From a virus: a stretch of DNA of 64,000 nt. Positions within the stretch are counted from its first letter, which is position 1; each line of letters opens with the position of its first letter. Where the stretch lies: IMG/VR virus record IMGVR_UViG_3300045988_177228, positions 1 through 64,000 of that record; one strand, 5' to 3'. This document shows, piece by piece, positions 1 through 64,000 of this stretch. The notes under the pieces are model-generated. The model did not search any database. It had not been told where the DNA came from and worked only from the letters and a program-made list of their open reading frames with translations. The position numbers and the translations under genes were made by a program.

Positions 1-29
1 GGAAGGAACAGCGAGAGCATAATCGAACG

Positions 30-167
30 CTACATAGACGAACAACAACAGGCAGGGCGATTCATCCGCGACACTGAAGATGACGCGGCTTTCTCGCCAA
101 AACAAAAAAGGTAAACGAGGTTGGCAGTCCACTTTTTGGTAAGACTGTTGATTGCGTCGTTGTCCAT
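30..167 (-). CDS. small hypothetical protein (46 aa)
   Basis: ATG at 167 follows M1-box 191-212 and RBS-like agaaggagaaacc. ORF runs to 30. Odd Cys-rich C-terminus, so weak. Confidence 0.3.
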   Translation of the reverse strand: MDNDAINSLTKKWTANLVYLFCFGEKAASSSVSRMNRPACCCSSM

Positions 168-190
168 GGTTTCTCCTTCTCGGCATATCT

Positions 191-212
191 TGTGTGAACA
201 ATTCCAGTATAG
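191..212 (-). promoter_or_regulatory. M1-box copy (tgtgtgaacaattccagtatag), 25 nt upstream of the gene starting at 167
   Basis: Near-identical 22-mer recurs at least 15 times in the window, always 5' of a gene and in the gene's orientation. Contains a TAnAnT -10-like hexamer. Confidence 0.7.
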
Positions 213-327
213 CCTAAGTTGAGATAAAACACAACACGCAACCAAGCCAAAACGAAGACGCAATCCCCGCCCATACGAAAAAAAGGAATACGCCCACATG
301 ATTTTCCTGCGGGCGTATTCCCATGTT

Positions 328-636
328 TTAGTTCAGAAGTCCGGAGCGATACAGAATCCTGCGGATATTGATGCTGTGGACGAAAGCGGTGTCAGGCTGT
401 CCAACGAAGTCGGCAAGCTGCTCGTCGGAGCAAGTCTCGTCAACGGCGGCATCCAAAACCACCTCGGTCGGAGAGTCGAACATCCTACAGCCGACGCCGT
501 CATGCCCCTCAATGTGCTCGAACAAGGCGAAGTATGTCATGTTCTCGTCTGCAACACGCAACATGACATAGGAGGTATTGCCGTTGTGGAAGATGTTGTA
601 GTCTGCTGCGCCGAATCGTGCGAAATACTCGTTCAT
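328..636 (-). CDS. hypothetical protein (103 aa), paralog of 6129..6443
   Basis: ATG at 636 with RBS after M1-box 658-680. Shares FGA(A/E)DYNIF(H/A)NGN(T/K)SYVM...LFEH(I/V)EG with the 6129..6443 product. The longer track ORF reads through the motif. Confidence 0.6.
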   Translation of the reverse strand: MNEYFARFGAADYNIFHNGNTSYVMLRVADENMTYFALFEHIEGHDGVGCRMFDSPTEVVLDAAVDETCSDEQLADFVGQPDTAFVHSINIRRILYRSGLLN

Positions 637-657
637 TTTGGCTCTTTCTCTCATATT

Positions 658-680
658 TGTGTGAACAATTCCAGTATAGC
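658..680 (-). promoter_or_regulatory. M1-box copy
   Basis: tgtgtgaacaattccagtatagc, upstream of gene start at 636. Confidence 0.7.
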
Positions 681-813
681 ATATTTGAGAGAAAGAGCAA
701 AAACACAAAACACAAAAAGCCGCGCAAACGCAAAAGCATCCACACGACTCGATATTTTTTCACCACTATACGGAGGGCGGTGCGGTTCCCTCCGCCGCAG
801 TAGGTGCTACCGA

Positions 814-1110
814 TTAGTCGTAGTCCGACGGTTCACCATTGACATAGTTCCAAAACTGGTCGAAGGCATATTGCGCGGTATCCTCATACCGGCATGGCTT
901 CGGCTGTGCGTTCTTTTCCTGCTCTTTCTGCTCTATCAACTGGTCTATTTGGCTTTGCTCATTGCGGTGCTGCCATGAAAGTGGTTCGTTGCCTTGGGCT
1001 AGGTTCTCATACACCGTGTATTCGTGCCCGCGATAGCTGTAGACAAGATAGACCATATGTGCGTCGTATCCGTGCCCGTAGTATTTTCTGATAAATGTCG
1101 CTTTTCGCAT
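814..1110 (-). CDS. hypothetical protein (~98 aa)
   Basis: ORF with internal ATG at 1110 preceded by gaaaggga RBS, 11 nt after stop of the upstream gene (1122). Codon usage consistent with neighbours. Confidence 0.45.
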   Translation of the reverse strand: MRKATFIRKYYGHGYDAHMVYLVYSYRGHEYTVYENLAQGNEPLSWQHRNEQSQIDQLIEQKEQEKNAQPKPCRYEDTAQYAFDQFWNYVNGEPSDYD

Positions 1111-1121
1111 TGCTATCCCTT

Positions 1122-2042
1122 TCAACCAATCTCGCGCTCGGCACGCTCCCAAATCTTCCGGCGAATCTCACTATCCTTGGAAAACATGGAGCCAAGCTCC
1201 AACACTTGACGGACGGCTTCGCGGTATTCCTCCAAACGGTCATGCAAGGCCATATACGCGTCGCTTTCGAAAGCCTGATTGATGAACGAGTCCGGCATGT
1301 CACGCATGACCTTGACCAGCCTGTAACGTCCCACCTCGTCCGCGTTCTCCCAAGCGTTCATGACACGCTCACAAGTGGCCCACTGCGGCTTGCAGGCCAG
1401 CACATGCGCCACATCCTGCGGGTTAAGACGGGACAACACTTCATCCACCTTGCCGTCTTCGGTCAGAAGAGCCGCCTGAACGCGAATCTGACTGTTGGGA
1501 TTGTCCAGCCAATGTTCGACACATTCCTTATCGAAGTTATGGTTATAGATAAGGGTTTTGACCACACGCTCGTCCGACTCCTCGAAGAAGAGGTGAGGGT
1601 CTGCGTTCTTTGCCGCCATGAGTCGAATCTGATAATCCTCGTCGTGGGACAAACCGTTCGACGTTTCCTTGTCGAGCTTGCTGAACTTGTTGAGCATTGT
1701 GGCCGCTTTCTTGCGAATCTCGGCGCTCCTGTCATGTAGGGCCACTTTGGATAGTTCCTTGACGGGTAGTTTCTTTTCGTCGTATACGCGCCAGTCGAAG
1801 TAGTAGTTACGGACTTTCAGGGGTAGTTCGGAGAGTTTGCCGGAGTTGAAATGCTGTCTGATGTTGGCGAGTTCGTCTTCGCCTGTTTGGGTGAGAGTCC
1901 AGTCGCCCGTCTCGTTTTCCTGAATGAGTCCGGCTTTGGCGAGTTTGGTGATGTCGCGGTCGGGGAATACTCGGCGTTCGGGTTCGCGCTCGAATCGCAT
2001 GAATTCGTAGACTGCGGTTTCGTTCCAGTTGATGTCGCTCAT
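1122..2042 (-). CDS. HEAT/LRV-like helical repeat protein (~307 aa)
   Basis: Long ORF. ATG at 2042 with AAGGAG RBS immediately after M1-box 2079-2100. Repetitive helical DExxxIRxxAA motifs. No catalytic motif recognised. Confidence 0.6.
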   Translation of the reverse strand: MSDINWNETAVYEFMRFEREPERRVFPDRDITKLAKAGLIQENETGDWTLTQTGEDELANIRQHFNSGKLSELPLKVRNYYFDWRVYDEKKLPVKELSKVALHDRSAEIRKKAATMLNKFSKLDKETSNGLSHDEDYQIRLMAAKNADPHLFFEESDERVVKTLIYNHNFDKECVEHWLDNPNSQIRVQAALLTEDGKVDEVLSRLNPQDVAHVLACKPQWATCERVMNAWENADEVGRYRLVKVMRDMPDSFINQAFESDAYMALHDRLEEYREAVRQVLELGSMFSKDSEIRRKIWERAEREIG

Positions 2043-2078
2043 TTTTTGCTCCTTGGCTTCCATATTTTTGTGTGAACA

Positions 2079-2100
2079 ATTCCAGTATACAATTTGCTTG
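2079..2100 (-). promoter_or_regulatory. M1-box copy
   Basis: tgtgtgaacaattccagtatac directly 5' of the gene start. The track ORF N-terminus MSKQIVYWNCSHK is a translation of the box. Confidence 0.7.
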
Positions 2101-2185
2101 GACAAAACACGCTACAAAACAAAAAGCGGGAACTACAGCAACAAGAGTGTGATGCAAGGCTTCCTTTCTTTTTGCCGAATATGAG

Positions 2186-2224
2186 AGAAGTAGAAGGAAG
2201 TAGTAATACGGCAGTCTTCCAATT
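2186..2224 (-). repeat. 39-bp conserved element R39, copy A (reverse orientation)
   Basis: Reverse complement aattggaagactgccgtattactacttccttctacttct matches 28802-28840 and 56102-56137 at about 36 of 39 positions. Confidence 0.7.
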
Positions 2225-2234
2225 TTAGCGTGGG

Positions 2235-2531
2235 TCAGAGGATTCGGGTTCCCTTGCGGGTGACGAGCATGATTCGGTTTTCGTGGCGGTTCTCGAAAAC
2301 GTCCCAGTTGCCGCTCAGGACAGCCAAGCACGCGTTGCCTTTGATGAGGTTCCAACGTTCGTCGCAGTTGGATACGACGTGCTTCCAGTTGGTTGGGTTG
2401 GGCTTGTGGTGGGAGGTTTCCACGATGGCTTCGGTCATGGGCTTGTCGGCGTAGGCGTGGTCGTAGGTGTTGTCGCTTGCGACGATGCTGATGGTGCCGT
2501 TGTCGAATGCGATTGGCTGGATGGTGTTCAT
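2235..2531 (-). CDS. hypothetical protein (98 aa)
   Basis: ATG at 2531 with aaaggagaaaac RBS. Degenerate M1-box at 2580-2602. Confidence 0.55.
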   Translation of the reverse strand: MNTIQPIAFDNGTISIVASDNTYDHAYADKPMTEAIVETSHHKPNPTNWKHVVSNCDERWNLIKGNACLAVLSGNWDVFENRHENRIMLVTRKGTRIL

Positions 2532-2579
2532 GTTTTCTCCTTTTGTTGTTGTGGGGACGAACCCTTTTTGTGTGGACAT

Positions 2580-2602
2580 GACCACTATAACACATGGTCT
2601 GA
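2580..2602 (-). promoter_or_regulatory. degenerate M1-box (tgtgtggacatgaccactataac)
   Basis: 17 of 23 match to consensus, same position relative to gene start. Confidence 0.3.
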
Positions 2603-2701
2603 AATATCACAATACGAAAAACAAAAAATGCCGACCAGCGCCTAGAAGCGGAAGACCAAGCCGCAAAAGCTAAACCCGTCGAATCCAACGGGTTTGGAAT
2701 C

Positions 2702-3025
2702 TCAGGAAATCAGTTGCCAAATCAGCCAGCCGACCAACCCCCACAGTACGAGCACCCCAATCGCATACATCCACGTGCCCGCGTATCCGCCCGCGAGGAA
2801 CGCGCTCATCCGACGTTTCCGTTGCTCCAGCAGTGCGTACCATTCGCTCTCGCAACGGTCGAACATGTCCGCGTCCATGCGGGTGCCGCCGTACATGTCG
2901 AGCCAATCGCGCACGGTCGGCATGGGACCCAACGGGTCACGCAGACGGGCGTGCGGTATGAGGGCTATTTTCAACCCCTGCCACATGCCCTTGAGGAAGA
3001 ACGCGGGTAGCCTGTCCCCGGTCAT
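2702..3025 (-). CDS. hypothetical protein with C-terminal transmembrane helix (108 aa)
   Basis: ATG at 3025 overlaps the stop of the upstream small gene (ATGA). Hydrophobic C-terminus IGVLVLWGLVGWLIWQLIS. Confidence 0.5.
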   Translation of the reverse strand: MTGDRLPAFFLKGMWQGLKIALIPHARLRDPLGPMPTVRDWLDMYGGTRMDADMFDRCESEWYALLEQRKRRMSAFLAGGYAGTWMYAIGVLVLWGLVGWLIWQLIS

Positions 3026-3190
3026 GACAGCTCCCCGCATGGTTCGACGGTTTGCCTCAGCCCCCGTTCGACCAGTGCTCTCACCGCCGCGTTCCACGTG
3101 AGTTCGTTATCGTCGGCGTATTGCATGGTCTGCCGGTACAGGTCGGCGGGCATCTGTATTACTCGGCTTACGTTTGGCGTCTTCAGCATT
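3024..3190 (-). CDS. small ribbon-helix-helix-like protein (55 aa)
   Basis: Not in ORF track (<60 aa). ATG at 3190 with taggagacaacc RBS. Product MLKTPNVSRVIQMPADLYRQTMQYADDNELTWNAAVRALVERGL resembles CopG/RHH antitoxin-type DNA binders. Confidence 0.45.
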
Positions 3191-3202
3191 GTAGGTTGTC
3201 TC

Positions 3203-3379
3203 CTATCGGAATATGCGGGCGAGCGAGTCCGCGTCTATATATCGGCGGTGCATGACCTTGTAGGTGCGGATTCGTCCTGCCTTGATGAGGTCGTACACGT
3301 GCTGGCGGGAGCAGTGCAGGTACACCATGGTGTCCGCGATGGTGAGGATGGTGGGCAGTTCCTTGTTATTGGCGCTCAT
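3203..3379 (-). CDS. excisionase-family / MerR-like HTH DNA-binding protein (58 aa)
   Basis: MSANNKELPTILTIADTMVYLHCSRQHVYDLIKAGRIRTYKV is a typical HTH_17/Xis-type helix-turn-helix. Start overlaps stop of 3376..3684. Confidence 0.6.
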   Translation of the reverse strand: MSANNKELPTILTIADTMVYLHCSRQHVYDLIKAGRIRTYKVMHRRYIDADSLARIFR

Positions 3380-3684
3380 GACCTGACCCCCAGTGCCGTG
3401 GCGACGGCCATGTGCAGGCGGTCGGCGTCCAGCTTGTCCAAGGTCTGCGGGGCGAGTGTGGCGGGCATGGTGTTGGCCGCGTCCGGTGTGTTGTAGATGC
3501 CGCCGGTCCACAGGTGGCGTCCGTCGGGGAGGGGTTTTTCCTTGGCGGTGTAGAACCATACGCCTTCGCCCAGTGTGAAGGTGATGTTGACGCCGTTGTG
3601 GTCGGGGGTGGGTTCGGCGTCCTTTATGCGGGGGTCGTCGGTGAGCTGGTCGAAGAGTCGTTCGTAGATGGTTTTGCGAATCAT
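3376..3684 (-). CDS. hypothetical protein (102 aa)
   Basis: ATG at 3684 with aaaggagaaaagc RBS downstream of M1-box 3717-3739. Confidence 0.6.
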   Translation of the reverse strand: MIRKTIYERLFDQLTDDPRIKDAEPTPDHNGVNITFTLGEGVWFYTAKEKPLPDGRHLWTGGIYNTPDAANTMPATLAPQTLDKLDADRLHMAVATALGVRS

Positions 3685-3716
3685 GGTGCTTTTCTCCTTT
3701 GTTGCGTCAACTCTTT

Positions 3717-3739
3717 ATGTGAACAATTCCAATATAGCA
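3717..3739 (-). promoter_or_regulatory. M1-box copy (tatgtgaacaattccaatatagc)
   Basis: Motif recurrence. Confidence 0.65.
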
Positions 3740-3816
3740 CGTTTGGATAAACATACAAAACAAGACACGTCCACACAAAAAGCCCCGCCAAAACGACGGG
3801 GCCACAATCCTGAAAA

Positions 3817-4017
3817 CTAACGATTCATACTCAATCGAACTTCAACCGCGACGGTCAGCAACACCACCGTAATGGCGCACACGGATACGATACCGAACGT
3901 GCGGCCAAACGTGAACAGCCAAGTGCCGAACGAGTAGATGCCGAACGCGACTGCGGTTGCCACCCCACCGAAAGCGATGGTGACAAGCGTCATAAGCAGA
4001 ACATCCTTGATATGCAT
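3817..4017 (-). CDS. small membrane protein (66 aa, two TM helices)
   Basis: ATG 4017 with aaaggagaaaa RBS after M1-box 4057-4078. Hydrophobic throughout. Confidence 0.5.
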   Translation of the reverse strand: MHIKDVLLMTLVTIAFGGVATAVAFGIYSFGTWLFTFGRTFGIVSVCAITVVLLTVAVEVRLSMNR

Positions 4018-4056
4018 TTTTTCTCCTTTTGGTGATGGGTTTTACGAACCCTTGTT

Positions 4057-4078
4057 TGTGTGAACAATTCCAGTATAC
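4057..4078 (-). promoter_or_regulatory. M1-box copy
   Basis: tgtgtgaacaattccagtatac. Confidence 0.7.
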
Positions 4079-4150
4079 ATCATGTTGGGTACGACACGCC
4101 AAACAAAAAGCGCCCCACCCATCCAAGGGAGAGGCGCTAAAACCCGACGG

Positions 4151-4528
4151 TCAGAACTCATACTCGCAATCGGAATCGAGATACCATTTGTCGCCGTAAC
4201 CCCAAAGAACACGACGGATGGTCGCAGGGTCGTTCAGCTCAACGAACTTGGACGCCAGTTCATCCACCGACTTGGCGGAAAAAGCCTTGCCGACGGAAGC
4301 GTAGAATTCATCCCATTCCGCCTGTTCGGCGTCGGAATCGACCAGCTCACGGAACCGTCCGGCAAGCTTCTCGTCCGGTAGTGTCGCTTCCGCAAAATTC
4401 GTGTCCTCTATATCCGACCAAGCGCCGAAACACTTGTCGGCCAACGATTCAACCGGAATGGTGAGGATGCTGGAATACGTGCCCTTCCAAGCGTTCTTCT
4501 TGAAGAAGCTAACGTCTCGTGCCTTCAT
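4151..4528 (-). CDS. acidic hypothetical protein (125 aa)
   Basis: ATG 4528 with aggagg RBS. Strongly acidic (D/E-rich). Confidence 0.55.
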   Translation of the reverse strand: MKARDVSFFKKNAWKGTYSSILTIPVESLADKCFGAWSDIEDTNFAEATLPDEKLAGRFRELVDSDAEQAEWDEFYASVGKAFSAKSVDELASKFVELNDPATIRRVLWGYGDKWYLDSDCEYEF

Positions 4529-4541
4529 TTTCCCGTTCCTC

Positions 4542-5036
4542 CTATTCTTCCTCGCCATCCGCCTGACGGAGTGGAACGATACGGTTCCACTGTTCCGTGT
4601 ATTCATTCTCCACATCCTTGGAACCATTGTCCAGCAGTTCGTTCAAAGTGGCTCGTCCTACGTCGCTGAGACGGCTGATGCTGCGGAGAATGCTCGCCAC
4701 GTCGTCGGCTTCGTATAGTTTATTGCGATTGTCCGACAGTTCCTGATACTTCGAGTCGGTGAGGTTCCAAACATAGTCTTCCAGCAGTTTCCAGTCCTCC
4801 TTTTCGGCAGAGGGTACTGGAATCGGCTTGGTGAGCCGCCAATCTTCGAGAATGTCCGCCCAAAGGTCGGTCTTGACATTGTATTCGCCAAGGTCTTCCT
4901 CGTGGGTGAGTTTTTCGATTCGCTGTTCTTCGCCATCCTCGTCCAAGTAGTCTATTGTGAGATATTCCCTATCCACTGACAAGGTGGAGAGTTCGCGTAG
5001 TTTGGTGATTTTGAGGTTGACGATTGTGTTAATCAT
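4542..5036 (-). CDS. very acidic hypothetical protein (164 aa), candidate DNA-mimic/anti-restriction-type protein
   Basis: ATG 5036 with caaggagg RBS after M1-box 5068-5090. About 30% D/E. The ArdA-like idea rests on size and charge only, no motif match. Confidence 0.55.
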   Translation of the reverse strand: MINTIVNLKITKLRELSTLSVDREYLTIDYLDEDGEEQRIEKLTHEEDLGEYNVKTDLWADILEDWRLTKPIPVPSAEKEDWKLLEDYVWNLTDSKYQELSDNRNKLYEADDVASILRSISRLSDVGRATLNELLDNGSKDVENEYTEQWNRIVPLRQADGEEE

Positions 5037-5067
5037 TTTTTGTTCCTCCTTGTTGGAATCTATTTTT

Positions 5068-5090
5068 TGTGTGAACAATCCCAGTATACC
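5068..5090 (-). promoter_or_regulatory. M1-box copy
   Basis: tgtgtgaacaatcccagtatacc. Confidence 0.7.
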
Positions 5091-5150
5091 ATGTTTGTTG
5101 TGAAAAACAAAAACAGCCCACTCCCCAAAGCAAGGAAGCGGGCTGAAAAG

Positions 5151-5975
5151 TCAGGCATTCAGCAAAGCGTGGGACGAAACACCCATTTCAGACAAACCCA
5201 AACCCACATTGTTCGCGTCACTCACACCACGGGCAAAACCATCCTTGCTACCACGAGCAGTGGCCGCATGACCCGACACCAGCTCAAGCTTGTCAAAATA
5301 CTCGTTCAGACGCTGACTCTTACATGACACCAGCTCACGACCGGAAGGAATGGCGAGACTCTGCTTGCGAAGCTCCTCGAAACGTTCGCTCAAACGTTCG
5401 TTGAATCCACCGCGATAACCATAGTAGAACTTGGCGCGTGGATAATCACGACGCATGTACTGTTTGCATTCCGTCAGCGTCGGATAGGATTCATGTCTGT
5501 AATGCGTTTCGACGTATTCCTTGTTGTTCTCATAGTACGCTTTGGCGTGCTGGTCAATCATGTCCGCGTAGCTGGTGCGGGCGTGGATTGAGCAGTATAG
5601 GTCGATGCTTTGGAAGAGAATGACTGCGGCGTTCACATCGTCCTCCTCGCCTACGAACATGACGGCACGTTCCTCAATCCTTCCGCCACACCGGCTTTCG
5701 TGAAGGTAGGTGCGGCATTCGTTAGCTTGGGCGATGATGGTCGCAAGGTAGCCTTGCTGATGGTAGATGGTGGTTTTGCTTACGTTCACGCCACGTTCGA
5801 TGATTGGCTTGTTCGTGCGGGTGCGGTCGCGTTTCCAGTCTTCGATACGATATTCGTTAATGAGTTTCTGTGCCCGCTCGAACGCCATTTGCGCCTCATT
5901 GTCGCTGGAAGCTTCGTTTTCGGCTATTGCCATGAGGTTGTTGATGCGTTCGATGATGCTGTCGATGTTGCTCAT
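5151..5975 (-). CDS. DUF2786-like protein (274 aa)
   Basis: ATG 5975 with caaggagc RBS after M1-box 6006-6027. N-terminus IIERINNLMAIAENEASSDNEAQMAFERAQKLINEYRI matches the DUF2786 signature (..KLLALAEST.NE.EA.AA..KAQELM.KY.I) seen in phage and plasmid proteins. Confidence 0.55.
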   Translation of the reverse strand: MSNIDSIIERINNLMAIAENEASSDNEAQMAFERAQKLINEYRIEDWKRDRTRTNKPIIERGVNVSKTTIYHQQGYLATIIAQANECRTYLHESRCGGRIEERAVMFVGEEDDVNAAVILFQSIDLYCSIHARTSYADMIDQHAKAYYENNKEYVETHYRHESYPTLTECKQYMRRDYPRAKFYYGYRGGFNERLSERFEELRKQSLAIPSGRELVSCKSQRLNEYFDKLELVSGHAATARGSKDGFARGVSDANNVGLGLSEMGVSSHALLNA

Positions 5976-6005
5976 TTTTTGCTCCTTGGTTTTCTTTTAT
6001 CTCTT

Positions 6006-6027
6006 TGTGTGAACAATCCCAGTATAC
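6006..6027 (-). promoter_or_regulatory. M1-box copy
   Basis: tgtgtgaacaatcccagtatac. Confidence 0.7.
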
Positions 6028-6128
6028 AGCGTGTGAAAAAAACGACACACCCAAAAACTATAAACAACCTCTGAAAAAACAAACCCCTCCAACCTATAAG
6101 GGAAGGAAGAGAACTGTTACAGAATCGC

Positions 6129-6443
6129 TCAGGCGTCCAAGTGGGAATGACGCAGAAGCCTACGAACATTGATATTGTGGACAAACCTATCCTGACCGAC
6201 AATCCTCGAAGCAAACTCCCTATCGGTATATCCACCGTCGGAAACACCGTCCAAAACAGTCTCGGGAATATTGTCTAACATGTAATAGCTGACGCCGGTC
6301 TGACCCTCGACATGCTCGAAAAGCATGTAGTAGACGCCCTCGGGGTCGTCGATGAAACGGCTCATGACATACGACTTGTTGCCATTGGCGAAGATGTTGT
6401 AGTCCTCTGCGCCGAACTGCTTGAAGTATGCGGGCTTATTCAT
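6129..6443 (-). CDS. hypothetical protein (104 aa), paralog of 328..636
   Basis: ATG 6443 with caaggagaaaaaa RBS after M1-box 6473-6494. Paralogous to the 328..636 product. Confidence 0.65.
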   Translation of the reverse strand: MNKPAYFKQFGAEDYNIFANGNKSYVMSRFIDDPEGVYYMLFEHVEGQTGVSYYMLDNIPETVLDGVSDGGYTDREFASRIVGQDRFVHNINVRRLLRHSHLDA

Positions 6444-6472
6444 TTTTTTCTCCTTGGTTTTTCAACTTTTTT

Positions 6473-6494
6473 TATGTGAACGATTCCAGTATAC
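6473..6494 (-). promoter_or_regulatory. M1-box copy
   Basis: tatgtgaacgattccagtatac. Confidence 0.7.
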
Positions 6495-6729
6495 TCCAAG
6501 CGTGGAAACAATACAAAAAAAGAGGAACGGAAACCGAAACGGGAACCGTCCCTCAATGCCTTTTAGAAAGTGACCTATTATCTCAAACAAGATTATCTTG
6601 ATTACTTCTGTTTAGGCTGTCAACCTCTACTTTCGACAAATCCCACCCATTATCGAACTCAGCCCTTTAGTACATGCTTTTTTAAAGTATTATACTTATT
6701 ATAATTATTATAAAATCAAGGAAACAGAC

Positions 6730-7887
6730 ATGACCAATCCGTTCAAACCAACCGCCGGACGTATCCCGCCGATACTCGTCGGACGAGAAGAAATCATCGA
6801 AGACTTCGACTATGCGCTGAAAGACGGTGTAGGAAGCCCCGGACGGCTGATGTTCCTCACCGGAGCCAGAGGCGTAGGAAAAACAGTCATGCTGGACACG
6901 TTAGGAACACACGCGCAGAAGCAAGGCTGGAAAGTCTATAACGAAAGCGCCGATAGAGGTTTCACCCAAAGACTGGTGGACGCACTTACCGGCAAGGACA
7001 CGACTCGCATATTCGCCTACGACATGCCTAGCGTCGGATTGAAAGGTGATGTAGGGAATCTGGAACTGAGTTTGGGGAGAATCGAACTCGAACACAATGA
7101 GGAACGTTCCTTGACGCTACGTCAAGCGGTCGGCAAACGTTTGGACAAGATAAATGAAAGCAAGCAGGGCATTCTCATCACGTTGGATGAGGTGCAGTCC
7201 GGTTCCATGGACGAAATCAGAGCACTGTCCACCGCAGTGCAGCATCTCATCCGGGAAGGACGGAACATCGCGTTCGTTTTCGCCGGACTGCCGTCCGCAG
7301 TGAACGACGTGCTGTCCGACAATGCCATCACTTTCCTGCAACGGGCGGAACGATACCATTTGGGGTCTGTCCCCACGGAAAAGGTATTGAAGGCGTTCGA
7401 GGAATCCTTCAGCGGCGAGAAGAAAGCCGGAATGGAAACGCTGATACGGTTGACCAACGCCACTCACGGTTATCCGTTCATGATTCAGCTGGTGGGCTAT
7501 TGGGCTTGGCGGATGTCCGAAACCAACGGTCATGTGAATCAAGTGACCGAGGAGGACGCGGTCAAGGGTATCGAAAAAGCCCAAGCCAAACTAGGGGATA
7601 TGGTTCACGCCCCAGCATTGCATGGCTTGCCATCCCATGCGGTGAACTATCTACTTGCCATGTCGGTGGATGATACGGTGTCGAATACAGGTGAAATCGC
7701 CCGTCGGTTGAACCGTTCGCCACAGTTCGCCAACGTGTATAGAACCAAGCTGATTGAGAACGATTTGATTGAGCCGGTCGGTTACGGTGAGGTCGCTTTC
7801 AAAATGCCGTATTTGCGGGATTACTTGCGTGAGCATGGGGCTTATTTGCAGATGCGGGAGAATATCAGCGAACGCTCGGAGAACTAG
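6730..7887 (+). CDS. AAA+ P-loop ATPase with C-terminal winged-helix (ATPase_2/DUF234-like)
   Basis: Walker A LTGARGVGKT, Walker B ILITLDEVQ, C-terminal wHTH-like region. AT-rich promoter tataattattataaaatcaaggaaacagacATG. Confidence 0.8.
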   Translation: MTNPFKPTAGRIPPILVGREEIIEDFDYALKDGVGSPGRLMFLTGARGVGKTVMLDTLGTHAQKQGWKVYNESADRGFTQRLVDALTGKDTTRIFAYDMPSVGLKGDVGNLELSLGRIELEHNEERSLTLRQAVGKRLDKINESKQGILITLDEVQSGSMDEIRALSTAVQHLIREGRNIAFVFAGLPSAVNDVLSDNAITFLQRAERYHLGSVPTEKVLKAFEESFSGEKKAGMETLIRLTNATHGYPFMIQLVGYWAWRMSETNGHVNQVTEEDAVKGIEKAQAKLGDMVHAPALHGLPSHAVNYLLAMSVDDTVSNTGEIARRLNRSPQFANVYRTKLIENDLIEPVGYGEVAFKMPYLRDYLREHGAYLQMRENISERSEN

Positions 7888-7960
7888 GTTTTGTTGTTCT
7901 GGGCGGTTTAGCATGGACAAGCTGGAAGAATTCAATCCCGACACCATGTGACATTTACTG

Positions 7961-7992
7961 AAAAAGCCCCTCAGTCGAGGGGCTTTTCTTTT
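7961..7992. terminator. bidirectional intrinsic terminator
   Basis: aaaaagCCCCTCagtcGAGGGGcttttctttttg between convergent genes. Confidence 0.7.
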
Positions 7993-7994
7993 TG

Positions 7995-9002
7995 CTATCC
8001 CTTGTGCGTTTTCTCATACCATTCCACGAATCCCAGCATGGCTTGCTGGAATGATGGTTTGAATTCGCCGTTTACGGGAATGTTTCTGTTGAGTGGTGTG
8101 GTCTTATAGTTTTCCGGTAAGGGTGTGGCGCACCATTCGGGTGGTATCCGGTCGGTGAATGGTTCCTCGCAATCGTCGCTGAACATGAGTCCTACGGGCT
8201 TGCCGTTGAGGAGGATTGTTGCGTGGGGGCTGATTTGTCCTTTCGCCAACCGGTATTCTCCTCTTGTCGTGTGTATTGGATAGTGGAAGGTTTCAGGTAG
8301 TCCTCCCCGCCGGTATTCGTCGCGTAATAGTCGAATCGGATTATAGAAGCGTTCCAATGCGGGGTATGCCCATTCGCATCCGCTCCAACAGTCGCGTACC
8401 CTGTCCATTCCGTCCCAATGTTCTTTCGGATTGGGTTGGATGCTGAGTTTGCGGTATCGGTCGGTTTGGCACCAGCGGGTGGGATTGTTCAGGGCATAGT
8501 TCGGCGTGGTTTGTTCGGCTAACCGTATGAGAGTGCCGAGGGTGCATGAAGCATAATGTTGCTTGTCGTATCGTGCGACAAGCCGATACGGGTCGGCATC
8601 ATCCTTGTTAAACACAGGCTTCAACACGCGTAAATGTTCCTCCGTTACGGGAATATCAAGGTCGGCTGGTAAACCCAACACTTCCATCCAACCTCCAAGC
8701 CTGTTCGTATCCCACTTGTAATCCTTGCAGTATTGCGCTTGCAACAGCCAAACCATCCAACGGCGCACATTCCGCATCAGTACGGGATGGGACGCGAATT
8801 CGAGAGGACGCCCCAGCATGTCATGATTCACATTATCCGGCGTGGTAATACTGGTTCGATTACCGTACTCGTCCACTGCCGTCACGACGATATTGTGTCC
8901 GGCGTCCACAGCCTTGAACATGTCGCTGATGTTGTCTTCCACGAACGTGGGCGGAATGAGACGCGACTGGACTTGACCATTAATCGGCACGGAGAGCATC
9001 AT
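7995..9002 (-). CDS. hypothetical protein (335 aa)
   Basis: Long ORF, GC3-rich coding pattern, start overlaps stop of the upstream gene (8999/9002). Confidence 0.65.
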   Translation of the reverse strand: MMLSVPINGQVQSRLIPPTFVEDNISDMFKAVDAGHNIVVTAVDEYGNRTSITTPDNVNHDMLGRPLEFASHPVLMRNVRRWMVWLLQAQYCKDYKWDTNRLGGWMEVLGLPADLDIPVTEEHLRVLKPVFNKDDADPYRLVARYDKQHYASCTLGTLIRLAEQTTPNYALNNPTRWCQTDRYRKLSIQPNPKEHWDGMDRVRDCWSGCEWAYPALERFYNPIRLLRDEYRRGGLPETFHYPIHTTRGEYRLAKGQISPHATILLNGKPVGLMFSDDCEEPFTDRIPPEWCATPLPENYKTTPLNRNIPVNGEFKPSFQQAMLGFVEWYEKTHKG

Positions 9003-9610
9003 TCACCATCCTCACTATTAGAGGCGAGTCGGGTTCGGAGTTCCCTCAACCGGCCTAACCGTTCCTCCATAGCCTGAATACGAACGTCAACCGCAGTCAA
9101 CGTGTCACCATCCGGCTCAGACAACTCATACTTGCCGGACGACAGTCGTTCCAGAAAACTGGTTGGAACATCCCATACCAATAATCGGAGTTTGTCGGGA
9201 CTGAGATTCAACCCCGTGTACAAGCCGGTTTTAGGCCACATGCCATCTACGAGAGCCACATTCGGCATCATGCGCGGTGGACGGTCGGGCTGATATTTTT
9301 CGACTAGGATTCGACCAGCGAACCAGATAATGTCGCTATCCTGCTTGGAGTACGCGTACAAGTAGTCGTAGGGGTCGATGGTGACTGTGACACGCTTTTC
9401 AGCGTCCACGCCCTTATGCCACCAGAAGTATTTGTCTAAAGCTTCGAACACCAGCCTTTCCACACGAACATTGAACGTCCAAGTCTTCAACTTGTCATCA
9501 AACGTTCCACCCAACGCGCGGGAGCGACGGGCGAACAACGGATTATACGGAGCCTTAACCTTCAAACGGCCATCACTGCGAGTGACCGTAATATCATCAA
9601 AACCTGCCAT
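8999..9610 (-). CDS. hypothetical protein (203 aa)
   Basis: ORF with aaggaaactgtcATG RBS at 9610. Confidence 0.65.
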   Translation of the reverse strand: MAGFDDITVTRSDGRLKVKAPYNPLFARRSRALGGTFDDKLKTWTFNVRVERLVFEALDKYFWWHKGVDAEKRVTVTIDPYDYLYAYSKQDSDIIWFAGRILVEKYQPDRPPRMMPNVALVDGMWPKTGLYTGLNLSPDKLRLLVWDVPTSFLERLSSGKYELSEPDGDTLTAVDVRIQAMEERLGRLRELRTRLASNSEDGE

Positions 9611-9854
9611 GACAGTTTCCTTTCACTCAAACGGCATACTCTGACCAATGCGCTGATAACCTCTAAAGCCCCACATGGGCGAAGTCCCGAGGAAGGAAAT
9701 GCAAGTAAACCCAGTGTAACACCAAGCCGGGAAGAAAAACTAGCCGACAAGCATGCCGATGTGAAATACGATGCAATCCAAGCCGCACGAAATCTCATCC
9801 AACGCTTCCAGCAGATTACGCCCCTCCACCACACAATCTGGAAAGTCAGGAATA

Positions 9855-11009
9855 TCACGGGTGAAAAGCCAGCTTCCGCATTTCACAATGCCTCCGATAC
9901 CACGCTTTCTCCCGAGCGCACAGTCCACGACGGTGAGTTAGACCCGACAGTGTGCTCTCATGGCTCGTCCAAGAATCCTGAACTGTCCGCAATCCCACAT
10001 GCACGCCATCATATGAGCGGATAAGGTTACGCGCATGCCGTCGGCTTGCACGCAACGCCTTATGGTGCATGCGGATAAGAATACTGCCGTCATCCTGTAC
10101 ACTGTATACGCGTTTCAGGAATGTGAGTTGACCGGTATGACAGTCCACTATGCGGGTCTTATGCTTGTTCAACCGCAATCCCAATTGATTGACACGCCAC
10201 TCATAACCGGCCAGCACACGTTCAGCCTGTTCACGATTCTTGCAGAAACAGTAGGCATCGTCCATGTACCGTCCGTAGAATCCTTGCGACATGCACCAGT
10301 GGTCAACCTTGTTCAAATACCAGATAGCCATGGTTTGGCTCGTCTGATTACCTAACCCTAAGTGAGGTTCGTCCAATACGAAGATTCTCAATACGGTTAG
10401 AATCCGTTCCACATCCTGCTTCTCCCGTCCGGTGCGGGCGATGCTCCGGTACAGGGTGGAAATCATATCGAACGCGCGTTGGGAGCTGATACTGCCGAAA
10501 TAGTTGGAACAGTCGAATATGACAGCATACGGATGCTCCCATTTACCCAAAGCCCGCTTATAGTGTAGTTCAAACCGTTTTCGGGCGAACGATGTTCCAC
10601 GTTTCGGAAGGCTCGCCGCATTATCATATATCAGTTGGCTTTCCACGATGGGGACGAGACTGTTGTCGCATAAGGCGCGTTGCACCACCCGGTCTCGGAA
10701 GGATACCGCGCTGATGTGGCGGAGTTTGCCTCGTTCGGAAATGTCGAATCGGATTGGCGCTCTCTTCTTGTATGTGCCGTCCTCTAATTCTTGTGCGAGT
10801 TTCCAACAGTTGACGGCACGCCTATTGTCGAAGTTCAACGCTGTGTTTTTCCACGTGACGCCGCGTTTGCATTTTCTTGCGGCTTGGTAGAGCGCGTCGA
10901 ATCCGAATGTTTGTTGGAAGTCGATGTAACGGTGGAGCTTCCTGTACTTATCATCCGAGCGTTGTTGCAGTCTGCGTTGGCGTCTTCTACGTCTTTGACT
11001 CGCATTCAC
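9855..11009 (-). CDS. diversity-generating retroelement reverse transcriptase
   Basis: RT motifs including YMDD. DGR-specific LGLGNQTSQ in place of QGxxxSP. Likely GTG start at 11009 with gaaggaag RBS (longest ORF reaches 11084). Immediately 3' of TR. Confidence 0.85.
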   Translation of the reverse strand: MNASQRRRRRQRRLQQRSDDKYRKLHRYIDFQQTFGFDALYQAARKCKRGVTWKNTALNFDNRRAVNCWKLAQELEDGTYKKRAPIRFDISERGKLRHISAVSFRDRVVQRALCDNSLVPIVESQLIYDNAASLPKRGTSFARKRFELHYKRALGKWEHPYAVIFDCSNYFGSISSQRAFDMISTLYRSIARTGREKQDVERILTVLRIFVLDEPHLGLGNQTSQTMAIWYLNKVDHWCMSQGFYGRYMDDAYCFCKNREQAERVLAGYEWRVNQLGLRLNKHKTRIVDCHTGQLTFLKRVYSVQDDGSILIRMHHKALRASRRHARNLIRSYDGVHVGLRTVQDSWTSHESTLSGLTHRRGLCAREKAWYRRHCEMRKLAFHP

Positions 11010-11278
11010 GATTTTAATGCTTCCTTCACTAGGGAAAGAGAAAAGAATGGTTGAGGGCAGGTCGTCGGCAACAACCCAAGACATGCAATGATGTTGGACG
11101 CCCAGCTTAAGGGGCGAGTATCCGTCGTTTCCGACAGTCTTAATATCTCCCTCAACCTATTTCACACGCAACCCATTTTTCGAGGGGCCGCGCATTCGAC
11201 CATATCCCCTTCCCCTTCGGGAGGCTTTCACCCATTGGGCTACTGGCCTATCTGATGTTAGTTTTTGGTAAGAGGAAT

Positions 11279-11430
11279 CGGGGACAACGGAGTAGCGATT
11301 GTTAGCATTGTTGTTGTAGCTGGGGTCACCGTTCGAGTTCACTTGGAGGAAATTGCCGCTGTTGTTCGGGTTGGGCGAACGCTCCCACCAATTGTTGTTG
11401 TTGGCACCGGAGGGTGCTGAACCGGAAACG
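11279..11430 (-). repeat. DGR template repeat (TR)
   Basis: 152 bp, identical to 12069-12220 except 14 positions, all T on the plus strand (A on the coding minus strand). Coding strand rich in AAC/AAT codons. Confidence 0.85.
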
Positions 11431-11465
11431 GAAACACCATTTTGGATATGGCCGGTTTTGTTTAG

Positions 11466-11987
11466 TTATATTTGGGGTTGAACCCAAGTGTCCATTCTAG
11501 TGGTGGTCTTTGACTCGACGGTTTTGGCTTTCTTCAACTGGTCTCGCTCGTATCGGACTGCCCCCGTGAACACCCCCATGGCTTTGTAGAGTGTGCCCGC
11601 ATAGTTGACAAATTTCTTCTCCTTGATTACGGGATTGTAGGTGGGGTCGCCTTCCTGACTGTTCTGGTAGGCTTTCATGTCGCGTTCTCGTGGTGGATAG
11701 TCTATCCAGTCGTCTACGAGGCCGGAGAGTGCGTTCAGCATTCCTTGGGCCTTGCATAAGAGTTGCAGTTTCATCTTATGCTCTTCGAGGGTGCTCGCGT
11801 AGATGGTGTCGGCGCTGTAGGCGGCTGTGTACATGTCGTAGGCGATGTGCATGACGTGTATGGTTTCGATGTTGTCTCGGCTTTTGGGCCATTTCCGGAA
11901 GAGGTTTCTGGTGGCGTAGAGTACGATTCTCGCTTGGTTCGCATATTCGCTTTTTGCTTTTGTCCGCTTGCTGGCGGGTACTGTCAT
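11466..11987 (-). CDS. putative Avd-like accessory variability determinant (173 aa, basic, helical)
   Basis: Position between target VR and TR as in canonical target-avd-TR-RT cassettes. Lys-rich helical protein. No direct motif proof. Confidence 0.45.
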   Translation of the reverse strand: MTVPASKRTKAKSEYANQARIVLYATRNLFRKWPKSRDNIETIHVMHIAYDMYTAAYSADTIYASTLEEHKMKLQLLCKAQGMLNALSGLVDDWIDYPPRERDMKAYQNSQEGDPTYNPVIKEKKFVNYAGTLYKAMGVFTGAVRYERDQLKKAKTVESKTTTRMDTWVQPQI

Positions 11988-12053
11988 AGGGGCTTCTTTC
12001 GTGTGATGTTTTAGCGGGGGTGGGGATGAACCCCACCCCCTAAAGATGGGGGA

Positions 12054-13019
12054 TTAGAAGGAGAAAGCGGGGACAACGGAGTAGCGATAGTTAGCATAGT
12101 AGCCGTAGCTGGGGTCACCGTTCGAGTACACTTGGAGGAAACTGCCGCTGTTGTCCGGGTCGGGCGAACGCTCCCACCAACGGTTGCTGCCGGCACCGGA
12201 GGGTGCTGAACCGGAAACGGTTTCGTAGATTCCAGACAGAATATTATTGTTTGAATAGTTGTGCATCACCTTGCCTTGGAAATACTCGTATTGGCTTCCC
12301 TCCTGACTTAACGCTTGGAATCCATTAGAGCTTTTCCACCCGTCGTATATGGTTGGTACGAGTTCCCTGTAGGATACGAGCCATACCTTGTCTGCTGTGG
12401 CGGATGCGGCGGAGCCGGAAGTGTTTCCGTAGTCCATGTTGTTGGTTTGTTTCAATACGGTGGTCACGTTGTTTTGGAAGTCGGTGGGGAATTGGTTCCA
12501 GATTTCCCCATTGTTCATCCATTGACGGAGATTACTGTCGCGCCATCCGCCCTTGTTGGTGTAGCCGTTCGTGCAGGTGGTCGTGTTGTCGGTTGGCATG
12601 ACGCCGTTTATGCAGTACGCTTTCGGTAACGCGTTCCATGCCATGAACGTCAAGCCAGCCTTTTTGCCGCTACCATCAGCCTTGTCGTCGTGGAGGATGC
12701 CGATGAGCCGGAATGGAAGATTGGAACCGTCCGACAGTGTGAGCGAGCCTTGCGTGCCCTTAGTCAGATTATCCTCCATTTCCGCATAGTAAGCGCTTCC
12801 CTTGCCCTTGTCGCTCAAATCGTCGGCAATCTGCTTCAATCCTGCGGCGTTGTAGCCCGCATAGCAGACCTTGTCCACGCCGGTCGAACATTTGGCCGGT
12901 TCCGAAGCGATGGCGCTACCGGTGATGAGTCCGCCGCAGACCGCCGCCACGATGGCGAGGGTGGCGAGGATTCGTTGTCCCAAGTGGCGGTTCACACGGT
13001 TACTGGCGTGCATGCCCAT
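12054..13019 (-). CDS. DGR variable target protein, secreted/surface (signal peptide, C-terminal VR)
   Basis: ATG 13019 with aaaggaac RBS (GTG at 13034 overlaps adhesin stop). Hydrophobic N-terminal signal LATLAIVAAVCGG. C-terminal 50 aa encoded by VR ...QVYSNGDPSYGYYANYRYSVVPAFSF. Confidence 0.8.
   Translation of the reverse strand: MGMHASNRVNRHLGQRILATLAIVAAVCGGLITGSAIASEPAKCSTGVDKVCYAGYNAAGLKQIADDLSDKGKGSAYYAEMEDNLTKGTQGSLTLSDGSNLPFRLIGILHDDKADGSGKKAGLTFMAWNALPKAYCINGVMPTDNTTTCTNGYTNKGGWRDSNLRQWMNNGEIWNQFPTDFQNNVTTVLKQTNNMDYGNTSGSAASATADKVWLVSYRELVPTIYDGWKSSNGFQALSQEGSQYEYFQGKVMHNYSNNNILSGIYETVSGSAPSGAGSNRWWERSPDPDNSGSFLQVYSNGDPSYGYYANYRYSVVPAFSF
12069..12220 (-). other. DGR variable repeat (VR) at 3' end of target gene
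   Basis: Aligned to TR it shows 14 substitutions, T to A, C or G on the plus strand, all at TR adenines of the coding strand. Flanks diverge at both ends (IMH-like 3' boundary at 12051-12068). Confidence 0.85.
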
Positions 13020-13030
13020 TTTTGTTCCTT

Positions 13031-16000
13031 TCACTTACGGTCTTCCTTTCTCAACAGGATGATTGCGGTGACGAGTCCCAGAATGCTGACGAGTATGAGG
13101 ATTGGCAACAGTAAGCCCATGCCGGTGTGGGGCATGCTCATCATCCATGTTTCTGGTAGGACGCCCGCGTCCACATTCTCCTTGTCCGGCTTATCCTGTG
13201 TGAGGATGATGGTGAACGTGGATTCACCGTACTTGTCGTCGCTCGTGTTCGCGTCGGAGTCGGTGGAACTCGCGTCATTCGGAATGTCCATGTCGTTCGC
13301 ATCCGGCTTGGTGAACTCTTGGTGGGTGACGCGGCTGAATTGGATGGTGTACTGGTCGCCGTCCGCGTCCAAGTGTTCGAACTTGTACTTGCCGTCCTTG
13401 TCGGTCTTGGTGGATGCCACCTGCTTGCCGTTCTTGTCGTACAGGATTACGGTCTGGTTGGCGAACCGGTTCGACTCGTTGTCGCTTCGAATACCGTCCT
13501 TGTCCGTGTCCTCCCAATACAGGCCGCTGATGGTGCCGAGTTTCTTCGCGCTGGTGGTTGGTGTGATGATGGTGCCGACTTGGTCGCAGGAGTCTTCGTC
13601 GCTGGTGCTGAACCAGTGTTGGTGTCCTTCCTCCGTATAGTCGGTGTCGGTGCGGCATGTCGGATTGCCGGTCACGTCATTCGTGTTCGTATCCAGTTTG
13701 GATGCGTTCGGAGGGTCCGGCTTGGTTTTGCCGCTTGCATGTGGCGTGCCTGAGTATGGCGTGTGTTCGGAGGTGAACCATGCTTGGTTGAGAATGGTCT
13801 TCGTATTCTTCTTGACCCACTCGTCTTTCTCAGTTGGAGACCACTTGGTAGTATCCGCAGTTTCACGGTCAACGGTGCCAGTGAAATGGTAGATGACATA
13901 GCCGCCCGACTCAATCGCATACGGCAGATTGTACGTGCGGGTCGTCAACCCCTTCTCCGTGGACTCGCTCAACGGTTCGACCGGTACGGCGGTCGGGTCG
14001 GACGATACGACCATTCCCTTCAAACCGGTGGAACGTGCGCCACCCGTCTTGCCGTCACCATACGGGTCGAAGCCCGCAATCATGACCTGCTTGCCGACAA
14101 TGAGCACGTCACGGTCGCCGCCCGCAACGTCGGATGCGGTAATGCCCGTATCGATTGGCGTGGAAACAATATCCGCGTTGCCGCTCGTACTGCCGTTGGT
14201 CCAATACCTGCCTGTACCGGTCTTACCGTTCGCTAATTGGCCGTCACCATTCCAGCCAGCCGCCCACAAGTGTTGGTTCTTGTCGATGGCGTAGAAAGTG
14301 TTGTATCCGCCACCGATACGGGTGATGTACCTCAGATTAGACACATTGGACTGGCCGATACCGCTATCACCTCCGCCGACGAGCACTATCACTGTACCCG
14401 CGTCAGTCAACCCGTAGGCGTTGCCGAATGAGGCGACAACTTGCGTGAAACCAATAGAGAAAAACTCGTCGCCGTCCACCACACAACCGCCGTAGGACGT
14501 CAACGCGACCCACCTGTACGTGCTGGCGCTGACCTGCGTGAACGTCTTACCCGACTGGATTTGCGTCCACGTTGAATACGAGGTGGAACTGACTTTTCCG
14601 ACCACCCACAAGGTGCCGTCACTTGCTATCGCCACAGTGAACTGGTTGCCGCACGCCACGTCAACAAACGTCTTATCTTCTGCGACTAGAGTCCACTGGT
14701 CACGATTATCCGTATCACCCGTACCCAATTGGCCTTTACCGTTCCAACCAGTCGTGTACAAGTGGCCGTCCGTGCTGATGGCGGCGGAATGCTTGCCACC
14801 GGCGGCGACTTTCAGCCAACTACCGTTGACGATGGTCGGCTTGTTCACGTTCGTTGGGGTAGCGGTATTCGTCGTGTCAGGCTTGAAACCTAATTGACCA
14901 TACTGGTTGTTACCCCACGCATACAACAAGCCCTCGTTCGTCAACACAAACTTATGGTCGCCACTCGTCGCAACCTGCTTCGCACCACCAGACTCGATAG
15001 AAACCGTACCGGCGGTAGCGGAAACATCATGCACGTCGGCGCTCATACGGTCAGAAACGACACTGGAAGTATCAAAACGACTAGTGCCAGAATTCTGTAC
15101 TTTGACATCCCAGTTGATGACGCATTTCGTATCGGTGCAACTGGTGCCGGTGACGGTTTTGTCCACGGTGGCTTTCGGGTCTGGTTTCGCATACCCGTAG
15201 TCCACGTTCTTCTGGTCTGCGCCGATGCCTAGGTGGATGTCGTCGGACGTGTCTTTCGCGTTGGACTTGATTTTGTTCGACCAGCTTCGCGTGTTCGTCA
15301 CGTTTTCGAGCTTGCCATAGTAGGTTTTGACCTGCGTCTGCACGCCATCACCCGTACTGGTGCCAGTGTTGCGTTTCACCGAAGTACGGTAGGTGCCGGA
15401 GTGGAGCAGGTTGAACTCGTAGTAGCCGTCCTTGTCGGTCTTCACCGTTTTGACGGCCTGCCAGCCGCCGCTTGAATCCTGCTTGCCGAGGGTGACTTCC
15501 ACTCCTTCGATACGTTCTTCACTGTCACCGATGAGCGTGTTCTCATCCTTATCCCACCAGACGGTGCCGCTGATGCTACCGGCCACTACCTTCGCCACGT
15601 CAGGCCACGGCTGGTTGCCCGCCGGTTTGTCGGAAGCGTCGGAATAATAGTTACGGCCAAGCCACAGCGTGTACTTGTCGTCTTTCACATTGTCGGATGG
15701 GGTGAGCGTGATGGCGCCGTTCACCGCCGAATAGGACAGTTTATCGTCGGACGCGACGACTGTGCTGGTCAGTCGGATGGCGATGATGTTCTTCTTCTCG
15801 ATGGAGGACAATTCATCCCATGTCTTCCACTCGTAGTCAGCCGGATTATCCGACTTCTTTCCGGTGGTGGTTGAATAGTAGACGGTCGTACTGGTCGAAT
15901 TGTCCATATTGACCGTGACGGGCTGGGTCAGTTCGTAGGAGCCATGATAGTTGCTGTATCCACGCTCATATTCGACCAGCTTGTCCTGCACGTACTTCTC

Positions 16001-18421
16001 ATCACCATTCGCAGGAAGCAGTAGCATGCTATCCATGGTGCCGGTATGTCCGCCGCCCTTGCCGTACACGTTGAACTCCCAAGTAAGCGGGTCACTGATT
16101 TCAGCCTTCGTGGTCTTCACACGCATGATGCCACTGTTGGTTTCCGCATTGGAGACAGGGAATGGGACGCTGGGCGTATTGCTTTTGATGGTTTGGGCTT
16201 GCAATGCGCCGTTCTCGTCAACGTCCACGCTCATATTCGCACTGGCGGTCACAGTCCCGGTGGCGAGATTGGATACGATGCCACTGAAATGCAGGTCAGG
16301 CAAAGTGGCCGACCCCATACGGTCTACTTCCGGCGTGACTTTGCCGGAACGTGGCGTGAACACGAGATTATTCCCGTCCACTTTCATCTGCCAGAACGAA
16401 TCATCACAGGTCGGATTGTACAAGCCTTTCGGTTTCGGCACCGTGATGGTCGGCGTCATGCTCGTATTGGACAGGAGAATGGTGCGCAATTGTTCCGTGA
16501 CCGTATAATCCACTCGCATGCCGGGAGTCAAATCGACTGCGCTTCCGGACGGGTGATTGGAACTGTTGTTCGCATACACTTGATTGCCTTCACCATCGTA
16601 GGCTTTTAGACTGATGTCGATACTGGTGGTCGGGTCTACCGGCTTGGCAATCCACACCCAATTGGTGACGCTCGCCTTATCGTCTTCGGTAAGCCATGCG
16701 GTCAGCGTATCCAAAGCTTCCACATTGCCTTTGGACACGTCGGCTATGGCGAGCGTGTTGAACGTGACCTGAACGTTCGGCGCACCCTTTCCCAAAGTCA
16801 AAGTGTCGGGGTTGAACGTCACCCGAATCTTCTTGACGTTCGGAGCGTCTGTGTCGGATGGTTCCCCGTCATGCCAATTGTCTTTGCTATCATCCCATTG
16901 AACTTTGTAGTCGGAAACCGGAGCGCCGTTCTGGGTGACTTCCAAGCTTCCATCCCACCGCATGCGCGTATTATCCCACTCGTCCTGCATGGTCGGCGTA
17001 GTGTTTTTAAGCTTGTCCGCCGTAACGTTCGCCGCATACATTTCCAAAATGGTTTTGACTTGCGTTCCACGGGACACGGTGTCGCCGGAACCGTCGGAAT
17101 AGTAATGGTAGATGTCAGCTTTGCCTTCGGCGGCGTCGAACGTCAGATTCTCCTTGTCGAACATGGTCTTGGACGCAGTGTTAGGACGTTGCAGTCCTTT
17201 GCCGAACAGTGGAATCTTGCCAGCTGGAGTCGGCTTGAGCCGTTGGATGATGGCTCGTGACCAGTCATTGTTCGCATACGGGTAGCCTACGCGGGCACCC
17301 GTATCCTTGTCGTAGGTGCTCTTGTCCCGTCCAATGTTCCAGCCGGGTTCGCCGCCCTTGCCCATGTTCAACAGTGCGTCGCCGTTATCGTCTTTGACAC
17401 TGAACACGGTTTCGTCGGGAACAAGGTGGACATCGTAATATTTGACGTCTCCTTCTTTCATGTTTTTGAGCGCGTCGGTTCCGGCGGGAATCCTGTAGCT
17501 GATTGTCGCCGCCGCACCGTTTTTGCCACTGGATACGGTCAAATACTGTTCTTTATCACTGTTACGGGTAATCCGCTGACCGCCTACAGTCCACACGGTG
17601 CCCTGCGGGAAGTCGGAAATATCCACTTTGGTCGTCCAATCGATGCTGGTGGACGCGCCCTTCGTGGACGAATAACCCGGATAGGTCAACGTGTCGGCAC
17701 GAATAGTGAAATCGCCGGTCGCGTCGGTGTTCTGACTCCAATAAGTACGATGCTCATACGAGTATTGGCCTTTCACCGGATTGCCGCCATTGTCAATGAC
17801 CAAGTCAGCCGCCGGAGCGGATACTACAGTCAACTCATCCGTACGATACGTGGTTGACGTTCCACCTTCGCGGGCGACGACGATTTTCGGAATCTGACCC
17901 GGCTTGACCAAGCCTCCCGTGTCTTTTGCTTTCAGATAGAAGGTTTGGGTCATGGTTTCCACGCCACCGGCTGGAACCGTGTAGGAGCAGGAGCCGTCAC
18001 TGTTTTTCTTTGCGGTGACGAGTTGTCCCGGCTGGCAGAAGCCACCACCGTCAGCAGTCTGCAAATACGGTGCGTCGTCCAAGTCGAACTTCACGTTGAT
18101 GGTGCGTTTGCCCGCCGCGTTGAAGTTCAACGTCAATGAATATTCGACCGTATCACCGGATGCGACCACGCCATCGGTAGGGGAATCATCGCCCGTGGCG
18201 AACCCGTTCTTCGAATTCACGAACGTTTGAGAACTCGTGCCATGCCCCGTACCGTCGGCTTTCTTAACGATTTTCGCAGTAGCATACGCGGGTTTCAACT
18301 CGTCCGCATGCGCTGTCGGAGAAGCCACCGGATTGGTCATGCATGTCAGGCCGGATGCCAGTGTGGCGATTGCGGCCAATAATGCTACCGGATGTGCCAC
18401 ATGCTTTTTGAGAATACTCAT
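13031..18421 (-). CDS. large cell-wall-anchored adhesin (1796 aa) with RCC1-like propeller repeats and Cna-B/SdrD-type domains
   Basis: Signal peptide. RCC1 repeats (WGNNQYGQLG, GWNGKGQLG). SdrD-B/CnaB-like DKDGYYEF and DKDGKYKF. C-terminal sorting signal MPHTG plus hydrophobic stretch plus RKEDRK. Confidence 0.85.
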   Translation of the reverse strand: MSILKKHVAHPVALLAAIATLASGLTCMTNPVASPTAHADELKPAYATAKIVKKADGTGHGTSSQTFVNSKNGFATGDDSPTDGVVASGDTVEYSLTLNFNAAGKRTINVKFDLDDAPYLQTADGGGFCQPGQLVTAKKNSDGSCSYTVPAGGVETMTQTFYLKAKDTGGLVKPGQIPKIVVAREGGTSTTYRTDELTVVSAPAADLVIDNGGNPVKGQYSYEHRTYWSQNTDATGDFTIRADTLTYPGYSSTKGASTSIDWTTKVDISDFPQGTVWTVGGQRITRNSDKEQYLTVSSGKNGAAATISYRIPAGTDALKNMKEGDVKYYDVHLVPDETVFSVKDDNGDALLNMGKGGEPGWNIGRDKSTYDKDTGARVGYPYANNDWSRAIIQRLKPTPAGKIPLFGKGLQRPNTASKTMFDKENLTFDAAEGKADIYHYYSDGSGDTVSRGTQVKTILEMYAANVTADKLKNTTPTMQDEWDNTRMRWDGSLEVTQNGAPVSDYKVQWDDSKDNWHDGEPSDTDAPNVKKIRVTFNPDTLTLGKGAPNVQVTFNTLAIADVSKGNVEALDTLTAWLTEDDKASVTNWVWIAKPVDPTTSIDISLKAYDGEGNQVYANNSSNHPSGSAVDLTPGMRVDYTVTEQLRTILLSNTSMTPTITVPKPKGLYNPTCDDSFWQMKVDGNNLVFTPRSGKVTPEVDRMGSATLPDLHFSGIVSNLATGTVTASANMSVDVDENGALQAQTIKSNTPSVPFPVSNAETNSGIMRVKTTKAEISDPLTWEFNVYGKGGGHTGTMDSMLLLPANGDEKYVQDKLVEYERGYSNYHGSYELTQPVTVNMDNSTSTTVYYSTTTGKKSDNPADYEWKTWDELSSIEKKNIIAIRLTSTVVASDDKLSYSAVNGAITLTPSDNVKDDKYTLWLGRNYYSDASDKPAGNQPWPDVAKVVAGSISGTVWWDKDENTLIGDSEERIEGVEVTLGKQDSSGGWQAVKTVKTDKDGYYEFNLLHSGTYRTSVKRNTGTSTGDGVQTQVKTYYGKLENVTNTRSWSNKIKSNAKDTSDDIHLGIGADQKNVDYGYAKPDPKATVDKTVTGTSCTDTKCVINWDVKVQNSGTSRFDTSSVVSDRMSADVHDVSATAGTVSIESGGAKQVATSGDHKFVLTNEGLLYAWGNNQYGQLGFKPDTTNTATPTNVNKPTIVNGSWLKVAAGGKHSAAISTDGHLYTTGWNGKGQLGTGDTDNRDQWTLVAEDKTFVDVACGNQFTVAIASDGTLWVVGKVSSTSYSTWTQIQSGKTFTQVSASTYRWVALTSYGGCVVDGDEFFSIGFTQVVASFGNAYGLTDAGTVIVLVGGGDSGIGQSNVSNLRYITRIGGGYNTFYAIDKNQHLWAAGWNGDGQLANGKTGTGRYWTNGSTSGNADIVSTPIDTGITASDVAGGDRDVLIVGKQVMIAGFDPYGDGKTGGARSTGLKGMVVSSDPTAVPVEPLSESTEKGLTTRTYNLPYAIESGGYVIYHFTGTVDRETADTTKWSPTEKDEWVKKNTKTILNQAWFTSEHTPYSGTPHASGKTKPDPPNASKLDTNTNDVTGNPTCRTDTDYTEEGHQHWFSTSDEDSCDQVGTIITPTTSAKKLGTISGLYWEDTDKDGIRSDNESNRFANQTVILYDKNGKQVASTKTDKDGKYKFEHLDADGDQYTIQFSRVTHQEFTKPDANDMDIPNDASSTDSDANTSDDKYGESTFTIILTQDKPDKENVDAGVLPETWMMSMPHTGMGLLLPILILVSILGLVTAIILLRKEDRK

Positions 18422-19326
18422 TAGTGTTCCTTCTTTGCGTGGTTTTTTCTACGGATGATGAGAATGGTGATGATGATTACCGCAAGCCAGAAGCCGCCGA
18501 CGTACAGTATGAGCCATTGGTTCGTGTGGTCTTTCGGCGCGTTTTCGGGTTTGGGTGCGGGGTGTGGCATGCTGGCGCGCGTGCCGGTCACTAGGAGTCG
18601 CTTGTTGTTGATGCCGTATGGCGTGCAGGTTAGGAGTGTGGCGAGGTCTTTTCCTGTGACGATTTTCAGTTTAGAAAAGTCGGACGGGTCTACCACATTG
18701 ATGCTCGTGACCTTGTAGGCGAGCGTATGTCCGGCGGTTATCAGATAGAAGACGTCACCTTTTTTGGCTTCACTGCCGAAGCCGCGTAGCTTGTCGAACA
18801 TGAGCTGGTCGGCCAAACCCGTATGCGCGGATATGACAGTATGCGTGTTCTTGCCGCCGACGGGGAGACTGGAACCGTATAAGTGTCCGGCTCCAGCGGC
18901 CAACACGTTTTGCGACGTGCCATGCCGGATGGGCAGGTTGATGCCCAAGCGTGGATATTTGATGGTAGCCATGACCCCATCCTTGGGGGTGGATAGTTGC
19001 TTCCGATACGTGTTGTCCGTTTCGGACTTGTTGACGCCCGTCCAAGGGTCTTCCGCCTCACCAAGAATGGGCTGACCCTCCTCGTATAGGCGTTGATTGT
19101 AGGCTTTCGCGTCCGCATACTCTTGGGCGATTCGTTTCACGTCAGTGTTTTCCACGGCTTGCGCGTGGGAGTCAGTCAACCGGTTGGATTGGCTGCTATT
19201 CGAAATCATGAGGATGAATGGGATGGTTCCGGACAGGGCGGATAGGATTAGGCAGAGGAGTCCCGCTATGGCTCGATTTCCCAAGCCTTTCGGTTTCGCC
19301 GTATGTTTTCCCAAAACCCCTCCCAT
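18421..19326 (-). CDS. class C (pilus-specific) sortase
   Basis: TLLTCTPYG catalytic Cys motif, conserved His region, N-terminal signal/TM and C-terminal TM anchor. Confidence 0.85.
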   Translation of the reverse strand: MGGVLGKHTAKPKGLGNRAIAGLLCLILSALSGTIPFILMISNSSQSNRLTDSHAQAVENTDVKRIAQEYADAKAYNQRLYEEGQPILGEAEDPWTGVNKSETDNTYRKQLSTPKDGVMATIKYPRLGINLPIRHGTSQNVLAAGAGHLYGSSLPVGGKNTHTVISAHTGLADQLMFDKLRGFGSEAKKGDVFYLITAGHTLAYKVTSINVVDPSDFSKLKIVTGKDLATLLTCTPYGINNKRLLVTGTRASMPHPAPKPENAPKDHTNQWLILYVGGFWLAVIIITILIIRRKNHAKKEH

Positions 19327-19443
19327 GCGGTTATAAAGAATCTAAAAGGTGGCGTGTCGATATTTGGGTTCCCGACACGCCAAGCGGAACATTTCATGCT
19401 TTTCCAGCCGTCAAACGGTCAGAAAAGTTTTCTCATACGACTC

Positions 19444-21135
19444 TCACGCCTTGCGACGAAGCAGCAGGGCGGAAGCGCCAGCCAACAGGACGGTCATCAC
19501 GCCGAAGATGGACAGCCAGACCGCACCGGTCTTCGGCATGTCGGCAATGTTACGGGCGTTGATGACGGTCACACCCAGATGGTCGGCGTTCTCGGAAGCC
19601 AGATTGTTGGCGTCCTTATCGAACTGACTGAGCGTGTAGGAGCCGTTCGATTGGTTCACCTTGATGGTCAGGGTGAACTGCGGCAGGATGGAGCCATTGA
19701 ACGGACTCTTTGTCTCCTTGACCGTGTACTTGCCGTCGAGACCAGTCAGAGTGAGCACGCCATTGCTAGTAGCGACGCTGGTGACGGTGTCGGTGGTGCC
19801 GGTGCTCTCGGTCAGGTCGGCCTTACGGTACGTATTGTCGTTCACCTTGATGAACTTGACCGGAGTGGCGGTCTGGTTGCCCTCGTACACCTTGAACTCA
19901 GCTCCGGCGAGCGGCGCGTTGTTCGTGTCGTGCTTGGTGAGGGTGAACTTGCCGACGTACACCTTGTCGGTCTGGCCCGGAGTGGTCTTATGGTCGGTGA
20001 CAGTGTTCGGGTTGTGGGAGTATTCGACGTTGTTGGTGTTGGTGTCGGCGGTGCCGGAGACGGCGTTCTTGTTCACATACATGTCGTAAGTGACTTTGAC
20101 GGCGGCATCGACCGGGAACTTGGCTTTCATCGCCACGATGTCGGATGCGGTGGTGGAGTCACCGGTGGTCGGAGCGAAGATGATGTGGAACTTGCCATCC
20201 TCAGTAGTGACCTTGTAATCGGTGTCGCGGATGAGGGTCTTACCGTCCACGGTCACGACCATGTTGTCCTTGGCCGCGTCATAGGTCAGGCCCTTGGAAT
20301 ACGTATCGTTGATGGCGTAATAGTACTTGTCGTAGCCAGTCCAGTTCGGCACTTTGCTGGTCATTTCGAAGCTGACCTTCTTGCCGATAGCGGTTTCGGC
20401 GGTCGCGCCACTGTTTTCGACGGTGCCGTTTTCGGCGGCGGTAATCTTCTTCGTGACGGTGGTGCTGTGTACCTTATAGTTCACGGTGCCCAGTGTGTAG
20501 GTCTTGGCGCCGTTCTTCAACATAGTCTTGCCGTCGATGCCAGTGCCGTTGAACATGACGATGGATGCCTCGCCCTTGACGGTGGTGTCCACTACCGCAT
20601 ATACGCCCGGACGGACGGATGCGGTCATGTGCTGGGCGTCGGCGCCCTTGGCGAACGCGGTGCCCTTGTCGCCGGTGACGGCGGTCTCGTTCTTCAACTG
20701 GTCGAGGAAGTCACGAAGCTTGCCAGCCCACGGACTGTTCTCGGAATCAAGCAAGTTCTGTACGACCCACACCATCGGATTGGACGCATTATAGTCGTAT
20801 CCGGCAGTCTGGTCTTTCTTGGACTTGGTGTCGATATTGGCTTTAGTCAATGCGTCAGCGATAGCAGAAGCCTTGCCCGCGTCAATCAAGTCAAAGCCAG
20901 TAATATTAGTACCATCAGTCTGCGCATACGAATAGTAGGCGAGCGGCACAGCCTTCAACGTGCGATTGCTAATATCACCATTAGCAGTGACGGTCAACGT
21001 CTGACGAGCAGCCGCACCAAGCTTGGATGCGTCAACACGAGCATCAGCCGCCATGGCGGAGCCGACTCCAGCCAAACCCATGGCACCGGCCACAAGCGTG
21101 GCGACCGTTGCCTTCAACAGGTTTTTGGTTTTCAC
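19444..21135 (-). CDS. sortase-dependent major pilin (SpaA/FimA-like)
   Basis: Signal peptide. E-box YTVKETKSP. C-terminal MPKTG plus hydrophobic plus RRKA sorting signal. GTG start with ggaaaggaaaac RBS. Confidence 0.8.
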   Translation of the reverse strand: MKTKNLLKATVATLVAGAMGLAGVGSAMAADARVDASKLGAAARQTLTVTANGDISNRTLKAVPLAYYSYAQTDGTNITGFDLIDAGKASAIADALTKANIDTKSKKDQTAGYDYNASNPMVWVVQNLLDSENSPWAGKLRDFLDQLKNETAVTGDKGTAFAKGADAQHMTASVRPGVYAVVDTTVKGEASIVMFNGTGIDGKTMLKNGAKTYTLGTVNYKVHSTTVTKKITAAENGTVENSGATAETAIGKKVSFEMTSKVPNWTGYDKYYYAINDTYSKGLTYDAAKDNMVVTVDGKTLIRDTDYKVTTEDGKFHIIFAPTTGDSTTASDIVAMKAKFPVDAAVKVTYDMYVNKNAVSGTADTNTNNVEYSHNPNTVTDHKTTPGQTDKVYVGKFTLTKHDTNNAPLAGAEFKVYEGNQTATPVKFIKVNDNTYRKADLTESTGTTDTVTSVATSNGVLTLTGLDGKYTVKETKSPFNGSILPQFTLTIKVNQSNGSYTLSQFDKDANNLASENADHLGVTVINARNIADMPKTGAVWLSIFGVMTVLLAGASALLLRRKA

Positions 21136-21257
21136 CTTTGTTTTCCTTTCCTTACTAGACCCGGCGCGCGTTCATTCATCGAACGGGGTCAATATCGGAT
21201 TACATTCCTAATATACCGCACGCACCCCATTAAAAACCTTCGAAAAGGACTCTTTCA

Positions 21258-21299
21258 GCCTTTGAAAAATAAAGGAGGGCATGGCTTCCCATACCCTCC
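21258..21299 (-). terminator. intrinsic terminator downstream of the flotillin/DnaB operon
   Basis: On the minus strand GGAGGGTATGG-gaag-CCATGCCCTCC followed by TTTATTTTTC. Confidence 0.5.
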
Positions 21300-21317
21300 A
21301 ACATGCCCCTGAGCAGG

Positions 21318-22715
21318 TTAGTTTCCGGACTGTTCGGAACCTTTCCCACCTAGTGCGGAACCGGCGGCATGACCGGCCACCATACTGTTCAGTATGGCTT
21401 TCAAATCGATGCCCAAGGATTGAGACAATCCCTCACTCAACTGGCTCACACTGTTCACCGTGTCGCCCACGAGCTTCGTGCTGTTTCCGTCGCCATACAT
21501 GGTGATGTGGTCTACCTTGGTGAGCGGTTCGGCGGCGGCTCGAACCATGTCGGGGAGAATCTGAATGTACTGTTGGGCGAGGATGTACGTGTTGTTCATC
21601 GAGTTGTACGCCTCGCCCTGAGCGCGGATTGCCTCCGCCTCGCCCACGCCCTTGGCCTGTGCGGCGGAGCCTTCAGCCTTGCCTTTGACCTCGGTCGCGT
21701 GCGCGTCCGCGTCGGCGGTGGATTGGGTGGCCTGAGCCTCCTGCTGGCGTAGATACAGTTCCGCATCCGCATGCTTGCGGGTCGTGTACACTTGCGCGTC
21801 GGCCTGCTGTTCGGCGGCGTATCTGTCGGCGTCGGCCTTCTTGCGGATGGTCGCGTTCAGTTTTTGCTCTTCGATTTCGGCGTTCTTCTGTTCGAGGACT
21901 GCCTTCTTTTCGGCGGCGGCGATTTCCGCCTCCTGCTCCTTGACCTTGAGGGTCTTGGACTGTTCGGCGGCGGTGATGCCCTTCACCGCGTCAGCCTCGG
22001 CCTGCGCCTTGTCGGAGATGGATTGGAGTTCGGCTCGTTTCAGGTCGAGCTGGTTCTGACGGACGGCCACATCCTGTTCCGCGTTGATGGACGCGAGCTT
22101 CGCATTCCGGCTGATTTCGGCGGCCATTTCAGCGCCCATGTTGGCGATGACGTTCTGACGGTCGGTGAAGTCTTGAATGTTGAACGTGGTCAATTGAAGG
22201 CCAAGCCGTTCCATGTCCACGCGGGCGGATTCGGCCACGGTCGCAGCGAACGTGTCCCTGTTCTCCATGAGCTCCTTCAACTCGGTCTTGCCGATGACCT
22301 CGCGCAGCTTGCCCAAAAGCACCTGCGTCACGTCCTTCTCCATGCGCTCCTTGGACTGGTTCAGATAGTTCTTGGCGGCGTTCTCCAACGCCTTCACCTG
22401 TTTACCGTTCTCGTCCACGGTCATGGTCTCGGATGCTATCTGGAAGTTCGCGACGGCGTTCACGTCGATGAGGATTGCGTCCTTCGTCGGAATCGGCGTG
22501 TCGGTTCTCAGGAGCGACTGCACCGCTCCGAGGGAGAGCCAGTCCACGCGCATGATGAACGGTATGATGAACGCGCTTCCGCCGGAGACGAAGCGTCGTC
22601 CGCCCGGCCCGGTGATGACCATGACTCGGTCGGCGGGGCAGACCTTGTAGCTTGCGGTTGCGAGCAGGATGATGAGTATCGCCACTGCCGCGACGATTAT
22701 CAATGTTGTTGGCAT
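21318..22715 (-). CDS. flotillin/SPFH (band-7, YqiK-like) membrane protein
   Basis: N-terminal TM, SPFH domain, long Ala/Glu/Gln-rich coiled-coil. Confidence 0.8.
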   Translation of the reverse strand: MPTTLIIVAAVAILIILLATASYKVCPADRVMVITGPGGRRFVSGGSAFIIPFIMRVDWLSLGAVQSLLRTDTPIPTKDAILIDVNAVANFQIASETMTVDENGKQVKALENAAKNYLNQSKERMEKDVTQVLLGKLREVIGKTELKELMENRDTFAATVAESARVDMERLGLQLTTFNIQDFTDRQNVIANMGAEMAAEISRNAKLASINAEQDVAVRQNQLDLKRAELQSISDKAQAEADAVKGITAAEQSKTLKVKEQEAEIAAAEKKAVLEQKNAEIEEQKLNATIRKKADADRYAAEQQADAQVYTTRKHADAELYLRQQEAQATQSTADADAHATEVKGKAEGSAAQAKGVGEAEAIRAQGEAYNSMNNTYILAQQYIQILPDMVRAAAEPLTKVDHITMYGDGNSTKLVGDTVNSVSQLSEGLSQSLGIDLKAILNSMVAGHAAGSALGGKGSEQSGN

Positions 22716-22766
22716 TGACTTTTTCCTTTCTTTTTTGTGGGAGTGCCCACTATGATAGAACTTGTT

Positions 22767-24107
22767 TCAGAACTCGTTTTCGAAGTCTGCGGCCATGTCC
22801 GCGAATTTGGAGCATTCGCCCATGAACGCGAGATTGAACGTTTCGGTAGGCCCGTTGCGATGTTTGGCGAGAATCACGTCGGCTTCGCCCGGACGTTCCT
22901 CACGGTCGTAGTATTCGGGACGATGCACGAGAAACACCATGTCGGCGTCCTGTTCGATGGAACCTGATTCACGTAGGTCGGACAGTTCCGGCTTCTTGTC
23001 GGCACGCTGTTCCGCATTACGGTTCAACTGGGACAGCACGACCACTGGGCATTGCAGTTCCTTGGCGAGCATTTTGCATTGGCGGGAGAAGTTCGACACT
23101 TCCTGCTGACGGTTCTCGACGGTTTTACCGGAGGACATGAGTTGCAGGTAGTCGATGACGATAAGCTTCAACCCGTTGACCTTGCGGCTGAGCGCGCGGC
23201 ATTTCGCACGGATGGTGCTCATGTTGATGATGGCGGAATCGTCAACCCACAAGGGTGCCTTCTCGACCTGATAGCAGAGCGCGTTAAGCTTGTTCCAATC
23301 ATTCGAGTTCAGATTCTCGGGATGTTGGAATGATGCGAGACGGATGCCCGTTTCGGCGGCGAACATGCGTTGCATGAGTTCGTGACCGCCCATTTCCAGA
23401 CTGAAAATCACAGTCGGCAGACCCTTGTGTAGTGCGGCGTTGCGTGCGAAGTCCATACCCAACGTGCTCTTGCCCATGCCCGGACGACCGGCCACGATGA
23501 CCATTTGTCCGGCTTGCAGTCCGTGCGTCAACGCGTCGATGTCGCGGAAGCCGGTGGGTGTTCCGAACTCGGTTGGGTTCTGTGACATTTCATCCAACTG
23601 TTGGAGCATTTCGTCGGACAGGCGGTATGCGGTCTTCAACTCGTCGTCTTCGGAACGGCTTGAATCCTCCAACGAGAACGCGGCCTCCAACGACTTGCGG
23701 AGCACGTCTTCGGCGGAAGCGTCGGACACGTTGCTCATCTGTTGCAACTGTTGTCCGACCACGTTGATGTGGCGGAGGATTGCCGCGTCACGAATCTGCT
23801 TGATGAAATAGTCACTGTTGTTCGACGTGGGCGCGGAGCCGACAAGCTGGGCGATGTAGTCGATGCCGCCGACCTGTTCCAGCTGTCCGTTGTCCATCAT
23901 GTGTGAGGACAGCATTTGCGCGTCCACACGGTTATTGTCTGCGGCCAGTTCCTTTATATTGTGGAAGATGGTTTGGTTGGTCGGCTGGTAGAAGTCCTCT
24001 TCGGAAAGTTGGCCGATGACCTTGTCCAACGTTTCCGAGTCTTGAAGCATGGCCCCCAACAATACTTGTTCGGCCATATCCTTGTGGATTGGTGTGGGGA
24101 CGCTCAC
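22767..24107 (-). CDS. dnaB: replicative DNA helicase DnaB
   Basis: N-terminal DnaB domain, Walker A GRPGMGKST, RecA-like C-terminal domain LVHRPEYY. Confidence 0.9.
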   Translation of the reverse strand: MSVPTPIHKDMAEQVLLGAMLQDSETLDKVIGQLSEEDFYQPTNQTIFHNIKELAADNNRVDAQMLSSHMMDNGQLEQVGGIDYIAQLVGSAPTSNNSDYFIKQIRDAAILRHINVVGQQLQQMSNVSDASAEDVLRKSLEAAFSLEDSSRSEDDELKTAYRLSDEMLQQLDEMSQNPTEFGTPTGFRDIDALTHGLQAGQMVIVAGRPGMGKSTLGMDFARNAALHKGLPTVIFSLEMGGHELMQRMFAAETGIRLASFQHPENLNSNDWNKLNALCYQVEKAPLWVDDSAIINMSTIRAKCRALSRKVNGLKLIVIDYLQLMSSGKTVENRQQEVSNFSRQCKMLAKELQCPVVVLSQLNRNAEQRADKKPELSDLRESGSIEQDADMVFLVHRPEYYDREERPGEADVILAKHRNGPTETFNLAFMGECSKFADMAADFENEF

Positions 24108-24472
24108 TTGTCGCTGTTCTCCTTCTTGCCGGTGTTGGTCTGATTCTTGTTCAACGTCTCATACAGGCGGTGTTCCGCTTGCCAACGTTTGACACGGGAT
24201 TTGCTGGGATGGTTGACCCACCGGTATACGCAACGTTCTATGCGCTTGTATCCGAGGACTTCCGGCCCGAGATTGTGACTGCGGAATATCTCCGAGGGAC
24301 GTTCCCCTTGCAGATATCGGAGGGTCACTTCGTCTTGGAATTGGGTGGTGAAGATTACCCACCATCCGTGCTTGTTTTTCATGACGTTGACGACTTCCGG
24401 TCGTCTTCCCAAGGCCAAAGCCTCGTCTGCGGTCAGAAGCTTCGCCGGGGATGTGTTCGGTTTTTCGACCAT
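24104..24472 (-). CDS. hypothetical protein (122 aa)
   Basis: ORF with ATGA overlap to dnaB start, in operon. Confidence 0.5.
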   Translation of the reverse strand: MVEKPNTSPAKLLTADEALALGRRPEVVNVMKNKHGWWVIFTTQFQDEVTLRYLQGERPSEIFRSHNLGPEVLGYKRIERCVYRWVNHPSKSRVKRWQAEHRLYETLNKNQTNTGKKENSDK

Positions 24473-24494
24473 GCTTTGTTCGTCCTTTCCAAGG

Positions 24495-24964
24495 TCAGAT
24501 TGCGTCGGGGAACTGTTCGTTCGGAGAGAATTTGAGGAGTTTCACGGTCGCTCCCTCACGCCACTTGTTCCACGCTTTGATGGTGATTCCGACGATGCGT
24601 CGGCGGCTTGTACGGTCGCTGTGCGCCCCACGCTTGTTGATGTCGAACAGCGTGTTGCGGAGTACGAGGATGGGGCTTCCCTCATTGAGGTTAGCGCCGG
24701 AGGCGAGCATGTCGAAGAACCGTTCGCACGCCTCACCGTCGATTTCGTTGAACGTCCAGTAGAGGAGCGCGGCCATGCTGATGGACATGAGATGGCTGCT
24801 TTTCGTGTAGAACGTGCTGGCCTGTCGTAGCGTATCCTCCAATTGCGGAGTGCTTTCGATGAACGTCAGCAGTTCATTTCGGGTCGGTGACATGTTGTTG
24901 ACGCATGCGGCTTCCACACCCAACTGTTCGCTCAGATAGATGGAACGGGCCACGGTGGAAGCTG
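24495..24964 (-). pseudogene. C-terminal continuation of the ParB-like gene in a different frame (apparent frameshift near 24955-24975)
   Basis: Frame 2 reads QLQTASTVARSIYLSEQLGVEAACVNNMSPTRNELLTFIES... with protein-like composition and stop at 24495. The first ~130 codons of the track ORF 24495..25310 are His/Arg-rich junk. Confidence 0.4.
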
Positions 24965-26257
24965 TTTGGAGTTGTTGCGGCCTTTCAGTTCGAGCACGTT
25001 CGCCATGGTGCGGCCCTTGCCTGCATCCATGGTCTCCTGCGTATCTTCGGGTAGTCCGCGAATGACCAGAGTGCGGAACGGAACGCCGGATTCGACGCAT
25101 GCGAGGAGTCTGTGCTGGCTGTCCAACAAGCGTCCCGTGTTGCTGAATTTGATGGCTTCGCCGTTCATTTTCCAAGCCTTCTGCGCCATGGTTCGGGCGA
25201 ACAGTTCGACCTGTTTGCGGCTCACGTTGCGGTTGTTGGTGTTCACGCCGAGCATTTCCTTGGCAACGTCCGGAGTGATGGTTTCGACCCGTCCGGTGAT
25301 GCTGTCCCAATCGTATTCGTCGGTTTCATCGGCATAGGATGGCGTGGCCTTGGGTGCTGGCTCTTCCGGCTTCAAATGGATAAGCAACGTGGTTTTCGGA
25401 GCGCCGGAATGCCTTCTGATTTCGGTTTTCGGCGGCTTCACTTCGACCGTCTCGTACTGTTCGGATTCCTCGACCTGATTCATGGCGAACGCGAACGCGG
25501 TCATGGTGAACGCGAGCATGAACCTGTCCACGCTTCGTTTCGGAGGGAACCGTTTCATCCCGTCGATGATGCGGGTGGCGTCCGAATGGGTGATGTATGG
25601 GCAGTGGTTCACGACCGTGTCCAGTCCGCCCTCGTATTCCTTGTGGGTGAGGAAGACGAATGGTGCGAGGGGAGTACGCGCCTGTGCCATTCCCTTGAAG
25701 CATTGGCCGACCTCATTGTAGATTTCACCAACCTGACGGTAGCGTGAAACAGTGTCGATGCCGTACTCGTCCACGGGATTCGTGTACTCGTATTCGTTGC
25801 TTTTGAAGATGCGTTCGTTGTATCGGCTGGCTTCGCGTAGTCCGGGGCAACGTCCGAAACCGAGCGTGGTTCCGTTGCCTTTCGTACCGTCAGTCCGTTT
25901 CAGATTGTCCTTGCTTAGCCAGTAGGCTTCCATGTCCGCGATGAATGTTTTCGCCGCGACTTTCTTGGTGAGGTTTCGTCCGGTCATACGTGCGAAGTAT
26001 TCGCCTTCGACGCCGGTGAGTACCGGCAGTCCGGTTCCGACGAACAGATTATCAGGCAGGAGGCCGTACCATTCGGGGTTGATTTCATGGTCGCTCATGT
26101 AGGAGAGAATCCGTCCCACGCTGTCACGGTCGATGAACACGGTTCGCGCGTTGGCGAACGGGTCAACGTCGAGATTCAACGCCTTGCATGTCGGGAGGAG
26201 GTCTTTTTGAATCATGGTCATGAACCGTGGTTCGGTTTTGATGTCTTTGTTAGGCAT
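24932..26257 (-). CDS. ParB-like nuclease-domain (ParB/Srx) protein
   Basis: ParB N-terminal domain with DSQHRLLA motif. ORF ends at 24932 but a second frame continues with a plausible C-terminal domain to 24495. Confidence 0.7.
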   Translation of the reverse strand: MPNKDIKTEPRFMTMIQKDLLPTCKALNLDVDPFANARTVFIDRDSVGRILSYMSDHEINPEWYGLLPDNLFVGTGLPVLTGVEGEYFARMTGRNLTKKVAAKTFIADMEAYWLSKDNLKRTDGTKGNGTTLGFGRCPGLREASRYNERIFKSNEYEYTNPVDEYGIDTVSRYRQVGEIYNEVGQCFKGMAQARTPLAPFVFLTHKEYEGGLDTVVNHCPYITHSDATRIIDGMKRFPPKRSVDRFMLAFTMTAFAFAMNQVEESEQYETVEVKPPKTEIRRHSGAPKTTLLIHLKPEEPAPKATPSYADETDEYDWDSITGRVETITPDVAKEMLGVNTNNRNVSRKQVELFARTMAQKAWKMNGEAIKFSNTGRLLDSQHRLLACVESGVPFRTLVIRGLPEDTQETMDAGKGRTMANVLELKGRNNSKQLPPWPVPSI

Positions 26258-26801
26258 GGTTTCCTTCCTTCAATCGTTTCAGTATCCGGTAGGTTTTGGG
26301 GGCACAACCGGATGGATTGTGTTCCTCTTTCCGATACTGTTTTTCGAGTTCGTCCCAATGGTCGATGATGGTTTTCCAATCGTCCGACACGTCGCGCATG
26401 AGACTCAGATAGGCGCGTGCGGTTGGCACCATGTCGAACATTTCGAGTATCCGACGTAGGTCTCCGGGGTCTTTCGGAGTGTCCTCGCAACCATGTTTGC
26501 GCGTGCCGTTCACGGTCATTGTGATTCCGGTGAGCCGTTGGACGATGGCGAGCGAACTGAGGCCCACGTCGCCGTTGGCGAGCCATGCGGCGAACATTTC
26601 CAAGGGGAGTCTGGGATTGTCCGTCATGCCGTCGGAGGCTGGGTTGAGGTTGGCAACGAGCCTGTTCTTCGGAACGTCCGCGATGATGTCCGGCTGGGTT
26701 TCGGAGTCGGGCATCCGACCGTAGACGAGATGGTTGTTAACAAGTATGGACGGCTGTCGGCCACCATATACGCCGATGGTGCAAACTGTGTCTTCGACCA
26801 T
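26250..26801 (-). CDS. hypothetical protein (183 aa)
   Basis: ORF with 8-nt overlap to ParB-like start, in operon. Confidence 0.6.
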   Translation of the reverse strand: MVEDTVCTIGVYGGRQPSILVNNHLVYGRMPDSETQPDIIADVPKNRLVANLNPASDGMTDNPRLPLEMFAAWLANGDVGLSSLAIVQRLTGITMTVNGTRKHGCEDTPKDPGDLRRILEMFDMVPTARAYLSLMRDVSDDWKTIIDHWDELEKQYRKEEHNPSGCAPKTYRILKRLKEGNHA

Positions 26802-26804
26802 GGT

Positions 26805-27029
26805 TCACGCTTCCATCCAGTGGATGCTTTCGTTAAGGAAGTCTCTGATTTTGCGGAGGGTTTCTATATCTTCGATGGTGATGCTGGTCGCGGTGTCGTC
26901 GTCGGTGATGGTGAACATGAGTTCCTTCCCGAAGCTGGGGGATTGGAGGATTGTGAGTTTGTTGGTTCCCTCGTTGCCGATGACTTGGAGTGCGGATGTG
27001 TTGCCGTTGTCGTATTTGGTTGCGCTCAT
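26805..27029 (-). CDS. hypothetical protein (74 aa), first gene of the minus-strand operon
   Basis: ORF ending 4 nt before the next start. Divergent promoter region upstream. Confidence 0.45.
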   Translation of the reverse strand: MSATKYDNGNTSALQVIGNEGTNKLTILQSPSFGKELMFTITDDDTATSITIEDIETLRKIRDFLNESIHWMEA

Positions 27030-27148
27030 TGTTTCTGTGGTCTTTTCCGTTCCTGTGGAATGTTTTGTGTGGGCGAGGTCAGCTTAACACACTAGGTGGG
27101 GGTATGCAAGCGTTCGGAGATTCGCGGTCGGATGACTTGCGTTCGACT

Positions 27149-27170
27149 ATACCCTTTGTTATACTGGAAA
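27149..27170 (+). promoter_or_regulatory. M1-box copy, plus orientation (ttatactggaaacgtccacaaa)
   Basis: Reverse-complement orientation of the box, 60 nt upstream of ATG 27230. Confidence 0.65.
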
Positions 27171-27229
27171 CGTCCACAAAAAAGGGAGTCGCACACCTCC
27201 CCAACACGCCAGAACAAAAAGAAGAAACC

Positions 27230-27406
27230 ATGAGCAAGCAGACAGAAAACAACATCAACCTGACACTGACACTCATCACAATCGTCAGCGCACTCCTCAT
27301 GTGGAGACAGGATTACGGACACGCGGTAATGGCAACCACCAGCATCACATTCCTACTCAGCTCCGCCGCCCTGCTCGCTCACTTCCTCAACGGATTGGAC
27401 GCCTAA
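27230..27406 (+). CDS. small membrane protein (58 aa)
   Basis: ATG 27230. Two hydrophobic helices. Confidence 0.45.
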   Translation: MSKQTENNINLTLTLITIVSALLMWRQDYGHAVMATTSITFLLSSAALLAHFLNGLDA

Positions 27407-27476
27407 CAAAAAAGAATGCCCCAGCCTGAAAAGACTGGGGCATAGGCATGTCACCACACAGAAAAAGGCAACACAC

Positions 27477-27857
27477 ATGGAAAACGAAACCAAAACGGAA
27501 CAGAAACCGAAAACCAAACTCGACCTACTCCTAGAAAAAAACGAACGCATGCAGTACGCACTGCTCGACCTCAAAGACATGATAAGCCGAATGATTGGAG
27601 AAGGCAGACTGCCAAACGACGGCGAGACCCGACAGTGGCTCGAAGGAATCGACAACAGACTCGAACACGAACACGCAGACCGTGACGTTCTACTGTTCAA
27701 CCATGGTTCGATGACCACCATCGTCCCACCAGCAACGGAACGATACCAGCCGGATTTGGAAGTCCGCTATCAGGAACTCGCATCCACCATCAACGAAACG
27801 TATGCGGATTCAGACCGCAAGTACTGGCTTGGACGTATCCGTCAAGCCGGACTGTAA
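27477..27857 (+). CDS. hypothetical protein (126 aa)
   Basis: ORF with aaaaaggcaacacacATG start. Confidence 0.55.
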   Translation: MENETKTEQKPKTKLDLLLEKNERMQYALLDLKDMISRMIGEGRLPNDGETRQWLEGIDNRLEHEHADRDVLLFNHGSMTTIVPPATERYQPDLEVRYQELASTINETYADSDRKYWLGRIRQAGL

Positions 27858-27887
27858 AAGAAACCAGAAGGAGACCACGGGAGAACG

Positions 27888-28229
27888 ATGTCGGAGCAGG
27901 TGCAGACATACCATCCAACGTTCGAGAAGACCAAGAAGCTCTTCAACCTGCGTAAAAGATTGTGGGAGATAGCCGACGGTAAAAGCGACGGAACAATCTC
28001 ATATGAGGAGGCGAACCATCTCGCCGTGGACGCGGTGGCGACCGCCAACGGAGGAATGCCACGCGCCACGAGCGGCCCCATGGTACGACTCTGCAAGCTT
28101 TGCACCAACGGTTGGATTCGTGAAGCGGCAAACGAGATGGGCTTGGTTTACCCGGACTTGGACTATCCGGAACGGTGGGACAAACATCGAGACCATAGCC
28201 GTAAAAAGGAAAGGAAGGCAACGGTTTGA
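27888..28229 (+). CDS. hypothetical protein, NGWIREA-motif family member 1
   Basis: ggagaccacgggagaacgATG start. Shares K(L/N)C(T/K)NGWIREA...YP(D/Y)LD(Y/H)P(E/D)(R/L)W with the next gene. Confidence 0.6.
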   Translation: MSEQVQTYHPTFEKTKKLFNLRKRLWEIADGKSDGTISYEEANHLAVDAVATANGGMPRATSGPMVRLCKLCTNGWIREAANEMGLVYPDLDYPERWDKHRDHSRKKERKATV

Positions 28230-28567
28230 GCAGCAACGGATTCGGCAAGGAAGACATAAGCAGAACAGCCATTCCGGCACGCCCATACGCCAAGGATATG
28301 GCCGTCATCAACCGGCTGTTGTCACGGTTGCAAACCATTTCGAACGATAAGGCCAAAGGGAAAATCACATTCCAACAGGCGAACAAGAAGGCTGTGGAAG
28401 CAATCCACAAGGCTCGGAACACCAAGTCGAAGTCCCTGCAACGCAAGCCATTAGATTATTTAGAACATATCTGCAAGAACGGTTGGATTCGGGAAGCTGT
28501 GCGAAAGATTCCCGAACTGTACCCGTATCTCGACCATCCAGATTTGTGGCTTCGTAAAGGCGCCTGA
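28226..28567 (+). CDS. hypothetical protein, NGWIREA-motif family member 2 (tandem paralog)
   Basis: TTG start overlapping previous stop. Paralogous over full length. Confidence 0.55.
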   Translation: MSSNGFGKEDISRTAIPARPYAKDMAVINRLLSRLQTISNDKAKGKITFQQANKKAVEAIHKARNTKSKSLQRKPLDYLEHICKNGWIREAVRKIPELYPYLDHPDLWLRKGA

Positions 28568-28797
28568 TGTATTCCAAAGAGCAGATATGTTGCATGGTTT
28601 CTCTCATAATATTGTCGGCGTTGAGCTTGACCGCGCTGGTGCATTACGCTCGACTGTCGATAGGAAGAATGAGTCGGATGCCTGACGAGAAATCCCGTTC
28701 AGACCTGTTCAACTATCGGCTGATGACCGTCGTGTCACTGCTGGTGTTGTCGGTTTCGGTGGGTTCCATCATCGTCTACGGTTCCTCTCTCAAATAG
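28567..28797 (+). CDS. small membrane protein (76 aa)
   Basis: ATG overlapping previous stop. Two TM helices. Confidence 0.45.
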   Translation: MYSKEQICCMVSLIILSALSLTALVHYARLSIGRMSRMPDEKSRSDLFNYRLMTVVSLLVLSVSVGSIIVYGSSLK

Positions 28798-28801
28798 ATT
28801 G

Positions 28802-28840
28802 GATTGGAAGACTGCCGTATTTATACTTCCTTCTACTTCT
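28802..28840 (+). repeat. R39 element copy B
   Basis: gattggaagactgccgtatttatacttccttctacttct, 55 nt upstream of AAA ATPase start. Confidence 0.7.
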
Positions 28841-28894
28841 CAAACATTGACCATAACGTTACAAAAATCATTTTCAGAAAGCAGGAAGGTCAGT

Positions 28895-29851
28895 ATGTTA
28901 AACAGCACGGAAATGCTTCGACTGGTCAGAGCCGCATGCAACGGAGACCATTTGAAACTGGCCCAGCAAATCGACTTGCTGGCCGACTCGGTGGAGAAAG
29001 CCAAGCCGACCGCCTACACTACGAATCTGCGTCGGCTGGCAGAGTCGGAACGCGAGAAAGGTCTGGCTGTCAACACGAATCTGGCACCGGTTGACGGGTT
29101 GACCGAACCGTTGCTCCCACCGGACGGGACTCATAAGCCCGTATGGGATAAGACCGTGCGGGGATTGTTGGATGGGCTGGTTGCCGAATATGGGAAACTG
29201 GATGTCCTGACCGCGCATAATCTCGCTCCCCGTAATCGAATCATGCTCACTGGAGCGCCCGGCACGGGTAAGACCACCTTTGCTTCCATCCTGTCGGAGA
29301 GGCTTGGGTTGGATGGGGTCATCCTTCGTGCAGACCGTGTTATCAGCAGTCAGCTCGGTAAGACGTTAACCAATATCGCCTTGGTGTTCGACCGGCTCCA
29401 CATGGAACGAAAGCTCCTGTTCATAGACGAATGCGACATGCTTCTGGCCAGACGAGACAATTCCCATGACGTTGCTGAAATGCGTCGGGCAACCAATCTC
29501 ATGTTACGGAAAATAGACCTGCTTCCGGAGGATTGCATTCTCATCTGCGCGACCAACATGGACGGTCTCATCGACCGTGCCGCATGGCGTCGGTTCGACG
29601 TTCGAGTTCGCATGACACTGCCCGACAAGACTACGACAAGGCTTATTATCATGCACCGGCTTAAGGAGTTGAATATCCAAGCCGACGTTCGACCATGCGA
29701 CATCAATGTGGAGAACATAAGTCCAGCCCTTATCGTCCAAACCGTGGACAATCTGGCCCGCAAGACTTTGATTTCCGGTTCGGAAACCATTCCGACCGAC
29801 CTGTTCGTCAATGCTTTCAACTCTCTGAAGATGGAGGTTTCCAACCAGTGA
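28895..29851 (+). CDS. AAA-family ATPase
   Basis: Walker A LTGAPGTGKTT, Walker B LLFIDECD, AAA lid-like C-terminus. RBS aggaaggtcagtATG. Confidence 0.8.
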   Translation: MLNSTEMLRLVRAACNGDHLKLAQQIDLLADSVEKAKPTAYTTNLRRLAESEREKGLAVNTNLAPVDGLTEPLLPPDGTHKPVWDKTVRGLLDGLVAEYGKLDVLTAHNLAPRNRIMLTGAPGTGKTTFASILSERLGLDGVILRADRVISSQLGKTLTNIALVFDRLHMERKLLFIDECDMLLARRDNSHDVAEMRRATNLMLRKIDLLPEDCILICATNMDGLIDRAAWRRFDVRVRMTLPDKTTTRLIIMHRLKELNIQADVRPCDINVENISPALIVQTVDNLARKTLISGSETIPTDLFVNAFNSLKMEVSNQ

Positions 29852-30114
29852 ACCGTGACGGATACAAGTTCGATATCAATGTCCGCAGAAACGGTTTCAT
29901 GTCATATCTGTGGAGCGCCGAAGTGGAAGATGAAGGATTCTTCACTCCCATTGCGAACGGTACTGCCCACACTCTCAACGGCGGCAAGAAAGCCGCTATG
30001 AAACAAGCGAGAAAGTGGGCGCAACACCAGCTCGCCCACCCCAGTGAAAAGGAAAGGTGGGCGGAATGTGCGACGATGAGCAACACCAAAACCAGACACC
30101 GGCGAAGTCACTGA
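29848..30114 (+). CDS. hypothetical protein (88 aa)
   Basis: GTG overlapping AAA stop. Low confidence because it overlaps the next ORF by 58 nt. Confidence 0.35.
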   Translation: MNRDGYKFDINVRRNGFMSYLWSAEVEDEGFFTPIANGTAHTLNGGKKAAMKQARKWAQHQLAHPSEKERWAECATMSNTKTRHRRSH

Positions 30115-30365
30115 AACGTTCCGGAAGGCAACCGAAACTATCCGACGTCGTCATGCTCGACCGGGGTTGTCAACTGTGGATTCGTGAAGCCCGTAAAGGG
30201 AACATCACTGACACGTCGAAGACCTTGGAGAAGATTCGATACCAGCTTCGATTGGAACGTCGTGTGGCCGGACAATCCGGTTCTGGACTTCGTAGACCTG
30301 TGGGTAGGGATAAAAAACCCGATACGGATGGGAACGGTTCAAAGCCGGATAGGAAAGACTTATAA
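30057..30365 (+). CDS. hypothetical protein with WIREA motif (third family member)
   Basis: aaggaaaggtgggcggaATG RBS. Contains RGCQLWIREARKG resembling the motif in 27888 and 28226 products. Confidence 0.35.
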   Translation: MGGMCDDEQHQNQTPAKSLKRSGRQPKLSDVVMLDRGCQLWIREARKGNITDTSKTLEKIRYQLRLERRVAGQSGSGLRRPVGRDKKPDTDGNGSKPDRKDL

Positions 30366-30489
30366 CCCATCAGGGTGCCGGTAGACGGTGCTGTCAACCG
30401 GCACCTTTTGGTATCCGACCTCACAATACTGGGGGTATCATTGTGTTATCGACGGAACCACACGCCCGTCATTTTTATAAGGAGACACA

Positions 30490-31254
30490 ATGAACGAAGG
30501 AACCTATGGGCTGGAGACCCTGAAAGCCGACTATCATACGATACTCGGCTACGATATCGGCTATCTCACCGCGGAATCCTATCCGCTGTTCGCACCCTAT
30601 CGTGCGAAAACCAAGAACAGTTTCTCCGGTAGGGTACCGCGACTGTTGAGCGTAATCATCACCACTCTCGTCAACACGCCAAGCCGCGAATGGGATGCGG
30701 AAACCCGCGCGCTCACCATCGGTGACGACTTCTTCTTCCTCGCCAACAAATGCGGGTTGAACAGTGGAGGAGACGGACGCACTACCGTCCGGAACCAGCT
30801 TCTCATGCTTTCGTCAATCCAGTTCACCGGAGCGGACGGAGTCAAAGTCACGCCGGTCGAACACACCGAAATCACCGCCGACAGTCTCACTATCGAGCAT
30901 CGGAAAATCACGTTCACGGAACCGTTCGTAAAAATGATGACAAGGAACGTCCGGCAGATGCCGTTGAAGTGTCTGTACCCCAACGCGGGTAGCGCCATAG
31001 CGATAGACCTGCTCGCATTGGCGGCATTGTACTGTCCGAACGACCATAGGCTCATCATCGAACGGGCAGACCTTCCATCACTGCTTCCAGCAAGCAGGCA
31101 AAGCCTCTCCAAGCAGAATCTTCTAAATAGATTCAAGGAGTTGAACGACAGTCAGAACGAGTGGACGTATCGTATAACGAAATACAGCGTGACCATCAGC
31201 CCGTTCGGAGTGTACTCGTCCGAAGACGCTTTGAGATTACGTCGCAGACAATAG
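30490..31254 (+). CDS. hypothetical protein (254 aa)
   Basis: taaggagacacaATG RBS. No recognisable motif. Confidence 0.65.
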   Translation: MNEGTYGLETLKADYHTILGYDIGYLTAESYPLFAPYRAKTKNSFSGRVPRLLSVIITTLVNTPSREWDAETRALTIGDDFFFLANKCGLNSGGDGRTTVRNQLLMLSSIQFTGADGVKVTPVEHTEITADSLTIEHRKITFTEPFVKMMTRNVRQMPLKCLYPNAGSAIAIDLLALAALYCPNDHRLIIERADLPSLLPASRQSLSKQNLLNRFKELNDSQNEWTYRITKYSVTISPFGVYSSEDALRLRRRQ

Positions 31255-31267
31255 TTCGAGTATGAAA

Positions 31268-31300
31268 AGAGGGGAGCCGACCGTAAGGCCGACTCCCCTC
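31268..31300. terminator. stem-loop between convergent genes (putative bidirectional terminator)
   Basis: aGAGGGGAGccgaccgtaaggccgaCTCCCCTC. Confidence 0.45.
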
Positions 31301-31320
31301 AATGATGTCGGAATGGGAAC

Positions 31321-32043
31321 TCAGATTTTCAGCTCATCGATAACGGAAAGGTCAACACCGTCACCCCAATTATCGACAATCTTGCTCAGGTTCTTACGCA
31401 TTCCGGCAGGAGACTGGTCGTCAACCGGACGTCCGAAATTCTTCTCCGGCGCGACCGCGTTCAGCACGGAGAACAGCAGGTTGGTCATATCCTTGCCCTG
31501 CGCGAACACCAACGTCACCTCTGCGGCAATCATGCCCGGCTCGGCTGTAGCCAACCCTTCCAACGCGGACGCGAACTCGGAGATTCGACGTTGGTTCTTC
31601 GGCTCGGTCAATGCGTCCAGCACTGCTTCCGGAGTGCTCTTCTTCGTATCGGTCAACGCCTTGGCAAGAGAAACCACACGCTCGTCATCCAACGATTTGA
31701 CAAGAGGAATCAGCTTCTTGCCGAACTGTTCCTCGATGTGCGGCATGGTCTTTTCACGCGGTTTGCGATTAGAACGGCCCTTACCTTTCCCCTTCGGCTT
31801 GTCTTCGGTTTCAGTGGACTCAGCGTCCACGTTCATGTCCTCACCATCAGCCGGTGCGGACACGTCAGCGACAGGCTCCGAACTCTCCTGATTAAGAGAA
31901 TCGGATTCCGTCTGCGACTCCTCGACAGAAGACTGCTCCGGTTCAGCATAATTGTCGGAACCGTAACCATTGTCCTGCTCCGACTGCTGGTTGTTGTTGA
32001 ATCCCCAATTGGTGAAGTCTGGCATCATACCTTCTTTCGTCAT
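31321..32043 (-). CDS. hypothetical protein with highly acidic N-terminal half (240 aa)
   Basis: ORF. N-terminal 80 aa D/E/S-rich, KGKGKGR linker, structured C-terminal domain. Confidence 0.65.
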   Translation of the reverse strand: MTKEGMMPDFTNWGFNNNQQSEQDNGYGSDNYAEPEQSSVEESQTESDSLNQESSEPVADVSAPADGEDMNVDAESTETEDKPKGKGKGRSNRKPREKTMPHIEEQFGKKLIPLVKSLDDERVVSLAKALTDTKKSTPEAVLDALTEPKNQRRISEFASALEGLATAEPGMIAAEVTLVFAQGKDMTNLLFSVLNAVAPEKNFGRPVDDQSPAGMRKNLSKIVDNWGDGVDLSVIDELKI

Positions 32044-32149
32044 ATCCAGCGAACACTCCGGTCGTACAGGCTGTTAACAGTCGGAACGAGGTGTTCTGTA
32101 TTTTCAATTCACGAGTGTAGCGCCCGACGGCATCCCTAAACGGGGAAAA

Positions 32150-32930
32150 CGGGGAAAAACAATTCCCCGCGCCACCCGCGCCGGTAGTTCCAACAGAAAA
32201 GCGGAACCAAAAAGAGTCCCCAACAAATATGAAAAAAGGAACAGCACCCGACCATTATCAGAAAAACCATGAAAACCATCCAGTCCACGCCGGTAGGTCA
32301 ACATGAATAGCAGACTCAAAAAAAGAGAAAAACCAAAAATCAAAAAGACTAAAAGAAAGGAAGCACTACCCACCAAAAATCAGAAAAAGAAACCAAACAC
32401 CATCACACCAAAAAAAGAAGAACCAAGAAAATCAGAAAGAAAAGAAAAACCAAAAGGAAGAAAAGGAGAATATAAGAGAAGCAATCTTAATCAAATAGAA
32501 GCAACAGAAGAACAGGACAATAAAAGAAGAAACACCTACCCCTAAATCGGGAATACAACGTATAGAAGCAACAGAAGCAACGCAACCATCCACCAAAAGA
32601 ACAACATATCAACCCATATGACATACAGGACAGAAGAACAACAGCACCCAACACCCCAAGAAACAAGAAAAGCCAAGCAACAGCACCACAAGGCAACAGG
32701 CCAAGCAACAGCACCAGCACAAACAACAACCAACAGCCACTACAACAACAAAAAAACAACAAAAAGGTCAATAGTCTCACTAACAAGGTCAACGGCAATC
32801 AGAACAAGGTAACATCAATACAGGAACAGCCAATGCAACGAAAAAAGCAACAGCAAAACCAACAAAAAACTAAATATCAAAAAACTATAAATGCCAGAAC
32901 TCGGACAAAACCGTAAACGTTCCGATGAGA
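32150..32930. repeat. ~780-bp low-complexity A/C-rich, G-depleted region (plus strand) between divergent genes
   Basis: Runs of aaaaag/aacaac/caacag. Extreme strand asymmetry unlike the rest of the window. Track ORFs inside are K-rich or Q/T-rich artefacts. Confidence 0.6.
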
Positions 32931-32940
32931 ACAACGGAAC

Positions 32941-34155
32941 ATGACCCATCAGGAGGCGGTCTTATTGGAAAAACGAACGATTTCCCTGATAATCGGCTCC
33001 GGAGGGCTTCTCACAACCATCAAAAAGGCCCTTACGAGAGCCGGAAACATGCGTTGGCAGGTGCCCGCCGCAGACAATATTCAAGCACAGGCCGACTATC
33101 TGGTAAGACATCCGGTGCCCTCCGGGTTCAAAGGAATCATCTTCACCGACAGGGCTGGAAACTGGCTTCCGATAGCCAACGCCGGATACATGGTCTACTG
33201 GTGCAACACCGGTCAGATACCGGTCGGAGCCATGGGCATGAGCGAACAGATGTTACGCATGAGCGTGGCTGATTTTGTACGGACTTATTGGGGAATCCAG
33301 CTTGCGGACAAGCGTCTCGTAGTTGATATCCTCCAAAACAAAGTGAAGGAGACTGCGGTTCTCCTACCCATCACATCCAACACCGGAGGAGTGGGGAAGA
33401 CCACGTCCAGCCGACAGTTGGCAGACCGTGCGTCGCAAGCCGGATTGCGTGTTCTACTCATCGACGGGAACATTCGGCAGTCCAGCCAACGTAGTTTTTT
33501 CGACCCGAGACAGGACAAGCCATTGCATACGATAGCCGACTGGCGACCGGGCATGCAGGTGCAGGTCGGGGCCAATCGAGGACGTGACCTTGGGGTTCCA
33601 TACGACATCTGTTTCGCACCTCCAGCAGGCGTCGGAGTGGACTGGCAGATATACCGTCAGTACATCCAAGCGGCACGCCGACTGTGGGATTTCGTCGTGC
33701 TCGACCTTGACCGAATCAGCGCGGACGATTTGGATGATAGGGAGAATATCGCCAACGGTTTACTGCTTCCATACATTCAATCGGGAGACCCTTGTCTGGT
33801 TATCGTCAAGGCTGGAAGGCAGACGCAGATTGACGCGTTGAATCTGCTGACGGCATTGGCGGAACATCATCTTCCGAAGGAACTCATCGGCATCAAGGAC
33901 ACCGTTCCGGTCGGATTGCAAGGTTACAGACGACTCGACTATACGAGATACGGAACGTTTCTCGGGACCGAATATCAGACGGTCGAGGCAAGCAACCATA
34001 TCGCCAACGGTGATGTCAGATGGGATGACCCCGGTCTTGCTTTTGCTAGGGAGAACATTCTTAACTGGGCTTTGCCCGACCGTGGTTTCAATCCGGAAAG
34101 ATTCAATCCGAACGCTAAGAACAGTGAAGGAAAGAAAGGTCGTGGGCGTAAGTGA
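32941..34155 (+). CDS. ParA/MinD-like P-loop ATPase with N-terminal extension (CpaE/TadZ-like)
   Basis: Deviant Walker A ITSNTGGVGKTTSS, LLIDGN Walker A'-like, FVVLDLD Walker B. Confidence 0.7.
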   Translation: MTHQEAVLLEKRTISLIIGSGGLLTTIKKALTRAGNMRWQVPAADNIQAQADYLVRHPVPSGFKGIIFTDRAGNWLPIANAGYMVYWCNTGQIPVGAMGMSEQMLRMSVADFVRTYWGIQLADKRLVVDILQNKVKETAVLLPITSNTGGVGKTTSSRQLADRASQAGLRVLLIDGNIRQSSQRSFFDPRQDKPLHTIADWRPGMQVQVGANRGRDLGVPYDICFAPPAGVGVDWQIYRQYIQAARRLWDFVVLDLDRISADDLDDRENIANGLLLPYIQSGDPCLVIVKAGRQTQIDALNLLTALAEHHLPKELIGIKDTVPVGLQGYRRLDYTRYGTFLGTEYQTVEASNHIANGDVRWDDPGLAFARENILNWALPDRGFNPERFNPNAKNSEGKKGRGRK

Positions 34156-35348
34156 CATTCGATGACCGTTTTCTTTTCGACCCGAACGACGAGAATCTTT
34201 GGAAGACCGGAAGCATTGCCGACTGGTATAAAGGCAACGACATGTTCGAGATGGAGCATCCCGGATTGTTCGCGCAGACCCACCCGTGGTTCGTTGCGAA
34301 CAAACTGTTCGCGGAGACAATGGTGAAAGCGAACAGCGAACTCGTTTCGAGTATCCTCGGCGCATTGTTCACTTGGAAGACATGCACGGTTGACCAACTA
34401 CGTGCGGGACTTTCCATCAAAGGCGCTCCCGCTTTCGAGCGTGACGAACCGAACCTGTATGGTGCGATGAACCGTTTGGGAATCATCAACGTCGGTTTCA
34501 GTCAGGCGGAACGATTGTACGGTCAGACCGTGAATCATGTTTGGCTTTCACCGTCGAACAGTCCACGTCTTATCAACCGTGCGATGAAATTGTACGGGAT
34601 GGAAAAGTGGATGCGTGAGACGATGGCGGTTTCCTATTACGCGGGGAATCGTTTCCATGTTCGGCATAACACTTATGCGGCGCACGCGGGATTGATGTTG
34701 GCACGCGATTCACGTGTGAAATTCTCATCCGGTGATGGTTGGGGAAAATTCCGTAGTGTTGACCCACAGGCTGTTGCCGAGTCGAAGGTCGGCAAGGCTT
34801 GCGCGACCGACGTGGTGACGTTGTGCCGGAACAATGTGTTGGCGGGTATCGAAATCCAAACGTCGAACAGCGAATTGGATAAGAAGATGCAGAACTGGGC
34901 TAAGATGCTCGCCTATTCTCCGATGAAGCGTCGCGGACTCATCTGCGTATGGTTGCAGATACCGAAGGCAAACGAAGGTTACGAATCGTTCAACGCGGTG
35001 ATACAACGCACGCAAGGCATGACGGAAATGGTCGTGGGCAATCCTACCGTGTCGCAACGAATGGGAATCGCGGTCTGGGATGAATGGTTCGAGCATGGGA
35101 TGCCGACCGACAGGTTCGGTGACTATACGGATATGAGTGGAACACGGCGCAACATTTTCTCCGACGAGTGGGCGCAATACACTCCGCAGGTTCGTGACGT
35201 TCGCAAAGTCAGCGAATGGGGTTGGGACGTGACGCGAGACATCATAAAGAAGGATTGGGGTTGGGATGTTTCCGGTTGGACAATGCCGGAAGCGTACCGT
35301 GGCGGTTTCTACGGTTTCATTGGAAAGGATTGCGATGGTCTCCACTGA
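34152..35348 (+). CDS. hypothetical protein (398 aa)
   Basis: ATGA overlap with previous gene. No confident motif. No HUH relaxase triad recognised. Confidence 0.65.
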   Translation: MTFDDRFLFDPNDENLWKTGSIADWYKGNDMFEMEHPGLFAQTHPWFVANKLFAETMVKANSELVSSILGALFTWKTCTVDQLRAGLSIKGAPAFERDEPNLYGAMNRLGIINVGFSQAERLYGQTVNHVWLSPSNSPRLINRAMKLYGMEKWMRETMAVSYYAGNRFHVRHNTYAAHAGLMLARDSRVKFSSGDGWGKFRSVDPQAVAESKVGKACATDVVTLCRNNVLAGIEIQTSNSELDKKMQNWAKMLAYSPMKRRGLICVWLQIPKANEGYESFNAVIQRTQGMTEMVVGNPTVSQRMGIAVWDEWFEHGMPTDRFGDYTDMSGTRRNIFSDEWAQYTPQVRDVRKVSEWGWDVTRDIIKKDWGWDVSGWTMPEAYRGGFYGFIGKDCDGLH

Positions 35349-35775
35349 GGAATCATTCCAACAGACGCAGGACGCGTTGGATGTAGCAAGATTGGAACGT
35401 GCGCGGGCTTTGCAACAGGTTCAGACATTATGTGAGACGGGACGTAGACATTTGGTCATTCCGTTTCTGATGGCGAACATGCAACGTGTTCCCGCATTAC
35501 GGAAGATACGACTCTGGCAATTGGACTCGATAATGTTCAACACTTCCCGGCGGATTGCGAACAAAACAATCCGCGTCATGCGTGAAACCATCAACGATGA
35601 TTCGAGCGTGAACGACGGTTACGTGACATTGGGTTGGGCTTTGGAGTCGAAGGAGAAAACCGTCCGTATGACTACATGGCTTCTCCAATTGTCGTTACGT
35701 GAGAAGCTTTCCACTTTCCAGAAGCCGGAAGGTTTCCCATACGCGCAGTTGTATCAGCAGAGCACGAATGATTAA
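35335..35775 (+). CDS. hypothetical protein (~146 aa)
   Basis: ATG 35335 overlapping previous stop. Confidence 0.5.
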   Translation: MVSTEESFQQTQDALDVARLERARALQQVQTLCETGRRHLVIPFLMANMQRVPALRKIRLWQLDSIMFNTSRRIANKTIRVMRETINDDSSVNDGYVTLGWALESKEKTVRMTTWLLQLSLREKLSTFQKPEGFPYAQLYQQSTND

Positions 35776-35800
35776 ACAAAAAAGGAAAGGAAGGTAAAAC

Positions 35801-38461
35801 ATGGGTAATCCGAACTGGTATCAGATAACCAGAACGTTGCAACAGTTAGACCCGGACGAGCAACGTTCGAAAATGGAAAGCATTCCAGCCGAACTGGATG
35901 GTTGCACCCTTCTCCTCATCAAGAAGGGCGAGGAGCCGGTCAAGGAATATATTTACGGTGACGGCGAGGGAATCGTCAACGCCGGACAGTTGGCTGGTTT
36001 TGACGCGAGACTGGTCGAAGATGATGAGGAACCGGTGTTGCCGGATGGCGTGAACAGTGCGGCACATCCTCTTGTACCATTCCGCGCCCGGTTGAACTCG
36101 AAAAGCAACATGGAGAAAATGCGGACGAACTATTCCGGCGTTCGTACAAGTATCGAAAAAGTCATGCCGCCGGACAGTTACGTGAGCATCACCCTTCGCA
36201 ATCAGGGATACTTCGAGCAGATTCGTATTCGCAATTGGATTAGCGACGAATACAATGCGGTGGAGGATTCAAGCGAACTCGCTTCAACCAACACGATGTG
36301 CGCCCGTGTGAGTTTCGGTTGCCGTCAGGCTTCCCGTAACCGACAGCTTGCGCAGAAGATTGGTCAAATCATCTGTCCGCTCATGTCCAACATGTCCAGT
36401 CATGCGAGCCGTCCGAAGTTCGGGTTGCTGTTCGTCAGCATGCTGTTGGAAGTGTTGTCCGTGATTTGGAGCGTGTGCGGTCTTGCAAGAGGATACGTGA
36501 TGGATGGGATTTTCCCATTATTCCATTCCGCTTGGGGTTTCGGAATCGCACTTCCACTGCTTGCTGTGACGTTGGTCGTGTTCCTGTTCCTCATGCTGTT
36601 GTCGTGCATTCCGTTCGTTTACATTCCAAGACCTCAGATTGCCGGTGGCTCGGTGGCGCTCATGCTTTACCTGCTGTTGGGGTTGCTTCCGCTACCGACA
36701 TTCATTCCTGTTCTTTTCGTTCCTCTTCTTGTATTCGCGTTCATCCGTTGGAAGAATTGGACGTTGTGGGATGACATTTTCCAAACGCCACGCAGATATT
36801 ATGCGATTGCGAACGACCGTGGCGCGAACGAGTCCGATAATCAGACCCGTCTTGGCGTGCGAACTCATAAGGAGCGCGTGTCGGCTTATGGTGCGCAACG
36901 TACCACGTTGATTCTTTCCCCGATTATCGTAAGTTCCGTGTTCACTCCGGTCACTCAGGGAGTGGCGATGAAACAGGAGTTACATCCGGTTCCGGAAGTA
37001 TTGTCGCATGATGGAATCTTCCTCGGGAAAGACGATACGGGACGTAACTGTTATCTCGACCCGTCGCAATTGTTCGGCGGCATCGCCATCAACGGCGAAG
37101 CCGGTTCTGGTAAGACCGTGCTCACCCATGGCATCAGCCAGTGGGCAATCAGCGCACGAGAAACCACCAGTCCGAAAATCTGGGGACACGACTCCCGTAT
37201 CATCCATTTTTGGATGAAGGATGATACCGGTGTTAACGTGTTGGAACGTTACCGCAAACGTCACGGTTTCACCAGTCCGCAGCGAGTCGTCTACTTGGCA
37301 GACCCGAACAGCGTGTGCTTGGACATGTTTGGCATGAAGGATGGGAACAATGCGATGGAGACTGCGGCGAGCGTGGCGAAGACAATGCGCTACTCGTTCG
37401 ATGACGGTGATATTCTGAACGACTCGCAGAACATCATCACCCAAGCGTTGACCATCGGCGTGGCAGTTGACCGTTACGTGCAGGAGGAACGCAAGCATAA
37501 TCCTGAATCCGCGAACAAGGATTGGGAAAGCGAGATTGTGAAACGTTGCCACCAGCTCGAACAATCGTATCCGGGTGCGGAACAGTTGCGAATGCAGTTG
37601 AGTCCAATCGGATGGGCCGTCGTCGCATTATGCGGTTCCGACGGTCAGGCCGGTTCCGCGAAAGCGTTGGGCCATGTGTGCCGCGCGTTGAGCATGGAGT
37701 TGAAGAGTGGCTACATGTTCGAGGAGATGACGCATGCGGCTCGTGCGGCTGAACAATTGTATGGCCGTCCGGACGCGGCTGGTCATACGGTTCGTTCCGA
37801 CCGTGACATTCTTGCGAAGACGAACGCTTCGTTGAACAAGGTGAACCAGTTCCTTCCCATCGAACACATGTTCACGGCACGTCGCGGCAAGGTGACTTGG
37901 ACGAACATTCTCGACCATGCGGGTGATTATCACATTGTGCTCGCACCGCATAACGGGTATTCGTTGCCGGAACGTATGGATAAGATTCTCGGCGGCTGGC
38001 TCATGTACCGTTTCTGGAATACGGTGTTCGCGCATTGCAAGGATTGGGACAAGGCTGGCAAGTGGACGATGCTCGTGTGTGACGAGTTGAGCCTGTTGGC
38101 TAACGGCAATGATGGCATTATGCCCGCGTTGCGTGAGCAGGGTCGTTCGTTCGGTCTGCTTCTCGTGTTCGCCACCCAGTATCCGACCCAGTTGTCCGAC
38201 GCGATGTTGGATTCGTTCATCGGCTATTCGACGTTCATTACATACAATACGACGATTCCGCGTATTGCCGATATGACGGCGAAACGTTTGACGAACAATG
38301 ACGGGGAGGATGGTTGGCGTTCAGGTGCGGTCATGAATCTTCCACGTTATGCGGCGGCTGTTCGCACTCGAACCCAAGAACAGTTGCAGCCGACGTTCCT
38401 TGTTCATGTGAACGATTTCGATAACGGTTATCGCAATGGTGACATGGATAATGATGACTAG
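35801..38461 (+). CDS. membrane-anchored FtsK/HerA/VirD4-superfamily ATPase (putative conjugative coupling protein / DNA translocase)
   Basis: aaggaaggtaaaacATG. About 5 TM helices at residues ~200-330. Walker A GEAGSGKT, Walker B MLVCDELS, GRSFGLLLVFATQYPTQL (FtsK/VirB4-like ATQ motif). Confidence 0.75.
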   Translation: MGNPNWYQITRTLQQLDPDEQRSKMESIPAELDGCTLLLIKKGEEPVKEYIYGDGEGIVNAGQLAGFDARLVEDDEEPVLPDGVNSAAHPLVPFRARLNSKSNMEKMRTNYSGVRTSIEKVMPPDSYVSITLRNQGYFEQIRIRNWISDEYNAVEDSSELASTNTMCARVSFGCRQASRNRQLAQKIGQIICPLMSNMSSHASRPKFGLLFVSMLLEVLSVIWSVCGLARGYVMDGIFPLFHSAWGFGIALPLLAVTLVVFLFLMLLSCIPFVYIPRPQIAGGSVALMLYLLLGLLPLPTFIPVLFVPLLVFAFIRWKNWTLWDDIFQTPRRYYAIANDRGANESDNQTRLGVRTHKERVSAYGAQRTTLILSPIIVSSVFTPVTQGVAMKQELHPVPEVLSHDGIFLGKDDTGRNCYLDPSQLFGGIAINGEAGSGKTVLTHGISQWAISARETTSPKIWGHDSRIIHFWMKDDTGVNVLERYRKRHGFTSPQRVVYLADPNSVCLDMFGMKDGNNAMETAASVAKTMRYSFDDGDILNDSQNIITQALTIGVAVDRYVQEERKHNPESANKDWESEIVKRCHQLEQSYPGAEQLRMQLSPIGWAVVALCGSDGQAGSAKALGHVCRALSMELKSGYMFEEMTHAARAAEQLYGRPDAAGHTVRSDRDILAKTNASLNKVNQFLPIEHMFTARRGKVTWTNILDHAGDYHIVLAPHNGYSLPERMDKILGGWLMYRFWNTVFAHCKDWDKAGKWTMLVCDELSLLANGNDGIMPALREQGRSFGLLLVFATQYPTQLSDAMLDSFIGYSTFITYNTTIPRIADMTAKRLTNNDGEDGWRSGAVMNLPRYAAAVRTRTQEQLQPTFLVHVNDFDNGYRNGDMDNDD

Positions 38462-38627
38462 CTTTTAGCGTTCATCATATTGCTTTTCAGAATCCGTTCG
38501 GAACTTTCAACTTCCGGACGGATTTTTTATACCTAAAAACCTCGCTACGACTGGAAACAACCGCGTAGGTTGATAGGATGAAAAATGCAGGAGAGTTCCG
38601 TTTGGAAAACGAAAGGGAACTCAAAAA

Positions 38628-38972
38628 ATGGGTGGAACCATTACCTTGGCTGGAAGCAGCCTTGAGAGCACCTATCATAAGATGTTCGACACCATTTTGA
38701 GCAGTAGCGCAGGAACCGTGTTGACCAACATCGGTCTTGCCGCAGCAGTGCTTCTCGCACTCGGCCTTATCGTCGGTAGCATTTGCAAGGCATTGGGACG
38801 CCAAAACAAGCTCGTGCAGATGTTCTGCCCGAACATCGGACGTATTCTCGTCGTCCTCGCAGTCGGATTCATTCTCGCTGGCCCGACCTTCACCATTCCG
38901 GCAATTCTTAAGTTGATTGACTGGTTCGTTGACGCGGTTGGCGGCAGTGGAAAGACCTATCTGGGAATCTGA
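38628..38972 (+). CDS. small membrane protein, possible T4SS pilin-like (VirB2/TrbC-type)
   Basis: aaagggaactcaaaaaATG. Two long hydrophobic helices. Followed by a strong hairpin. Confidence 0.45.
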   Translation: MGGTITLAGSSLESTYHKMFDTILSSSAGTVLTNIGLAAAVLLALGLIVGSICKALGRQNKLVQMFCPNIGRILVVLAVGFILAGPTFTIPAILKLIDWFVDAVGGSGKTYLGI

Positions 38973-38985
38973 CATCCGCAGAAGG

Positions 38986-39048
38986 AAAACCGGAGTGGAT
39001 ATGCGAAGAGGACCTTTCCGGTTCTGTTCCCACTCCGGTTTTCTTTTA
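38986..39048 (+). terminator. long hairpin (attenuator/terminator) after the pilin-like gene
   Basis: AAAACCGGAGTGG ... CCACTCCGGTTTT followed by CTTTT. Confidence 0.45.
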
Positions 39049-39077
39049 AGAACCTTACGTACGAAAAGAGTTGAATC

Positions 39078-39500
39078 ATGAGCGATGAGGAAGACGAAGG
39101 ATACAAAGGCCCCTTGCATCCGAGGTTGACGATGGACGACATCACGGAAGTGTCCGGCCCGGAGGAAATCGAACGGAAGAACACGTTCCAGATAACCAAG
39201 AACACTGAGGCCCGTTCCAAAACCGTGTTCTCCGTTATCGTCGGCGCATTGGCGGGCTTGGCTCTTTGCCTCATATTCGCCCCGTTGCTCGGATACATGT
39301 TCAGCTCGTTCTTCGTACTGTTGGGCGGAATACTGGCTCCGTTCTTCGCAGTCGGCACCATTAGAGACCGCACCCAACAGACACGGTGGAAGAGAACCTT
39401 GCAGGATATGAAGAGCCGCAAGATTGAAGGGCAGGTCTTCTACCCGAATTCCACTCAGCCGGAAAACATTATCGACCTTCAAGAAATGGAAATCCGTTGA
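39078..39500 (+). CDS. membrane protein (140 aa)
   Basis: aagagttgaatcATG. Acidic N-terminus then two TM helices. Confidence 0.5.
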   Translation: MSDEEDEGYKGPLHPRLTMDDITEVSGPEEIERKNTFQITKNTEARSKTVFSVIVGALAGLALCLIFAPLLGYMFSSFFVLLGGILAPFFAVGTIRDRTQQTRWKRTLQDMKSRKIEGQVFYPNSTQPENIIDLQEMEIR

Positions 39501-42500
39501 ATACAAAATATCGAGACCCAGTGAAACGGGCGGGTAGAAGGAACCTGCTCGTCATTCTGATGTTGTGCGTGGTCATGACATTGTTCGTCTTGCCGTCCAG
39601 CGTGTTCGCCGCACAGGTCAACGATTCGACCACGACGATAACATGCGCCAACGGCGGGACTGACAGTGCTACATCAGACATCTCTAGTTGTCTTCCTTCC
39701 GGACGTTGGGGAAACTACGTTGGGGAAATCACTTCGCGTACGGAACCGTACAGTGGCAGCGATGTCGCCGGTTGGTTCTCGAACGTCAAGCAGACCATCA
39801 GCTCGCAGACCCATATCGTCCTTCCCAACATTCTGATGCAGTTGACTCAGGTCTGCTGGTCTTCCGCATTGTCCATCAGCCAGTTCGCCGCTTCGTTCGA
39901 ACCGATGAAACAGGCTGGTGCGAACATCGACTCCGCAGTGTCCACCATGGTGACGAGTCTGATGGACGGTGGTATCCCCGCCACCATCGCAGTGCTCGGC
40001 ATCGTGGCTTGGGTTGGCGCGGCTGGATTCCAAATCGGCACCGTCAAAGAGGCGAGCAAACGAATCGTCATCATGGTTCTCTGCTTCGCTTCAATCACGA
40101 TGCTTGGAGCTGGAGCGGCCAAAACCGGAAAGAACGCCACAGAACCGGCGACCGGAAGCCCATGGTGGGTCGTGCAGACAATCAACAACACCATCAACAA
40201 GCTTTCGGTCAACCTCGACCTTGACGGCATGGCAGACAGTGATAAAAACATGATGTCCTACCATCATGCGGCGAACGGTGCGAAAACCAATTGTCAGGAT
40301 TACCTGTACTTCATGCATCAGGCGTATGACGAACAGGCGAAGTCCAACGGCAATCAGGATACAAGCAACGTCACCAAGGCCATCAACCGTATTTGGGAGG
40401 AGACCTCTCTTCGCTCGTTCGTGACCATGCAGTACGGAAACCCGCAGACCACCGGAACATCCTCGTTCCGTATCGCGGAAAACGCTCGGCAAGGTTACTG
40501 CCACGTGTTGGAGATGAAAGCCAACACGAACACGACCATCCAGAAGGATTTGACCAACAAGGCCATGGCGTTGCACATCAGCGACCAGCGAGCCAAATGG
40601 TTGTTCTCCGTGGACGGTTGGGTAGACCCGCGTAATCCTTACTTCACCGACAAACCGTTGGAAAGGGAGAACGCGACATATCTCAGCCGTGCGGGCGTGT
40701 TCTGGGAAACCTGTGGCACGAAACGCAATCAGGAAATCTACGCGCGAGCCGGATGGGCGACACTCATCAACAACCTCGGTGACACAGGAACCAAGAACAT
40801 CAAGAACGGCAGTACGAAAGTACGTGTCAAGATTGACGACTTGGACAATGTGAAACCGACCAACGGTGGCAAAGGCGTGATGGACGCGAAACAAAACGGC
40901 AGTGAAGACGAAACCATCCAACAGACCACTTCGGTCTGCCAGACGATTCTCAAACAGGGTTCCGTAATCTTCTCCCGTTCCACCGATATCAACAAGGAGG
41001 ATGACGGAACATATAAAGACCAGCAGAACGACACCAACTGGGGCGACTCCGCTACGGTCGGATGGCGTTTCGACGTGCCGAACGTTTCCGGAACTTGGAG
41101 TGAGGCGAATCTTCGTGACGCTCAGGATGATTCCACTGTCACGGGCGGTGCGAAGAAAACCATCGACTACATGTATGGCAACAACAACGTCGATACGTTG
41201 GGTGCTTGCGGAACACTTATCGGAGGCATCGTCAATCTCGTGGTCTGGGGATTGTTGAGCCTTGTTCTAATACTGACGAAGCTCATGCTGATAATGATGG
41301 CGTTGTTCCTCGTGGTCACGTTCCTTGTCCAAGCGTTCCCGATTGGCGAGAAGCCGAAGAACGCGTTGAAGAACTGGGCGACGTACACCTGCCAGTTGAG
41401 TATGGTAGGAGCGTTGTACGGTGCGCTCGGTACTCTCGCAACATTCATTTGTGGCCTGACGTTGAAGTTCACCTCTGCCAGCAGTGGTTCGTTCACCTAC
41501 CAGTTGATTGCGGGATTGAGTCCGGTGTTGGCTCTCGCCGCAATCGGCATGTTCTGTTCGAAAGTGTTGAAGTGTGGTAATCCGTTCAGCGTCAACGCTC
41601 TGATGGGCATGGCGGGTGGAACCGCAATGGCGTCCGGTCTTCGCAAGGGAATGCACATGATTGGACAGTACCGTATGATTCGCGCCATGCGTGGCGGATT
41701 CCGTCGTGGCGGCAATGGTGTCGGACGTTTGTCCACGAACGGTACCGGCGCTGGCATGGCCCATAACGGAGCACGTCAAAGCGAGACTGTCCTAAGCAAG
41801 ATGAGCCGCGCGCAACAGGATTCGTTGAGTCAGGGCGATAGGAATCTGATGAATCGTAACGCCAAGGAGTTCGAGGCGATTCAGACGCGTGGACGCGGAA
41901 GCAAGAACTGGGCACGAATGGACAAGAGCACGGTGAGAGGAAGTCTTGCCGGTGCGAAACTCCATTTTGAGGATTCCACGGGCAAGTTCAAGGGACGGTT
42001 GAACAAAGCCGTTTCCAAGTTCCATGGCGAGGACAATACGGAGGCGTTCGCCCATAGTATCGCCCAACGTCACCCGGGCATGTCCCTCAACGATGTGCAA
42101 CGCAAAGCGCAAAGGATGAACCATCTGAACAATGCCGGACGCAAACTCCAAGGTGCGGCAAGAGTCGCCGGAGCCGGAGCCGCAATGGCCGGTGCTGGTC
42201 TCGCTTTCGCCGCACGAGCCGCGAAGAGCGCTCCTTTGCGTAACGTAGCCGCACGCGGAGCGAAGGTCGCCGCGAAAGCCGCTGTCGCAGGAGCTTTGTT
42301 CTCCAATCCGATTACCGCACCGTTGGGATTGATTGCCGCAGGAAAGCTGGCTGCCGACCGTAACCTCCATCATGGTCTAGCGGTGGGTGCGGGAGCCGCG
42401 ATGGATAAAATCCGCGACATCAGGAACGCTGCTCCCGGCAGTATGAGAGAACGCGACCAGTGGCGTCGCGACGTGTTGGGCATGGCTAATGGTGACGCTC

Positions 42501-43504
42501 CGTTGTCGTCTCCGTTCTCCGGCGCCGGTGACGGTGGTTCCGACAATGGTAACAGTCCTATGCCTTCTCCGTCGGCTCCGAATCCGGATGTCCCAACCCA
42601 AACCGGTGGTGTCGGTGGCGCGTCCCCGATTCCGACGGACGCGCAGACCGAGACGATTCCGATTGGCGCTCCGACTGGTCCGATTCCAGCGGACGCCCAA
42701 GGACAGCAGACTCCGGTGTTGACTGAACAGTCCGCGTTCAATCAGGTTCGTGAGGGAATGATGGCAGACTTCACGAATAACCAGCACATGTCTCAAGAGG
42801 ATGCGGAACAGGCTTTCCAAGAAGCCGTGGCCTCCGGTGAAGTCGATGATTCTGTCCAAGCGTATATGAGCCAGAACAATCAATCTCCTATCGAGAATGT
42901 GACGGCTCAACCTGAGATGAATGCCAATCAGCCGGTGTACAACACTGAGACAGGTGAGATTGTTGGTGAGACCCTACCCTCCGGGACGATGGACGCCGCC
43001 GTGTCCTCCGCCTCCACTTGGCAGAAGGCAACCGACAATGCGACTCCGATGCCTGAATCGGTGAACAATTCACTGCAACAGGCGTACATGCGCGAGAATC
43101 CGGTACAGCAGTCTCCGGAGGAACATTTGCGGATGGCGCAGGAGGAGTGGACTAGGACGACTGGTCTTCCGAGCGATATGATGCCTGCGAGTGCGGAACG
43201 TGCCATGAATCCGAATGGAATTCAGCCGAGTAGAGAATTCACGGTTGATTCCGGTCAGACGCAACAGCAGGGTTCGGTACAGGCGCAAGCTCCGCGACAG
43301 CAGTCTCAACCGCAGCCACAAGCTCAGGTGAGGCAGCAGCCGTCGGTTCGAATGCAACCGCCAACCACACCGTCACCGACCGTCAAACAGCCAGTGGACG
43401 CCAACCCGTCAAACCTGACAGGTTTCCCCTCCGTAGGCAATCTTCACATGAAGAAACCGCCGACCGGAGGACAGCCGACACCCAAACCGCCGTTCATGAA
43501 GTGA
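39497..43504 (+). CDS. 1335-aa polytopic membrane protein with Pro/Gln-rich C-terminal tail (VirB6/TrbL/TcpH-like candidate)
   Basis: ATGA overlap with previous gene. Signal peptide. Many TM helices in two clusters. Ala-rich and PQ-rich low-complexity C-terminus. Confidence 0.7.
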   Translation: MNTKYRDPVKRAGRRNLLVILMLCVVMTLFVLPSSVFAAQVNDSTTTITCANGGTDSATSDISSCLPSGRWGNYVGEITSRTEPYSGSDVAGWFSNVKQTISSQTHIVLPNILMQLTQVCWSSALSISQFAASFEPMKQAGANIDSAVSTMVTSLMDGGIPATIAVLGIVAWVGAAGFQIGTVKEASKRIVIMVLCFASITMLGAGAAKTGKNATEPATGSPWWVVQTINNTINKLSVNLDLDGMADSDKNMMSYHHAANGAKTNCQDYLYFMHQAYDEQAKSNGNQDTSNVTKAINRIWEETSLRSFVTMQYGNPQTTGTSSFRIAENARQGYCHVLEMKANTNTTIQKDLTNKAMALHISDQRAKWLFSVDGWVDPRNPYFTDKPLERENATYLSRAGVFWETCGTKRNQEIYARAGWATLINNLGDTGTKNIKNGSTKVRVKIDDLDNVKPTNGGKGVMDAKQNGSEDETIQQTTSVCQTILKQGSVIFSRSTDINKEDDGTYKDQQNDTNWGDSATVGWRFDVPNVSGTWSEANLRDAQDDSTVTGGAKKTIDYMYGNNNVDTLGACGTLIGGIVNLVVWGLLSLVLILTKLMLIMMALFLVVTFLVQAFPIGEKPKNALKNWATYTCQLSMVGALYGALGTLATFICGLTLKFTSASSGSFTYQLIAGLSPVLALAAIGMFCSKVLKCGNPFSVNALMGMAGGTAMASGLRKGMHMIGQYRMIRAMRGGFRRGGNGVGRLSTNGTGAGMAHNGARQSETVLSKMSRAQQDSLSQGDRNLMNRNAKEFEAIQTRGRGSKNWARMDKSTVRGSLAGAKLHFEDSTGKFKGRLNKAVSKFHGEDNTEAFAHSIAQRHPGMSLNDVQRKAQRMNHLNNAGRKLQGAARVAGAGAAMAGAGLAFAARAAKSAPLRNVAARGAKVAAKAAVAGALFSNPITAPLGLIAAGKLAADRNLHHGLAVGAGAAMDKIRDIRNAAPGSMRERDQWRRDVLGMANGDAPLSSPFSGAGDGGSDNGNSPMPSPSAPNPDVPTQTGGVGGASPIPTDAQTETIPIGAPTGPIPADAQGQQTPVLTEQSAFNQVREGMMADFTNNQHMSQEDAEQAFQEAVASGEVDDSVQAYMSQNNQSPIENVTAQPEMNANQPVYNTETGEIVGETLPSGTMDAAVSSASTWQKATDNATPMPESVNNSLQQAYMRENPVQQSPEEHLRMAQEEWTRTTGLPSDMMPASAERAMNPNGIQPSREFTVDSGQTQQQGSVQAQAPRQQSQPQPQAQVRQQPSVRMQPPTTPSPTVKQPVDANPSNLTGFPSVGNLHMKKPPTGGQPTPKPPFMK

Positions 43505-43519
43505 CGTCGGTTTGACCAT

Positions 43520-43575
43520 CCGGCGTCGAATGTTTTGAGCATCTTCCACAGCATTCGACGCCGGTTTCCCTTTCG
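43520..43575 (+). terminator. putative intrinsic terminator
   Basis: CCGGCGTCGAATG-17 nt-CATTCGACGCCGG then tttccctttcg. Confidence 0.5.
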
Positions 43576-43605
43576 TAAACCTTCCAACGTCAAGGAGATT
43601 AGAAA

Positions 43606-43959
43606 ATGGAAGAGGTAGGAAACCAAGCCGCTGACACTGCGGGACGAACGTTGGGTGACGTGCTCACTGTGTTCTTCTCTTGGGTGTTCACGCCGACGGG
43701 CGCAATCCTCACTTTGTTGATGATTATTATTTGCGCCGGTAGTGTCGTGTTCGCAATCTTGCAGAAAAGCACCCGCGCGTTGATGACCGCGTTGACCATC
43801 TGCGCGTTCCTGTTGTTCGTGTGGATTATCACCGGTGTCTTGGAGGTCATGGGTTTGCCCGTGCGTGAATGGATGAAGGATATCGCGGCCCAGATGCCTG
43901 ATATCGGTTCACTGTTCATGGAGTTCCTTCGCAAACTGGTGTTCACTGCTACCGAATGA
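43606..43959 (+). CDS. small membrane protein (117 aa), TrbC/VirB2-like candidate
   Basis: aaggagattagaaaATG. Three hydrophobic helices. Confidence 0.5.
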   Translation: MEEVGNQAADTAGRTLGDVLTVFFSWVFTPTGAILTLLMIIICAGSVVFAILQKSTRALMTALTICAFLLFVWIITGVLEVMGLPVREWMKDIAAQMPDIGSLFMEFLRKLVFTATE

Positions 43960-44196
43960 TTTTTGTTCGGCGGTAAAAACAAAAGAAGGCCGTATCCGTT
44001 TCATCGCGGACGCGGCTTTCTGTTTTTCTGTTCCGCCTGTAAACTTGTACGCCGTTCAACTGTTTTACTGGAATGTTTCTCCGAACGGTTTTCTGGTTCG
44101 GCGTGCCGACTTTTCGCCGTTGTTATCATCGAAACAAAAAGACATACCCCCACCATGATTCCGTCCACACCGGAAGCAGAAAAAGGAAACCAGAAC

Positions 44197-44859
44197 ATGA
44201 GAGTCAAAAACCATACGGTCATCATCACCGTCGCAATCATCAAAGGCGGTTCAGGAAAAACAACCACATCAATGGCATTGGCCGAACTATTGCACAAACG
44301 CGGGGAACAAGTCACAGTCTTGGACTCCGACAACACGGGCGGCGCGACCATGTGGGAAATGTACGTCGAACAGGAAAACCGCAGACGCAGACAGGACAAT
44401 CCGGACGCGGAACCATACACGCTCGGCTTCCCCGTCGTGCAAACCAACGAAGCCGTATTGAACAATCCGGAACTCATCCGCGAAAAATATTCAGGCTGGG
44501 TCATCATCGACACCCCACCGTCCGACGCGGGAGTGGTGCAGGCGGCGATAAACGCGGGCGACGTGGTGATAATCCCATGCCAGCCATCCGTATCCGATTT
44601 GACCCACGCGGGACGCACATACGCGGCGGCACGCAACGGCATCGTCCTGTTGACACGCGTGAAGCCGAGAACGAAACTCGCCCGGAACAGCATCAGCGAA
44701 CTGGATGAGGAAGGCATCGCACGGTTCGAAACCGTCATCACGGAACGTGAAGCCGTCAAGAACATGTACGGCACGACGGAAATCGACAACAAGGAGTATT
44801 CCAGCGTCGTGCAGGAACTCATCGACTATCTGTCTGAAATCAATCTGGTGGAAGAATAA
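44197..44859 (+). CDS. parA: ParA-family plasmid partition ATPase
   Basis: Deviant Walker A KGGSGKTT, VLDSD, IIDTPP. Real start inside track ORF 43963..44859. Confidence 0.85.
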   Translation: MRVKNHTVIITVAIIKGGSGKTTTSMALAELLHKRGEQVTVLDSDNTGGATMWEMYVEQENRRRRQDNPDAEPYTLGFPVVQTNEAVLNNPELIREKYSGWVIIDTPPSDAGVVQAAINAGDVVIIPCQPSVSDLTHAGRTYAAARNGIVLLTRVKPRTKLARNSISELDEEGIARFETVITEREAVKNMYGTTEIDNKEYSSVVQELIDYLSEINLVEE

Positions 44860-44889
44860 AAACAGGAGCAGGGGAGTAAGTAGGCAATC

Positions 44890-45345
44890 ATGGTCAAGAA
44901 CATCAAACGCAACGCTTTCGCAACAGGAATGCAGGACAAGCGTGACATGCGCCCATTGGAATCACCGGAAAACATTAGCGAACCGAACACGGAGCAGGAA
45001 CCGACACAGGCCATTCCTGAAACGCGGGAACCGTCAGACCAGTCAGTCCAAACGTCCGCCGACATGCATGCCCAAACGCTCACGGAGGAAGAAGCCGACC
45101 GTCGGGCACGGCTCATCACCGACATAACCCATCCTGAAACACCGGCACCATCCGAAACGCATCAGCCGCCGAAAGAGAAAAGAATCGGCAGCAACGTCAC
45201 CGTCGAAAACTGGCGGGCATGGAAGATGAGAAGCATCGAATACGGGACGAAGCAGGCTGTATTGTTGAATGCCGCGATGGACTACTGCTTCCAGCAGGGG
45301 CACTTCGACCAGACGCTCATCGACAAGTACGAGCAGAAGGATTAG
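44890..45345 (+). CDS. small partition protein (ParG/ParB-like, RHH-type C-terminus)
   Basis: Immediately follows parA. Acidic linker. C-terminal SNVTVENWRAWKMRSIEYGTKQAVLLNAAMDY RHH-like. Confidence 0.5.
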   Translation: MVKNIKRNAFATGMQDKRDMRPLESPENISEPNTEQEPTQAIPETREPSDQSVQTSADMHAQTLTEEEADRRARLITDITHPETPAPSETHQPPKEKRIGSNVTVENWRAWKMRSIEYGTKQAVLLNAAMDYCFQQGHFDQTLIDKYEQKD

Positions 45346-45453
45346 GCTCCGGTATACTAATATTCGGATGAACAAAAAGATTTCATCGAAGTCTTCCAGA
45401 TGGGGCGACGCTCATATCAGAGCGTACGCCCCATTGGTTTTTCTAAAACACAG

Positions 45454-46323
45454 TCAGGATACGAACGGGTTCATTGGCTCGTTATCGTCTGCCACGCCCG
45501 CGTCCGTGTCGGCATCATCGTTAGCCGACTGGATGGAAGGGAGACTGGGGCGGACTATGACGCCGGTTTCCGTGATTTCGACTTTCAGCTCCGGCCATGC
45601 GAGCTGAATCTTCTCCAACGCTCTCTTGAACTTGCGTTTGAATTCACGTATCGGATACCCGTCATACTTGAACTGCATCAACAGAGCTTCCCATGTTACG
45701 CCGGTTTCACGTCGGGCACCGTTCGCGCGGAACGCGAGCCATTGGTAGATATCCAAAGCGAGGGCGTCACTGCGAAGCTGACGGACGATGTACGGGTTGA
45801 GTGGCACGCAGTTCTCGGTCAGCAGCGCCCACATCTGTGGGGAGAATTCTATGAACGACTTCTTGTTTTCGTCGGTCACGTAGTTGAGCGCCACGGTGTT
45901 GGCGACGAAGAACGAGTGGGCTATGAATCCGTCTGCTGACCAGTTTTTGAGGATGATGGAAGTGGTGGCTAGATTCTTAACCATCTGCATCACATTATCC
46001 TTGCTGGACCCCGAATAATGGATTCCGGCATTCTTGCAAAACGAGTTATACGTGTCGTCCAAGTAGACGGTGTGACGCTCCGCGTCCACGCAGTCGCTTC
46101 CATTCTTGATGAGCGAGCGGATGTGGATGAGGAACATTCTGGGGGCCGCACCGTAAGCCCATTCGCCATTAGATGCCGAAACTGTGATTGACGAGCGTCC
46201 GTTGGTTTTCGTCACGCTGGGTGTAGTTGGTTTTGTCTGGGGGAGGAAGCTCAGCTTCGACATCACGGACGGCGTATAGCGGTATGAGTTGTTGTTGTCT
46301 GCGGGGACGATATCATGGTTCAA
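45454..46323 (-). CDS. plasmid replication initiator protein (iteron-binding Rep, winged-helix type)
   Basis: ORF directly downstream of iterons and AT-rich stretch. DIYQWLAFRANG...VTWEALLMQF resembles Rep_3-type initiators. Confidence 0.65.
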   Translation of the reverse strand: MNHDIVPADNNNSYRYTPSVMSKLSFLPQTKPTTPSVTKTNGRSSITVSASNGEWAYGAAPRMFLIHIRSLIKNGSDCVDAERHTVYLDDTYNSFCKNAGIHYSGSSKDNVMQMVKNLATTSIILKNWSADGFIAHSFFVANTVALNYVTDENKKSFIEFSPQMWALLTENCVPLNPYIVRQLRSDALALDIYQWLAFRANGARRETGVTWEALLMQFKYDGYPIREFKRKFKRALEKIQLAWPELKVEITETGVIVRPSLPSIQSANDDADTDAGVADDNEPMNPFVS

Positions 46324-46476
46324 GTGACCATAGCTCCTTTATGGTTGCCAACGCCCCGGCTGTTGACCCAGCGCGGGGTTTTCTTTTTCTTCGATTCTAA
46401 CCGGTGCTTCTGACCTTCCCGCTGTTGTATTCAACCTTTCGGGCGTGCGTGAGAAAGTGACACACAGAACATGAAA

Positions 46477-46565
46477 AAGTTGGCACTTTCGACACGGAAA
46501 GTTGGCACTTTCGACACGGAAAGTTGGCACTTTCGACACGGAAAGTTGGCACTTTCGACACGCTT
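46477..46565. repeat. iterons: 4 tandem copies of a 22-bp direct repeat (aaagttggcactttcgacacgg)
   Basis: Perfect head-to-tail repeats at 46477, 46499, 46521 and 46543, plus partial ctttcgac. Confidence 0.85.
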
Positions 46566-46599
46566 TCGACCCGAAACGCCTACTCCCATAAGGGATTCC

Positions 46600-46800
46600 G
46601 ACACCTGCAAAAGGTATACAAAAGGTTACAAAATATATTAATAACCCTTATATTCCCTTCTTTTTAAAAAAAACAGGTTTTTTCAAAAAGAAGCAAAAAT
46701 CAAAAATCAGAATAAAACCATTTTTCGGATTCCATGTTTGGTCAGGTCTAAACCCGCTCACAGGGTATCCTCAATGCTTTTAGAAAAAATCAAGTCAACG
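46600..46800. other. AT-rich stretch next to iterons (candidate DNA-unwinding element of oriV)
   Basis: ttaataacccttatattcccttctttttaaaaaaaacaggttttttcaaaaag etc., far more AT-rich than the window. Confidence 0.5.
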
Positions 46801-46991
46801 TGAACGTTTAGGCATGTCCGAATGCTTTCGAAGGAAGAGAGAAAAAGAAAAGTTCCGGAAAAAGAAAAACAGAGAAGCCGACACCGGCGGCGGACACTTT
46901 TCTGAAAACCTCGAAGACGGTGAAATCAACCTCCGATGAACGGTAGACTGGAGGATGCAAGTCAGACGAAAAACGGATTCGGAGCGGGACT

Positions 46992-48272
46992 GTGTTCGGA
47001 AGCAAGAAAGACAAGAACGGCAAACAGCCGATGGGTCAGCAGAAGGCGAAGCAGAACCCGAACAATGAGACCGACCTGTTCGCTGACGAAAAAGAACGCA
47101 AGGACGAGATAGAACTCACCGCGTGGAAGAAGGCGTTGAAGAACACCCAGAAGTGGAAGGTTCTCATCATCCTGTTCATCTGCACCGGTCTGGTCGCTCC
47201 GATGGTTTCCGTCCGCGCAATCAACACGTTGAACGAAATGGGTTCCTACCTGACGGAGAAGTACAAGGAAATCAGCGGCGACAAGCCCGGCAAGCAGGTC
47301 GCATTGCAAGCCGTGTACAGTTGGCTGGATGATGACAAGGGCGCTTTCCAATACGGGTATGCGAACCTGTGGTGGAATGGTGCCACCGAGGTCAGCACAT
47401 CCACTTCGGACGATTCCAACGGTTCTATCACCCAGTATTGGAGCCATCAGATGTCCCTCACCGATAAGTCGGATGGAAGCACGAGGGATATCACCCAGCT
47501 TGTCGCCGTCACCGACGGAGTGGCTACTGCGGTGGGGACGCCGACCGTGCTTCCAAAGACCGTCACTTCGAACAGCAATACGGACACGTACCGTCCCGAC
47601 GATTACATTCAGCTTGACCAGAACACGAGCCTGACGAACGTGGTCAGCGCTTGGTCTAAAGCGTACATCGGCAAAGACTCCAACGCTTTGACGGTTCTTG
47701 TCGGAGACCCGAACAGCGACCACATGTATCAACCCGCAAGCTTGGGTTCTTATCTGAACTCGTCCCTCGACTGGCTTGTGCAATGCACCAAGGACGGCAA
47801 GACCGTTGACAAGCAGAACAAGTCCGACAATCCCGAATGGGCGGCGGCGAGCGTCAGCATCTCGTTCAAACCCTACGAGAAGAAGGTTGATGCAAGCACG
47901 GCCAACGACCCGAACGCGGACACTGGTTCAACGAGCGACGTGGAGACGAGCGTCACCGTCCTCATCCATAATCCGACCCGTGGTAGCGCGAAAATCGTTG
48001 ACTGGGGCGCCGAAGGCAGTCTGACCACGTTGAAGGCGTTCAGCAATGCCATTGACCGTTCGCTGATTGGCTCTTCCAACAGTGATGACGATGATGATTC
48101 TTCCGATTCCAGTTCATCGGATTCCGATAGCGGTTCCGGTGATGACGGTTCCGACAATGACGATTCCGACTCCTCCGATTCGGATTCGTCAGACAACAAC
48201 AGCAGTAGTTCATCCCAGAATTCCGATGACGGTTCCGTAACCGGCGACCCCAATGAGGGTCCGAACGACTAA
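46992..48272 (+). CDS. membrane-anchored protein with Asp/Ser-rich acidic C-terminal tail (426 aa)
   Basis: N-terminal TM VLIILFICTGLVAPMVSV, extracytoplasmic body, C-terminal DDDDDSSDSSSSDSDSG low complexity. Confidence 0.65.
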   Translation: MFGSKKDKNGKQPMGQQKAKQNPNNETDLFADEKERKDEIELTAWKKALKNTQKWKVLIILFICTGLVAPMVSVRAINTLNEMGSYLTEKYKEISGDKPGKQVALQAVYSWLDDDKGAFQYGYANLWWNGATEVSTSTSDDSNGSITQYWSHQMSLTDKSDGSTRDITQLVAVTDGVATAVGTPTVLPKTVTSNSNTDTYRPDDYIQLDQNTSLTNVVSAWSKAYIGKDSNALTVLVGDPNSDHMYQPASLGSYLNSSLDWLVQCTKDGKTVDKQNKSDNPEWAAASVSISFKPYEKKVDASTANDPNADTGSTSDVETSVTVLIHNPTRGSAKIVDWGAEGSLTTLKAFSNAIDRSLIGSSNSDDDDDSSDSSSSDSDSGSGDDGSDNDDSDSSDSDSSDNNSSSSSQNSDDGSVTGDPNEGPND

Positions 48273-48290
48273 TCCGAAAGGAAAACTAAA

Positions 48291-48425
48291 TTGACAGGAC
48301 ATAACAAGCCCAGTGAGGGTGACAAGTTCGCCGAGTTCATCAACAGCAATGGCCCGTTGACCGGTGCGATTATCGCCATCGCGTTCATCGTGTGTCTCGT
48401 CATCAGCATCATCTTGAACCTGTGA
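48291..48425 (+). CDS. possible small membrane protein (44 aa)
   Basis: TTG after aaaggaaaa RBS. One TM helix. Below track threshold. Confidence 0.25.
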   Translation: MTGHNKPSEGDKFAEFINSNGPLTGAIIAIAFIVCLVISIILNL

Positions 48426-48469
48426 AGCGGAACTTGTTTTTTGGAGCAGGAAATGGTTGAGGACATGAT

Positions 48470-49780
48470 GACGATAGTTCACACCTACTCGTGCAGGTTG
48501 TACGGGCTGCGCCGTTACAGGAAGGCGTTCGACCTTATCGGCAAGGACGGCACATGATGGCCGTCATGCGCCGCGCGTTCAAAACCCGATTGAACGTGAA
48601 CAACAAGACAGGGAATATGCTCGCACGCTGGTGCGGCATCTCCAGACTGGCATACAACATCTGCCTGATGAAATGGAACATGGACTATCGGGACGGCGTG
48701 GCGAAACACAACTACTACAGCATCAAGAAATGGTTCAACAGCGTCAAGTACGAACGGTTCCCGTTCATCAAAGAATGCTCGAAATGGGTGCCGGAAGCGG
48801 CAATCAAAGACCTGCAAAACGGTTTTACGAACCTGTTTCAACATCGTGGCAACCATCCGAAACTACACCGCAAAGGACATAACGACTCGTTCCGTATCGA
48901 CGGCAGTGTTGTCAAAATCGACGGTCGGACAGTACGGCTGCCCAAAAAACTCACCATAAGAATGATGGAAAGGATACCCCATGAACGGAGGATAACGAAA
49001 ATCAACAACATCACAGTTAGCCATAAGGCGGGCCTATGGTTCATCAGCGTCAACTACGAAACCGATATGAGCGTGTGCGAAAACCAAGCCACGGGAGTTG
49101 TCGGAATCGACTTGGGGGTGAAGACCTTGGCGGTCTGCTCGGACGGTCTGACGGTGAAGAACCCGCACGTCCTACGCAAGCGCGAACGACGCAAGAAACA
49201 CTTGCAACGCATCGTCGCACGCAGGAGGAAAGGCTCCAAGAACCGTCGCAAGGCCGTAGCGCGTCTCGCACGCTACGAATACCATACGGCTTGCAAACGT
49301 CGTGACTGGCTACACAAGGCGACACGGACGATAGCGGACGAGAACGCCGTATGCTTCATGGAAGATTTGAACGTGAACGGCATGCTCAAAAACCACCGTC
49401 TCGCCAAATCAATAAGCGACGGCAGCTTCAACGAATTCAAACGCCAACTCTCATACAAGACGCAGGTGCGGAACATCGACCGCTGGTATCCCAGCAGTCA
49501 AATCTGCTCCCGCTGCGGCATGAGGAAACCCATGCCGTTACCCGAACGCACTTACGAGTGCGAACGATGCGGACTCACTCTCGACAGGGATTTGAACGCC
49601 GCGTTGAACATTCTTCAAGTAGGGATTGCGAACTATCCCGAACTTATGCCTGTGGAGGGTGACAACCACCTGAACGCCATCGGCGCGACCGATGTTGCGA
49701 CGGCACCCCGTGAAACAGGAATCGACCATCAAAAACTGCATGAGCAGCTATGAATAAGAATCGAAAGGCAGGTTTCCTAT
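48470..49780 (+). mobile_element. solo IS200/IS605-family IS1341-type element (tnpB only)
   Basis: tnpB with no adjacent tnpA. Ends approximate. Confidence 0.55.
48554..49753 (+). CDS. tnpB: TnpB (OrfB) RNA-guided nuclease
   Basis: N-terminal wedge/helical region, RuvC-like motifs, C-terminal zinc finger CSRCG...CERCG. ATG at 48554 (MMAVMRR). Confidence 0.85.
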   Translation: MMAVMRRAFKTRLNVNNKTGNMLARWCGISRLAYNICLMKWNMDYRDGVAKHNYYSIKKWFNSVKYERFPFIKECSKWVPEAAIKDLQNGFTNLFQHRGNHPKLHRKGHNDSFRIDGSVVKIDGRTVRLPKKLTIRMMERIPHERRITKINNITVSHKAGLWFISVNYETDMSVCENQATGVVGIDLGVKTLAVCSDGLTVKNPHVLRKRERRKKHLQRIVARRRKGSKNRRKAVARLARYEYHTACKRRDWLHKATRTIADENAVCFMEDLNVNGMLKNHRLAKSISDGSFNEFKRQLSYKTQVRNIDRWYPSSQICSRCGMRKPMPLPERTYECERCGLTLDRDLNAALNILQVGIANYPELMPVEGDNHLNAIGATDVATAPRETGIDHQKLHEQL

Positions 49781-50804
49781 GGCTAAGAAGAAAGGCGGCA
49801 TGTCCGCCGGTTCGTTGATTGGCGGCATTCTGGTCGTGTTGACGGCCATGGTGCTCATCGTGAATCTGGGATTGTGGACTCCCATGTCGAAGATTTTCGG
49901 ATTGCCGGAAATCAATGACTTGTCCCAGTTGATGCCGGGTGAGGATTCCAAGGTGAAACCGGATGTGAAATTGGGGTTGAAGGAGCCTTCCTTGAAGTCG
50001 TCCGGCTCCAATTCGCAAACCAATACTCCAGAAGCCACAGAAACGCCCTCAGAAACGACGCAGACACAAAACGGGGATAATTCCTCAAGTCAAGCACAAA
50101 AAGCCTCTACAAGCGTTCCTGAAGGTGCTTTAAGCCCCATCACCACGAAACAGGCGCTTGACAAACTCGCTGACATCGAAACCGCAACCCCGCACACCAA
50201 AGGATACAACCGCAAAACCGACTTCGGCACATGGCAGAACAGCAACCAGCTCTGCGGTTACGGCACCACCCGCGACTACATCCTCAAACGCGACATGACC
50301 GACGTGACCATGGACAAGAACTGCAAGGTGCTCACCGGCACCCTCCAAGACCCATACACAGGCAAGACCATCAAATTCCAACGCGACACCTACGAGACCA
50401 TCAACGGCAAACAGAAGAAAACAGGCGGAGACAGCATGGCCGTCCAAATCGACCATGTGGTGGCGGTCAACGACGCTTGGGCCAGTGGACTGTGGAAGGA
50501 CTCGCGTAAGGGCGACCGCATCACCTACGCGAACGACCCGGAAGTGCTTGTCGCGTCCGAAGGTGAGGCAAACAACATCAAACAGCAGGGCGTGAACCTC
50601 GTGAAGGATGATGCCTTGAACGGTTCCTCGACCAAGTGGAAGGACGCAACGCCCAGCATTTGGCTCCCGTCCAACAAGACGTACCAATGCTCGTATATGG
50701 CTAAACGCGTGTACATCAAAGACAAGTACAAGCTGTCCATGAGCAGTTGGGAGAAGGCCGAAACGAAAACGTTCCTCACGCAATGCGTTGCAGATGAGAA
50801 CTGA
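49779..50804 (+). CDS. membrane-anchored DUF1524/HNH-like extracellular nuclease
   Basis: ggtttcctATG. N-terminal TM, Ser/Thr-rich linker, C-terminal IDHVVAVNDAW His-Me finger-like motif. Confidence 0.55.
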   Translation: MAKKKGGMSAGSLIGGILVVLTAMVLIVNLGLWTPMSKIFGLPEINDLSQLMPGEDSKVKPDVKLGLKEPSLKSSGSNSQTNTPEATETPSETTQTQNGDNSSSQAQKASTSVPEGALSPITTKQALDKLADIETATPHTKGYNRKTDFGTWQNSNQLCGYGTTRDYILKRDMTDVTMDKNCKVLTGTLQDPYTGKTIKFQRDTYETINGKQKKTGGDSMAVQIDHVVAVNDAWASGLWKDSRKGDRITYANDPEVLVASEGEANNIKQQGVNLVKDDALNGSSTKWKDATPSIWLPSNKTYQCSYMAKRVYIKDKYKLSMSSWEKAETKTFLTQCVADEN

Positions 50805-51327
50805 TAGCCTGTTTCTCCATGCGACCCGTCGCCCGTAAAGTATGGTTATAGATTCCATATGAGGGCGGCGGGTTGTCTTTTTGTATGAGAGATAAGGGTT
50901 TGCAATGTCCGATGTCAAAAAAAATTCAGAGTACGAAATTGAAAACTATGACGAACATGTAAACGCGGTAGGAGATAGCTCTGCACCTGTTTCTCTCCTC
51001 TTGGGAATAGGTGTCGGTGGTTTTGACGAAAAAGATTACAGAGATTATCTGGAAGAGAAAAACACGCGTTGAACCCCTTGTCAGAAAAATTTTTCCTGTT
51101 TTTCCGGTTTCTCGCTCGATGAATGTTCGAGGTCGTTTACTGTGACAGTTGAGACCGGGTTTTCGTGGTATATCTTCCACCATCTGGTTTCTTCCCCGGT
51201 CTCTGTGGAAAGCTCCTCTCGGGGAGTGTGTTTCGGGTTCCGCCACCCGTGTGTGGATTCTTTTTTGGGTGGCGGAACCATTTTCTTTCCTAATTGGCAT
51301 TGTGGCGATTCGAGAAGAGAATGATGT

Positions 51328-51349
51328 TATACTAGAAGCGTTCACACAA
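51328..51349 (+). promoter_or_regulatory. M1-box copy (ttatactagaagcgttcacaca)
   Basis: 30 nt upstream of ATG 51380. Confidence 0.65.
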
Positions 51350-51379
51350 TAACAGAAAAAGCCAGCCAAGGAGAAAAAC

Positions 51380-51751
51380 ATGAGCAACTACTTCAACAGC
51401 ATCGAACATCAAATCAACCTCATGCTCGACAGGGAACAAGACCTCCAAGACGAACAGGAACAGCGTCTACGGGACATTCACGACGGCATTGGGGACTACG
51501 TGCTGTTGCCCGAAGGCGACCCGTGGAACATCGATGACTACGAGCAAGACCCACGGCCCACCAACGTCAACAACACTTGCAGTCACGGACTCTATGTTGA
51601 CGAAGGTGTGAAATCTGGAACCATGTATCATCTCAACCCCGACCTTGGACTGTGGGCGGCTTGTGACGACTACGAGGACATAGAAAAAATGGTCAGGGAA
51701 GGCAAGACGCTCACCCAGCCCATTGACGATTACGATTCGAAGCTCGCCTGA
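51380..51751 (+). CDS. acidic hypothetical protein (123 aa)
   Basis: aaggagaaaaacATG. Confidence 0.6.
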   Translation: MSNYFNSIEHQINLMLDREQDLQDEQEQRLRDIHDGIGDYVLLPEGDPWNIDDYEQDPRPTNVNNTCSHGLYVDEGVKSGTMYHLNPDLGLWAACDDYEDIEKMVREGKTLTQPIDDYDSKLA

Positions 51752-51795
51752 GAAAGAATTTTTCCTACAACCTTCCTTGTTTGCGAAAAACTACG

Positions 51796-51819
51796 TTATA
51801 GTGGAACCAGTCACAAACA
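51796..51819 (+). promoter_or_regulatory. M1-box copy (ttatagtggaaccagtcacaaaca)
   Basis: Upstream of TTG 51835. Confidence 0.55.
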
Positions 51820-51834
51820 AGGAAGGTTTCTTTT

Positions 51835-52167
51835 TTGAACACCGAAACGGACATCACGGACAGTCAAAACCAACAACGTTCCCGTCCGCGCAAAGACCTT
51901 GACACCGTAGGCGGATTCCTTGACTCCTGCAAGGACGAGACGCCAATCCTGCTTTACTTCAACACAAACGACGGAATACAAAGAATCCCCCACATCCTAG
52001 GAGACCCGCCTACCGTCGGACAACTCCGACTCAACAAATATCTGCGGCCACTGAAAATCCAACGAAGAGTCCGCTACCAGATTGCCGGAACCAGCGACAC
52101 CGGCTGGGTCATCCGGGTCGATGAACGATTCAAGAAAAAGAAATACGTCAAAGCGTCGAAAGCCTGA
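51835..52167 (+). CDS. hypothetical protein (110 aa)
   Basis: TTG start after aaggaaggtttc RBS. Confidence 0.45.
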   Translation: MNTETDITDSQNQQRSRPRKDLDTVGGFLDSCKDETPILLYFNTNDGIQRIPHILGDPPTVGQLRLNKYLRPLKIQRRVRYQIAGTSDTGWVIRVDERFKKKKYVKASKA

Positions 52168-52192
52168 ATCCTTGGAATATCAGAACAACACC

Positions 52193-52921
52193 GTGAACAA
52201 AAACTGCCTATACTCCAACGGAGACCGGGAAGCGGTCTTGCAGACCATCTTCCGTAGGGGAGTCCTCCCACAGGTCGTGGTGTACGCGCTCGGACTACTG
52301 GTGGCGGTATGGCTCCTCGCATATTCGAACTCCCTGACGGGAGGATGGAAAATCATCTTCCTGTTCCTGTCCATCCTGAACTTCGTGTCCGGAATCCGTG
52401 GACTTGTCAAGGTCGGCGTCAACTGGACGACGCTCCGTGACTGCGCGTATCCGAACATCGACGCGAACGCGGCTGAAACATGGGATTTGGCGGTATGGCT
52501 CGCCAACAGTCCGCAATTCGGAGGAACCCCAATCCGGGATATGCGACAGCAGGAACTACGTGAGGCATTGGATGAGTACGGGACACTGTTCCAAGCGAAC
52601 AATCCCGAAGACGTGACCGTCCAACTGAACCGGTTGGAACGGCTCATGCACGAAGTGGATTGGACGGGCCAATACGTTCATGCGCTCCTTCTATTCCGAC
52701 AGTTGAAAGACTCGCATCTCAAATATTGGAGCCAACTGGACGAAGCCTACCGTCAAACGTTAATAAAACTGACGTCAGGCATGCGTTTGGAAAACCTAAG
52801 CGAAGACGTGCAACTCTCCCCACACCGCATGGTCATCTTGGACGGATTGCAGATTAACTGCGGACTGCATGGTACCGCAGGAAAATACACCGTCGGCTAC
52901 GAGGACGGCGGAGTCCTGTGA
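52193..52921 (+). CDS. membrane protein (~240 aa), start uncertain
   Basis: In-frame GTG at 52193 after previous stop (52167). Alternative ATG 52121 overlaps the upstream gene. Two TM helices then soluble domain. Confidence 0.45.
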   Translation: MNKNCLYSNGDREAVLQTIFRRGVLPQVVVYALGLLVAVWLLAYSNSLTGGWKIIFLFLSILNFVSGIRGLVKVGVNWTTLRDCAYPNIDANAAETWDLAVWLANSPQFGGTPIRDMRQQELREALDEYGTLFQANNPEDVTVQLNRLERLMHEVDWTGQYVHALLLFRQLKDSHLKYWSQLDEAYRQTLIKLTSGMRLENLSEDVQLSPHRMVILDGLQINCGLHGTAGKYTVGYEDGGVL

Positions 52922-53235
52922 ACTATCAGATGCTACGGGACGCTCGCACCGGACGAATCCACCTGTTCTCCAACAATTGTTGGATGCTTAGGGATTGGGT
53001 GGCGAAAAACATCGGATTGGACGAGAACGGCGTAGCTCTCATACGCAGACTCGACCTGTTGGAAATGGAAAAATACTCCACCAAAATGATGGACAATCCC
53101 GAATCGTCCAGTGAGGAATACTGGCAAGCCAAAACCATGCATGACGGCATCGTCAAAACGTTCGAGGAACTATCACCTGTCGCACGAATCGAATACTGGG
53201 ACTGTTTTAACGACACTCCCGTCAACATCCTCTGA
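52918..53235 (+). CDS. hypothetical protein (105 aa)
   Basis: GTG overlapping previous stop. Confidence 0.5.
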   Translation: MNYQMLRDARTGRIHLFSNNCWMLRDWVAKNIGLDENGVALIRRLDLLEMEKYSTKMMDNPESSSEEYWQAKTMHDGIVKTFEELSPVARIEYWDCFNDTPVNIL

Positions 53236-53273
53236 TTTTAGAAAAAAACACAAAACCTCTGAAAGGAGCAGCA

Positions 53274-53717
53274 TTGGACGAACAATCCTCCACCCAACGT
53301 TTCCGTGTTCTCATGGCCGGTATCAGCGAAGGTGAGACCAGAATCCTCTACAACATCGAAAAAGGAAGGTTGACCGCCGACATTCTCAAAAGCAACATCG
53401 GCAGACGACTGCTGGATGCCGGACTCATCCGACGTAACGGGCAATCGGCCCCGTCCCTCACCAAGGATGGCATACGTCTCGTATCCACGCTCGCCCAAGG
53501 CGAGGCAGACCGTCCAATCCGACTATACGAGCGCAACGGCGAAACGCTGCTCCGCCAAGCCGGACAGGGAACGGCCAACGCATACAAGACCGGTTTCGAA
53601 AACGCCGCCATCGAACTGCTGAACGACAAGCTGGTTCGCCTCGACATCGCAACAGGTGCTCTGACGCTGCTTCCTGCGGGACGGGAACTATTGGAACGAC
53701 TGGAGCAGACGTCTTGA
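53274..53717 (+). CDS. hypothetical protein (147 aa)
   Basis: gaaaggagcagcaTTG start. Confidence 0.5.
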   Translation: MDEQSSTQRFRVLMAGISEGETRILYNIEKGRLTADILKSNIGRRLLDAGLIRRNGQSAPSLTKDGIRLVSTLAQGEADRPIRLYERNGETLLRQAGQGTANAYKTGFENAAIELLNDKLVRLDIATGALTLLPAGRELLERLEQTS

Positions 53718-54670
53718 AGCCTTGGTTCCAAGACGACACGCTGACGCTCTATCTGGGCGACGCATCGTCCGTGCTTCCCGATTTGCCCGACGGAAGCGTC
53801 GATTGCATCGTCACCAGTCCGCCGTACTACGGGTTGCGTCAATACACGGATTCCGAACTGGAAATCGGACGCGAACCCACACCCGGCGGCTATGTGGAAG
53901 ACCTCAGCAAAGTATTCCGCGAATGCAGACGAATCCTAGCCGATGACGGCACGCTCTGGCTGAACTTGGGTGACACGTACTCCACGCCGAACCTGTGGGA
54001 CGGCGGCGACGAGTCGGAGACCAGCATCGGATTGCACGGACATGCGCAGAAACCGAACGGCAGAAAACGTCCAGACCGTCCGGCGAAGAACCTGCTCGGC
54101 ATCCCGTGGAGAGTGGCGTTCGCATTGCAGGATGACGGTTGGATATTGCGCTCGGATATCATTTGGGGAAAAACCAATCCCATGCCGGAAAGCGTGAAAG
54201 ACCGTCCAAGCAAAAGCTACGAGCATATTTTTCTATTCTCCAAAACCGAAAAATACTATTACGACTACCAGTCCGTAAGACAACGGCAGTCGGAGAAAAC
54301 CATTGAGGATTTAGCTCACCGGCATACGCTCGGCAACAAAAGCGCATATGGTGGCGTCCGCGAGGATTTGGGAAGAGACCGTAGGGAATACGTGGCATCG
54401 GACGGCAGACGAAACCTACGCGACGTGTGGATGTTGCCGACCCGCCCGTATGCGGGAGCGCATTTTGCGGCTTTTCCGTTGGATATTCCCCTCACATGCA
54501 TTCAGGCCGGTTGCAAGCCGGGCGGCGTGACGCTCGACCCGTTCAACGGTTCCGGTACCACCGGGTTGGCGGCTGCGATGCTGGGGTGTAGGTATGTCGG
54601 TGTTGATTTAAACGAACAATATTTGGAATTGAGTCTGCGAGACCGTCTGAATCAGCCTGCGTTCGTATAG
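53714..54670 (+). CDS. DNA methyltransferase, beta-class amino-MTase (N4-C or N6-A)
   Basis: Motif IV VTSPPYYGL before motif I LDPFNGSGTT. TTG overlapping previous stop. No adjacent restriction endonuclease recognised. Confidence 0.85.
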   Translation: MKPWFQDDTLTLYLGDASSVLPDLPDGSVDCIVTSPPYYGLRQYTDSELEIGREPTPGGYVEDLSKVFRECRRILADDGTLWLNLGDTYSTPNLWDGGDESETSIGLHGHAQKPNGRKRPDRPAKNLLGIPWRVAFALQDDGWILRSDIIWGKTNPMPESVKDRPSKSYEHIFLFSKTEKYYYDYQSVRQRQSEKTIEDLAHRHTLGNKSAYGGVREDLGRDRREYVASDGRRNLRDVWMLPTRPYAGAHFAAFPLDIPLTCIQAGCKPGGVTLDPFNGSGTTGLAAAMLGCRYVGVDLNEQYLELSLRDRLNQPAFV

Positions 54671-54684
54671 GAGATTGGAAAAAA

Positions 54685-54888
54685 ATGCTGTCGTTATTAT
54701 CACAACAGAATGTGCTTATCGCATTGGCTGTGGGAGCTATCATATTGGCGCTCATGTTCCTTGTGTCCGCATTGGAAGACTTGTTGGGTAGTGATACGAG
54801 ACTAGGGGAGTTGTGCGGTCGCAGGAACCTGAGATGGGCTGTGGTCATTCTGACCATCGTGGCGGTTCTCACGGTAGTGGTCATCTGA
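54685..54888 (+). CDS. small membrane protein (67 aa)
   Basis: gagattggaaaaaaATG. Two TM helices. Confidence 0.45.
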   Translation: MLSLLSQQNVLIALAVGAIILALMFLVSALEDLLGSDTRLGELCGRRNLRWAVVILTIVAVLTVVVI

Positions 54889-54896
54889 CTTTTCTG

Positions 54897-54926
54897 ACTG
54901 GGGCGGCGTCGAGTCGCCCCTTTTTT
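54897..54926 (+). terminator. rho-independent terminator
   Basis: GGGGCGgcgtcgagtCGCCCC followed by TTTTTTATTTT. Confidence 0.75.
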
Positions 54927-54975
54927 ATTTTCGGAATCGTGGATTTGAGTTTTCAGGCAATCACTTAACCTATGC

Positions 54976-54997
54976 TATATTGGAATCGTTCACATAA
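54976..54997 (+). promoter_or_regulatory. M1-box copy (ctatattggaatcgttcacata)
   Basis: 20 nt upstream of ATG 55017. Confidence 0.65.
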
Positions 54998-55016
54998 GCA
55001 GACGTAAAGGAAAACC

Positions 55017-55274
55017 ATGAACCAAAAAGTCCTCATCGCTCTCAACAACGGAGCGAAACGTATCGTATACCGTGACGACCTCTGCCACGAGCTGGCCGAC
55101 CTGCTCCGGCTCTACCTGCACGCCGACGCGTTGCCGGGAACAGGGGAACGTTGGGAACTGTTGAGGACGCTTGCATCCACTCTCATTGGTCGCGCTGTCG
55201 AAAAAGGGCTTTTTGAGGACTGCGCCCGCGTGAACGTGTATCCGGTTTCTTTTCAAATGGTTCAGCCTGATTGA
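55017..55274 (+). CDS. hypothetical protein (85 aa)
   Basis: aaaggaaaaccATG. Confidence 0.55.
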   Translation: MNQKVLIALNNGAKRIVYRDDLCHELADLLRLYLHADALPGTGERWELLRTLASTLIGRAVEKGLFEDCARVNVYPVSFQMVQPD

Positions 55275-55293
55275 CGTATTCAACAAACTGAGT

Positions 55294-55317
55294 TACAGTG
55301 GAACTGTTCACACATAT
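55294..55317 (+). promoter_or_regulatory. M1-box copy (ttacagtggaactgttcacacata)
   Basis: 22 nt upstream of ATG 55339. Confidence 0.65.
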
Positions 55318-55338
55318 AGACCCAAAGGAGAAAACCAA

Positions 55339-55602
55339 ATGACCGTCAACGAACTCATAGAACAATTGAAGAACCTACCCAAGGAAGTATGCGAACAACC
55401 CATCATGAACGGCAAGCCGAACGTAGGCTACCGGCTAGCCGGTCTTCACGCAATTTCAGCCGCCAAGGTCATTGTATCCGACGACGGCGTTTGCAACGTG
55501 TACGACCCGGAGCTTTCCGACGAGGAAAACGTAACAGAGTTGGAAAACCGATATGGCATGCCAATGCATGTCGAGCATCGAGTGCTGGCGTTCTTCGATT
55601 GA
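55339..55602 (+). CDS. hypothetical protein, MTVNELIEQLKNLP family member 1 (87 aa)
   Basis: aaaggagaaaaccaaATG. N-terminus paralogous to the 57386 and 57610 products. Confidence 0.6.
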   Translation: MTVNELIEQLKNLPKEVCEQPIMNGKPNVGYRLAGLHAISAAKVIVSDDGVCNVYDPELSDEENVTELENRYGMPMHVEHRVLAFFD

Positions 55603-55612
55603 GAAAGGTTCT

Positions 55613-56074
55613 ATGAAAATGGACGCGCACACTCCTATCAATATTCCCATCCGTCTCGAACAGTGGCTCAAAGGCGACAACGTTTTAGATGTCGAAACAA
55701 TCATCATCGACGCCCGGCCAATCCTAGACGCAACCGATTTCGACAATCTTCCCGAATGGGAGGATTGGGATGCGGACTTCATCGCGGAGGACGCTCAAAG
55801 AATCGGACTGCTGAAAATGTGGTCTGGGCCATTCACGGTCGAACTGTTTAATTGCGACGAGTATCCCGACTATCTCGAATGGCGTAAAACCCATAAGACC
55901 ATTGAGGGTGCCGCAGAACATATCCTCGACTTGAGCAAGAAGGAATTGCAACGGCGAATCGAAGAAACCAAGAAGCAACTCGACAAGTATGTTAGCCAAT
56001 ATGAGGCATTATGCGAGGAACAGTATCCGCGTCAAACTTCTGGAACGGAACTGGTTGGCAGACTACTCGTCTAA
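55613..56074 (+). CDS. hypothetical protein (153 aa)
   Basis: gagaaaggttctATG. Acidic. Confidence 0.55.
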   Translation: MKMDAHTPINIPIRLEQWLKGDNVLDVETIIIDARPILDATDFDNLPEWEDWDADFIAEDAQRIGLLKMWSGPFTVELFNCDEYPDYLEWRKTHKTIEGAAEHILDLSKKELQRRIEETKKQLDKYVSQYEALCEEQYPRQTSGTELVGRLLV

Positions 56075-56101
56075 CATCCGAAGGGAAAAAGGAAAGCCAA
56101 A

Positions 56102-56137
56102 GATTGGAAGACTGCCGTATTCATACTTGCTTCTACT
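56102..56137 (+). repeat. R39 element copy C
   Basis: gattggaagactgccgtattcatacttgcttctact. Confidence 0.7.
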
Positions 56138-56195
56138 CTGTTGGACATGGCCCGCGCCATGGGTGGTCACAGCTACGACGAGATGTGGCGGGCCA
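56138..56195 (+). other. duplicated fragment of the 5' end of gene 56512..56880
   Basis: tggacatggcccgcgccatgggtggtcacagctacgacgagatgtggcgggccaacg is about 85% identical to 56556-56612 (tggatatggcccgtgctatgggtggctacggctacgacgagatgtggtgggctgacg). Confidence 0.6.
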
Positions 56196-56252
56196 ACGCT
56201 TTGCCGGGCATAATCGGGTCGGCCTGTACGACGAACAAGGAAAGGTTTTTTA

Positions 56253-56510
56253 ATGTCGGTTGATTCGATTCTCTCATTGGTGGGCCTGCTGTTCGCTGTT
56301 CTGGGTGTGCTGGCCACTCTCATCTCCTACGCCTTCGGTTTGGAGTGGGCGGACGTTCTAGTTCCGTTCTGTTTCTTCGTTCTGCTGGTCTGTCAGATGG
56401 TGCGACTTGTCTGCTATCGGGAAACCGACGCGCTGGCTCCCATGGCGACAGCAGGATTTGCCGTCATCATCTGGCTGGTGGCTCTCACGCGGCGGAACGG
56501 AGGTTCTTGA
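56253..56510 (+). CDS. small membrane protein (85 aa)
   Basis: Three hydrophobic helices. Stop 1 nt before next ATG. Confidence 0.45.
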   Translation: MSVDSILSLVGLLFAVLGVLATLISYAFGLEWADVLVPFCFFVLLVCQMVRLVCYRETDALAPMATAGFAVIIWLVALTRRNGGS

Positions 56511-56511
56511 A

Positions 56512-56880
56512 ATGATTGACATGCAGGACACTGAGGAAAATCGTTGGCTACTGCTGGATATGGCCCGTGCTATGGGTGGCTACGGCTACGACGAGATGTG
56601 GTGGGCTGACGTTTTTGAGCCGGACGAATTGGAGTATTCCGCTCCCGACTTGTATGAGAAGTTCGTCAACTCGTCCGACTATGACCCTGCCGCTCACTGG
56701 TTCCGTCGTAAGGAATACGGTGTCGGTTTCAAGTCGGTCACGGACGAGAGCCTGTTGGCGGATGCTTGGCATATGCGGGATGATATTGTCGAATTGGCTT
56801 CTCGTAGGGATGTGTGGCTGAATATTCCGGATATCGATTTTGTTTCGTGTATTCGGAAGCTTGGGGTTGTGGTTTCTTAG
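56512..56880 (+). CDS. hypothetical protein (122 aa)
   Basis: ATG 56512 (MIDMQDTEENRWLLLDMARAMGGYGYDEMWW). Its 5' coding segment is partially duplicated upstream. Confidence 0.55.
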   Translation: MIDMQDTEENRWLLLDMARAMGGYGYDEMWWADVFEPDELEYSAPDLYEKFVNSSDYDPAAHWFRRKEYGVGFKSVTDESLLADAWHMRDDIVELASRRDVWLNIPDIDFVSCIRKLGVVVS

Positions 56881-56905
56881 GATTATTTCCCTGAATATTT
56901 CATGC

Positions 56906-56927
56906 TATACTGGAAACGTTCACAAAA
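56906..56927 (+). promoter_or_regulatory. M1-box copy (ctatactggaaacgttcacaaa)
   Basis: 21 nt upstream of ATG 56948. Confidence 0.65.
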
Positions 56928-56947
56928 AAGTTTTCAGAAGGAGCAAA

Positions 56948-57382
56948 ATGGGCAACATCGAAACACTCGTCACACCCATCCCAAAGGGCCAGACGAAAAA
57001 TGCAACCACGGAAAAGGCCATCGTCATCTCCTACAGTTCGAACGGCCACTACCGTGAGCGAATCTTCTCCAAGGAATCCTATACAAGTGGCAGTTCATGC
57101 TATCGGAACGGAGCATATTATCTGGATGCACTTCTCGGCGGACAACTCGACTGGGAGTCCGTGGAAGCCGCAGGTTTCGACTCGACAGCCGGATTGAAAG
57201 CCTACGCCATCAAGGACGGAGTTCCCTTGTGGCATTGGGTTCTGACTGACGGCACCGTCATAACCTCAATACAACAGTTCGAATACTGCAAGTTCTCAAT
57301 GGCTAAAATCAAAACATTGGATGGCCGGAATGTAATCCTGAACATGTCGAACGTCCTGTACGCGACCACTGACGAGAAGTGA
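56948..57382 (+). CDS. hypothetical protein (144 aa)
   Basis: gaaggagcaaaATG. Confidence 0.6.
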   Translation: MGNIETLVTPIPKGQTKNATTEKAIVISYSSNGHYRERIFSKESYTSGSSCYRNGAYYLDALLGGQLDWESVEAAGFDSTAGLKAYAIKDGVPLWHWVLTDGTVITSIQQFEYCKFSMAKIKTLDGRNVILNMSNVLYATTDEK

Positions 57383-57385
57383 GGT

Positions 57386-57601
57386 ATGGGAATGACGGTG
57401 AACGAGCTTATAGAAAAACTCCAAAAACTCACGCCGGAAGAACGAGAACTTCCCGTATGCAACTATTCGTTGCTTGACCCATATGCCATCAACGAATTCG
57501 AATACTATGACGAAATAGTCGATGAAGTGCATGTGGACGAGATTACTAATCCCGCTAATTCAGAACTGACGGTGGGTGAAAAAGCCGTGTTTTTAAGGTA
57601 G
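57386..57601 (+). CDS. hypothetical protein, MTVNELIE family member 2 (71 aa)
   Basis: gaggtATGggaATG. N-terminus MTVNELIEKLQKLTPEERELPV. Confidence 0.5.
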   Translation: MGMTVNELIEKLQKLTPEERELPVCNYSLLDPYAINEFEYYDEIVDEVHVDEITNPANSELTVGEKAVFLR

Positions 57602-57609
57602 GAACAAAA

Positions 57610-57828
57610 TTGACCGTGCAAGAACCCATCAAAGCGCTTCAAAACCTTCCAGCAGAATCCCAGAACCGTCCGGTCTGTGTGGCCGTAGCCTCGAACGACC
57701 CTAACGGTATCCCCTATTCGGAATACCGTCTGGGAGATTCCTCGAAAGTGGAGGAACGATATTCCGAATGCGGGGGAGGGAGAACCGCAGTGGTTCTTCC
57801 CGCAGTGATGGACGAGGTTGTTAAATAG
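57610..57828 (+). CDS. hypothetical protein, MTVNELIE family member 3 (72 aa)
   Basis: TTG start. LTVQEPIKALQNLPAESQNRPV. Confidence 0.4.
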   Translation: MTVQEPIKALQNLPAESQNRPVCVAVASNDPNGIPYSEYRLGDSSKVEERYSECGGGRTAVVLPAVMDEVVK

Positions 57829-57951
57829 AGGATTTGTTGACGACGACAGGAGGGAAGACAAACATGGTCGAGGAATACTGGAAACGTCTTTGCCGCTCGT
57901 TTAACAAGAAATACGTTCGTGAAATAGAGACGAGATTGCAGGAGAAAAACC

Positions 57952-58170
57952 ATGATGGTGAACGTCGTCATACTTGAAGACCAGTATGCGCCGGAGGAAT
58001 ACGAGATTGTCGGCGTATGTGATGACACGCATCTCAGGAACACATATGCGGAAGCTGTTAGAAGACATGTCGGGAACCCTGTTCTCGAATTCGAGCGACA
58101 TGACCGTGAGCGGGAAGCGCACTCGTACATTCATGTCACACGAATCGAAATGAACAAAACGAAGGAGTAA
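57952..58170 (+). CDS. hypothetical protein (72 aa)
   Basis: caggagaaaaaccATG. Partial M1-like sequence gaatactggaaacgtc at 57876-57892 upstream. Confidence 0.5.
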   Translation: MMVNVVILEDQYAPEEYEIVGVCDDTHLRNTYAEAVRRHVGNPVLEFERHDREREAHSYIHVTRIEMNKTKE

Positions 58171-58172
58171 CC

Positions 58173-58874
58173 GTGGAAAACCACTATTATGCGACGTTAG
58201 GTCACGCTAATGCCGACATATTGCCACTCGTGCAACAGTTCGATAGTCGGCGGCGGAGAGACCAGTGGGTTCAGCATTCCCGACTAGCTGGTTCCGATAT
58301 TGAGGTGCGACCGGTCACGGCTAGACAGGCTGATTCGTTGACCCGTAGACTGGTTCACCGGCTCGACCGGTATCTTCTGCAAGCTCCGGAATACGAGCCG
58401 TTATCGGACATGAAAGACGAATACTATCTGCGACGTAACCCGTTCTGCCATCATGACGGCAATTACGACGCGCCACTGTCCACAGTCAACGGCTCCTACC
58501 GTCCCTACCTGCAATGGCGGGAAAGCAACACGTGGGAGCATGAAGTCTGGTACTGGGGGGTACTATTGGCTTCTGCTGCGGATAGGATGCTTGCGGAGAA
58601 GTTTAGAAAACATTTGAGCGAACTGCACAGTCGGGAGGACTGTCGGGATATTCAACGCATGACTGCGGAAATCAAATGGTTCACCATCCCCGAAGTCAAT
58701 CTCATGGCAGAGACCGGGGACTCACAAAACTGGTACCCTCGCTACTCGCATTCAGACATGAACGACAATATTCGTCTCCGCTTGAACAAGGCGATTGAAA
58801 CCACCGACTCTGAGGAATTCGTGGACATTGCCTACAAGCTGGGACTATTCCTCCCGGAAGGGGAAGACGATTGA
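58173..58874 (+). CDS. hypothetical protein (233 aa)
   Basis: aaggagtaaccGTG start. Confidence 0.55.
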   Translation: MENHYYATLGHANADILPLVQQFDSRRRRDQWVQHSRLAGSDIEVRPVTARQADSLTRRLVHRLDRYLLQAPEYEPLSDMKDEYYLRRNPFCHHDGNYDAPLSTVNGSYRPYLQWRESNTWEHEVWYWGVLLASAADRMLAEKFRKHLSELHSREDCRDIQRMTAEIKWFTIPEVNLMAETGDSQNWYPRYSHSDMNDNIRLRLNKAIETTDSEEFVDIAYKLGLFLPEGEDD

Positions 58875-59497
58875 GCGTCGAAGAAACAGGAGTTTGGACG
58901 GAAACTTATCCAAAAGAACCTTGCCCATTCTGCGGAAAAACGGTTGCTATTCGAATCAGCGAGATTCTTATTGTGGACAAAAAATACTGGAAAGTCCGTA
59001 TTTTCGACGATAGTGGTTGCCCGTTGTCCGCAATGTTCGAGCGGGGCTTGCGAATGGGGTCAGCGGGGGAAGTGTGTGCCGTTCTTAAAAAGGATTGGCA
59101 TGAGATTGTGGAAACCGTTTCCAATATGCCGGTTTGTCCTGAATGTGGACGCTCTCCGGTTTGTCGTTATTCCAAGAACCTCGACCGTTGGATTATCCTT
59201 TGCGAAAAAGGACATTTGAGAACGGATGAGGCTTTCGTTCTCTCTGCCATGAGGAATTGGAACAAGAAAGTCGGTCAATATGTTTGCGACAATCAGAACC
59301 AACGACTCGGTCAATGTCTGACGGAGTTTTGGTATCAAGGGGATACGTCGGACGAGAATCTTCCGGAATTCATGAGGCAAAGCTGGCGTGAACGAAAACG
59401 TGAATTACCATCCGCTCCGCCGTTGCGTCATCTGCAACGAACTAGTGGAGGCCGACGACCCGACATGCGCGGTCTGCGGACAACCGGCTTGCAGTGA
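58871..59497 (+). CDS. Cys-rich (zinc-ribbon-like) hypothetical protein
   Basis: TTG overlapping previous stop. CPFCG...CPECG pairs. 3' end overlaps next ORF by 110 nt. Confidence 0.45.
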   Translation: MSVEETGVWTETYPKEPCPFCGKTVAIRISEILIVDKKYWKVRIFDDSGCPLSAMFERGLRMGSAGEVCAVLKKDWHEIVETVSNMPVCPECGRSPVCRYSKNLDRWIILCEKGHLRTDEAFVLSAMRNWNKKVGQYVCDNQNQRLGQCLTEFWYQGDTSDENLPEFMRQSWRERKRELPSAPPLRHLQRTSGGRRPDMRGLRTTGLQ

Positions 59498-59747
59498 CCA
59501 CGCTTACGATGTGGGTGGCGGCGAATGGTATTGCACCGACTGCTGCCACGGAAAAACTCACCCGTGTGCGGACTGTGATGCGCCCTCCCATTGGCGGTGC
59601 AAGGATTGCGGCAAATGGGTTTGCGAAAACCATTCGACATTCGTCACGGTTCAAGGTGAGGAATTCTATACTCTTTTCGGCTACTACTGCGATACTGATT
59701 TACGGTGGGAACTAGCGGAAGAACAAGCTAAGGAGGTGACGTTGTGA
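59388..59747 (+). CDS. Cys-rich zinc-binding hypothetical protein (119 aa)
   Basis: CVICN..CAVCG..CTDCC..CADCD..CKDCGKWVC: multiple CxxC pairs. Confidence 0.45.
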   Translation: MNENVNYHPLRRCVICNELVEADDPTCAVCGQPACSDHAYDVGGGEWYCTDCCHGKTHPCADCDAPSHWRCKDCGKWVCENHSTFVTVQGEEFYTLFGYYCDTDLRWELAEEQAKEVTL

Positions 59748-59941
59748 GCGAAAAAACCAGACGGGATAAGACGTTGAAGCTTATCGAGGACGGCGAAGAC
59801 GATGAGGTCATTCGAGTCCTAACCGGATACCAGCCGTCGGTAATCCAAATGCTCAGAAAGGAAGCCATATGCAACATCACAAAACCCGATAGAGGGGACT
59901 CCTCTGATTCGGATTTGGAAGTGCAAGGCGACCTGTTCTAA
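59744..59941 (+). CDS. small hypothetical protein (65 aa)
   Basis: GTG overlapping previous stop. Confidence 0.35.
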   Translation: MSEKTRRDKTLKLIEDGEDDEVIRVLTGYQPSVIQMLRKEAICNITKPDRGDSSDSDLEVQGDLF

Positions 59942-59981
59942 TATTTCGGCAAAAACAAGCACTAACCCAAAGGAATAAATC

Positions 59982-60236
59982 TTGACCGTTGAAATCAGCG
60001 GCATGTACACCGCCAACATGAAACGCCGGGCGAACCTATATCTTTGGCGGGGCAATATCCCCATCGTGGACTCCGTTCAGGATGTTCGGCGGGAGGATAT
60101 CGGCACTGTTGTAGAAAAGCTCCGAATGTTTGTGGGTGCTCTTATCGACGCCGGATACGGCGGGGATAACGTGTTGGGTTGGCGTAATGACCCGGTTTGT
60201 GTGAGAGGAACAAGCTGGTTCACGCTTGAGTTTTAG
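59982..60236 (+). CDS. hypothetical protein (84 aa)
   Basis: aaaggaataaatcTTG. Confidence 0.4.
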   Translation: MTVEISGMYTANMKRRANLYLWRGNIPIVDSVQDVRREDIGTVVEKLRMFVGALIDAGYGGDNVLGWRNDPVCVRGTSWFTLEF

Positions 60237-60288
60237 CCGCTCCTTTTCTGGGAGTGGCTTTTATTTTCCCATCCAGATGTTATAGTGG

Positions 60289-60310
60289 AATTGTTCACAA
60301 AAAAAATGGT
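60289..60310 (+). promoter_or_regulatory. M1-box copy (ttatagtggaattgttcacaaa)
   Basis: 14 nt upstream of RBS/ATG 60324. Confidence 0.65.
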
Positions 60311-60323
60311 TAAGGAGAAAAAT

Positions 60324-61052
60324 ATGAGCGACAAAAACACCACACCAAAACTTCCCAAGTACAAGAAGACCATCGACACCACCGGGTTCGGACTATCCTG
60401 CGTCACCGAATACGGGTTCGATGACGCAGGGCTGTTCCACCACTCATACACGTACGACTACAAGAACAGGAAGGCCGTCATCCAAGTGATGGGAAGCCAG
60501 CAGCCCGCCGACTGGCATACCCGCCAAAGCGCCTACGCCTCCTACTATGAGGATGGGAAACAGGTAGGCCGAACCCGTGCCTATAACATTCTTGAAAACG
60601 CTCAAATCAAGGCAGTCCGTTGGATTATGGGCTTCGGCTCGGATAGCAAGGCGGAAGAAGCCTATCGTGCCGTTCGACTGGAGAAAAGCCATCGCAATCA
60701 GCAAATCTGCCGTCGCATCCCCAAACCATTGCGCATGGAAGTCGAGGGGCTTGCAAATAAGCTGGGTTTGAAAATCCACGGCGACGAAGACAACAGCATT
60801 GTGGAAACGTTCGTGAACACGTATCTCGCCACTGCGGAACAGAATGGTCTGATTGAACTGAGAGAACGTCAATACGGTTACGAAAAGTCGATGACCGTAT
60901 GGCTGGACGGGGATGCGAGCCGCAAAACCGAAGACGCCCCCGACTGGGAGAAGTTCAAGGAAACCGTCGTGGAAATCGTCCCACTCTATTTGGAATGTAG
61001 ACGGAAAACGGCGGAAAGCGTTGGTCTGGGGGAGAAGCTGGCTGAAAACTAA
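60324..61052 (+). CDS. hypothetical protein (242 aa)
   Basis: ttaaggagaaaaatATG. Track ORF N-terminus MELFTKK is box read-through. Confidence 0.6.
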   Translation: MSDKNTTPKLPKYKKTIDTTGFGLSCVTEYGFDDAGLFHHSYTYDYKNRKAVIQVMGSQQPADWHTRQSAYASYYEDGKQVGRTRAYNILENAQIKAVRWIMGFGSDSKAEEAYRAVRLEKSHRNQQICRRIPKPLRMEVEGLANKLGLKIHGDEDNSIVETFVNTYLATAEQNGLIELRERQYGYEKSMTVWLDGDASRKTEDAPDWEKFKETVVEIVPLYLECRRKTAESVGLGEKLAEN

Positions 61053-61531
61053 TCCTGATGGTTGGGACAGAAAACTGCTCCAACCATTTTTGTTGCGTTC
61101 TCCAATATCTGCCTATAATCCTCAAGGACACCTACTGTCACGTTTAAGTCCACGGCCATTGGGAAAAGCTCACCCTCATAGATTCGTTCGGATTGGATAT
61201 ATTCGAACGGATTGATAAGCAGTATCGCCGTCTCCTTACGAACGTATGATTCAGCCTTGTCATCGTATTGTTTCCAGCAACAAGTATCACCGTGAGTCCA
61301 ATGGAATAGTTCATGCGTTAACGTGCATCGTTTCTGCCGCTCGTTCAACCGTGGGTCTATGACGATTATTCGGGTTTCCTCGTCATATACGCCGTTGATG
61401 TTTTCCGGAAGTTCCTCCTCGAAAACGTATGGCGCTTGACGTGCGAGTCCTACCATCCGTTTTATCTCTTCATAGCACATTCGCCGGTCGATGGCGACGC
61501 TTCTGTTGTCTACTGGGGGATGTTTCAGCAA
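61049..61531 (-). CDS. ImmA/IrrE-family zinc metallopeptidase
   Basis: HEXXH (THELFHWTHGD). Co-oriented immediately downstream of the XRE HTH gene with 7-nt overlap. Confidence 0.8.
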   Translation of the reverse strand: MLKHPPVDNRSVAIDRRMCYEEIKRMVGLARQAPYVFEEELPENINGVYDEETRIIVIDPRLNERQKRCTLTHELFHWTHGDTCCWKQYDDKAESYVRKETAILLINPFEYIQSERIYEGELFPMAVDLNVTVGVLEDYRQILENATKMVGAVFCPNHQD

Positions 61532-61896
61532 CCGTCCTCGCTTTCCGATTCCGCTTGCTTGTTGGGGTCGTGGTTTGCGGCCAATGTGAGGTCGCCGGAA
61601 TTGATTTTACGCAGGACGGCTTGAAGCTGCTGTTCCACGACGGATTGCGTGGAATGGTATCCGTTGTGTCCGGCGATGAGTTCTTCTGGGGTCATGTTCC
61701 ATGCGTGGGCGAGTTTTTCCACGTCGGCGGGGAGCCATTCGACCGTTTCGTTGTATCGTGTGGTGACGTAGCTGGGGCTTTTGCCTAGTTGACGCGCGAT
61801 GTCCCGTGCGGAGAGCCGTCGGATTCCGGCTTCCGCTAGGATGCGTTGGTTGATTCTTCTGTTGAATTCGCTGGTTTGGTTTTTTCTTTTTCCCAT
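61525..61896 (-). CDS. XRE-family helix-turn-helix transcriptional regulator
   Basis: HTH LSARDIARQLGKSPSYVTTRYN. Divergent AT-rich promoter region upstream. Confidence 0.75.
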   Translation of the reverse strand: MGKRKNQTSEFNRRINQRILAEAGIRRLSARDIARQLGKSPSYVTTRYNETVEWLPADVEKLAHAWNMTPEELIAGHNGYHSTQSVVEQQLQAVLRKINSGDLTLAANHDPNKQAESESEDGC

Positions 61897-61957
61897 GTTT
61901 TTTCATGATAACTGATTTTTAACATGAAACGCGTGGTTTTAGATTTGATAGCATACT

Positions 61958-61979
61958 TTTATATGCTATTGTCTGTAAT
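61958..61979. promoter_or_regulatory. perfect palindrome ATAGCATA-N6-TATGCTAT (candidate operator of the XRE regulator)
   Basis: gatagcatacttttatatgctattg in the AT-rich divergent intergenic region. Confidence 0.4.
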
Positions 61980-62217
61980 TACGAACACTTGTTCACTTGA
62001 AGAAACAGGAAGTCAATGCATAACATGAGTTACGACAAGGCACGGACGCCCTTGTGGACAGTCGGGTAGACACCTCCAAGAAACCCGTCCCACACACCCC
62101 GCCTCAAAATTGGAGGAACACACCCCCAATTTTGTGAATACGCCCAGTATGACTAGAATAAAAAACGTCCACACAATATAAGCCAGACTCCATACAGGCC
62201 AGACCAAAAGGAATGTT

Positions 62218-63789
62218 TTGAGAAAGACAATAGACCAGAAAATCCTCTTGGATAAACACTTCACAAAATTGGACATCCTAGGCCAGCACCTATGGATGAT
62301 GCTCCAACTGCATCCGAAGACCAATGCTCTCGGCGTATGTGATTGGACGTTTGGAAAAATCAACGCTTACACTCACGGAAACACTCCCACCCTATTCCAA
62401 CAGGCGGGCCGGGAACTCGTAAACGAAGGACTACTGGTCATAGACGAGGACACCGAAGAAGCACTCCTCCTCGACCACATCGACCCCACGGCGGACTCCG
62501 GAACCATCGAATCCGCATACCTTGGAACCGCCAGCCCAAGACTGCGCAGAATCCTAGTCAGTGAACTGAACCGAACCCTCCGACAGGGAAAGCACTTCTC
62601 GTTCGAGTGGGAGGAGATTCATGACATCCTCAGTGAATCGAATGCCGACTCCGACGAATATGAGGAGCCGCATCCAAGCGTGGAACCCGTCGAGGATGAT
62701 TCCCTAAACACCTCCCAGACAGATAATTCCACCTCCAAAAAGGAAAAAGAACCCGCCAAGCAGGACGATACCGAAACCTCAAGCGTGAAACCCGTAGAAG
62801 CGGAAGACAAGCCTGTCGGGAAGCGTCGTGGACGGCCACGTAAGAATCCACTCCCTCCGGAAGGAGAAGACAAACCGAAGCGTCGTCGCGGTCGCCCCCG
62901 CAAGTACAAACCCGAACCGGTCGAACTGATGGACGGAACCATGGAGCCTCCGTTCGAGGAGCCGATGACCATGGAACAGGTCGAGGTTCTGCCCCAATAC
63001 GATTCCGACACCCCAATCGACGTGGATGATGACGGGGAACCCAAGTATTTGCAGTGGGATGAAATCCCGCAACAGCTTTGGTTCTGGCATCCACTGCCCG
63101 AAGACTGGTCTCCGACCGAGAAAGCATCGAAACTGTACAAGGATTTGGGTGGTGGAAGCAAGATGACCATTTTGCAAGCGGCTGACTCGTTCCGTAAGGT
63201 CTACGATTCACGCTTGTACGTGAAACGTGACAATGGTTTCAAGGCCGCTCCGCTTTCGCCTGACCGACTTTTCATCCAGCAGTTGCTTCACTGGCGTAAG
63301 GAAAAGGACGAGGAAAACGAACGCAAAGCCAAGGAAAAAGCCGAGCGGGAAGCGTTTCTCGATGAAGAACCGACAATCGACGTAGACCCCATCTGGGGAA
63401 ACCCCGAAGACTTGGTTTCCGCCAAAGTGGAACAGGAAAATCCCCAACAGGAGGAAGTGACCCCACTGATTCCAGACGAGGAAGTACCGAAAGTCCGCCA
63501 CTACAAGCGGATGGTGCCGAAGGATTGGAAACCGAACCAGAAGCACATCGACCGAGCCAATGAACTGAACATCGACGTGAACACGGAAGCCGAGAAATTC
63601 TACAACTACAGCCATTCCAATGGCAAGAAATACTTGGACTTCGACCGCGCCTTTGACAATTGGCTTCTCAATGCCGACAAGTTTAACAGGAACGGTCAGA
63701 GCAGACGCAAAACCCGTAGCGAGGAAGGATACGAGCACAACATGAACATGCTGAAAGAATCCCTCGCCCAAGCCGGATGGGATGAATGA
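62218..63789 (+). CDS. hypothetical protein with two AT-hook motifs (GRPRK) and acidic linker (523 aa)
   Basis: KRRGRPRKN and RRRGRPRKY AT-hooks. C-terminal region with F(D/Y)NWLLNA resembling DnaD/replisome-organiser C-terminal motif (weak). Confidence 0.65.
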   Translation: MRKTIDQKILLDKHFTKLDILGQHLWMMLQLHPKTNALGVCDWTFGKINAYTHGNTPTLFQQAGRELVNEGLLVIDEDTEEALLLDHIDPTADSGTIESAYLGTASPRLRRILVSELNRTLRQGKHFSFEWEEIHDILSESNADSDEYEEPHPSVEPVEDDSLNTSQTDNSTSKKEKEPAKQDDTETSSVKPVEAEDKPVGKRRGRPRKNPLPPEGEDKPKRRRGRPRKYKPEPVELMDGTMEPPFEEPMTMEQVEVLPQYDSDTPIDVDDDGEPKYLQWDEIPQQLWFWHPLPEDWSPTEKASKLYKDLGGGSKMTILQAADSFRKVYDSRLYVKRDNGFKAAPLSPDRLFIQQLLHWRKEKDEENERKAKEKAEREAFLDEEPTIDVDPIWGNPEDLVSAKVEQENPQQEEVTPLIPDEEVPKVRHYKRMVPKDWKPNQKHIDRANELNIDVNTEAEKFYNYSHSNGKKYLDFDRAFDNWLLNADKFNRNGQSRRKTRSEEGYEHNMNMLKESLAQAGWDE

Positions 63790-64000
63790 TGACAGCACAG
63801 GCTCCAACACAAGGAACGTTGACCACGGCACAGGCCAGCAATGGCAAACAGCATTACCCACGCGCCTTCGAACGCCCGTGCGCCATCGCGCTGTTGACTC
63901 AAATCAACAGCCATTACGGCAACAAGCCGTTGGATGACGCGCAGGTGGATAACTTCGTCAACGAAATCGACCATACGATTAAAGCCGACGAAGCCCGTCA
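63786..64000 (+). CDS. hypothetical protein, 5' partial (truncated by window end)
   Basis: ATG overlapping previous stop. ORF open to window edge. Confidence 0.4.
   Translation, partial: MMTAQAPTQGTLTTAQASNGKQHYPRAFERPCAIALLTQINSHYGNKPLDDAQVDNFVNEIDHTIKADEAR

Follow-up and report, generated by a model that had tools for sequence, protein, structure and literature searches.

On the minus strand of the window, the 64,000-nt stretch of DNA analysed here, a target gene is followed by a 173-aa ORF, a template repeat (TR), a 194-nt spacer and a reverse transcriptase (RT) gene. A sequence-only reading of this DNA had likened the arrangement to the diversity-generating retroelement (DGR) of Bordetella phage BPP-1, and the order is indeed identical to mtd-avd-TR-brt as annotated in NC_005357. 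The target gene (12054-13019, minus strand), which encodes 321 aa, has a ribosome-binding site, AAAGGA, 7 nt upstream of its ATG at 13019, with a GTG further upstream at 13034. Its last 50 codons (268-317) form the variable repeat (VR; 12068-12219, minus strand), a near copy of the TR (11279-11430, minus strand), which holds 40 adenines and, in the VR reading frame, 15 AAY codons. An ungapped comparison of the two 152-nt repeats at an offset of 789 gave 14 mismatches, all at positions where the TR has T on the plus strand (A on the minus coding strand) and where the plus strand of the VR has A (four times), C (nine times) or G (once). None of the 112 non-adenine positions differed. For a TR with 40 A in 152 nt, the hypergeometric probability of 14 random mismatches hitting adenines alone is 1.1e-9. 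Our re-alignment reproduced the adenine-only pattern, the 152-bp length and the TR coordinates proposed earlier; the VR had been placed 1 nt off, at 12069-12220, and at the resulting offset of 790 the repeat vanishes. TR and VR are near-repeats that differ at TR adenines only. The 15 AAC/AAT codons give the TR the translation ...NNNN..N.NN..N...N.N...NNNANN..., while the VR ends in ...YGYYANYRY. No further VR-like copy or remote target was found in the 64-kb window. The TR is not absolutely invariant, since the window TR has GGC at a codon where sister TRs have AAC.

The identity between the repeats terminates in GTTGTCCCCG, after which the flanks diverge: the VR is followed by the IMH-like CTTTCTCCTTC and the TR by ATTCCTCTTAC, with the IMH*-like ATTCCTCTTACC (11267-11278, minus strand) at the start of the spacer. 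A GC hairpin, GGGGGTGGGG-TTCAT-CCCCACCCCC (12016-12040, minus strand), lies 27 nt past the VR end and 13 nt past the target stop. Its predicted DNA fold has an energy of -13.9 kcal/mol (z -3.2), and none of 200 shuffles was as stable. No T run follows it, and it was not called as a terminator. In a diverged sister locus (L023), which has an RT 66% identical to that of the window, the same gene order and 22 adenine-specific mismatches, the stem and loop are retained despite different flanks. Judged by sequence, the GC-rich IMH at the VR 3′ end, the differing IMH* at the TR and the downstream hairpin all appear to be present in the window and conserved in this sister.

The 194-nt spacer (11085-11278, minus strand) is presumably the non-coding 'Sp' part of the DGR RNA. 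Blocks within it persist in elements whose RT has just 50-80% identity, and an Rfam search over 9000-13500 with E up to 1 gave no family match. For one conserved block, AGGGGAAGGGGAU (11204-11216, minus strand), pairing with the 3′ end of the TR (11271-11285) is predicted, and such TR-Sp pairing is needed for priming in BPP-1 (PMC6182149). RNAalifold predicted a 13-bp helix between the two that was 98% paired in four diverged sequences, compared with 55-75% in slid controls. The helix includes three compensatory pairs, all three contributed by one of the four sequences (L024). The fold of the whole TR-spacer RNA was no better than that of shuffled sequence (z -1.07), and the comparative support is limited to the TR-end/spacer helix. 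About 100 nt after the RT stop, a consensus scan found a terminator-like hairpin with a T run (9744-9759, minus strand), which is likely to be the 3′ end of the transcription unit; as such sites are no commoner in the region than in shuffled sequence, its presence argues weakly for termination there.

Reverse transcriptase and accessory protein

The RT gene (9855-11084, minus strand) encodes 409 aa, and an alternative GTG start at 11009, chosen by gene callers on some contigs, would give a 384-aa form. The protein matches Pfam RVT_1 (E 4.9e-13) and phrog_1423 (E 3.5e-55), and its top match among solved structures is the BPP-1 enzyme bRT (8ub7_A, E 2e-13, residues 50-375). The LGLGNQTSQ and YMDD motifs pointed out previously are both present, and the (I/L)GxxxSQ and YMDD positions align with those of bRT. 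Identity to phage DGR RTs is 26-33%, and the top plasmid match adjoins an annotated DGR avd gene. Weak partial matches to group II intron, retron and Drt models were all far below the curated cut-offs (86.7 bits against a cut-off of 300 for the group II intron model). PADLOC returned generic RT-domain matches alone for the RT and none for the neighbouring genes. By its (I/L/V)GxxxSQ and YxDD motifs, the enzyme is assigned to the DGR clade.

Between target and TR lies the 173-aa ORF (11466-11987, minus strand), a basic protein (computed pI 9.4) that is predicted to be helical. From its position, it had been guessed to be the accessory protein Avd. At the level of sequence this identification failed: the ORF and 19 family members, all of which were included in the Pfam scan, had no match in Pfam, NCBIfam or PDB sequences, hhalign against BPP-1 Avd returned a probability of 0.1%, and the protein is not recognisable as a member of the Avd (PF05635-type) family. 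The fold supports it: the protein is a predicted bundle of four helices, with about 25 extra residues inserted between helices 3 and 4. By predicted fold and position the protein is a small, basic, Avd-like four-helix bundle between target and TR. This suggests that it belongs to an Avd family unrecognised by current sequence models, and its locus is an example of how annotation by Avd sequence models under-calls complete DGRs.

Target protein and pilus operon

The target carries a DUF6273 domain, and the fold search agrees with a C-type-lectin-like fold with the VR at the C-terminus, as the sequence-only reading had anticipated for the variable end of the protein. By this search, the VR is placed at the 3′ end of an ORF encoding a C-type-lectin (or Ig) type of fold. 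Earlier work describes DUF6273 as a target domain of DGRs that is C-type-lectin-like and has the VR at its C-terminal end (PMC10743442, PMC11792537); elsewhere the domain occurs in phage receptor-binding proteins and as the N-terminal domain of an IgA protease. At the N-terminus there are basic and hydrophobic stretches and an AIA|SE site, in keeping with the signal peptide proposed before, and the protein is predicted to be secreted. Its C-terminus, ...RYSVVPAFSF, contains no LPXTG-like sorting motif and no pilin motif. As it lacks a sortase sorting motif, the target is not a covalent pilin; it does not have the LPXTG-type signal, hydrophobic segment and basic tail of a pilin and should not be filed as one.

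Upstream of the target, three genes on the same strand encode sortase-pilus proteins. The backbone pilin (19444-21135) matches Pfam GramPos_pilinBB and SpaA and has an MPKTG sorting signal; the class C sortase (18421-19326) matches Pfam Sortase (E 5.6e-22) and bears the NCBI name 'class C sortase [Bifidobacterium]'; and the RCC1 surface adhesin (13031-18421; 1796 aa) combines RCC1 and SdrD_B/Cna-B domains with an MPHTG sorting signal. Both sorting signals precede a membrane segment, and the adhesin stop codon is 11 nt upstream of the target ATG. Among the sampled Bifidobacterium loci that reach far enough upstream, the adhesin is directly upstream of the DUF6273 gene in L001 (the window's contig), L004, L005, L006, L013-L015 and L023, and the same holds in Senegalimassilia L009. 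The order pilin, sortase, RCC1 adhesin, DUF6273 is common to the window, L004, L005, L006, Senegalimassilia L009 and L023, the last being a locus that starts within the adhesin gene. The target has a conserved place in a sortase-pilus operon, as expected of an accessory component. That it is the last, conserved fourth gene of such an operon is unusual, and was absent from the earlier reading.

The host of the element looks like a plasmid-like element of about 222 kb from the Bifidobacterium adolescentis group. The flanking genes are a plasmid-like set of pilus proteins, DnaB, ParA and a methylase. A megablast of a 21-kb stretch against plasmid records gave no match, and a tRNA scan of the window found none. 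The plasmid-borne appearance, too, had gone unmentioned before.

Variation among related loci

Six loci of this element, independent of one another and drawn from different metagenomes, had 100 of their 103 TR/VR mismatches at adenines; the TRs were nearly identical and every VR was different. This confirms the VR heterogeneity between isolates, with nearly constant TRs, that had been proposed as a check. Two loci (L013 and L015) share 5,520 bp in which they differ at 14 sites only, all 14 inside the VR. Loci with the same RT and the same TR differ in the VR alone, so no other mutation in these 5.5 kb is as recent as the DGR activity. For 14 near-identical target proteins, the mean column entropy was 1.67 bits at TR-A codons, compared with 0.14 bits at the remaining codons of the VR and 0.06 bits in the remainder of the protein. 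As exact sequences, the Avd-like protein occurs on 989 contigs and the RT on 103, and the target on 4-5. The 90% cluster of the target has 1,229 members, but the look-up puts the neighbouring 173-aa protein in the same cluster, so this is not a clean count of variants and we used aligned members and DNA loci instead. These sequence comparisons indicate that mutagenic retrohoming takes place and, from other gut samples, that the element has recently been active.

The retroelement has been lost from other related loci. A deletion in B. pseudocatenulatum (L004) covers the TR, the RT and the 3′ part of avd, of which a remnant of 52 aa is left, and in B. moukalabense (L006) the target alone was kept. 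Species-representative genomes scanned with the RT alone gave no match; when the target alignment was used instead, the matches were Senegalimassilia, two Raoultibacter loci and one CAG:552 locus, without Bifidobacterium. As no Bifidobacterium representative was returned, we regard the element as accessory and absent from the representative genomes.

Interpretation and known systems

We are left in little doubt that the locus is a complete BPP-1-type DGR that has been active in natural populations. The TR/VR pair is adenine-specific, the RT is of DGR type, the accessory protein has an Avd-like fold, and the target has a lectin-like fold with the VR at its C-terminus; across populations, diversification is confined to TR-adenine positions, and synteny is conserved. 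As a DGR, the element is of a known kind and ordinary in itself; its pilus-operon context is less ordinary.

A transcript of the minus strand, probably shared with the upstream pilus operon, would run across the TR and the 194-nt spacer. Its TR portion would then be reverse transcribed by the RT in complex with the Avd-like four-helix-bundle protein. Synthesis of cDNA is probably self-primed from the spacer, where the conserved block would pair with the TR 3′ end. The RT would be faithful at C, G and U and misincorporate opposite adenines. The mutagenised cDNA would replace the VR, directed by the GC-rich VR 3′ end, the IMH-like flank and the downstream GC hairpin, and the IMH*-like flank would protect the TR. 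About 22 codons, 15 of them AAY, would be randomised on the putative ligand-binding face of the DUF6273 C-type-lectin-like domain. The AAY codons alone would permit 15^15, or about 4e17, protein variants.

Divergence of an ordinary duplication, by chance or selection, beside an unrelated retron, group II intron or defence RT has virtually no probability left. The partial RT matches to group II intron, retron and DRT models point that way, but they lie far below their cut-offs, and the adenine restriction (p 1e-9 for the window pair; 100 of 103 mismatches in the six loci) together with the VR-only differences between L013 and L015 effectively refutes it. We also consider it very improbable that the cassette serves to switch phage tropism, in the manner of BPP-1 and the Faecalibacterium phages, with a prophage DGR that varies a tail fibre or receptor-binding protein. 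In favour of this, most described DUF6273 targets are from phages (PMC10743442, PMC11792537), the RT resembles phage DGR RTs at the identities given above, and some neighbouring genes have PHROG matches. However, the ORFs scanned in the window include no capsid, tail, terminase or lysis gene, and we reject a prophage for that reason; the cassette had no nucleotide match by megablast in 50,697 phage records, the flanks are of the plasmid-like set, and the same target gene occurs in non-phage pilus operons. A DGR that became a fossil recently in the window's strain, with VR differences left over from past activity, is improbable to a lesser degree. Decay in related loci, i.e. the L004 deletion and the lone L006 target, and the AAC codon of the window TR that is now GGC are in its favour; on the other hand, all ORFs are intact, the RT is 100% identical to the form on 103 contigs, and loci sharing this RT and TR differ in the VR alone.

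The target is most likely a variable cell-surface binding module associated with the pilus, a link drawn from gene neighbourhood. It may instead be a free secreted or cell-envelope lectin that acts independently of the pilus, its gene position reflecting shared regulation or mobility; we regard this as a serious possibility, though not a probable one. The missing LPXTG-like and pilin motifs and the unrelated settings of DUF6273 would fit a free lectin, as would one locus (L007) in which the large adhesin is absent and the DUF6273 gene is preceded by a pilin gene and two small ORFs. Against it, the module of pilin, sortase, RCC1 adhesin of about 1,800 aa and DUF6273 protein is kept across Bifidobacterium lineages with proteins 60-80% identical, and it is also found in Senegalimassilia, which belongs to a different class, with genes abutting or overlapping. 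For the pilus-associated module, we tentatively propose that a Gram-positive sortase-dependent pilus has a lectin subunit, attached non-covalently, which the DGR diversifies using an Avd family that sequence models do not recognise. The module of pilin, sortase, RCC1 adhesin and DUF6273 protein would reside on a plasmid-like or conjugative element of the B. adolescentis group, about 222 kb in size. Such variation would be the first programmed hypervariation of a Gram-positive pilus-associated adhesin.

Sortase-dependent pili are one of the main colonisation factors of the Bifidobacterium adolescentis group, whose members are abundant commensals of the human gut. If the proposal is true, a retroelement rewrites a lectin-like protein of a pilus operon, and binding specificity, with a glycan, mucus, another microbe or immunoglobulin as candidate ligands, would be variable within the host. 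As the element is mobile, the trait could also spread. The locus is a compact, naturally active Gram-positive DGR, which may supply parts for targeted mutagenesis in Actinomycetota.

The founding example, the BPP-1 DGR (mtd-avd-TR-brt), shares with the window element its gene order and strand arrangement, a target with a C-terminal VR in a C-type-lectin-type fold, adenine-only substitutions, a four-helix-bundle accessory protein and a GC-rich VR end followed by a downstream hairpin. The two RTs align over their full length with 27% identity and share IGxxxSQ and YMDD, and the predicted pairing of TR 3′ end and spacer lies at about the distance of the BPP-1 Sp A56 priming site (PMC6182149). The two elements differ in that BPP-1 is a phage with a tail-fibre target, whereas here a non-phage element has a signal-peptide target in a pilus operon. 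The accessory protein has 173 aa and an insert here, compared with 128 aa in BPP-1, without detectable sequence similarity, and the spacers are 194 nt and about 140 nt, respectively. Treponema denticola TvpA and Thermus aquaticus TaqVP, both solved DGR variable proteins, are also among the closest known systems. DUF6273 (PF19789) is likewise the DGR target in the Faecalibacterium prophages Lelie, CP11, Roos and Pioen and in phages nd4 and nd12, with the VR at its C-terminal end and a C-type-lectin-like fold by modelling (PMC11792537, PMC10743442). Those targets are receptor-binding or 'tentaclin' proteins of Bacillota phages, whereas the target described here belongs to a cellular or plasmid element of Actinomycetota and is linked to a sortase pilus. 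The paper on the DGRs of Bacteroides type V pili makes no mention of Bifidobacterium or sortase and notes just an unnamed Actinomycetota DGR group. Both systems are carried by mobile elements of gut commensals, and in both the target is linked genetically to an adhesive pilus, while related strains have or lack the DGR and differ in their VRs. The Bacteroides pili are of type V, whereas those encoded here are Gram-positive, sortase-assembled and held by isopeptide bonds, and the target is not a pilin. If our proposal is true, lectin variation on a sortase pilus would parallel the diversification of type V pili by DGRs in Bacteroides.

Repeat pair, gene order and component proteins

Alignment of the two repeat regions gave a direct repeat of 152 nt at an offset of 789, with the template repeat (TR) at 11279–11430 and the variable repeat (VR) at 12068–12219. 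The sequence-only reading of this locus had placed the TR correctly. Its VR (12069–12220) was one base too high, and an offset of 790 yields no repeat. TR and VR differ at 14 positions, all of which have a T on the plus strand of the TR, i.e. an A on the minus coding strand, and none of the 112 non-adenine TR positions differs from the VR. With adenine at 40 of the 152 TR positions, the hypergeometric p-value for 14 random mismatches all falling on adenines is 1.1e-9. Thus, the 14 adenine-specific mismatches proposed from the sequence were recovered on re-alignment. The TR coding strand was also found to be rich in AAC and AAT as described, with 15 such codons when read in the target frame. 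The VR covers codons 268–317 of the 321-aa target. Scanning the whole window on both strands with the adenine-masked TR, at full length and in 60-nt pieces, detected no copies beyond these two.

On the minus strand, the target gene (12054–13019) is followed by a GC hairpin (12016–12040), a 173-aa ORF (11466–11987), the TR, a 194-nt spacer (11085–11278) and the reverse transcriptase (RT; 9855–11084). This is the mtd-avd-TR-brt order annotated for Bordetella phage BPP-1 (NC_005357), which carries the founding diversity-generating retroelement (DGR), and the proposed likeness to that phage therefore stands. The RT matches Pfam RVT_1 and PHROG 1423 (E 3.5e-55), and its best match among all PDB sequences is the BPP-1 DGR reverse transcriptase (8ub7_A, E 2e-13, residues 50–375). 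In this alignment LGLGNQTSQ lies opposite IPIGSLTSQ and YMDD opposite YMDD, in agreement with the DGR-type enzyme recognized earlier from these motifs. A tblastn search with the RT recovered known phage DGR RTs and also cyanobacterial plasmid RTs, one of them adjoining an annotated ‘DGR protein Avd’. An RT of group II intron, retron or Drt type was considered and rejected, as the matches were partial and far below the curated cut-offs. By every testable criterion except recognition of Avd at the sequence level, the element is very probably a DGR, as had been proposed.

The assignment of the 173-aa ORF as Avd is the weakest among the components because four-helix bundles are common. The ORF matches nothing in Pfam, NCBIfam or PDB sequences, and among 1.84 billion representative proteins an exhaustive HMMER search found only 27 relatives. 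The profile of these relatives failed to align with Avd of BPP-1 (hhalign probability 0.1%), and a scan of 19 family members gave no match to an Avd-type Pfam family. The AlphaFold model built from the alignment of relatives (pLDDT 90.2) consists of four long helices, the third and fourth separated by an insert of some 25 residues. The predicted pI is basic, 9.4 vs. 9.6 for BPP-1 Avd. The Avd named in the sequence-only reading is therefore supported by position, basic pI and modelled fold and not at the sequence level. Judged by fold and position, the ORF probably represents an Avd family that is missed by current sequence models.

Candidate cis elements and the TR–spacer RNA

After the last variable adenine, CGCTACTCCGTTGTCCCCG is common to VR and TR. 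The flanks past it diverge, the VR continuing with CTTTCTCCTTC and the TR with ATTCCTCTTAC. The hairpin lies 13 nt past the target stop codon and has a GC stem of 10 bp closed by a loop of 5 nt. As DNA it folds at −13.9 kcal/mol, a value equalled by none of 200 shuffles. It was not called by a terminator scan, and no T run follows it. The related locus L023, whose RT is 66% identical, keeps the gene order, has 22 adenine-specific TR/VR mismatches and displays the same pattern of difference between VR and TR flanks. Its hairpin has the same stem and loop as that of the window, with different flanks. The DGR of BPP-1 combines a hairpin with IMH and IMH*, the sequences at the 3′ ends of VR and TR, and the flank pattern and hairpin of the window and L023 appear to match this arrangement. 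Comparing L023:3745-3930 with L023:4555-4735, we also observed that the VR of this locus is 3 nt, i.e. one codon, longer than the TR within an AAC run. Such a TR–VR indel is unexpected under simple template copying.

Alignment of the spacers of four elements with RTs 50–100% identical showed conserved blocks. RNAalifold on the four sequences predicts that the 3′ end of the TR (11271–11285) pairs with the block AGGGGAAGGGGAU at 11204–11216, with 98% of cells paired vs. 55–75% in slid controls and three compensatory pairs, all of them contributed by one sequence, L024. The fold of the whole TR–spacer RNA was no better than shuffles, and this RNA matched no Rfam family. Self-primed cDNA synthesis in BPP-1 requires that the 3′ end of the TR pairs with the spacer beside the priming adenosine Sp A56 (PMC6182149). 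The predicted helix in the window lies at a similar distance, which suggests, from these four sequences, that cDNA synthesis may be self-primed as in BPP-1.

Diversification among related loci

Sampled members of the target’s 90% cluster are distinct full-length variants. In an alignment of 14 near-identical targets, mean column entropy was 1.67 bits at codons whose first or second position is an adenine in the TR, 0.14 bits at other VR codons and 0.06 bits outside the VR. The exact sequence of the 173-aa ORF is carried by 989 contigs and that of the RT by 103, while the exact target sequence is found in only 4–5. The 90% cluster look-up placed the 173-aa protein together with the target in one 1,229-member cluster, and likewise the adjacent 203-aa and 335-aa proteins in one cluster, so that cluster sizes are not clean variant counts of a single protein.

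We compared six TR/VR pairs, from the window and from copies recovered from other metagenomes (L013, L015, L017, L020 and L021). Of 103 mismatches, 100 are at TR adenines; the TRs are nearly identical to one another and the VR is different in every locus. VR heterogeneity between isolates, named as a check in the sequence-only reading, was seen between L013 and L015, which come from separate assemblies: across 5,520 aligned bp there are 14 differences, all inside the VR, and none in the approximately 5,370 bp outside it. As these loci differ in the VR alone, comparison of the two assemblies shows a diversification that postdates any other mutation in the region.

The TR itself also varies. In the region 11353–11358 (codons AGC-GGC-AAT) the window TR reads GGC against AAC in four of its five sisters (L013, L015, L017 and L021), a difference of two A-to-G changes within one codon. 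The L020 TR also has AAC at this codon, preceded by a different codon, and the window VR likewise has GGC. Either an adenine-type change occurred in the TR itself or the codon was converted from a VR. By either route, GGC has replaced AAC, which leaves the TR one diversifiable codon short and shows that its protection is not strict.

Two members of the target cluster, P0123 and P0002, are VR/TR chimeras whose C-termini read ...NNNANNRYSVVPDSSYQK..., the TR-encoded sequence. They most likely reflect assembly collapse between the two repeats, and automated surveys of VR diversity need to allow for such database proteins.

Pilus operon, replicon and relation to known systems

The target matches DUF6273 (PF19789, E 3.5e-18), and its model reached a pLDDT of 84.6 and a pTM of 0.83 with residues 1–37 disordered. 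The N-terminus, with basic residues, a hydrophobic stretch (Kyte-Doolittle up to 2.0) and an AIA|SE site, resembles a Sec signal peptide, consistent with the signal-peptide protein proposed earlier. The target has no LPXTG-type motif and, as this sorting signal is absent, is not a pilin. The genes that precede it on its strand encode a backbone pilin (MPKTG), a class C sortase and a 1796-aa RCC1/SdrD_B adhesin (MPHTG), the last with its stop codon 11 nt from the target ATG. Further copies of the four-gene module are present in a B. pseudocatenulatum genome (L004, GCA_020526265.1), a B. moukalabense chromosome (L006, GCA_005405785.1), a Senegalimassilia genome of class Coriobacteriia (L009) and the diverged DGR locus L023, the recovered sequence of which starts inside the adhesin gene. 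Recurrence in these settings argues for the DUF6273 protein as a conserved component of the pilus operon and the DGR as an optional addition, and it is this conserved gene neighbourhood that points to a possible association of the target with the pilus.

L004 lacks the stretch equivalent to 11830 to 7838 of the window: the deletion took the 3′ portion of avd together with the TR, the RT and downstream genes, so that avd survives as a 52-aa remnant. Homology between L006 and the window stops 40 nt into avd. Both look like loci that have lost the DGR, with a frozen VR.

The ORFs of 203 and 335 aa lie 3′ of the RT on its strand (7995–9610, minus). Neither matches Pfam, and one matches phrog_18108. 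The L004 deletion removed them together with the DGR. As an IS200/IS605 pair substitutes for them in L016, they probably do not belong to the obligate parts of a DGR. A STAND-like AAA_16 ATPase (6730–7887, plus) adjoins them and has no PADLOC match. A more distant DUF6273 homologue (48% identity) occurs in L007 and L008, from chimpanzee and other gut metagenomes, after a backbone pilin and two small ORFs. The element on which they lie carries an SSB and a 1,649-aa TrwC-type relaxase; thus, modules of pilin and DUF6273 also travel on conjugative elements without a DGR.

The window belongs to a contig from a human gut metagenome, and identical proteins are named B. adolescentis or ‘MULTISPECIES Bifidobacterium’ at NCBI. 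Its remainder encodes DnaB (22767–24107, minus), two ParA-like ATPases (32941–34155 and 43963–44859), a DNA methylase (53714–54670), an IS605 TnpB and many familyless proteins. The window has no tRNAs, and none of the ORFs that were scanned was recognized as a phage structural gene. DnaB has its best plasmid matches in pMP7017-type Bifidobacterium megaplasmids (52–54% amino-acid identity), in which neither the RT nor the target is present, and a 21-kb stretch of the window has no nucleotide match in PLSDB. Independent assemblies gave contigs of 221.5, 223.7 and 224.0 kb, and the longest contigs for several window proteins cluster at 218–232 kb, which points to a replicon size near 222 kb. The window is apparently a section of a large plasmid-like element belonging to the B. 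adolescentis group, with OLPC01000009.1, SKEL01000009.1 and ZHON19 scaffold_15 among the contigs of this element. The IS605 OrfB/TnpB (48491–49753, plus) has a Cas12f-like TNB domain and adjoins a protein with a GmrSD_C endonuclease domain (49779–50804, plus); TnpB copies also lie near the DGR in L004, L016 and L022.

The element is of ordinary DGR type in a moderately interesting setting. DUF6273 is already known as a C-type-lectin-like DGR target domain with a C-terminal VR, in Faecalibacterium prophages and phages nd4 and nd12 (PMC11792537, PMC10743442). Not routine are the position of the target inside a Gram-positive sortase-pilus operon, the divergent Avd family and what appears to be a megaplasmid-like carrier. 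In the literature searched, no paper joined ‘diversity-generating retroelement’, ‘sortase’ and ‘pilus’, and none dealt with a B. adolescentis DGR. The nearest concept is that of Bacteroides type V pilus adhesins undergoing diversification (10.1101/2024.11.15.621889), from a study that mentions only an unnamed Actinomycetota DGR group.

Follow-up and report, generated by a model that had tools for sequence, protein, structure and literature searches.

Probable joining of a diversity-generating retroelement to a sortase-dependent pilus/adhesin operon of a Bifidobacterium megaplasmid related to pMP7017

The prototype of the diversity-generating retroelements (DGRs) is that of Bordetella phage BPP-1, with the order mtd-avd-TR-brt. 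In Bacteroides, DGRs diversify the tip adhesins of type V pili, whose genes are located directly 3′ of the pilus subunit genes and are carried on conjugative elements (bioRxiv 10.1101/2024.11.15.621889). DGR targets with the DUF6273 domain have been found in Faecalibacterium phages and as tentaclins, which are virion-associated (PMC10743442; bioRxiv 10.1101/2024.10.15.618418), and the same domain forms the N-terminal part of the T. ramosa IgA protease, where it is not diversified (PDB 9qa6; PMC12402451). None of these DUF6273 proteins is tied to sortase pili, and our literature search found no paper describing a DGR within a sortase-pilus operon. Among plasmids, pMP7017 of B. breve has been shown by experiment to be conjugative and replicates from iterons, and its family includes a RepB initiator with 20-mer iterons (PMC8313286, PMC10832533).

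Here we describe a locus within a 64-kb stretch of DNA (hereafter the window, to which all coordinates refer), in which a functional DGR has, with good probability, become joined to a sortase-dependent pilus/adhesin operon at its 3′ end, the carrier being a Bifidobacterium megaplasmid that resembles pMP7017. With the type V pilus DGRs of Bacteroides it shares a gut commensal host, a target that comes last in the pilus cluster behind the structural subunits, a putatively conjugative mobile carrier, a variable region (VR) on a C-type-lectin-type binding face, and diversification in human metagenomes. The two differ in that the Bacteroides pili are type V pili formed by strand exchange of lipoproteins, whereas polymerisation here is covalent, sortase-dependent and Gram-positive. 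The Bacteroides target is itself a lipoprotein tip subunit of the FimA superfamily, which the present target is not; the variable protein here is separate and secreted, has neither pilin features nor a sorting signal, and is encoded behind a giant LPXTG adhesin. The carrier is an ICE in Bacteroides and a megaplasmid here, and the accessory protein here is not recognisable as Avd. An earlier note on this DNA had considered the organisation new, which has to be narrowed: DGR-diversified pilus tips are published for Bacteroides (10.1101/2024.11.15.621889), but the Gram-positive sortase-pilus version appears to be undescribed.

All genes of the locus lie on the minus strand, in the order major pilin, class C sortase, 1796-aa RCC1/SdrD_B adhesin and DUF6273 target gene, followed 3′ of the target by the accessory gene, the template repeat (TR) and then the reverse transcriptase (RT) gene. 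Directly past the stop of the preceding flotillin gene lies a terminator-like hairpin (21274..21299, minus strand) of 11 pairs followed by TTTATTTTT, and since this hairpin terminates the flotillin gene, the pilus genes begin a new unit. The non-coding leader 5′ of the pilin gene (21136..21273, minus strand) is the presumed promoter region; no consensus sigma-70 site was called in it and a sigma-70 promoter scan yielded no more sites than shuffled sequence does, hence no promoter is claimed. The major pilin (563 aa, 19444..21135, minus strand) matches the isopeptide-forming fimbrial domain of NCBIfam and lies above the cutoff for GramPos_pilinBB and SpaA (Pfam) and for TIGR04226, and under the cutoff of 95 for the SpaH/EbpB model (80 bits). 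It possesses a signal peptide, CnaB-type domains, the E-box YTVKETKSP and a C-terminal sorting signal MPKTG followed by a transmembrane segment and an RRK tail, while the canonical YPK pilin motif is absent from it, VNYKV near residue 220 being a candidate variant picked by eye. The 117-nt spacer between pilin and sortase contains a stem-loop (19350..19382, minus strand) with an 11-bp stem and then CUUUU, which falls under the threshold of the terminator scan with a fold z-score of only -1.9; this hairpin with its short U-run may act as a partial transcription attenuator.

The sortase (301 aa, 18421..19326, minus strand) is assigned to the pilus-polymerising class C by NCBIfam NF033745 (226.5 bits, cutoff 160), and its stop is overlapped by the start of the adhesin gene at 18421. 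This LPXTG-type adhesin (1796 aa, 13031..18421, minus strand) is composed of a signal peptide, an unannotated N-terminal region of ~950 aa, a SpaA/CnaB domain, an RCC1 beta-propeller (~1140-1480) and an SdrD_B domain, and ends with the sorting signal MPHTG, a transmembrane segment and RKEDRK. The unusual MPxTG type of signal is common to pilin and adhesin, and with this match the adhesin is a candidate tip or ancillary subunit of the pilus.

The target gene (12054..13019, minus strand) encodes 321 aa from the ATG at 13019, which has AAGGAA five nt 5′ of it and is the start picked by gene callers on an identical contig (locus L002); the alternative is a GTG at 13034, which overlaps the adhesin stop TGA (13033-13031) as GTGA. 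The target thus starts either 11 nt behind the adhesin stop or with a 4-nt overlap. The earlier note had placed the target start on or against the adhesin stop, and the adhesin behind a class C sortase and an E-box pilin on one strand; both descriptions hold for the coordinates, domains and E-box given above. A terminator scan found no terminator-like site between adhesin and target, compared with one at the end of the upstream flotillin gene. With target and adhesin 11 nt apart or overlapping by 4 nt in the window and by 14 nt in other lineages, among them the second one described below, and with no terminator at their junction, the target would be co-transcribed with the pilus and adhesin genes. 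In a third lineage a hairpin with a T-run lies between adhesin and target, and together with the pilin-sortase hairpin here it suggests that expression may be segmented.

The target product, which has the DUF6273/C-type-lectin-like fold, is predicted to carry a cleavable Sec signal peptide (cut between AIA and SEP). It contains no sorting signal, CnaB domain or lipobox, and its C-terminus is the VR, ending in VVPAFSF before the stop; by the features tested it is neither a pilin nor a sortase substrate. A lipoprotein anchor was considered and discarded, as the cysteine in the signal peptide is not conserved and is replaced by glycine in relatives. The lack of sorting signal and lipobox counts against attachment to cell or pilus, and we infer, rather than observe, a location at the surface.

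The VR (12054..12220, minus strand) spans the 3′-terminal 167 nt of the target gene, stop codon included, and is paired with a TR of 167 nt (11265..11431, minus strand) at 89% identity. Sixteen of the 19 mismatches fall at TR adenines and the remaining three at the extreme 3′ end, the IMH region, where the ends of TR and VR normally differ. Counted by hand on the sequence, the TR holds 15 in-frame AAY codons. A GC-rich hairpin (12016..12040, minus strand; 10-bp stem, loop around TTCAT, fold z -3.8) begins 14 nt past the target stop and is kept with stem substitutions in both Bifidobacterium lineages, DGR-less loci included; it resembles the VR-flanking target-recognition hairpin of BPP-1 and is a putative recognition element. 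The accessory gene (173 aa, 11466..11987, minus strand) occupies the avd position between target and TR. Its product matches no family, shows no similarity to Avd that could be detected, and is predicted as an all-helical bundle, a model that returns generic matches only. The RT (409 aa, 9855..11084, minus strand) matches RVT_1 (E 4.9e-13) and the PHROG reverse transcriptase family (E 3.5e-55) and has the motifs LGNQTSQ and YMDD; its assignment to the DGR type is made from motifs and context, not from a DGR-specific HMM. An Rfam scan of the window returned no RNA family.

The order target-accessory-TR-RT, a 3′-terminal VR in the target, the adenine-specific mutagenesis, the AAY-rich TR, the GC-rich hairpin directly 3′ of the VR and the C-type-lectin fold of the target are all as in BPP-1. 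Unlike that system, the present DGR is cellular or plasmid-borne, its target is Sec-secreted and encoded in an adhesion operon instead of being a tail-fibre protein, and its accessory protein is without detectable sequence similarity to Avd.

Natural variation at the VR is extensive. A single 90%-identity cluster holds 1229 distinct sequences, and 15 sampled members vary almost exclusively at those VR codons whose TR counterpart is AAY. Moreover, 38 loci carry 30 distinct VRs, and the DGR-bearing relatives (n = 7) each have their own set of TR/VR mismatches, almost entirely adenine-specific. This variety indicates that the DGR is active in nature. By analogy with BPP-1, the RT, aided by the helical accessory protein, would copy the TR RNA and misincorporate opposite adenines, and the cDNA would take the place of the target's 3′-terminal VR, guided by the 3′ end of the VR and the GC hairpin. 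In this way some 15 AAY codons for the ligand-binding face would be rewritten with the scaffold unchanged, the likely outcome being cells or plasmids that each have a different binding specificity in one adhesion apparatus. Host or dietary glycans and the surfaces of other microbes are candidate ligands.

Comparison with related loci supports the link between target and adhesin. Gene order is the same on every contig with the same sortase, and the comparison proposed in the earlier note, for a DGR at the operon end among related elements, recovered the adjacency of adhesin and DUF6273 gene in three DGR lineages (RT 100, 66 and 40% identical), with pilin and sortase in two, as well as in DGR-less copies. 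The second lineage (RT 66% identical, GC 62%) has an intact pilin-sortase-adhesin-DUF6273-accessory-RT array, and the third (RT 40% identical) has RCC1 adhesin-DUF6273-RT. In B. moukalabense and strain MCC02031 the pilin-sortase-adhesin-DUF6273 module is chromosomal, beside plsC/gpsA/ddl, with DGR remnants in MCC02031; the DGR-less copies retain the four genes together with accessory or RT fragments and the GC hairpin, and in chromosomal copies the adjacency of adhesin and target outlasts the decay of the DGR to fragments. As the adjacency is kept across these relatives, the sequences argue that the target is a conserved terminal gene beside the adhesin and that the linkage is non-accidental. 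In two loci (L004 and L005) the flanking DNA is 100% identical to the window, whereas identity drops to only 71-83% across a block that takes in the C-terminal ~350 aa of the adhesin, the target and the accessory gene, a pattern indicating that these three are exchanged as one allelic block and hence co-inherited.

It has to be asked whether DGR and target could instead be an independent secreted-protein cassette, linked to the pilus only genetically through a shared insertion site or regulation, with the variable protein working on its own, perhaps as a free lectin or as a binder associated with the wall. We consider this rather unlikely, although the target has a signal peptide without a sorting motif, other DUF6273 targets are phage proteins unconnected with pili, in one chimpanzee-gut element, which lacks sortase and adhesin there, the DUF6273 gene comes after a pilin and two small ORFs, and one locus (L045) has lost pilin, sortase and adhesin yet still has the DGR with a truncated target. 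Against it stand the persistence of the adhesin-target adjacency at all three levels of RT identity, on plasmid and chromosome and after DGR decay, the overlapping or abutting of adhesin stop and target start, and the swapping of adhesin C-terminus, target and accessory gene as a single block. Most probably the variable protein cooperates with the adhesin or the pilus, and it may associate physically with one of them. A more specific proposal, which we put forward only tentatively, is that the DUF6273 lectin supplies specificity to a Gram-positive pilus or adhesin as an exchangeable subunit, which would dock non-covalently on the RCC1/SdrD_B adhesin at its C-terminal stalk and be inherited with it as one allelic cassette.

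The replicon that carries the locus resembles pMP7017. About 17 kb of the window (35.2-52 kb) are collinear with 34.8-50 kb of pMP7017 at 47-58% amino-acid identity, including an AAA ATPase, a protein of ~1300 aa, ParA and a GmrSD-like gene. The ParA partition ATPase (43963..44859, plus strand) is 52% identical to that of pMP7017, and the RepA_C-domain replication protein (45454..46323, minus strand; RepA_C 40 bits) is 34% identical to its RepA. Around 150 bp 5′ of the RepA_C gene lie four perfect tandem 22-bp repeats (AAAGTTGGCACTTTCGACACGG, 46476..46562), which are iteron-like. No RepB homologue was found in the window, and a 426-aa ORF (46992-48272) considered as the Rep gene for these repeats matches a hypothetical protein of pMP7017, neither RepA nor RepB. 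The collinearity with conjugative pMP7017, the RepA_C gene, the repeats and ParA together indicate that the element is a gut Bifidobacterium megaplasmid with a plasmid-type replicon. The element, of ~205-228 kb, is also carried by an isolate (GCA_022133115.1). The iteron replicon with parA read from the letters in the earlier note is thus upheld, and its placing of hypermutation in the adhesion locus of a mobile replicon stands for the structure and the replicon here but is qualified by the chromosomal modules of B. moukalabense and MCC02031.

Megaplasmids of the pMP7017 family also have a pilin-adhesin-class C sortase locus (PMC8313286, PMC10832533), in the different order pilin, InlB-repeat protein, sortase and CAP-domain protein; the members in PLSDB are without this DGR and without any DUF6273 target, and in contrast to the family the window has no tRNA genes. 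A near-identity DNA search with 9800-21300 against PLSDB plasmids and INPHARED phages gave no match, and among plasmids the target protein matched only a Collinsella DUF6273 protein, which is unrelated and has neither pilus genes nor a DGR around it. A scan of GTDB species representatives returned one locus, on a Senegalimassilia-labelled MAG contig, hence the module is accessory and, in reference genomes, rare.

Gram-positive aggregation substances mediate aggregation of donor and recipient, and the module could in principle serve the megaplasmid in this way, the DGR widening the range of recipient surfaces recognised during conjugation. The relationship of the carrier to conjugative pMP7017, itself with a differently built pilin-adhesin-sortase locus, and a DUF6273/pilin pair on an element with a TrwC relaxase would fit such a role, but the same module lies amid chromosomal housekeeping genes in B. 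moukalabense and MCC02031, and in the Bacteroides analogue deletion of the diversified tip adhesin left ICE transfer unchanged (10.1101/2024.11.15.621889), which makes this role improbable. A phage or phage-plasmid nature of the element, with the target a virion receptor-binding protein near pilus genes by chance, is hardly credible and we reject it: 18 related contigs of 44-217 kb are listed as viral in IMG/VR and DUF6273 is typical among phage DGR targets, but no capsid, portal, terminase or tail gene was found by PHROG and Pfam in 40 of the ORFs of at least 150 aa in the window, the backbone is collinear with a plasmid proven to conjugate and replicate from iterons, and the target has a Sec signal peptide and lies within a sortase operon.

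Bifidobacteria are key early-life and probiotic colonisers of the gut, and the sortase pili they bear are established colonisation factors. If our preferred reading of a functional DGR joined to the pilus/adhesin operon is true, a DGR that rewrites a lectin-fold protein in a pilus operon would provide these bacteria with an inbuilt means of changing their adhesion targets, and since many public gut-metagenome assemblies contain the megaplasmid, it is a trait that can be shared as well. Should the docking proposal be true as well, the result would be an adhesin of two components, with the DGR reprogramming its binding head, and the first retroelement-programmed sortase pilus, spread by megaplasmid between Bifidobacterium strains. 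The family also preserves both gain and decay of the DGR, in intact arrays, truncated accessory genes and RT fragments, and the numerous natural VR variants could serve ligand screening. The Bacteroides finding now has a counterpart in a Gram-positive phylum, with a pilus machinery unrelated to type V pili, which suggests that DGRs have been recruited convergently to adhesive organelles in the gut.

Every long ORF of 9855-21300 lies on the minus strand, and four of them form a sortase-pilus array. In transcription order these encode a 563-aa pilin (19444-21135) with matches to GramPos_pilinBB, SpaA and an isopeptide-forming fimbrial domain, as well as an E-box (YTVKETKSP) and an MPKTG sorting signal; a class C sortase of 301 aa (18421-19326), which scores 226 bits with NF033745 (cutoff 160); an adhesin of 1796 aa (13031-18421) that combines a SpaA/CnaB domain, an RCC1 propeller and an SdrD_B domain with an MPHTG sorting signal; and last the 321-aa DUF6273 protein that is the DGR target (12054-13019). 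The adhesin stop, TGA at 13033-13031, is overlapped by a possible target start, GTG at 13034, while the ATG at 13019, which is the start called on an identical public contig, is preceded at 5 nt by the Shine-Dalgarno sequence AAGGAA. Gene order, domain matches and the 13031-13034 junction thus agree with the placement of the target in the earlier note, as the gene right after the adhesin in such an array. A strong terminator-like hairpin (21299-21274) follows the upstream flotillin gene, and a search of the adhesin/target junction found no terminator-like site. The 117-nt spacer between pilin and sortase contains an 11-bp hairpin followed by CUUUU, which could serve as a read-through attenuator, and a single transcript from pilin to target is therefore no more than plausible.

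The variable region (VR) occupies the final 167 nt of the DUF6273 gene (12054-12220), and its template repeat (TR), 89% identical, lies at 11265-11431. The two differ at 19 positions: at sixteen the TR has A where the target gene has G, T or C, and the other three fall at the extreme 3′ end, where template and variable repeats of DGRs are expected to differ. By manual count on the sequence, the TR holds 15 in-frame AAY codons. Past the TR, on the same strand, a 409-aa reverse transcriptase (RT; 9855-11084) carries the motifs LGNQTSQ and YMDD, and a 10-bp GC hairpin (12016-12040, minus strand; z -3.8) stands 14 nt past the target stop, where phage BPP-1 has its target-recognition hairpin. The 173-aa accessory ORF between target and TR (11466-11987, minus strand) has just six homologous clusters among 5.8 billion proteins and no match to family models or PDB sequences, and it is predicted to fold as a helical bundle, with only generic bundles as structural matches; hence its equivalence to Avd is positional.

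To judge from natural variants, the DGR is active in nature. The closest 90%-identity cluster of the target comprises 1229 distinct sequences, of which 15 sampled members differ only at AAY-templated codons and a few allele-defining scaffold positions. Across 38 fetched loci 30 different VR peptides were found, and every DGR-bearing relative has its own set of TR/VR differences, almost entirely adenine-specific. One member of the target cluster, P0122, carries the unmutated template as its VR (NNNN...NPNNSNN...) followed by a TR-type 3′ end VVPDSSYQKTNIR, which would be either an assembly collapse of TR and VR or non-mutagenic homing past the usual boundary. The target itself begins with a typical Sec signal peptide (cleavage site AxA) and has two conserved cysteine pairs. 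A lipobox was considered and is unlikely, since the signal-peptide cysteine is glycine in relatives. The protein has no sorting signal and so could not be a sortase acyl donor; if it is part of the pilus, it would have to be docked non-covalently.

The earlier note had called for comparative genomics of related plasmids and had named a fortuitous arrangement as an alternative. That alternative is contradicted, as the adjacency of adhesin and target recurs with and without the DGR. In the assembly collection, contigs encoding an identical sortase protein came from 62 index blocks, and all of them have the same gene order. The array of a second lineage (RT 66% identical, GC 62%) comprises pilin, sortase, a 1826-aa RCC1 adhesin (MPMTG), DUF6273, accessory gene and RT; its adhesin and DUF6273 genes overlap by 14 nt, and its TR/VR pair has 23 adenine substitutions. 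A third (RT 40% identical, GC 55%) has a 1950-aa RCC1/SdrD_B adhesin with LPGTG, a DUF6273 target and an RT; its TR/VR substitutions number 15, all at adenines. On its contig L027, 68 nt separate adhesin and target (7303-7372), with a 12-bp hairpin followed by TTTAT; unlike in the window, this spacer may be a transcript boundary or an attenuator.

In B. moukalabense and Bifidobacteriaceae strain MCC02031 the four-gene module is chromosomal, beside plsC, gpsA and ddl, and neither copy has an intact DGR; what remains in MCC02031 is an accessory-gene fragment covering aa 1-39 and an RT fragment covering aa 139-209 (65% identical). In L010, a B. pseudocatenulatum contig that shares this megaplasmid-type backbone with the window, a deletion of ~4 kb, from inside the accessory gene to inside an AAA_16 ATPase gene (window ~11830 to ~7838), removed TR and RT and left the first 52 accessory codons, and some further contigs hold accessory-gene fragments only. 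The hairpin flanking the VR is kept in the DGR-less Bifidobacterium-type copies L009, L010, L012 and L017. Since the linkage persists across lineages, chromosomes and DGR-decayed copies, the DGR is an old partner of the adhesin-DUF6273 pair that has been lost repeatedly. The pilin-sortase-adhesin-DUF6273 module was also seen on L015 (CAVEXE010000023.1), a MAG contig labelled Senegalimassilia (Coriobacteriia), and a reduced form (pilin, two small ORFs, DUF6273) on L019/L020 from chimpanzee gut, on an element with a TrwC relaxase. No VR-flanking hairpin is evident in L015 or L019/L020. If the binning is correct, the range of the module may extend outside Bifidobacterium.

Diversification and recombination have a hotspot at this locus. 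Against two related contigs that are otherwise 100% identical to the window, L004 and L005, nucleotide identity drops to 71-83% between sharp bounds at ~14100 and ~11400. This block takes in the last ~350 adhesin residues, the entire target and the accessory gene and leaves out TR and RT, where identity is back to 96-99%. This pattern suggests cassette exchange in which the adhesin C-terminus and the target evidently travel together, and adhesin stalk, target and accessory protein have possibly co-evolved. Variation extends to the pilin alleles (68-100%), and genes have been lost from some contigs: pilin and sortase, or these two together with the adhesin. L042, without pilin and sortase, has the flotillin gene directly against adhesin residue ~887, and it has an RT but no accessory-gene match; in L045, where the adhesin is gone as well as pilin and sortase, flotillin adjoins target residue ~89.

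The replicon is of plasmid type, as the earlier note had held. From 35.2 to 52 kb the window matches pMP7017, a B. breve megaplasmid, in collinear order (34.8-50 kb there; 47-58% protein identity), sharing genes for an AAA ATPase, a ~1300-aa protein, ParA, a GmrSD-like protein and others. A RepA_C-domain ORF (45454-46323, minus strand) is 34% identical to pMP7017 RepA and has four perfect 22-bp repeats ~150 bp upstream, parallel to the repeats in front of repA in pMP7017, which is conjugative by experiment and iteron-regulated through RepB (PMC8313286, PMC10832533). No RepB homologue was found within the 64-kb window; related contigs reach 205-228 kb. IMG/VR lists 18 related contigs (L029-L046, 44-217 kb) as viral, and PHROG and Pfam scans of 40 window ORFs of at least 150 aa found no phage structural gene; the label reflects either misclassification or phage-like genes in the remainder of the element. 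The annotations of pMP7017 include a 'phage tail tip lysozyme', DUF2815 and a PD-(D/E)XK nuclease. Elsewhere in the window, an A-rich non-coding stretch with several short A-rich tandem repeats (32100-32900; AT skew 0.375 over 32-34 kb) immediately precedes a CpaE/ParA-like ATPase gene (32941-34155); its possible roles are those of origin, oriT or regulatory region. A TnpB/IS605 OrfB gene adjoins a GmrSD_C (DUF1524) nuclease gene at 48491-50804, with neighbours as in pMP7017, and an N6/N4 DNA methylase gene lies at 53714-54670. A 523-aa ORF (62218-63789) has PHROG hits (E 2.6e-14) to 'replication initiation protein' families, no Pfam domain and no match in the examined parts of pMP7017, and may be a second replication gene.

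The pilus locus of pMP7017 itself (L016 7083-19319) differs in order from that of the window: its genes encode a SpaA pilin, an InlB-B-repeat protein of 2080 aa, a class C sortase (40% identity with that of the window) and a CAP-domain protein of 980 aa, whose gene takes the place of the DGR target. That megaplasmid has neither a DGR nor a DUF6273 gene, and two papers on it mention neither a DGR nor a plasmid-borne pilus (PMC8313286, PMC10832533). A full-text literature search returned no paper tying a DGR to a sortase, LPXTG proteins or Bifidobacterium megaplasmids; one paper with both sortases and DGRs concerns Bacillota megaplasmids with the DGRs in prophages. To this extent the Gram-positive, sortase-pilus version appears undescribed, but DGR-diversified pilus tip adhesins have already been described in Bacteroides, and theirs is the closest known system. 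There, horizontally transferred systems are active in mothers and infants, and the tip adhesin is not needed for ICE transfer (bioRxiv 10.1101/2024.11.15.621889). The window locus works like that system but stands outside it, in that its pilus machinery is unrelated and its variable protein is a separate secreted subunit, whereas that of Bacteroides is a pilin.

The earlier interpretation is therefore largely right, including the plasmid setting, though this setting is not exclusive, given the chromosomal copies of B. moukalabense and MCC02031. Co-transcription, surface location and ligand of the target are putative. Reframed accordingly, the conserved unit is adhesin, DUF6273 target and DGR inside a sortase-pilus operon, carried on megaplasmids and chromosomes alike, with the DGR part frequently lost.

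Follow-up and report, generated by a model that had tools for sequence, protein, structure and literature searches.

The stretch of DNA analyzed here, referred to as the window, comprises 64,000 nucleotides (positions 1 to 64,000 of the IMG/VR record IMGVR_UViG_3300045988_177228). At the locus of interest, a gap of 897 bp separates the starts of two divergently oriented genes (Table 1). The one on the minus strand could not be assigned a function; it is syntenic in most relatives of the plasmid, with the exception of Bifidobacterium callitrichidarum (locus L008), where it is swapped for another gene. The one on the plus strand encodes a ParA/MinD-like ATPase, whose further weak matches were to CpaE/Ssd and to proteins of the tyrosine-kinase type. 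It is followed by genes for a 398-aa protein (gene 2), a 169-aa protein, an 886-aa ATPase, and a 1335-aa protein, the last of which weakly matches the CD3337/EF1877 (VirB6-like) family of mobilome membrane proteins. As the ParA-like gene opens this block, the intergenic region does lie immediately upstream of the transfer genes, as stated in the first-pass annotation of the window. In the megaplasmid pMP7017, a run of co-oriented genes of ∼30 kb also begins with the ParA-like gene. A second, more canonical ParA gene is present in the window at 43963–44859.

Homologs of the ParA-like protein were found in Bifidobacterium and in contigs of 170–220 kb from the human gut; identity was 57% for pMP7017 of B. 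breve JCM 7017 and for megaplasmids of B. longum. The window also contains 14 copies (0.03 expected) of a promoter motif described as specific to the pMP7017 plasmid family, members of which occur in roughly one tenth of B. longum strains (PMC10832533). Homology of the ParA-like protein, together with the 14 promoter motifs, identifies the window as part of a conjugative megaplasmid belonging, as a diverged member, to the pMP7017 family. When plasmid and phage collections were searched with the window for near-identical DNA, no match was obtained, nor was any when genome contigs were scanned with a single-protein query; scanning them with a profile yielded two orthologs only. pMP7017 is described as conjugative, and we know of no conjugative plasmids in Bifidobacterium besides megaplasmids of this type. 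The transcriptome paper on pMP7017, including its supplement, contains neither a mention of the locus nor a table of transcription start sites or promoters for it. No report of an origin of transfer (oriT) or a relaxase of pMP7017-type megaplasmids was found in the accessible literature on the family, which also makes no mention of the region described here.

Table 1. Coordinates of genes and sequence features at the locus (window positions).
Feature	Position	Strand	Basis or remark
Divergent 240-aa gene, function unassigned	31321..32043	-	No Pfam, PHROG, NCBIfam, or PDB match
Conserved left block, normal composition (T.28), 5' region of the divergent gene	32044..32118		9% variable columns
T-depleted, A-rich tract, predicted to be structure-free	32119..32870	+	Maximal-segment scan
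Tandem AAACGGGGA, 2.3 copies	32138..32158	+	Tandem Repeats Finder
GC-rich direct repeats CCCCGCGCCA / CCCGCGCCGG	32165..32184	+	Exact 10-mer unique in the window
Module copy 1, GCCGGTAGTTCC-N11-AGCGGAACC, A-rich tract directly after	32180..32208	+	
Module copy 2, GCCGGTAGGTC...AGCAGACTC	32289..32317	+	
A/G-rich proximal half: A.61, C.17, G.15, T.07	32321..32540	+	
A/C-rich distal half, rich in GCAAC: A.51, C.31, G.13, T.05	32541..32765	+	
Three AAGGTMA direct repeats, starts 32764, 32785, 32806 (21-bp spacing)	32764..32815	+	Conserved among close variants
Conserved CTATAAAT block within ...CTAAAnCAG...	32885..32892	+	
Hairpin GTTCCG...CGGAAC, ends at the start codon, covers a weak Shine-Dalgarno	32919..32940	+	Minimum-free-energy fold
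ParA/MinD-like ATPase with N-terminal extension, opens the transfer block	32941..34155	+	CbiA/AAA_31 P-loop matches
398-aa gene 2, modeled winged helix and PD-(D/E)xK nuclease, candidate relaxase-like	34152..35348	+	
Downstream transfer genes: 886-aa ATPase and 1335-aa protein	35801..43504	+	

Composition and anatomy of the intergenic region

A low-complexity tract of marked strand asymmetry had been noted between the divergent starts, and a maximal-segment scan for T depletion on the plus strand bore this out. The tract (A 51%, C 26%, G 16%, T 8%) reached a score of 61, whereas the runner-up segment on the plus strand scored 18 and the top segment in 30 shuffles of the window 10.8; it is therefore T-depleted above all other segments of the window by a wide margin. 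The top A-depleted segment of the window, scoring 37.8, lies within a flotillin gene. AT skew over the tract (0.70–0.76) is the maximum of the window, whereas GC skew goes no further than −0.4. Within 32150–32930, the plus strand consists of A.511, C.248, G.154, and T.087, compared with A.239, C.259, G.271, and T.232 for the whole window, which is indeed balanced and high in GC (53%). The asymmetry is genuine and far beyond chance. The earlier description as A/C-rich is accurate (A and C together make up 76%), but its emphasis on very little G is not, T being rarer than G; “A-rich and T-depleted” fits better than “G-poor”. That the plasmid's intergenic regions share this trait could be rejected, as the gap, with an AT skew of 0.65, is the sole case among the 38 intergenic gaps of the window.

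At the left end of the region, −10-like hexamers occur on both strands (TACACT, 32114–32119, minus; TATTTT, 32099–32104, plus), which may serve as promoter elements; by eye, a TAnnnT hexamer on the minus strand recurs in six lineages. The GC-rich direct repeats that follow are present in two to four copies in related lineages, and CGCGCC is strongly over-represented (15 found versus 1.1 expected, in 8 of 11 lineages). The exact sequence GCCGGTRGKTC has only two sites in the 64 kb, namely, in module copy 1 and at 32289. Across lineages, the module can be written as two to four direct copies of CCCGCGCCG, then GCCGGTRGKTYC-N8-12-AGCGGAMC, then a run of A. A TATAGT hexamer is found just 5' of the GC block in B. 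callitrichidarum, and TATACT at the same place in locus L075.

Tandem repeats of the tract are short and weak only. The order of its two halves, C-poor followed by C-rich, is found in about 8 of 12 lineages; GCAAC is enriched (46 found versus 16 expected across 11 lineages), and TCAGAA is likewise over-represented in the tracts. The third AAGGTMA repeat overlaps a −10-like TAACAT (32810–32815), and TAWYAT recurs in six lineages; the repeats and the hexamer are a putative operator and promoter, respectively. At the start of the tract, a potential hairpin (GGTTCC-N11-GGAACC) was considered, in which 63% of the cells pair, but its covariation score was reached by 23 of 500 shuffles, and RNAalifold, applied to the lineages, predicted no structure there. 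By eye, changes in this hairpin seemed compensatory in loci L003, L008, and L086.

Conserved composition and rapid turnover of sequence

About 70 orthologous loci were gathered, with identities of the ParA-like protein from 100% down to 43% (Pseudoscardovia suis). A T-poor tract of 235–860 nt is present upstream of the ParA-like gene, on its sense strand, in all lineages. The content of T is 3–8% and that of purines 64–71%, the exception being B. callitrichidarum L008 with 11% T. A and G are exchanged between lineages (A.51 and G.13 in Pseudoscardovia, A.34 and G.34 in locus L086), with T remaining low throughout; C exceeds G in the tract of most lineages, L086 having G equal to or above C. 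In pMP7017, the tract is again the top non-coding asymmetric segment (14–62 kb searched), and no comparable upstream tract was found at distant ParA-like loci of other phyla. Despite this uniformity of composition, the primary sequence of the tract cannot be aligned between lineages. It is thus a property, rather than a sequence, that appears to be conserved, which suggests selection on strand composition over hundreds of non-coding bases.

At every orthologous locus, the GC-rich repeat module directly precedes the left edge of the tract. At loci L075, L086, and L008, 235–430 nt of ordinary sequence lie between the tract and the start of the ParA-like gene; the constant neighbor of the tract is, therefore, the module and not the start codon. 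In B. callitrichidarum, module and tract stay with the ParA-like gene despite the replaced divergent neighbor.

Among close variants, the region changes rapidly. The intergenic length varies between 819 and 1014 bp in 21 plasmids whose ParA-like proteins are 94–100% identical. Whereas ∼100 bp at the left end and ∼180 bp at the right end hardly differ between these plasmids (7–12% variable columns), the bins in the middle contain 13–65% variable columns per 100 bp, even in the 17 closest plasmids (98–100% identical). A total of 91 distinct indel blocks was counted among the 21 variants, mostly of 1–8 nt and in homopolymer or short-repeat contexts, with larger deletions occurring between direct repeats; loci L032, L037, and L042 carry a natural deletion exactly between both copies of CGCCGGTAG. 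The module is kept by all deletion variants, and composition is constant in the close variants despite the fast change in sequence and length. Variability among near-identical plasmids, which the first-pass annotation had raised as an argument against a function in transfer, thus applies to sequence and length, but not to presence, polarity, or composition.

Two mutational origins of the asymmetry were considered and set aside. Adenine mutagenesis of the diversity-generating retroelement type, via the plasmid's reverse transcriptase, was rejected because the variants differ by many indels and, as judged by eye, by substitutions of all kinds. A skew linked to replication is unlikely; the leading strand is usually G/T-rich, yet the plus strand of the tract, which would be the leading-strand sequence if, as we infer for the pMP7017 operon, it is co-directional with the fork, is A/C-rich.

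Folding, signal avoidance, and known classes of element

The earlier suggestion that the asymmetry is associated with single strands agrees with the predicted folding. Windows of 150 nt on the plus strand of the tract fold with only −0.3 to −10 kcal/mol, compared with a mean of −42.4 ± 9.4 for the whole window, and the eight least-structured plus-strand windows in the 64 kb are all inside the tract. The plus strand is, therefore, nearly unfoldable, whereas the G/T-rich minus strand folds two- to fourfold more strongly; this difference between the strands is common to 10 of 12 lineages. Signals for gene expression are avoided as well. Relative to a strand-symmetric random sequence of equal GC content, NTG start codons on the plus strand are depleted ∼7-fold (4 versus 29 expected) and −10-like TANNNT hexamers ∼8-fold (2 versus 17 expected; 8 are found on the minus strand), and no terminator-like site was found on the plus strand inside the tract. 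That this property is confined to one strand over hundreds of bases, also in lineages whose tract is not rich in AT, points to a role in single-stranded form, be it RNA or DNA, and speaks against a binding site in duplex DNA. The tract probably works as an unfolded single strand.

ORFs of 64–103 aa are present on both strands of the tract, and PGAP annotates one of 91 aa in the tract of pMP7017. All of them, as had been proposed for those of the window, are judged artifacts of a strand devoid of stop codons: only 15 of the 91 indel blocks are multiples of three (76 are not), a period-3 signal is lacking, and the ORFs are not conserved between lineages. The Rfam 15 covariance models gave no match at E ≤ 1 over 31000–34000. 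A G-quadruplex or i-motif, proposed in the first-pass annotation, is not supported, as the three-tetrad pattern (four runs of at least three G or C) is absent on both strands; the same holds for a locus resembling clt of Streptomyces, whose 8-bp TraB recognition sequence GACCCGGA does not occur on either strand with up to one mismatch. No consistent spectral peak at 10–11 bp, as expected for helically phased A-tracts in curved DNA, was found in 11 lineages.

The repeat search revealed no iterons, and visual inspection no DnaA boxes. In pMP7017, experiments have located the origin at the repB iterons near 120 kb, with a skew switch marking the terminus at 37 kb (PMC8313286). As the tract locus is located at 52–53 kb in pMP7017, the tract is not the replication origin. 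A partition locus of type Ib has direct repeats upstream of parA and a gene for a small centromere-binding protein downstream; three AAGGTMA repeats are indeed found upstream of the ParA-like gene, but the next gene encodes the nuclease-like protein of 398 aa.

With respect to Rho utilization (rut) sites, the tract is likewise untranslated, unstructured, and poor in start codons, and C exceeds G in most lineages. However, it is about two-thirds purine, U-poor, and far longer than a rut site, and its RNA would be purine-rich; with a density of YC dinucleotides (0.091) below that of the window (0.13), it does not qualify as a typical site for the loading of Rho. Of the 12-nt ops element recognized by RfaH (GGCGGTAGnnTG), only the core CGGTAG is shared by the tract region, and this is variable between lineages. 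A tblastn search for a NusG paralog, using RfaH and NusG sequences as queries against the window and pMP7017 (14–62 kb), gave no match.

Candidate functions of the tract

The tract is best read as the variable core of a control region of ∼900 bp that heads the transfer gene block of the megaplasmid. The reading ranked first, although we give it somewhat less than an even chance, is that of a long, unstructured, and untranslated 5' leader, or transcribed spacer, of the transfer operon. Such a leader would stretch from the conserved GC-rich repeat module toward the ParA-like gene, and selection would act on its bulk composition, not on its sequence. An A-rich RNA poor in U would offer no A-U pairing, intrinsic terminators, start or stop codons, or −10-like hexamers, so that RNA polymerase, coming from a distal promoter or regulatory module, could travel through several hundred bases while the transcript neither folds nor is spuriously translated and while transcription is neither initiated internally nor terminated. 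At the end of this passage, the message would offer a structured ribosome-binding site preceded by a long single-stranded standby region. A U-poor composition is a solution that the plasmid's short leaders may also use: in the pooled 5' UTRs following the 14 family-type promoters, base composition (A.50, C.20, G.19, T.12) equals that of the tract, the latter being 10–20 times longer than the other leaders of the plasmid. We infer transcription through the tract, the position of its promoter, and the use of the leader (in standby, stability, or attenuation) from these features.

Long leaders are a known kind of element. Like those of conjugative tra and polysaccharide operons with processive antitermination, or those involved in ribosome standby, the tract is an untranslated sequence at the head of a block of co-oriented genes; it is predicted to remain single-stranded, and a structured ribosome-binding site comes after it. 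It differs in being defined by composition instead of sequence, and no ops-like element passed the test. Several further observations speak against a leader: no promoter was found at the left end of the tract by a sigma-70 scan of the window; if the conserved −10-like TAWYAT downstream of the tract were the sole promoter, the tract would be outside the mRNA; and neither the absence of an Rfam match and of covarying structure nor the gaps between tract and gene at loci L075, L086, and L008 are in its favor.

A further confounding factor is that the composition fits equally well, on the minus strand, the T-rich style of a promoter-upstream region of the divergent 240-aa gene. Pooled in sense orientation, the 90 nt upstream of the 14 family promoters consist of T.39, G.27, C.19, and A.15, and the tract, read on its minus strand, of T.51, G.26, C.16, and A.08. 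The leader is nevertheless favored over an element of the divergent gene because B. callitrichidarum L008 keeps the tract although its divergent gene is replaced, because TATAGT or TATACT is present by the GC block, and because T depletion reaches beyond the candidate proximal −10 into the proximal UTR beside the start codon.

The second reading, possible but unlikely, places an oriT at the locus, with the GC-rich module as the binding site or nick region of a relaxosome and the tract as an associated single strand. The structure-free strand might be the zone where helicase or coupling protein is loaded onto ssDNA, or the stretch transferred first or last, and would be selected against hairpins. 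oriT regions are a known kind of element too, and the position between divergent genes heading the DNA-processing and T4SS genes is a classic one. The protein encoded by gene 2 matched no relaxase profile, no Pfam, NCBIfam, or PHROG family, and no PDB sequence, but its model combines, with moderate fold scores, an N-terminal winged helix with a PD-(D/E)xK domain, the layout of MOBC relaxases. The invariant residues D220, E234-x-Q236, and K245 are located on or beside consecutive strands and the following helix of the model, and can be read as a canonical PD-(D/E)xK core of the BglII-like D...ExQ variant. The MOBC relaxase TraX of pAD1 is reported to carry a winged helix in front of a catalytic domain of the restriction-endonuclease-like type and to bind direct repeats located 70–120 bp from its nick site (PMC12857230). 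As it matched no relaxase profile, gene 2 is a candidate for a relaxase-like DNA-processing protein, not an assigned member of the class.

The genomic context is compatible with this role. Distant homologs of gene 2 (21–23% identity) on megaplasmids of Micrococcales are encoded directly after a T4SS coupling-protein gene, which is consistent with a function in DNA processing. In PLSDB, plasmids of both the pMP7017 type and the Micrococcales are typed as non-mobilizable, and MOB-suite finds no relaxase in the former despite the description of pMP7017 as conjugative. On pACHL01, the unannotated gap upstream of the gene pair for coupling protein and gene 2 homolog contains strand-asymmetric tracts as well, one of 696 nt depleted of A (A.04), then one of 299 nt depleted of T; the locus of a Glaciihabitans plasmid has no such tract. 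Anchoring of the tract to the module, instead of the ParA-like start, as well as the specificity of the module for the locus and its retention in all deletion variants, would also be expected of a relaxosome site. CCGGTRG as a family-wide recognition motif was rejected, however, since it is not enriched in the loci of Micrococcales plasmids.

Comparison with the oriT regions of MOBC systems (pAD1 with TraX, CloDF13 with MobC) leads to a similarly mixed result. The region is likewise intergenic and situated just upstream of the gene for a nuclease, albeit a candidate one, and direct repeats (the GC-rich 9-mers and AAGGTMA at 21 bp) lie some way from a possible inverted repeat. What distinguishes gene 2 from the MOBC relaxases is the missing match to a relaxase profile, and the locus yielded neither a nick consensus, nor a convincing nick-site hairpin, nor a robust inverted repeat. 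We know of no oriT, of the MOBC class or otherwise, with a T-free or T-depleted tract of several hundred bases. The link to an oriT proposed in the first-pass annotation is, therefore, plausible in terms of context (fold of gene 2, neighboring coupling-protein genes), but not supported by a nick site, and a transcribed leader, which was not considered there, fits at least as well. Both readings are not mutually exclusive because oriT regions commonly overlap promoters and leaders.

The most elaborate version of the oriT reading is rather improbable. The tract would be a “runway” defined by composition, free of T so that one strand never folds, and anchored to the oriT/relaxosome module, with an unrecognized winged-helix and PD-(D/E)xK enzyme as the relaxase; it would provide naked ssDNA for the loading of helicase or coupling protein or for the threading of the transferred strand, and might simultaneously be a leader lacking U and therefore out of reach of terminators, nucleases, and ribosomes. 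The overdrive of Agrobacterium, a possible analog, also combines a gene for a ParA/MinD-like ATPase with a strand-asymmetric (keto- or amino-rich) cis sequence at a transfer locus. Overdrive is ∼24 bp long, has a defined core, and is bound by the ParA-like VirC1; in contrast, the tract comprises hundreds of bases without a conserved core, and no VirC2-like partner was identified.

About equally improbable is a passive spacer whose simplicity is maintained by slippage during replication and which would serve solely for distance or insulation between the divergent promoters. Continual duplication and deletion of short A-rich motifs would have passed its composition on, and selection, if any, may have been directed solely against accidental promoters. 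Like cryptically simple DNA, the tract is of low complexity, contains numerous short indels, and differs in length between near-identical plasmids; the prevalence of homopolymer and short-repeat contexts among the 91 indel blocks, the weakness of its tandem repeats, the lack of conserved primary sequence, and the depletion of −10-like hexamers on both strands are all in line with slippage. Unlike cryptically simple DNA, however, it is anchored to a module, and polarity, T depletion, and purine content persist in deeply diverged lineages, where the flanking proteins are only 43–57% identical. With a C content of 25–34%, mutation of C to T should have restored T, and deletion bias should purge useless DNA, yet at least 190 nt are kept in every lineage. 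The order of an A/G-rich followed by an A/C-rich half in most lineages, and the fact that no other intergenic region of the window is alike, are not expected of a spacer either. Slippage, thus, accounts for the turnover, but not for the deep conservation of polarity and T avoidance.

An oversized promoter-upstream element of the divergent gene, T-rich on the sense strand of that gene, is very unlikely. It is suggested by the T-rich sequences upstream of the 14 family promoters, but none of these reaches 100 nt, and terminator tails make up part of them. Moreover, the tract persists at L008, where the divergent gene is missing, and the A-tracts lack helical phasing; to our knowledge, 250–750 bp is also far beyond any UP element. 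Finally, the few stop codons, the ORFs on both strands including that annotated by PGAP, and the relative AT richness could be taken for a gene encoding a low-complexity protein rich in Lys, Glu, Gln, and Thr, or for a plasmid replication origin, both of which are scarcely credible in view of the indel lengths, the missing periodicity, the unconserved ORFs, the absence of iterons, and the distance from the mapped origin.

As far as can be told, a family-conserved, hypervariable tract of several hundred bases that is defined by avoidance of T alone has not been described. A constraint on composition of this kind escapes conservation scans that are based on alignment. For the pMP7017 family, one region of ∼900 bp and one adjacent gene are singled out as the candidate oriT and relaxase of Bifidobacterium megaplasmids, the mapping of which becomes directly testable. 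As Bifidobacterium is a genus difficult to manipulate, this may lead to the design of mobilizable vectors for these organisms.

Gene orientation and promoter motif copies

Gene orientation across the window switches at 26802-27476: nearly all genes to the left lie on the minus strand and nearly all genes to the right on the plus strand, the 240-aa gene adjoining the T-depleted tract being an isolated exception. The promoter motif of the pMP7017 family, TATACTGGAAWYGTYCACA, occurs 14 times in the window (0.03 expected by chance), and each copy is preceded by T-rich sequence and followed by an A-rich, T-poor leader. None of these 14 copies belongs to the operon headed by the ParA-like gene.

Other features of the window
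Feature	Position	Strand	Remark
Promoter motif copies	193-211, 660-678, 2071-2089, 2571-2589, 3718-3736, 4059-4077, 5070-5088, 6008-6026, 6475-6493	-	
Promoter motif copies	27160-27178, 51328-51346, 54976-54994, 56906-56924, 60281-60299	+	
Reverse-transcriptase domain (RVT_1) ORF	9855-11084	-	409 aa
Surface-structure cluster	13031-21135	-	
Flotillin/SPFH gene	21318-22715		beside surface-structure cluster
Canonical ParA gene	43963-44859	+	adjoins RepA_C-family gene
151-aa gene	44890-45345	+	adjoins RepA_C-family gene
RepA_C-family replication protein gene	45454-46323	-	
Gap	46324-46991		668 bp; by RepA_C-family gene
IS200/IS605-type TnpB (OrfB_IS605 + Cas12f1-like TNB)	48491-49753	+	
Protein with GmrSD-type endonuclease C-terminal domain	49779-50804	+	after TnpB

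The surface-structure cluster encodes a sortase, a pilin backbone protein and a protein of 1796 aa in which RCC1-like repeats are combined with SdrD B-like and SpaA domains. The RepA_C-family gene is located beside the canonical ParA and 151-aa genes, a gene order that departs from that of pMP7017, in which repA lies at 96-97 kb.

Strand-asymmetric segments and probably spurious reading frames

By strand asymmetry, the region encoding the flotillin coiled coil ranks second in the window. In pMP7017, the RefSeq (PGAP) annotation places a "hypothetical protein" of 91 aa (WP_172685975.1) inside the T-depleted tract, on its T-rich strand, at 53034-53309 of the plasmid record (5351-5626 of locus L007); this ORF is almost certainly an artefact of the lack of stop codons. 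In the Micrococcales megaplasmid pACHL01 (NC_011879; locus L103), the unannotated gap 5' of the coupling-protein gene contains an A-depleted tract (2007-2702, 696 nt, A fraction.04) followed by a T-depleted one (2840-3138, 299 nt), so that strand asymmetry flips polarity near 2750. The ORFs within this gap look spurious.

A candidate relaxase gene

Second in the transfer operon is a gene (34152-35348) that received no family assignment. A confident structure prediction for its product comprises a winged helix and a PD-(D/E)xK nuclease, and invariant D...ExQ residues are present. Distant homologs in Micrococcales megaplasmids directly follow T4SS coupling-protein genes. According to typing tools, pMP7017-type plasmids are non-mobilizable; this second gene is a candidate for their unrecognised relaxase.
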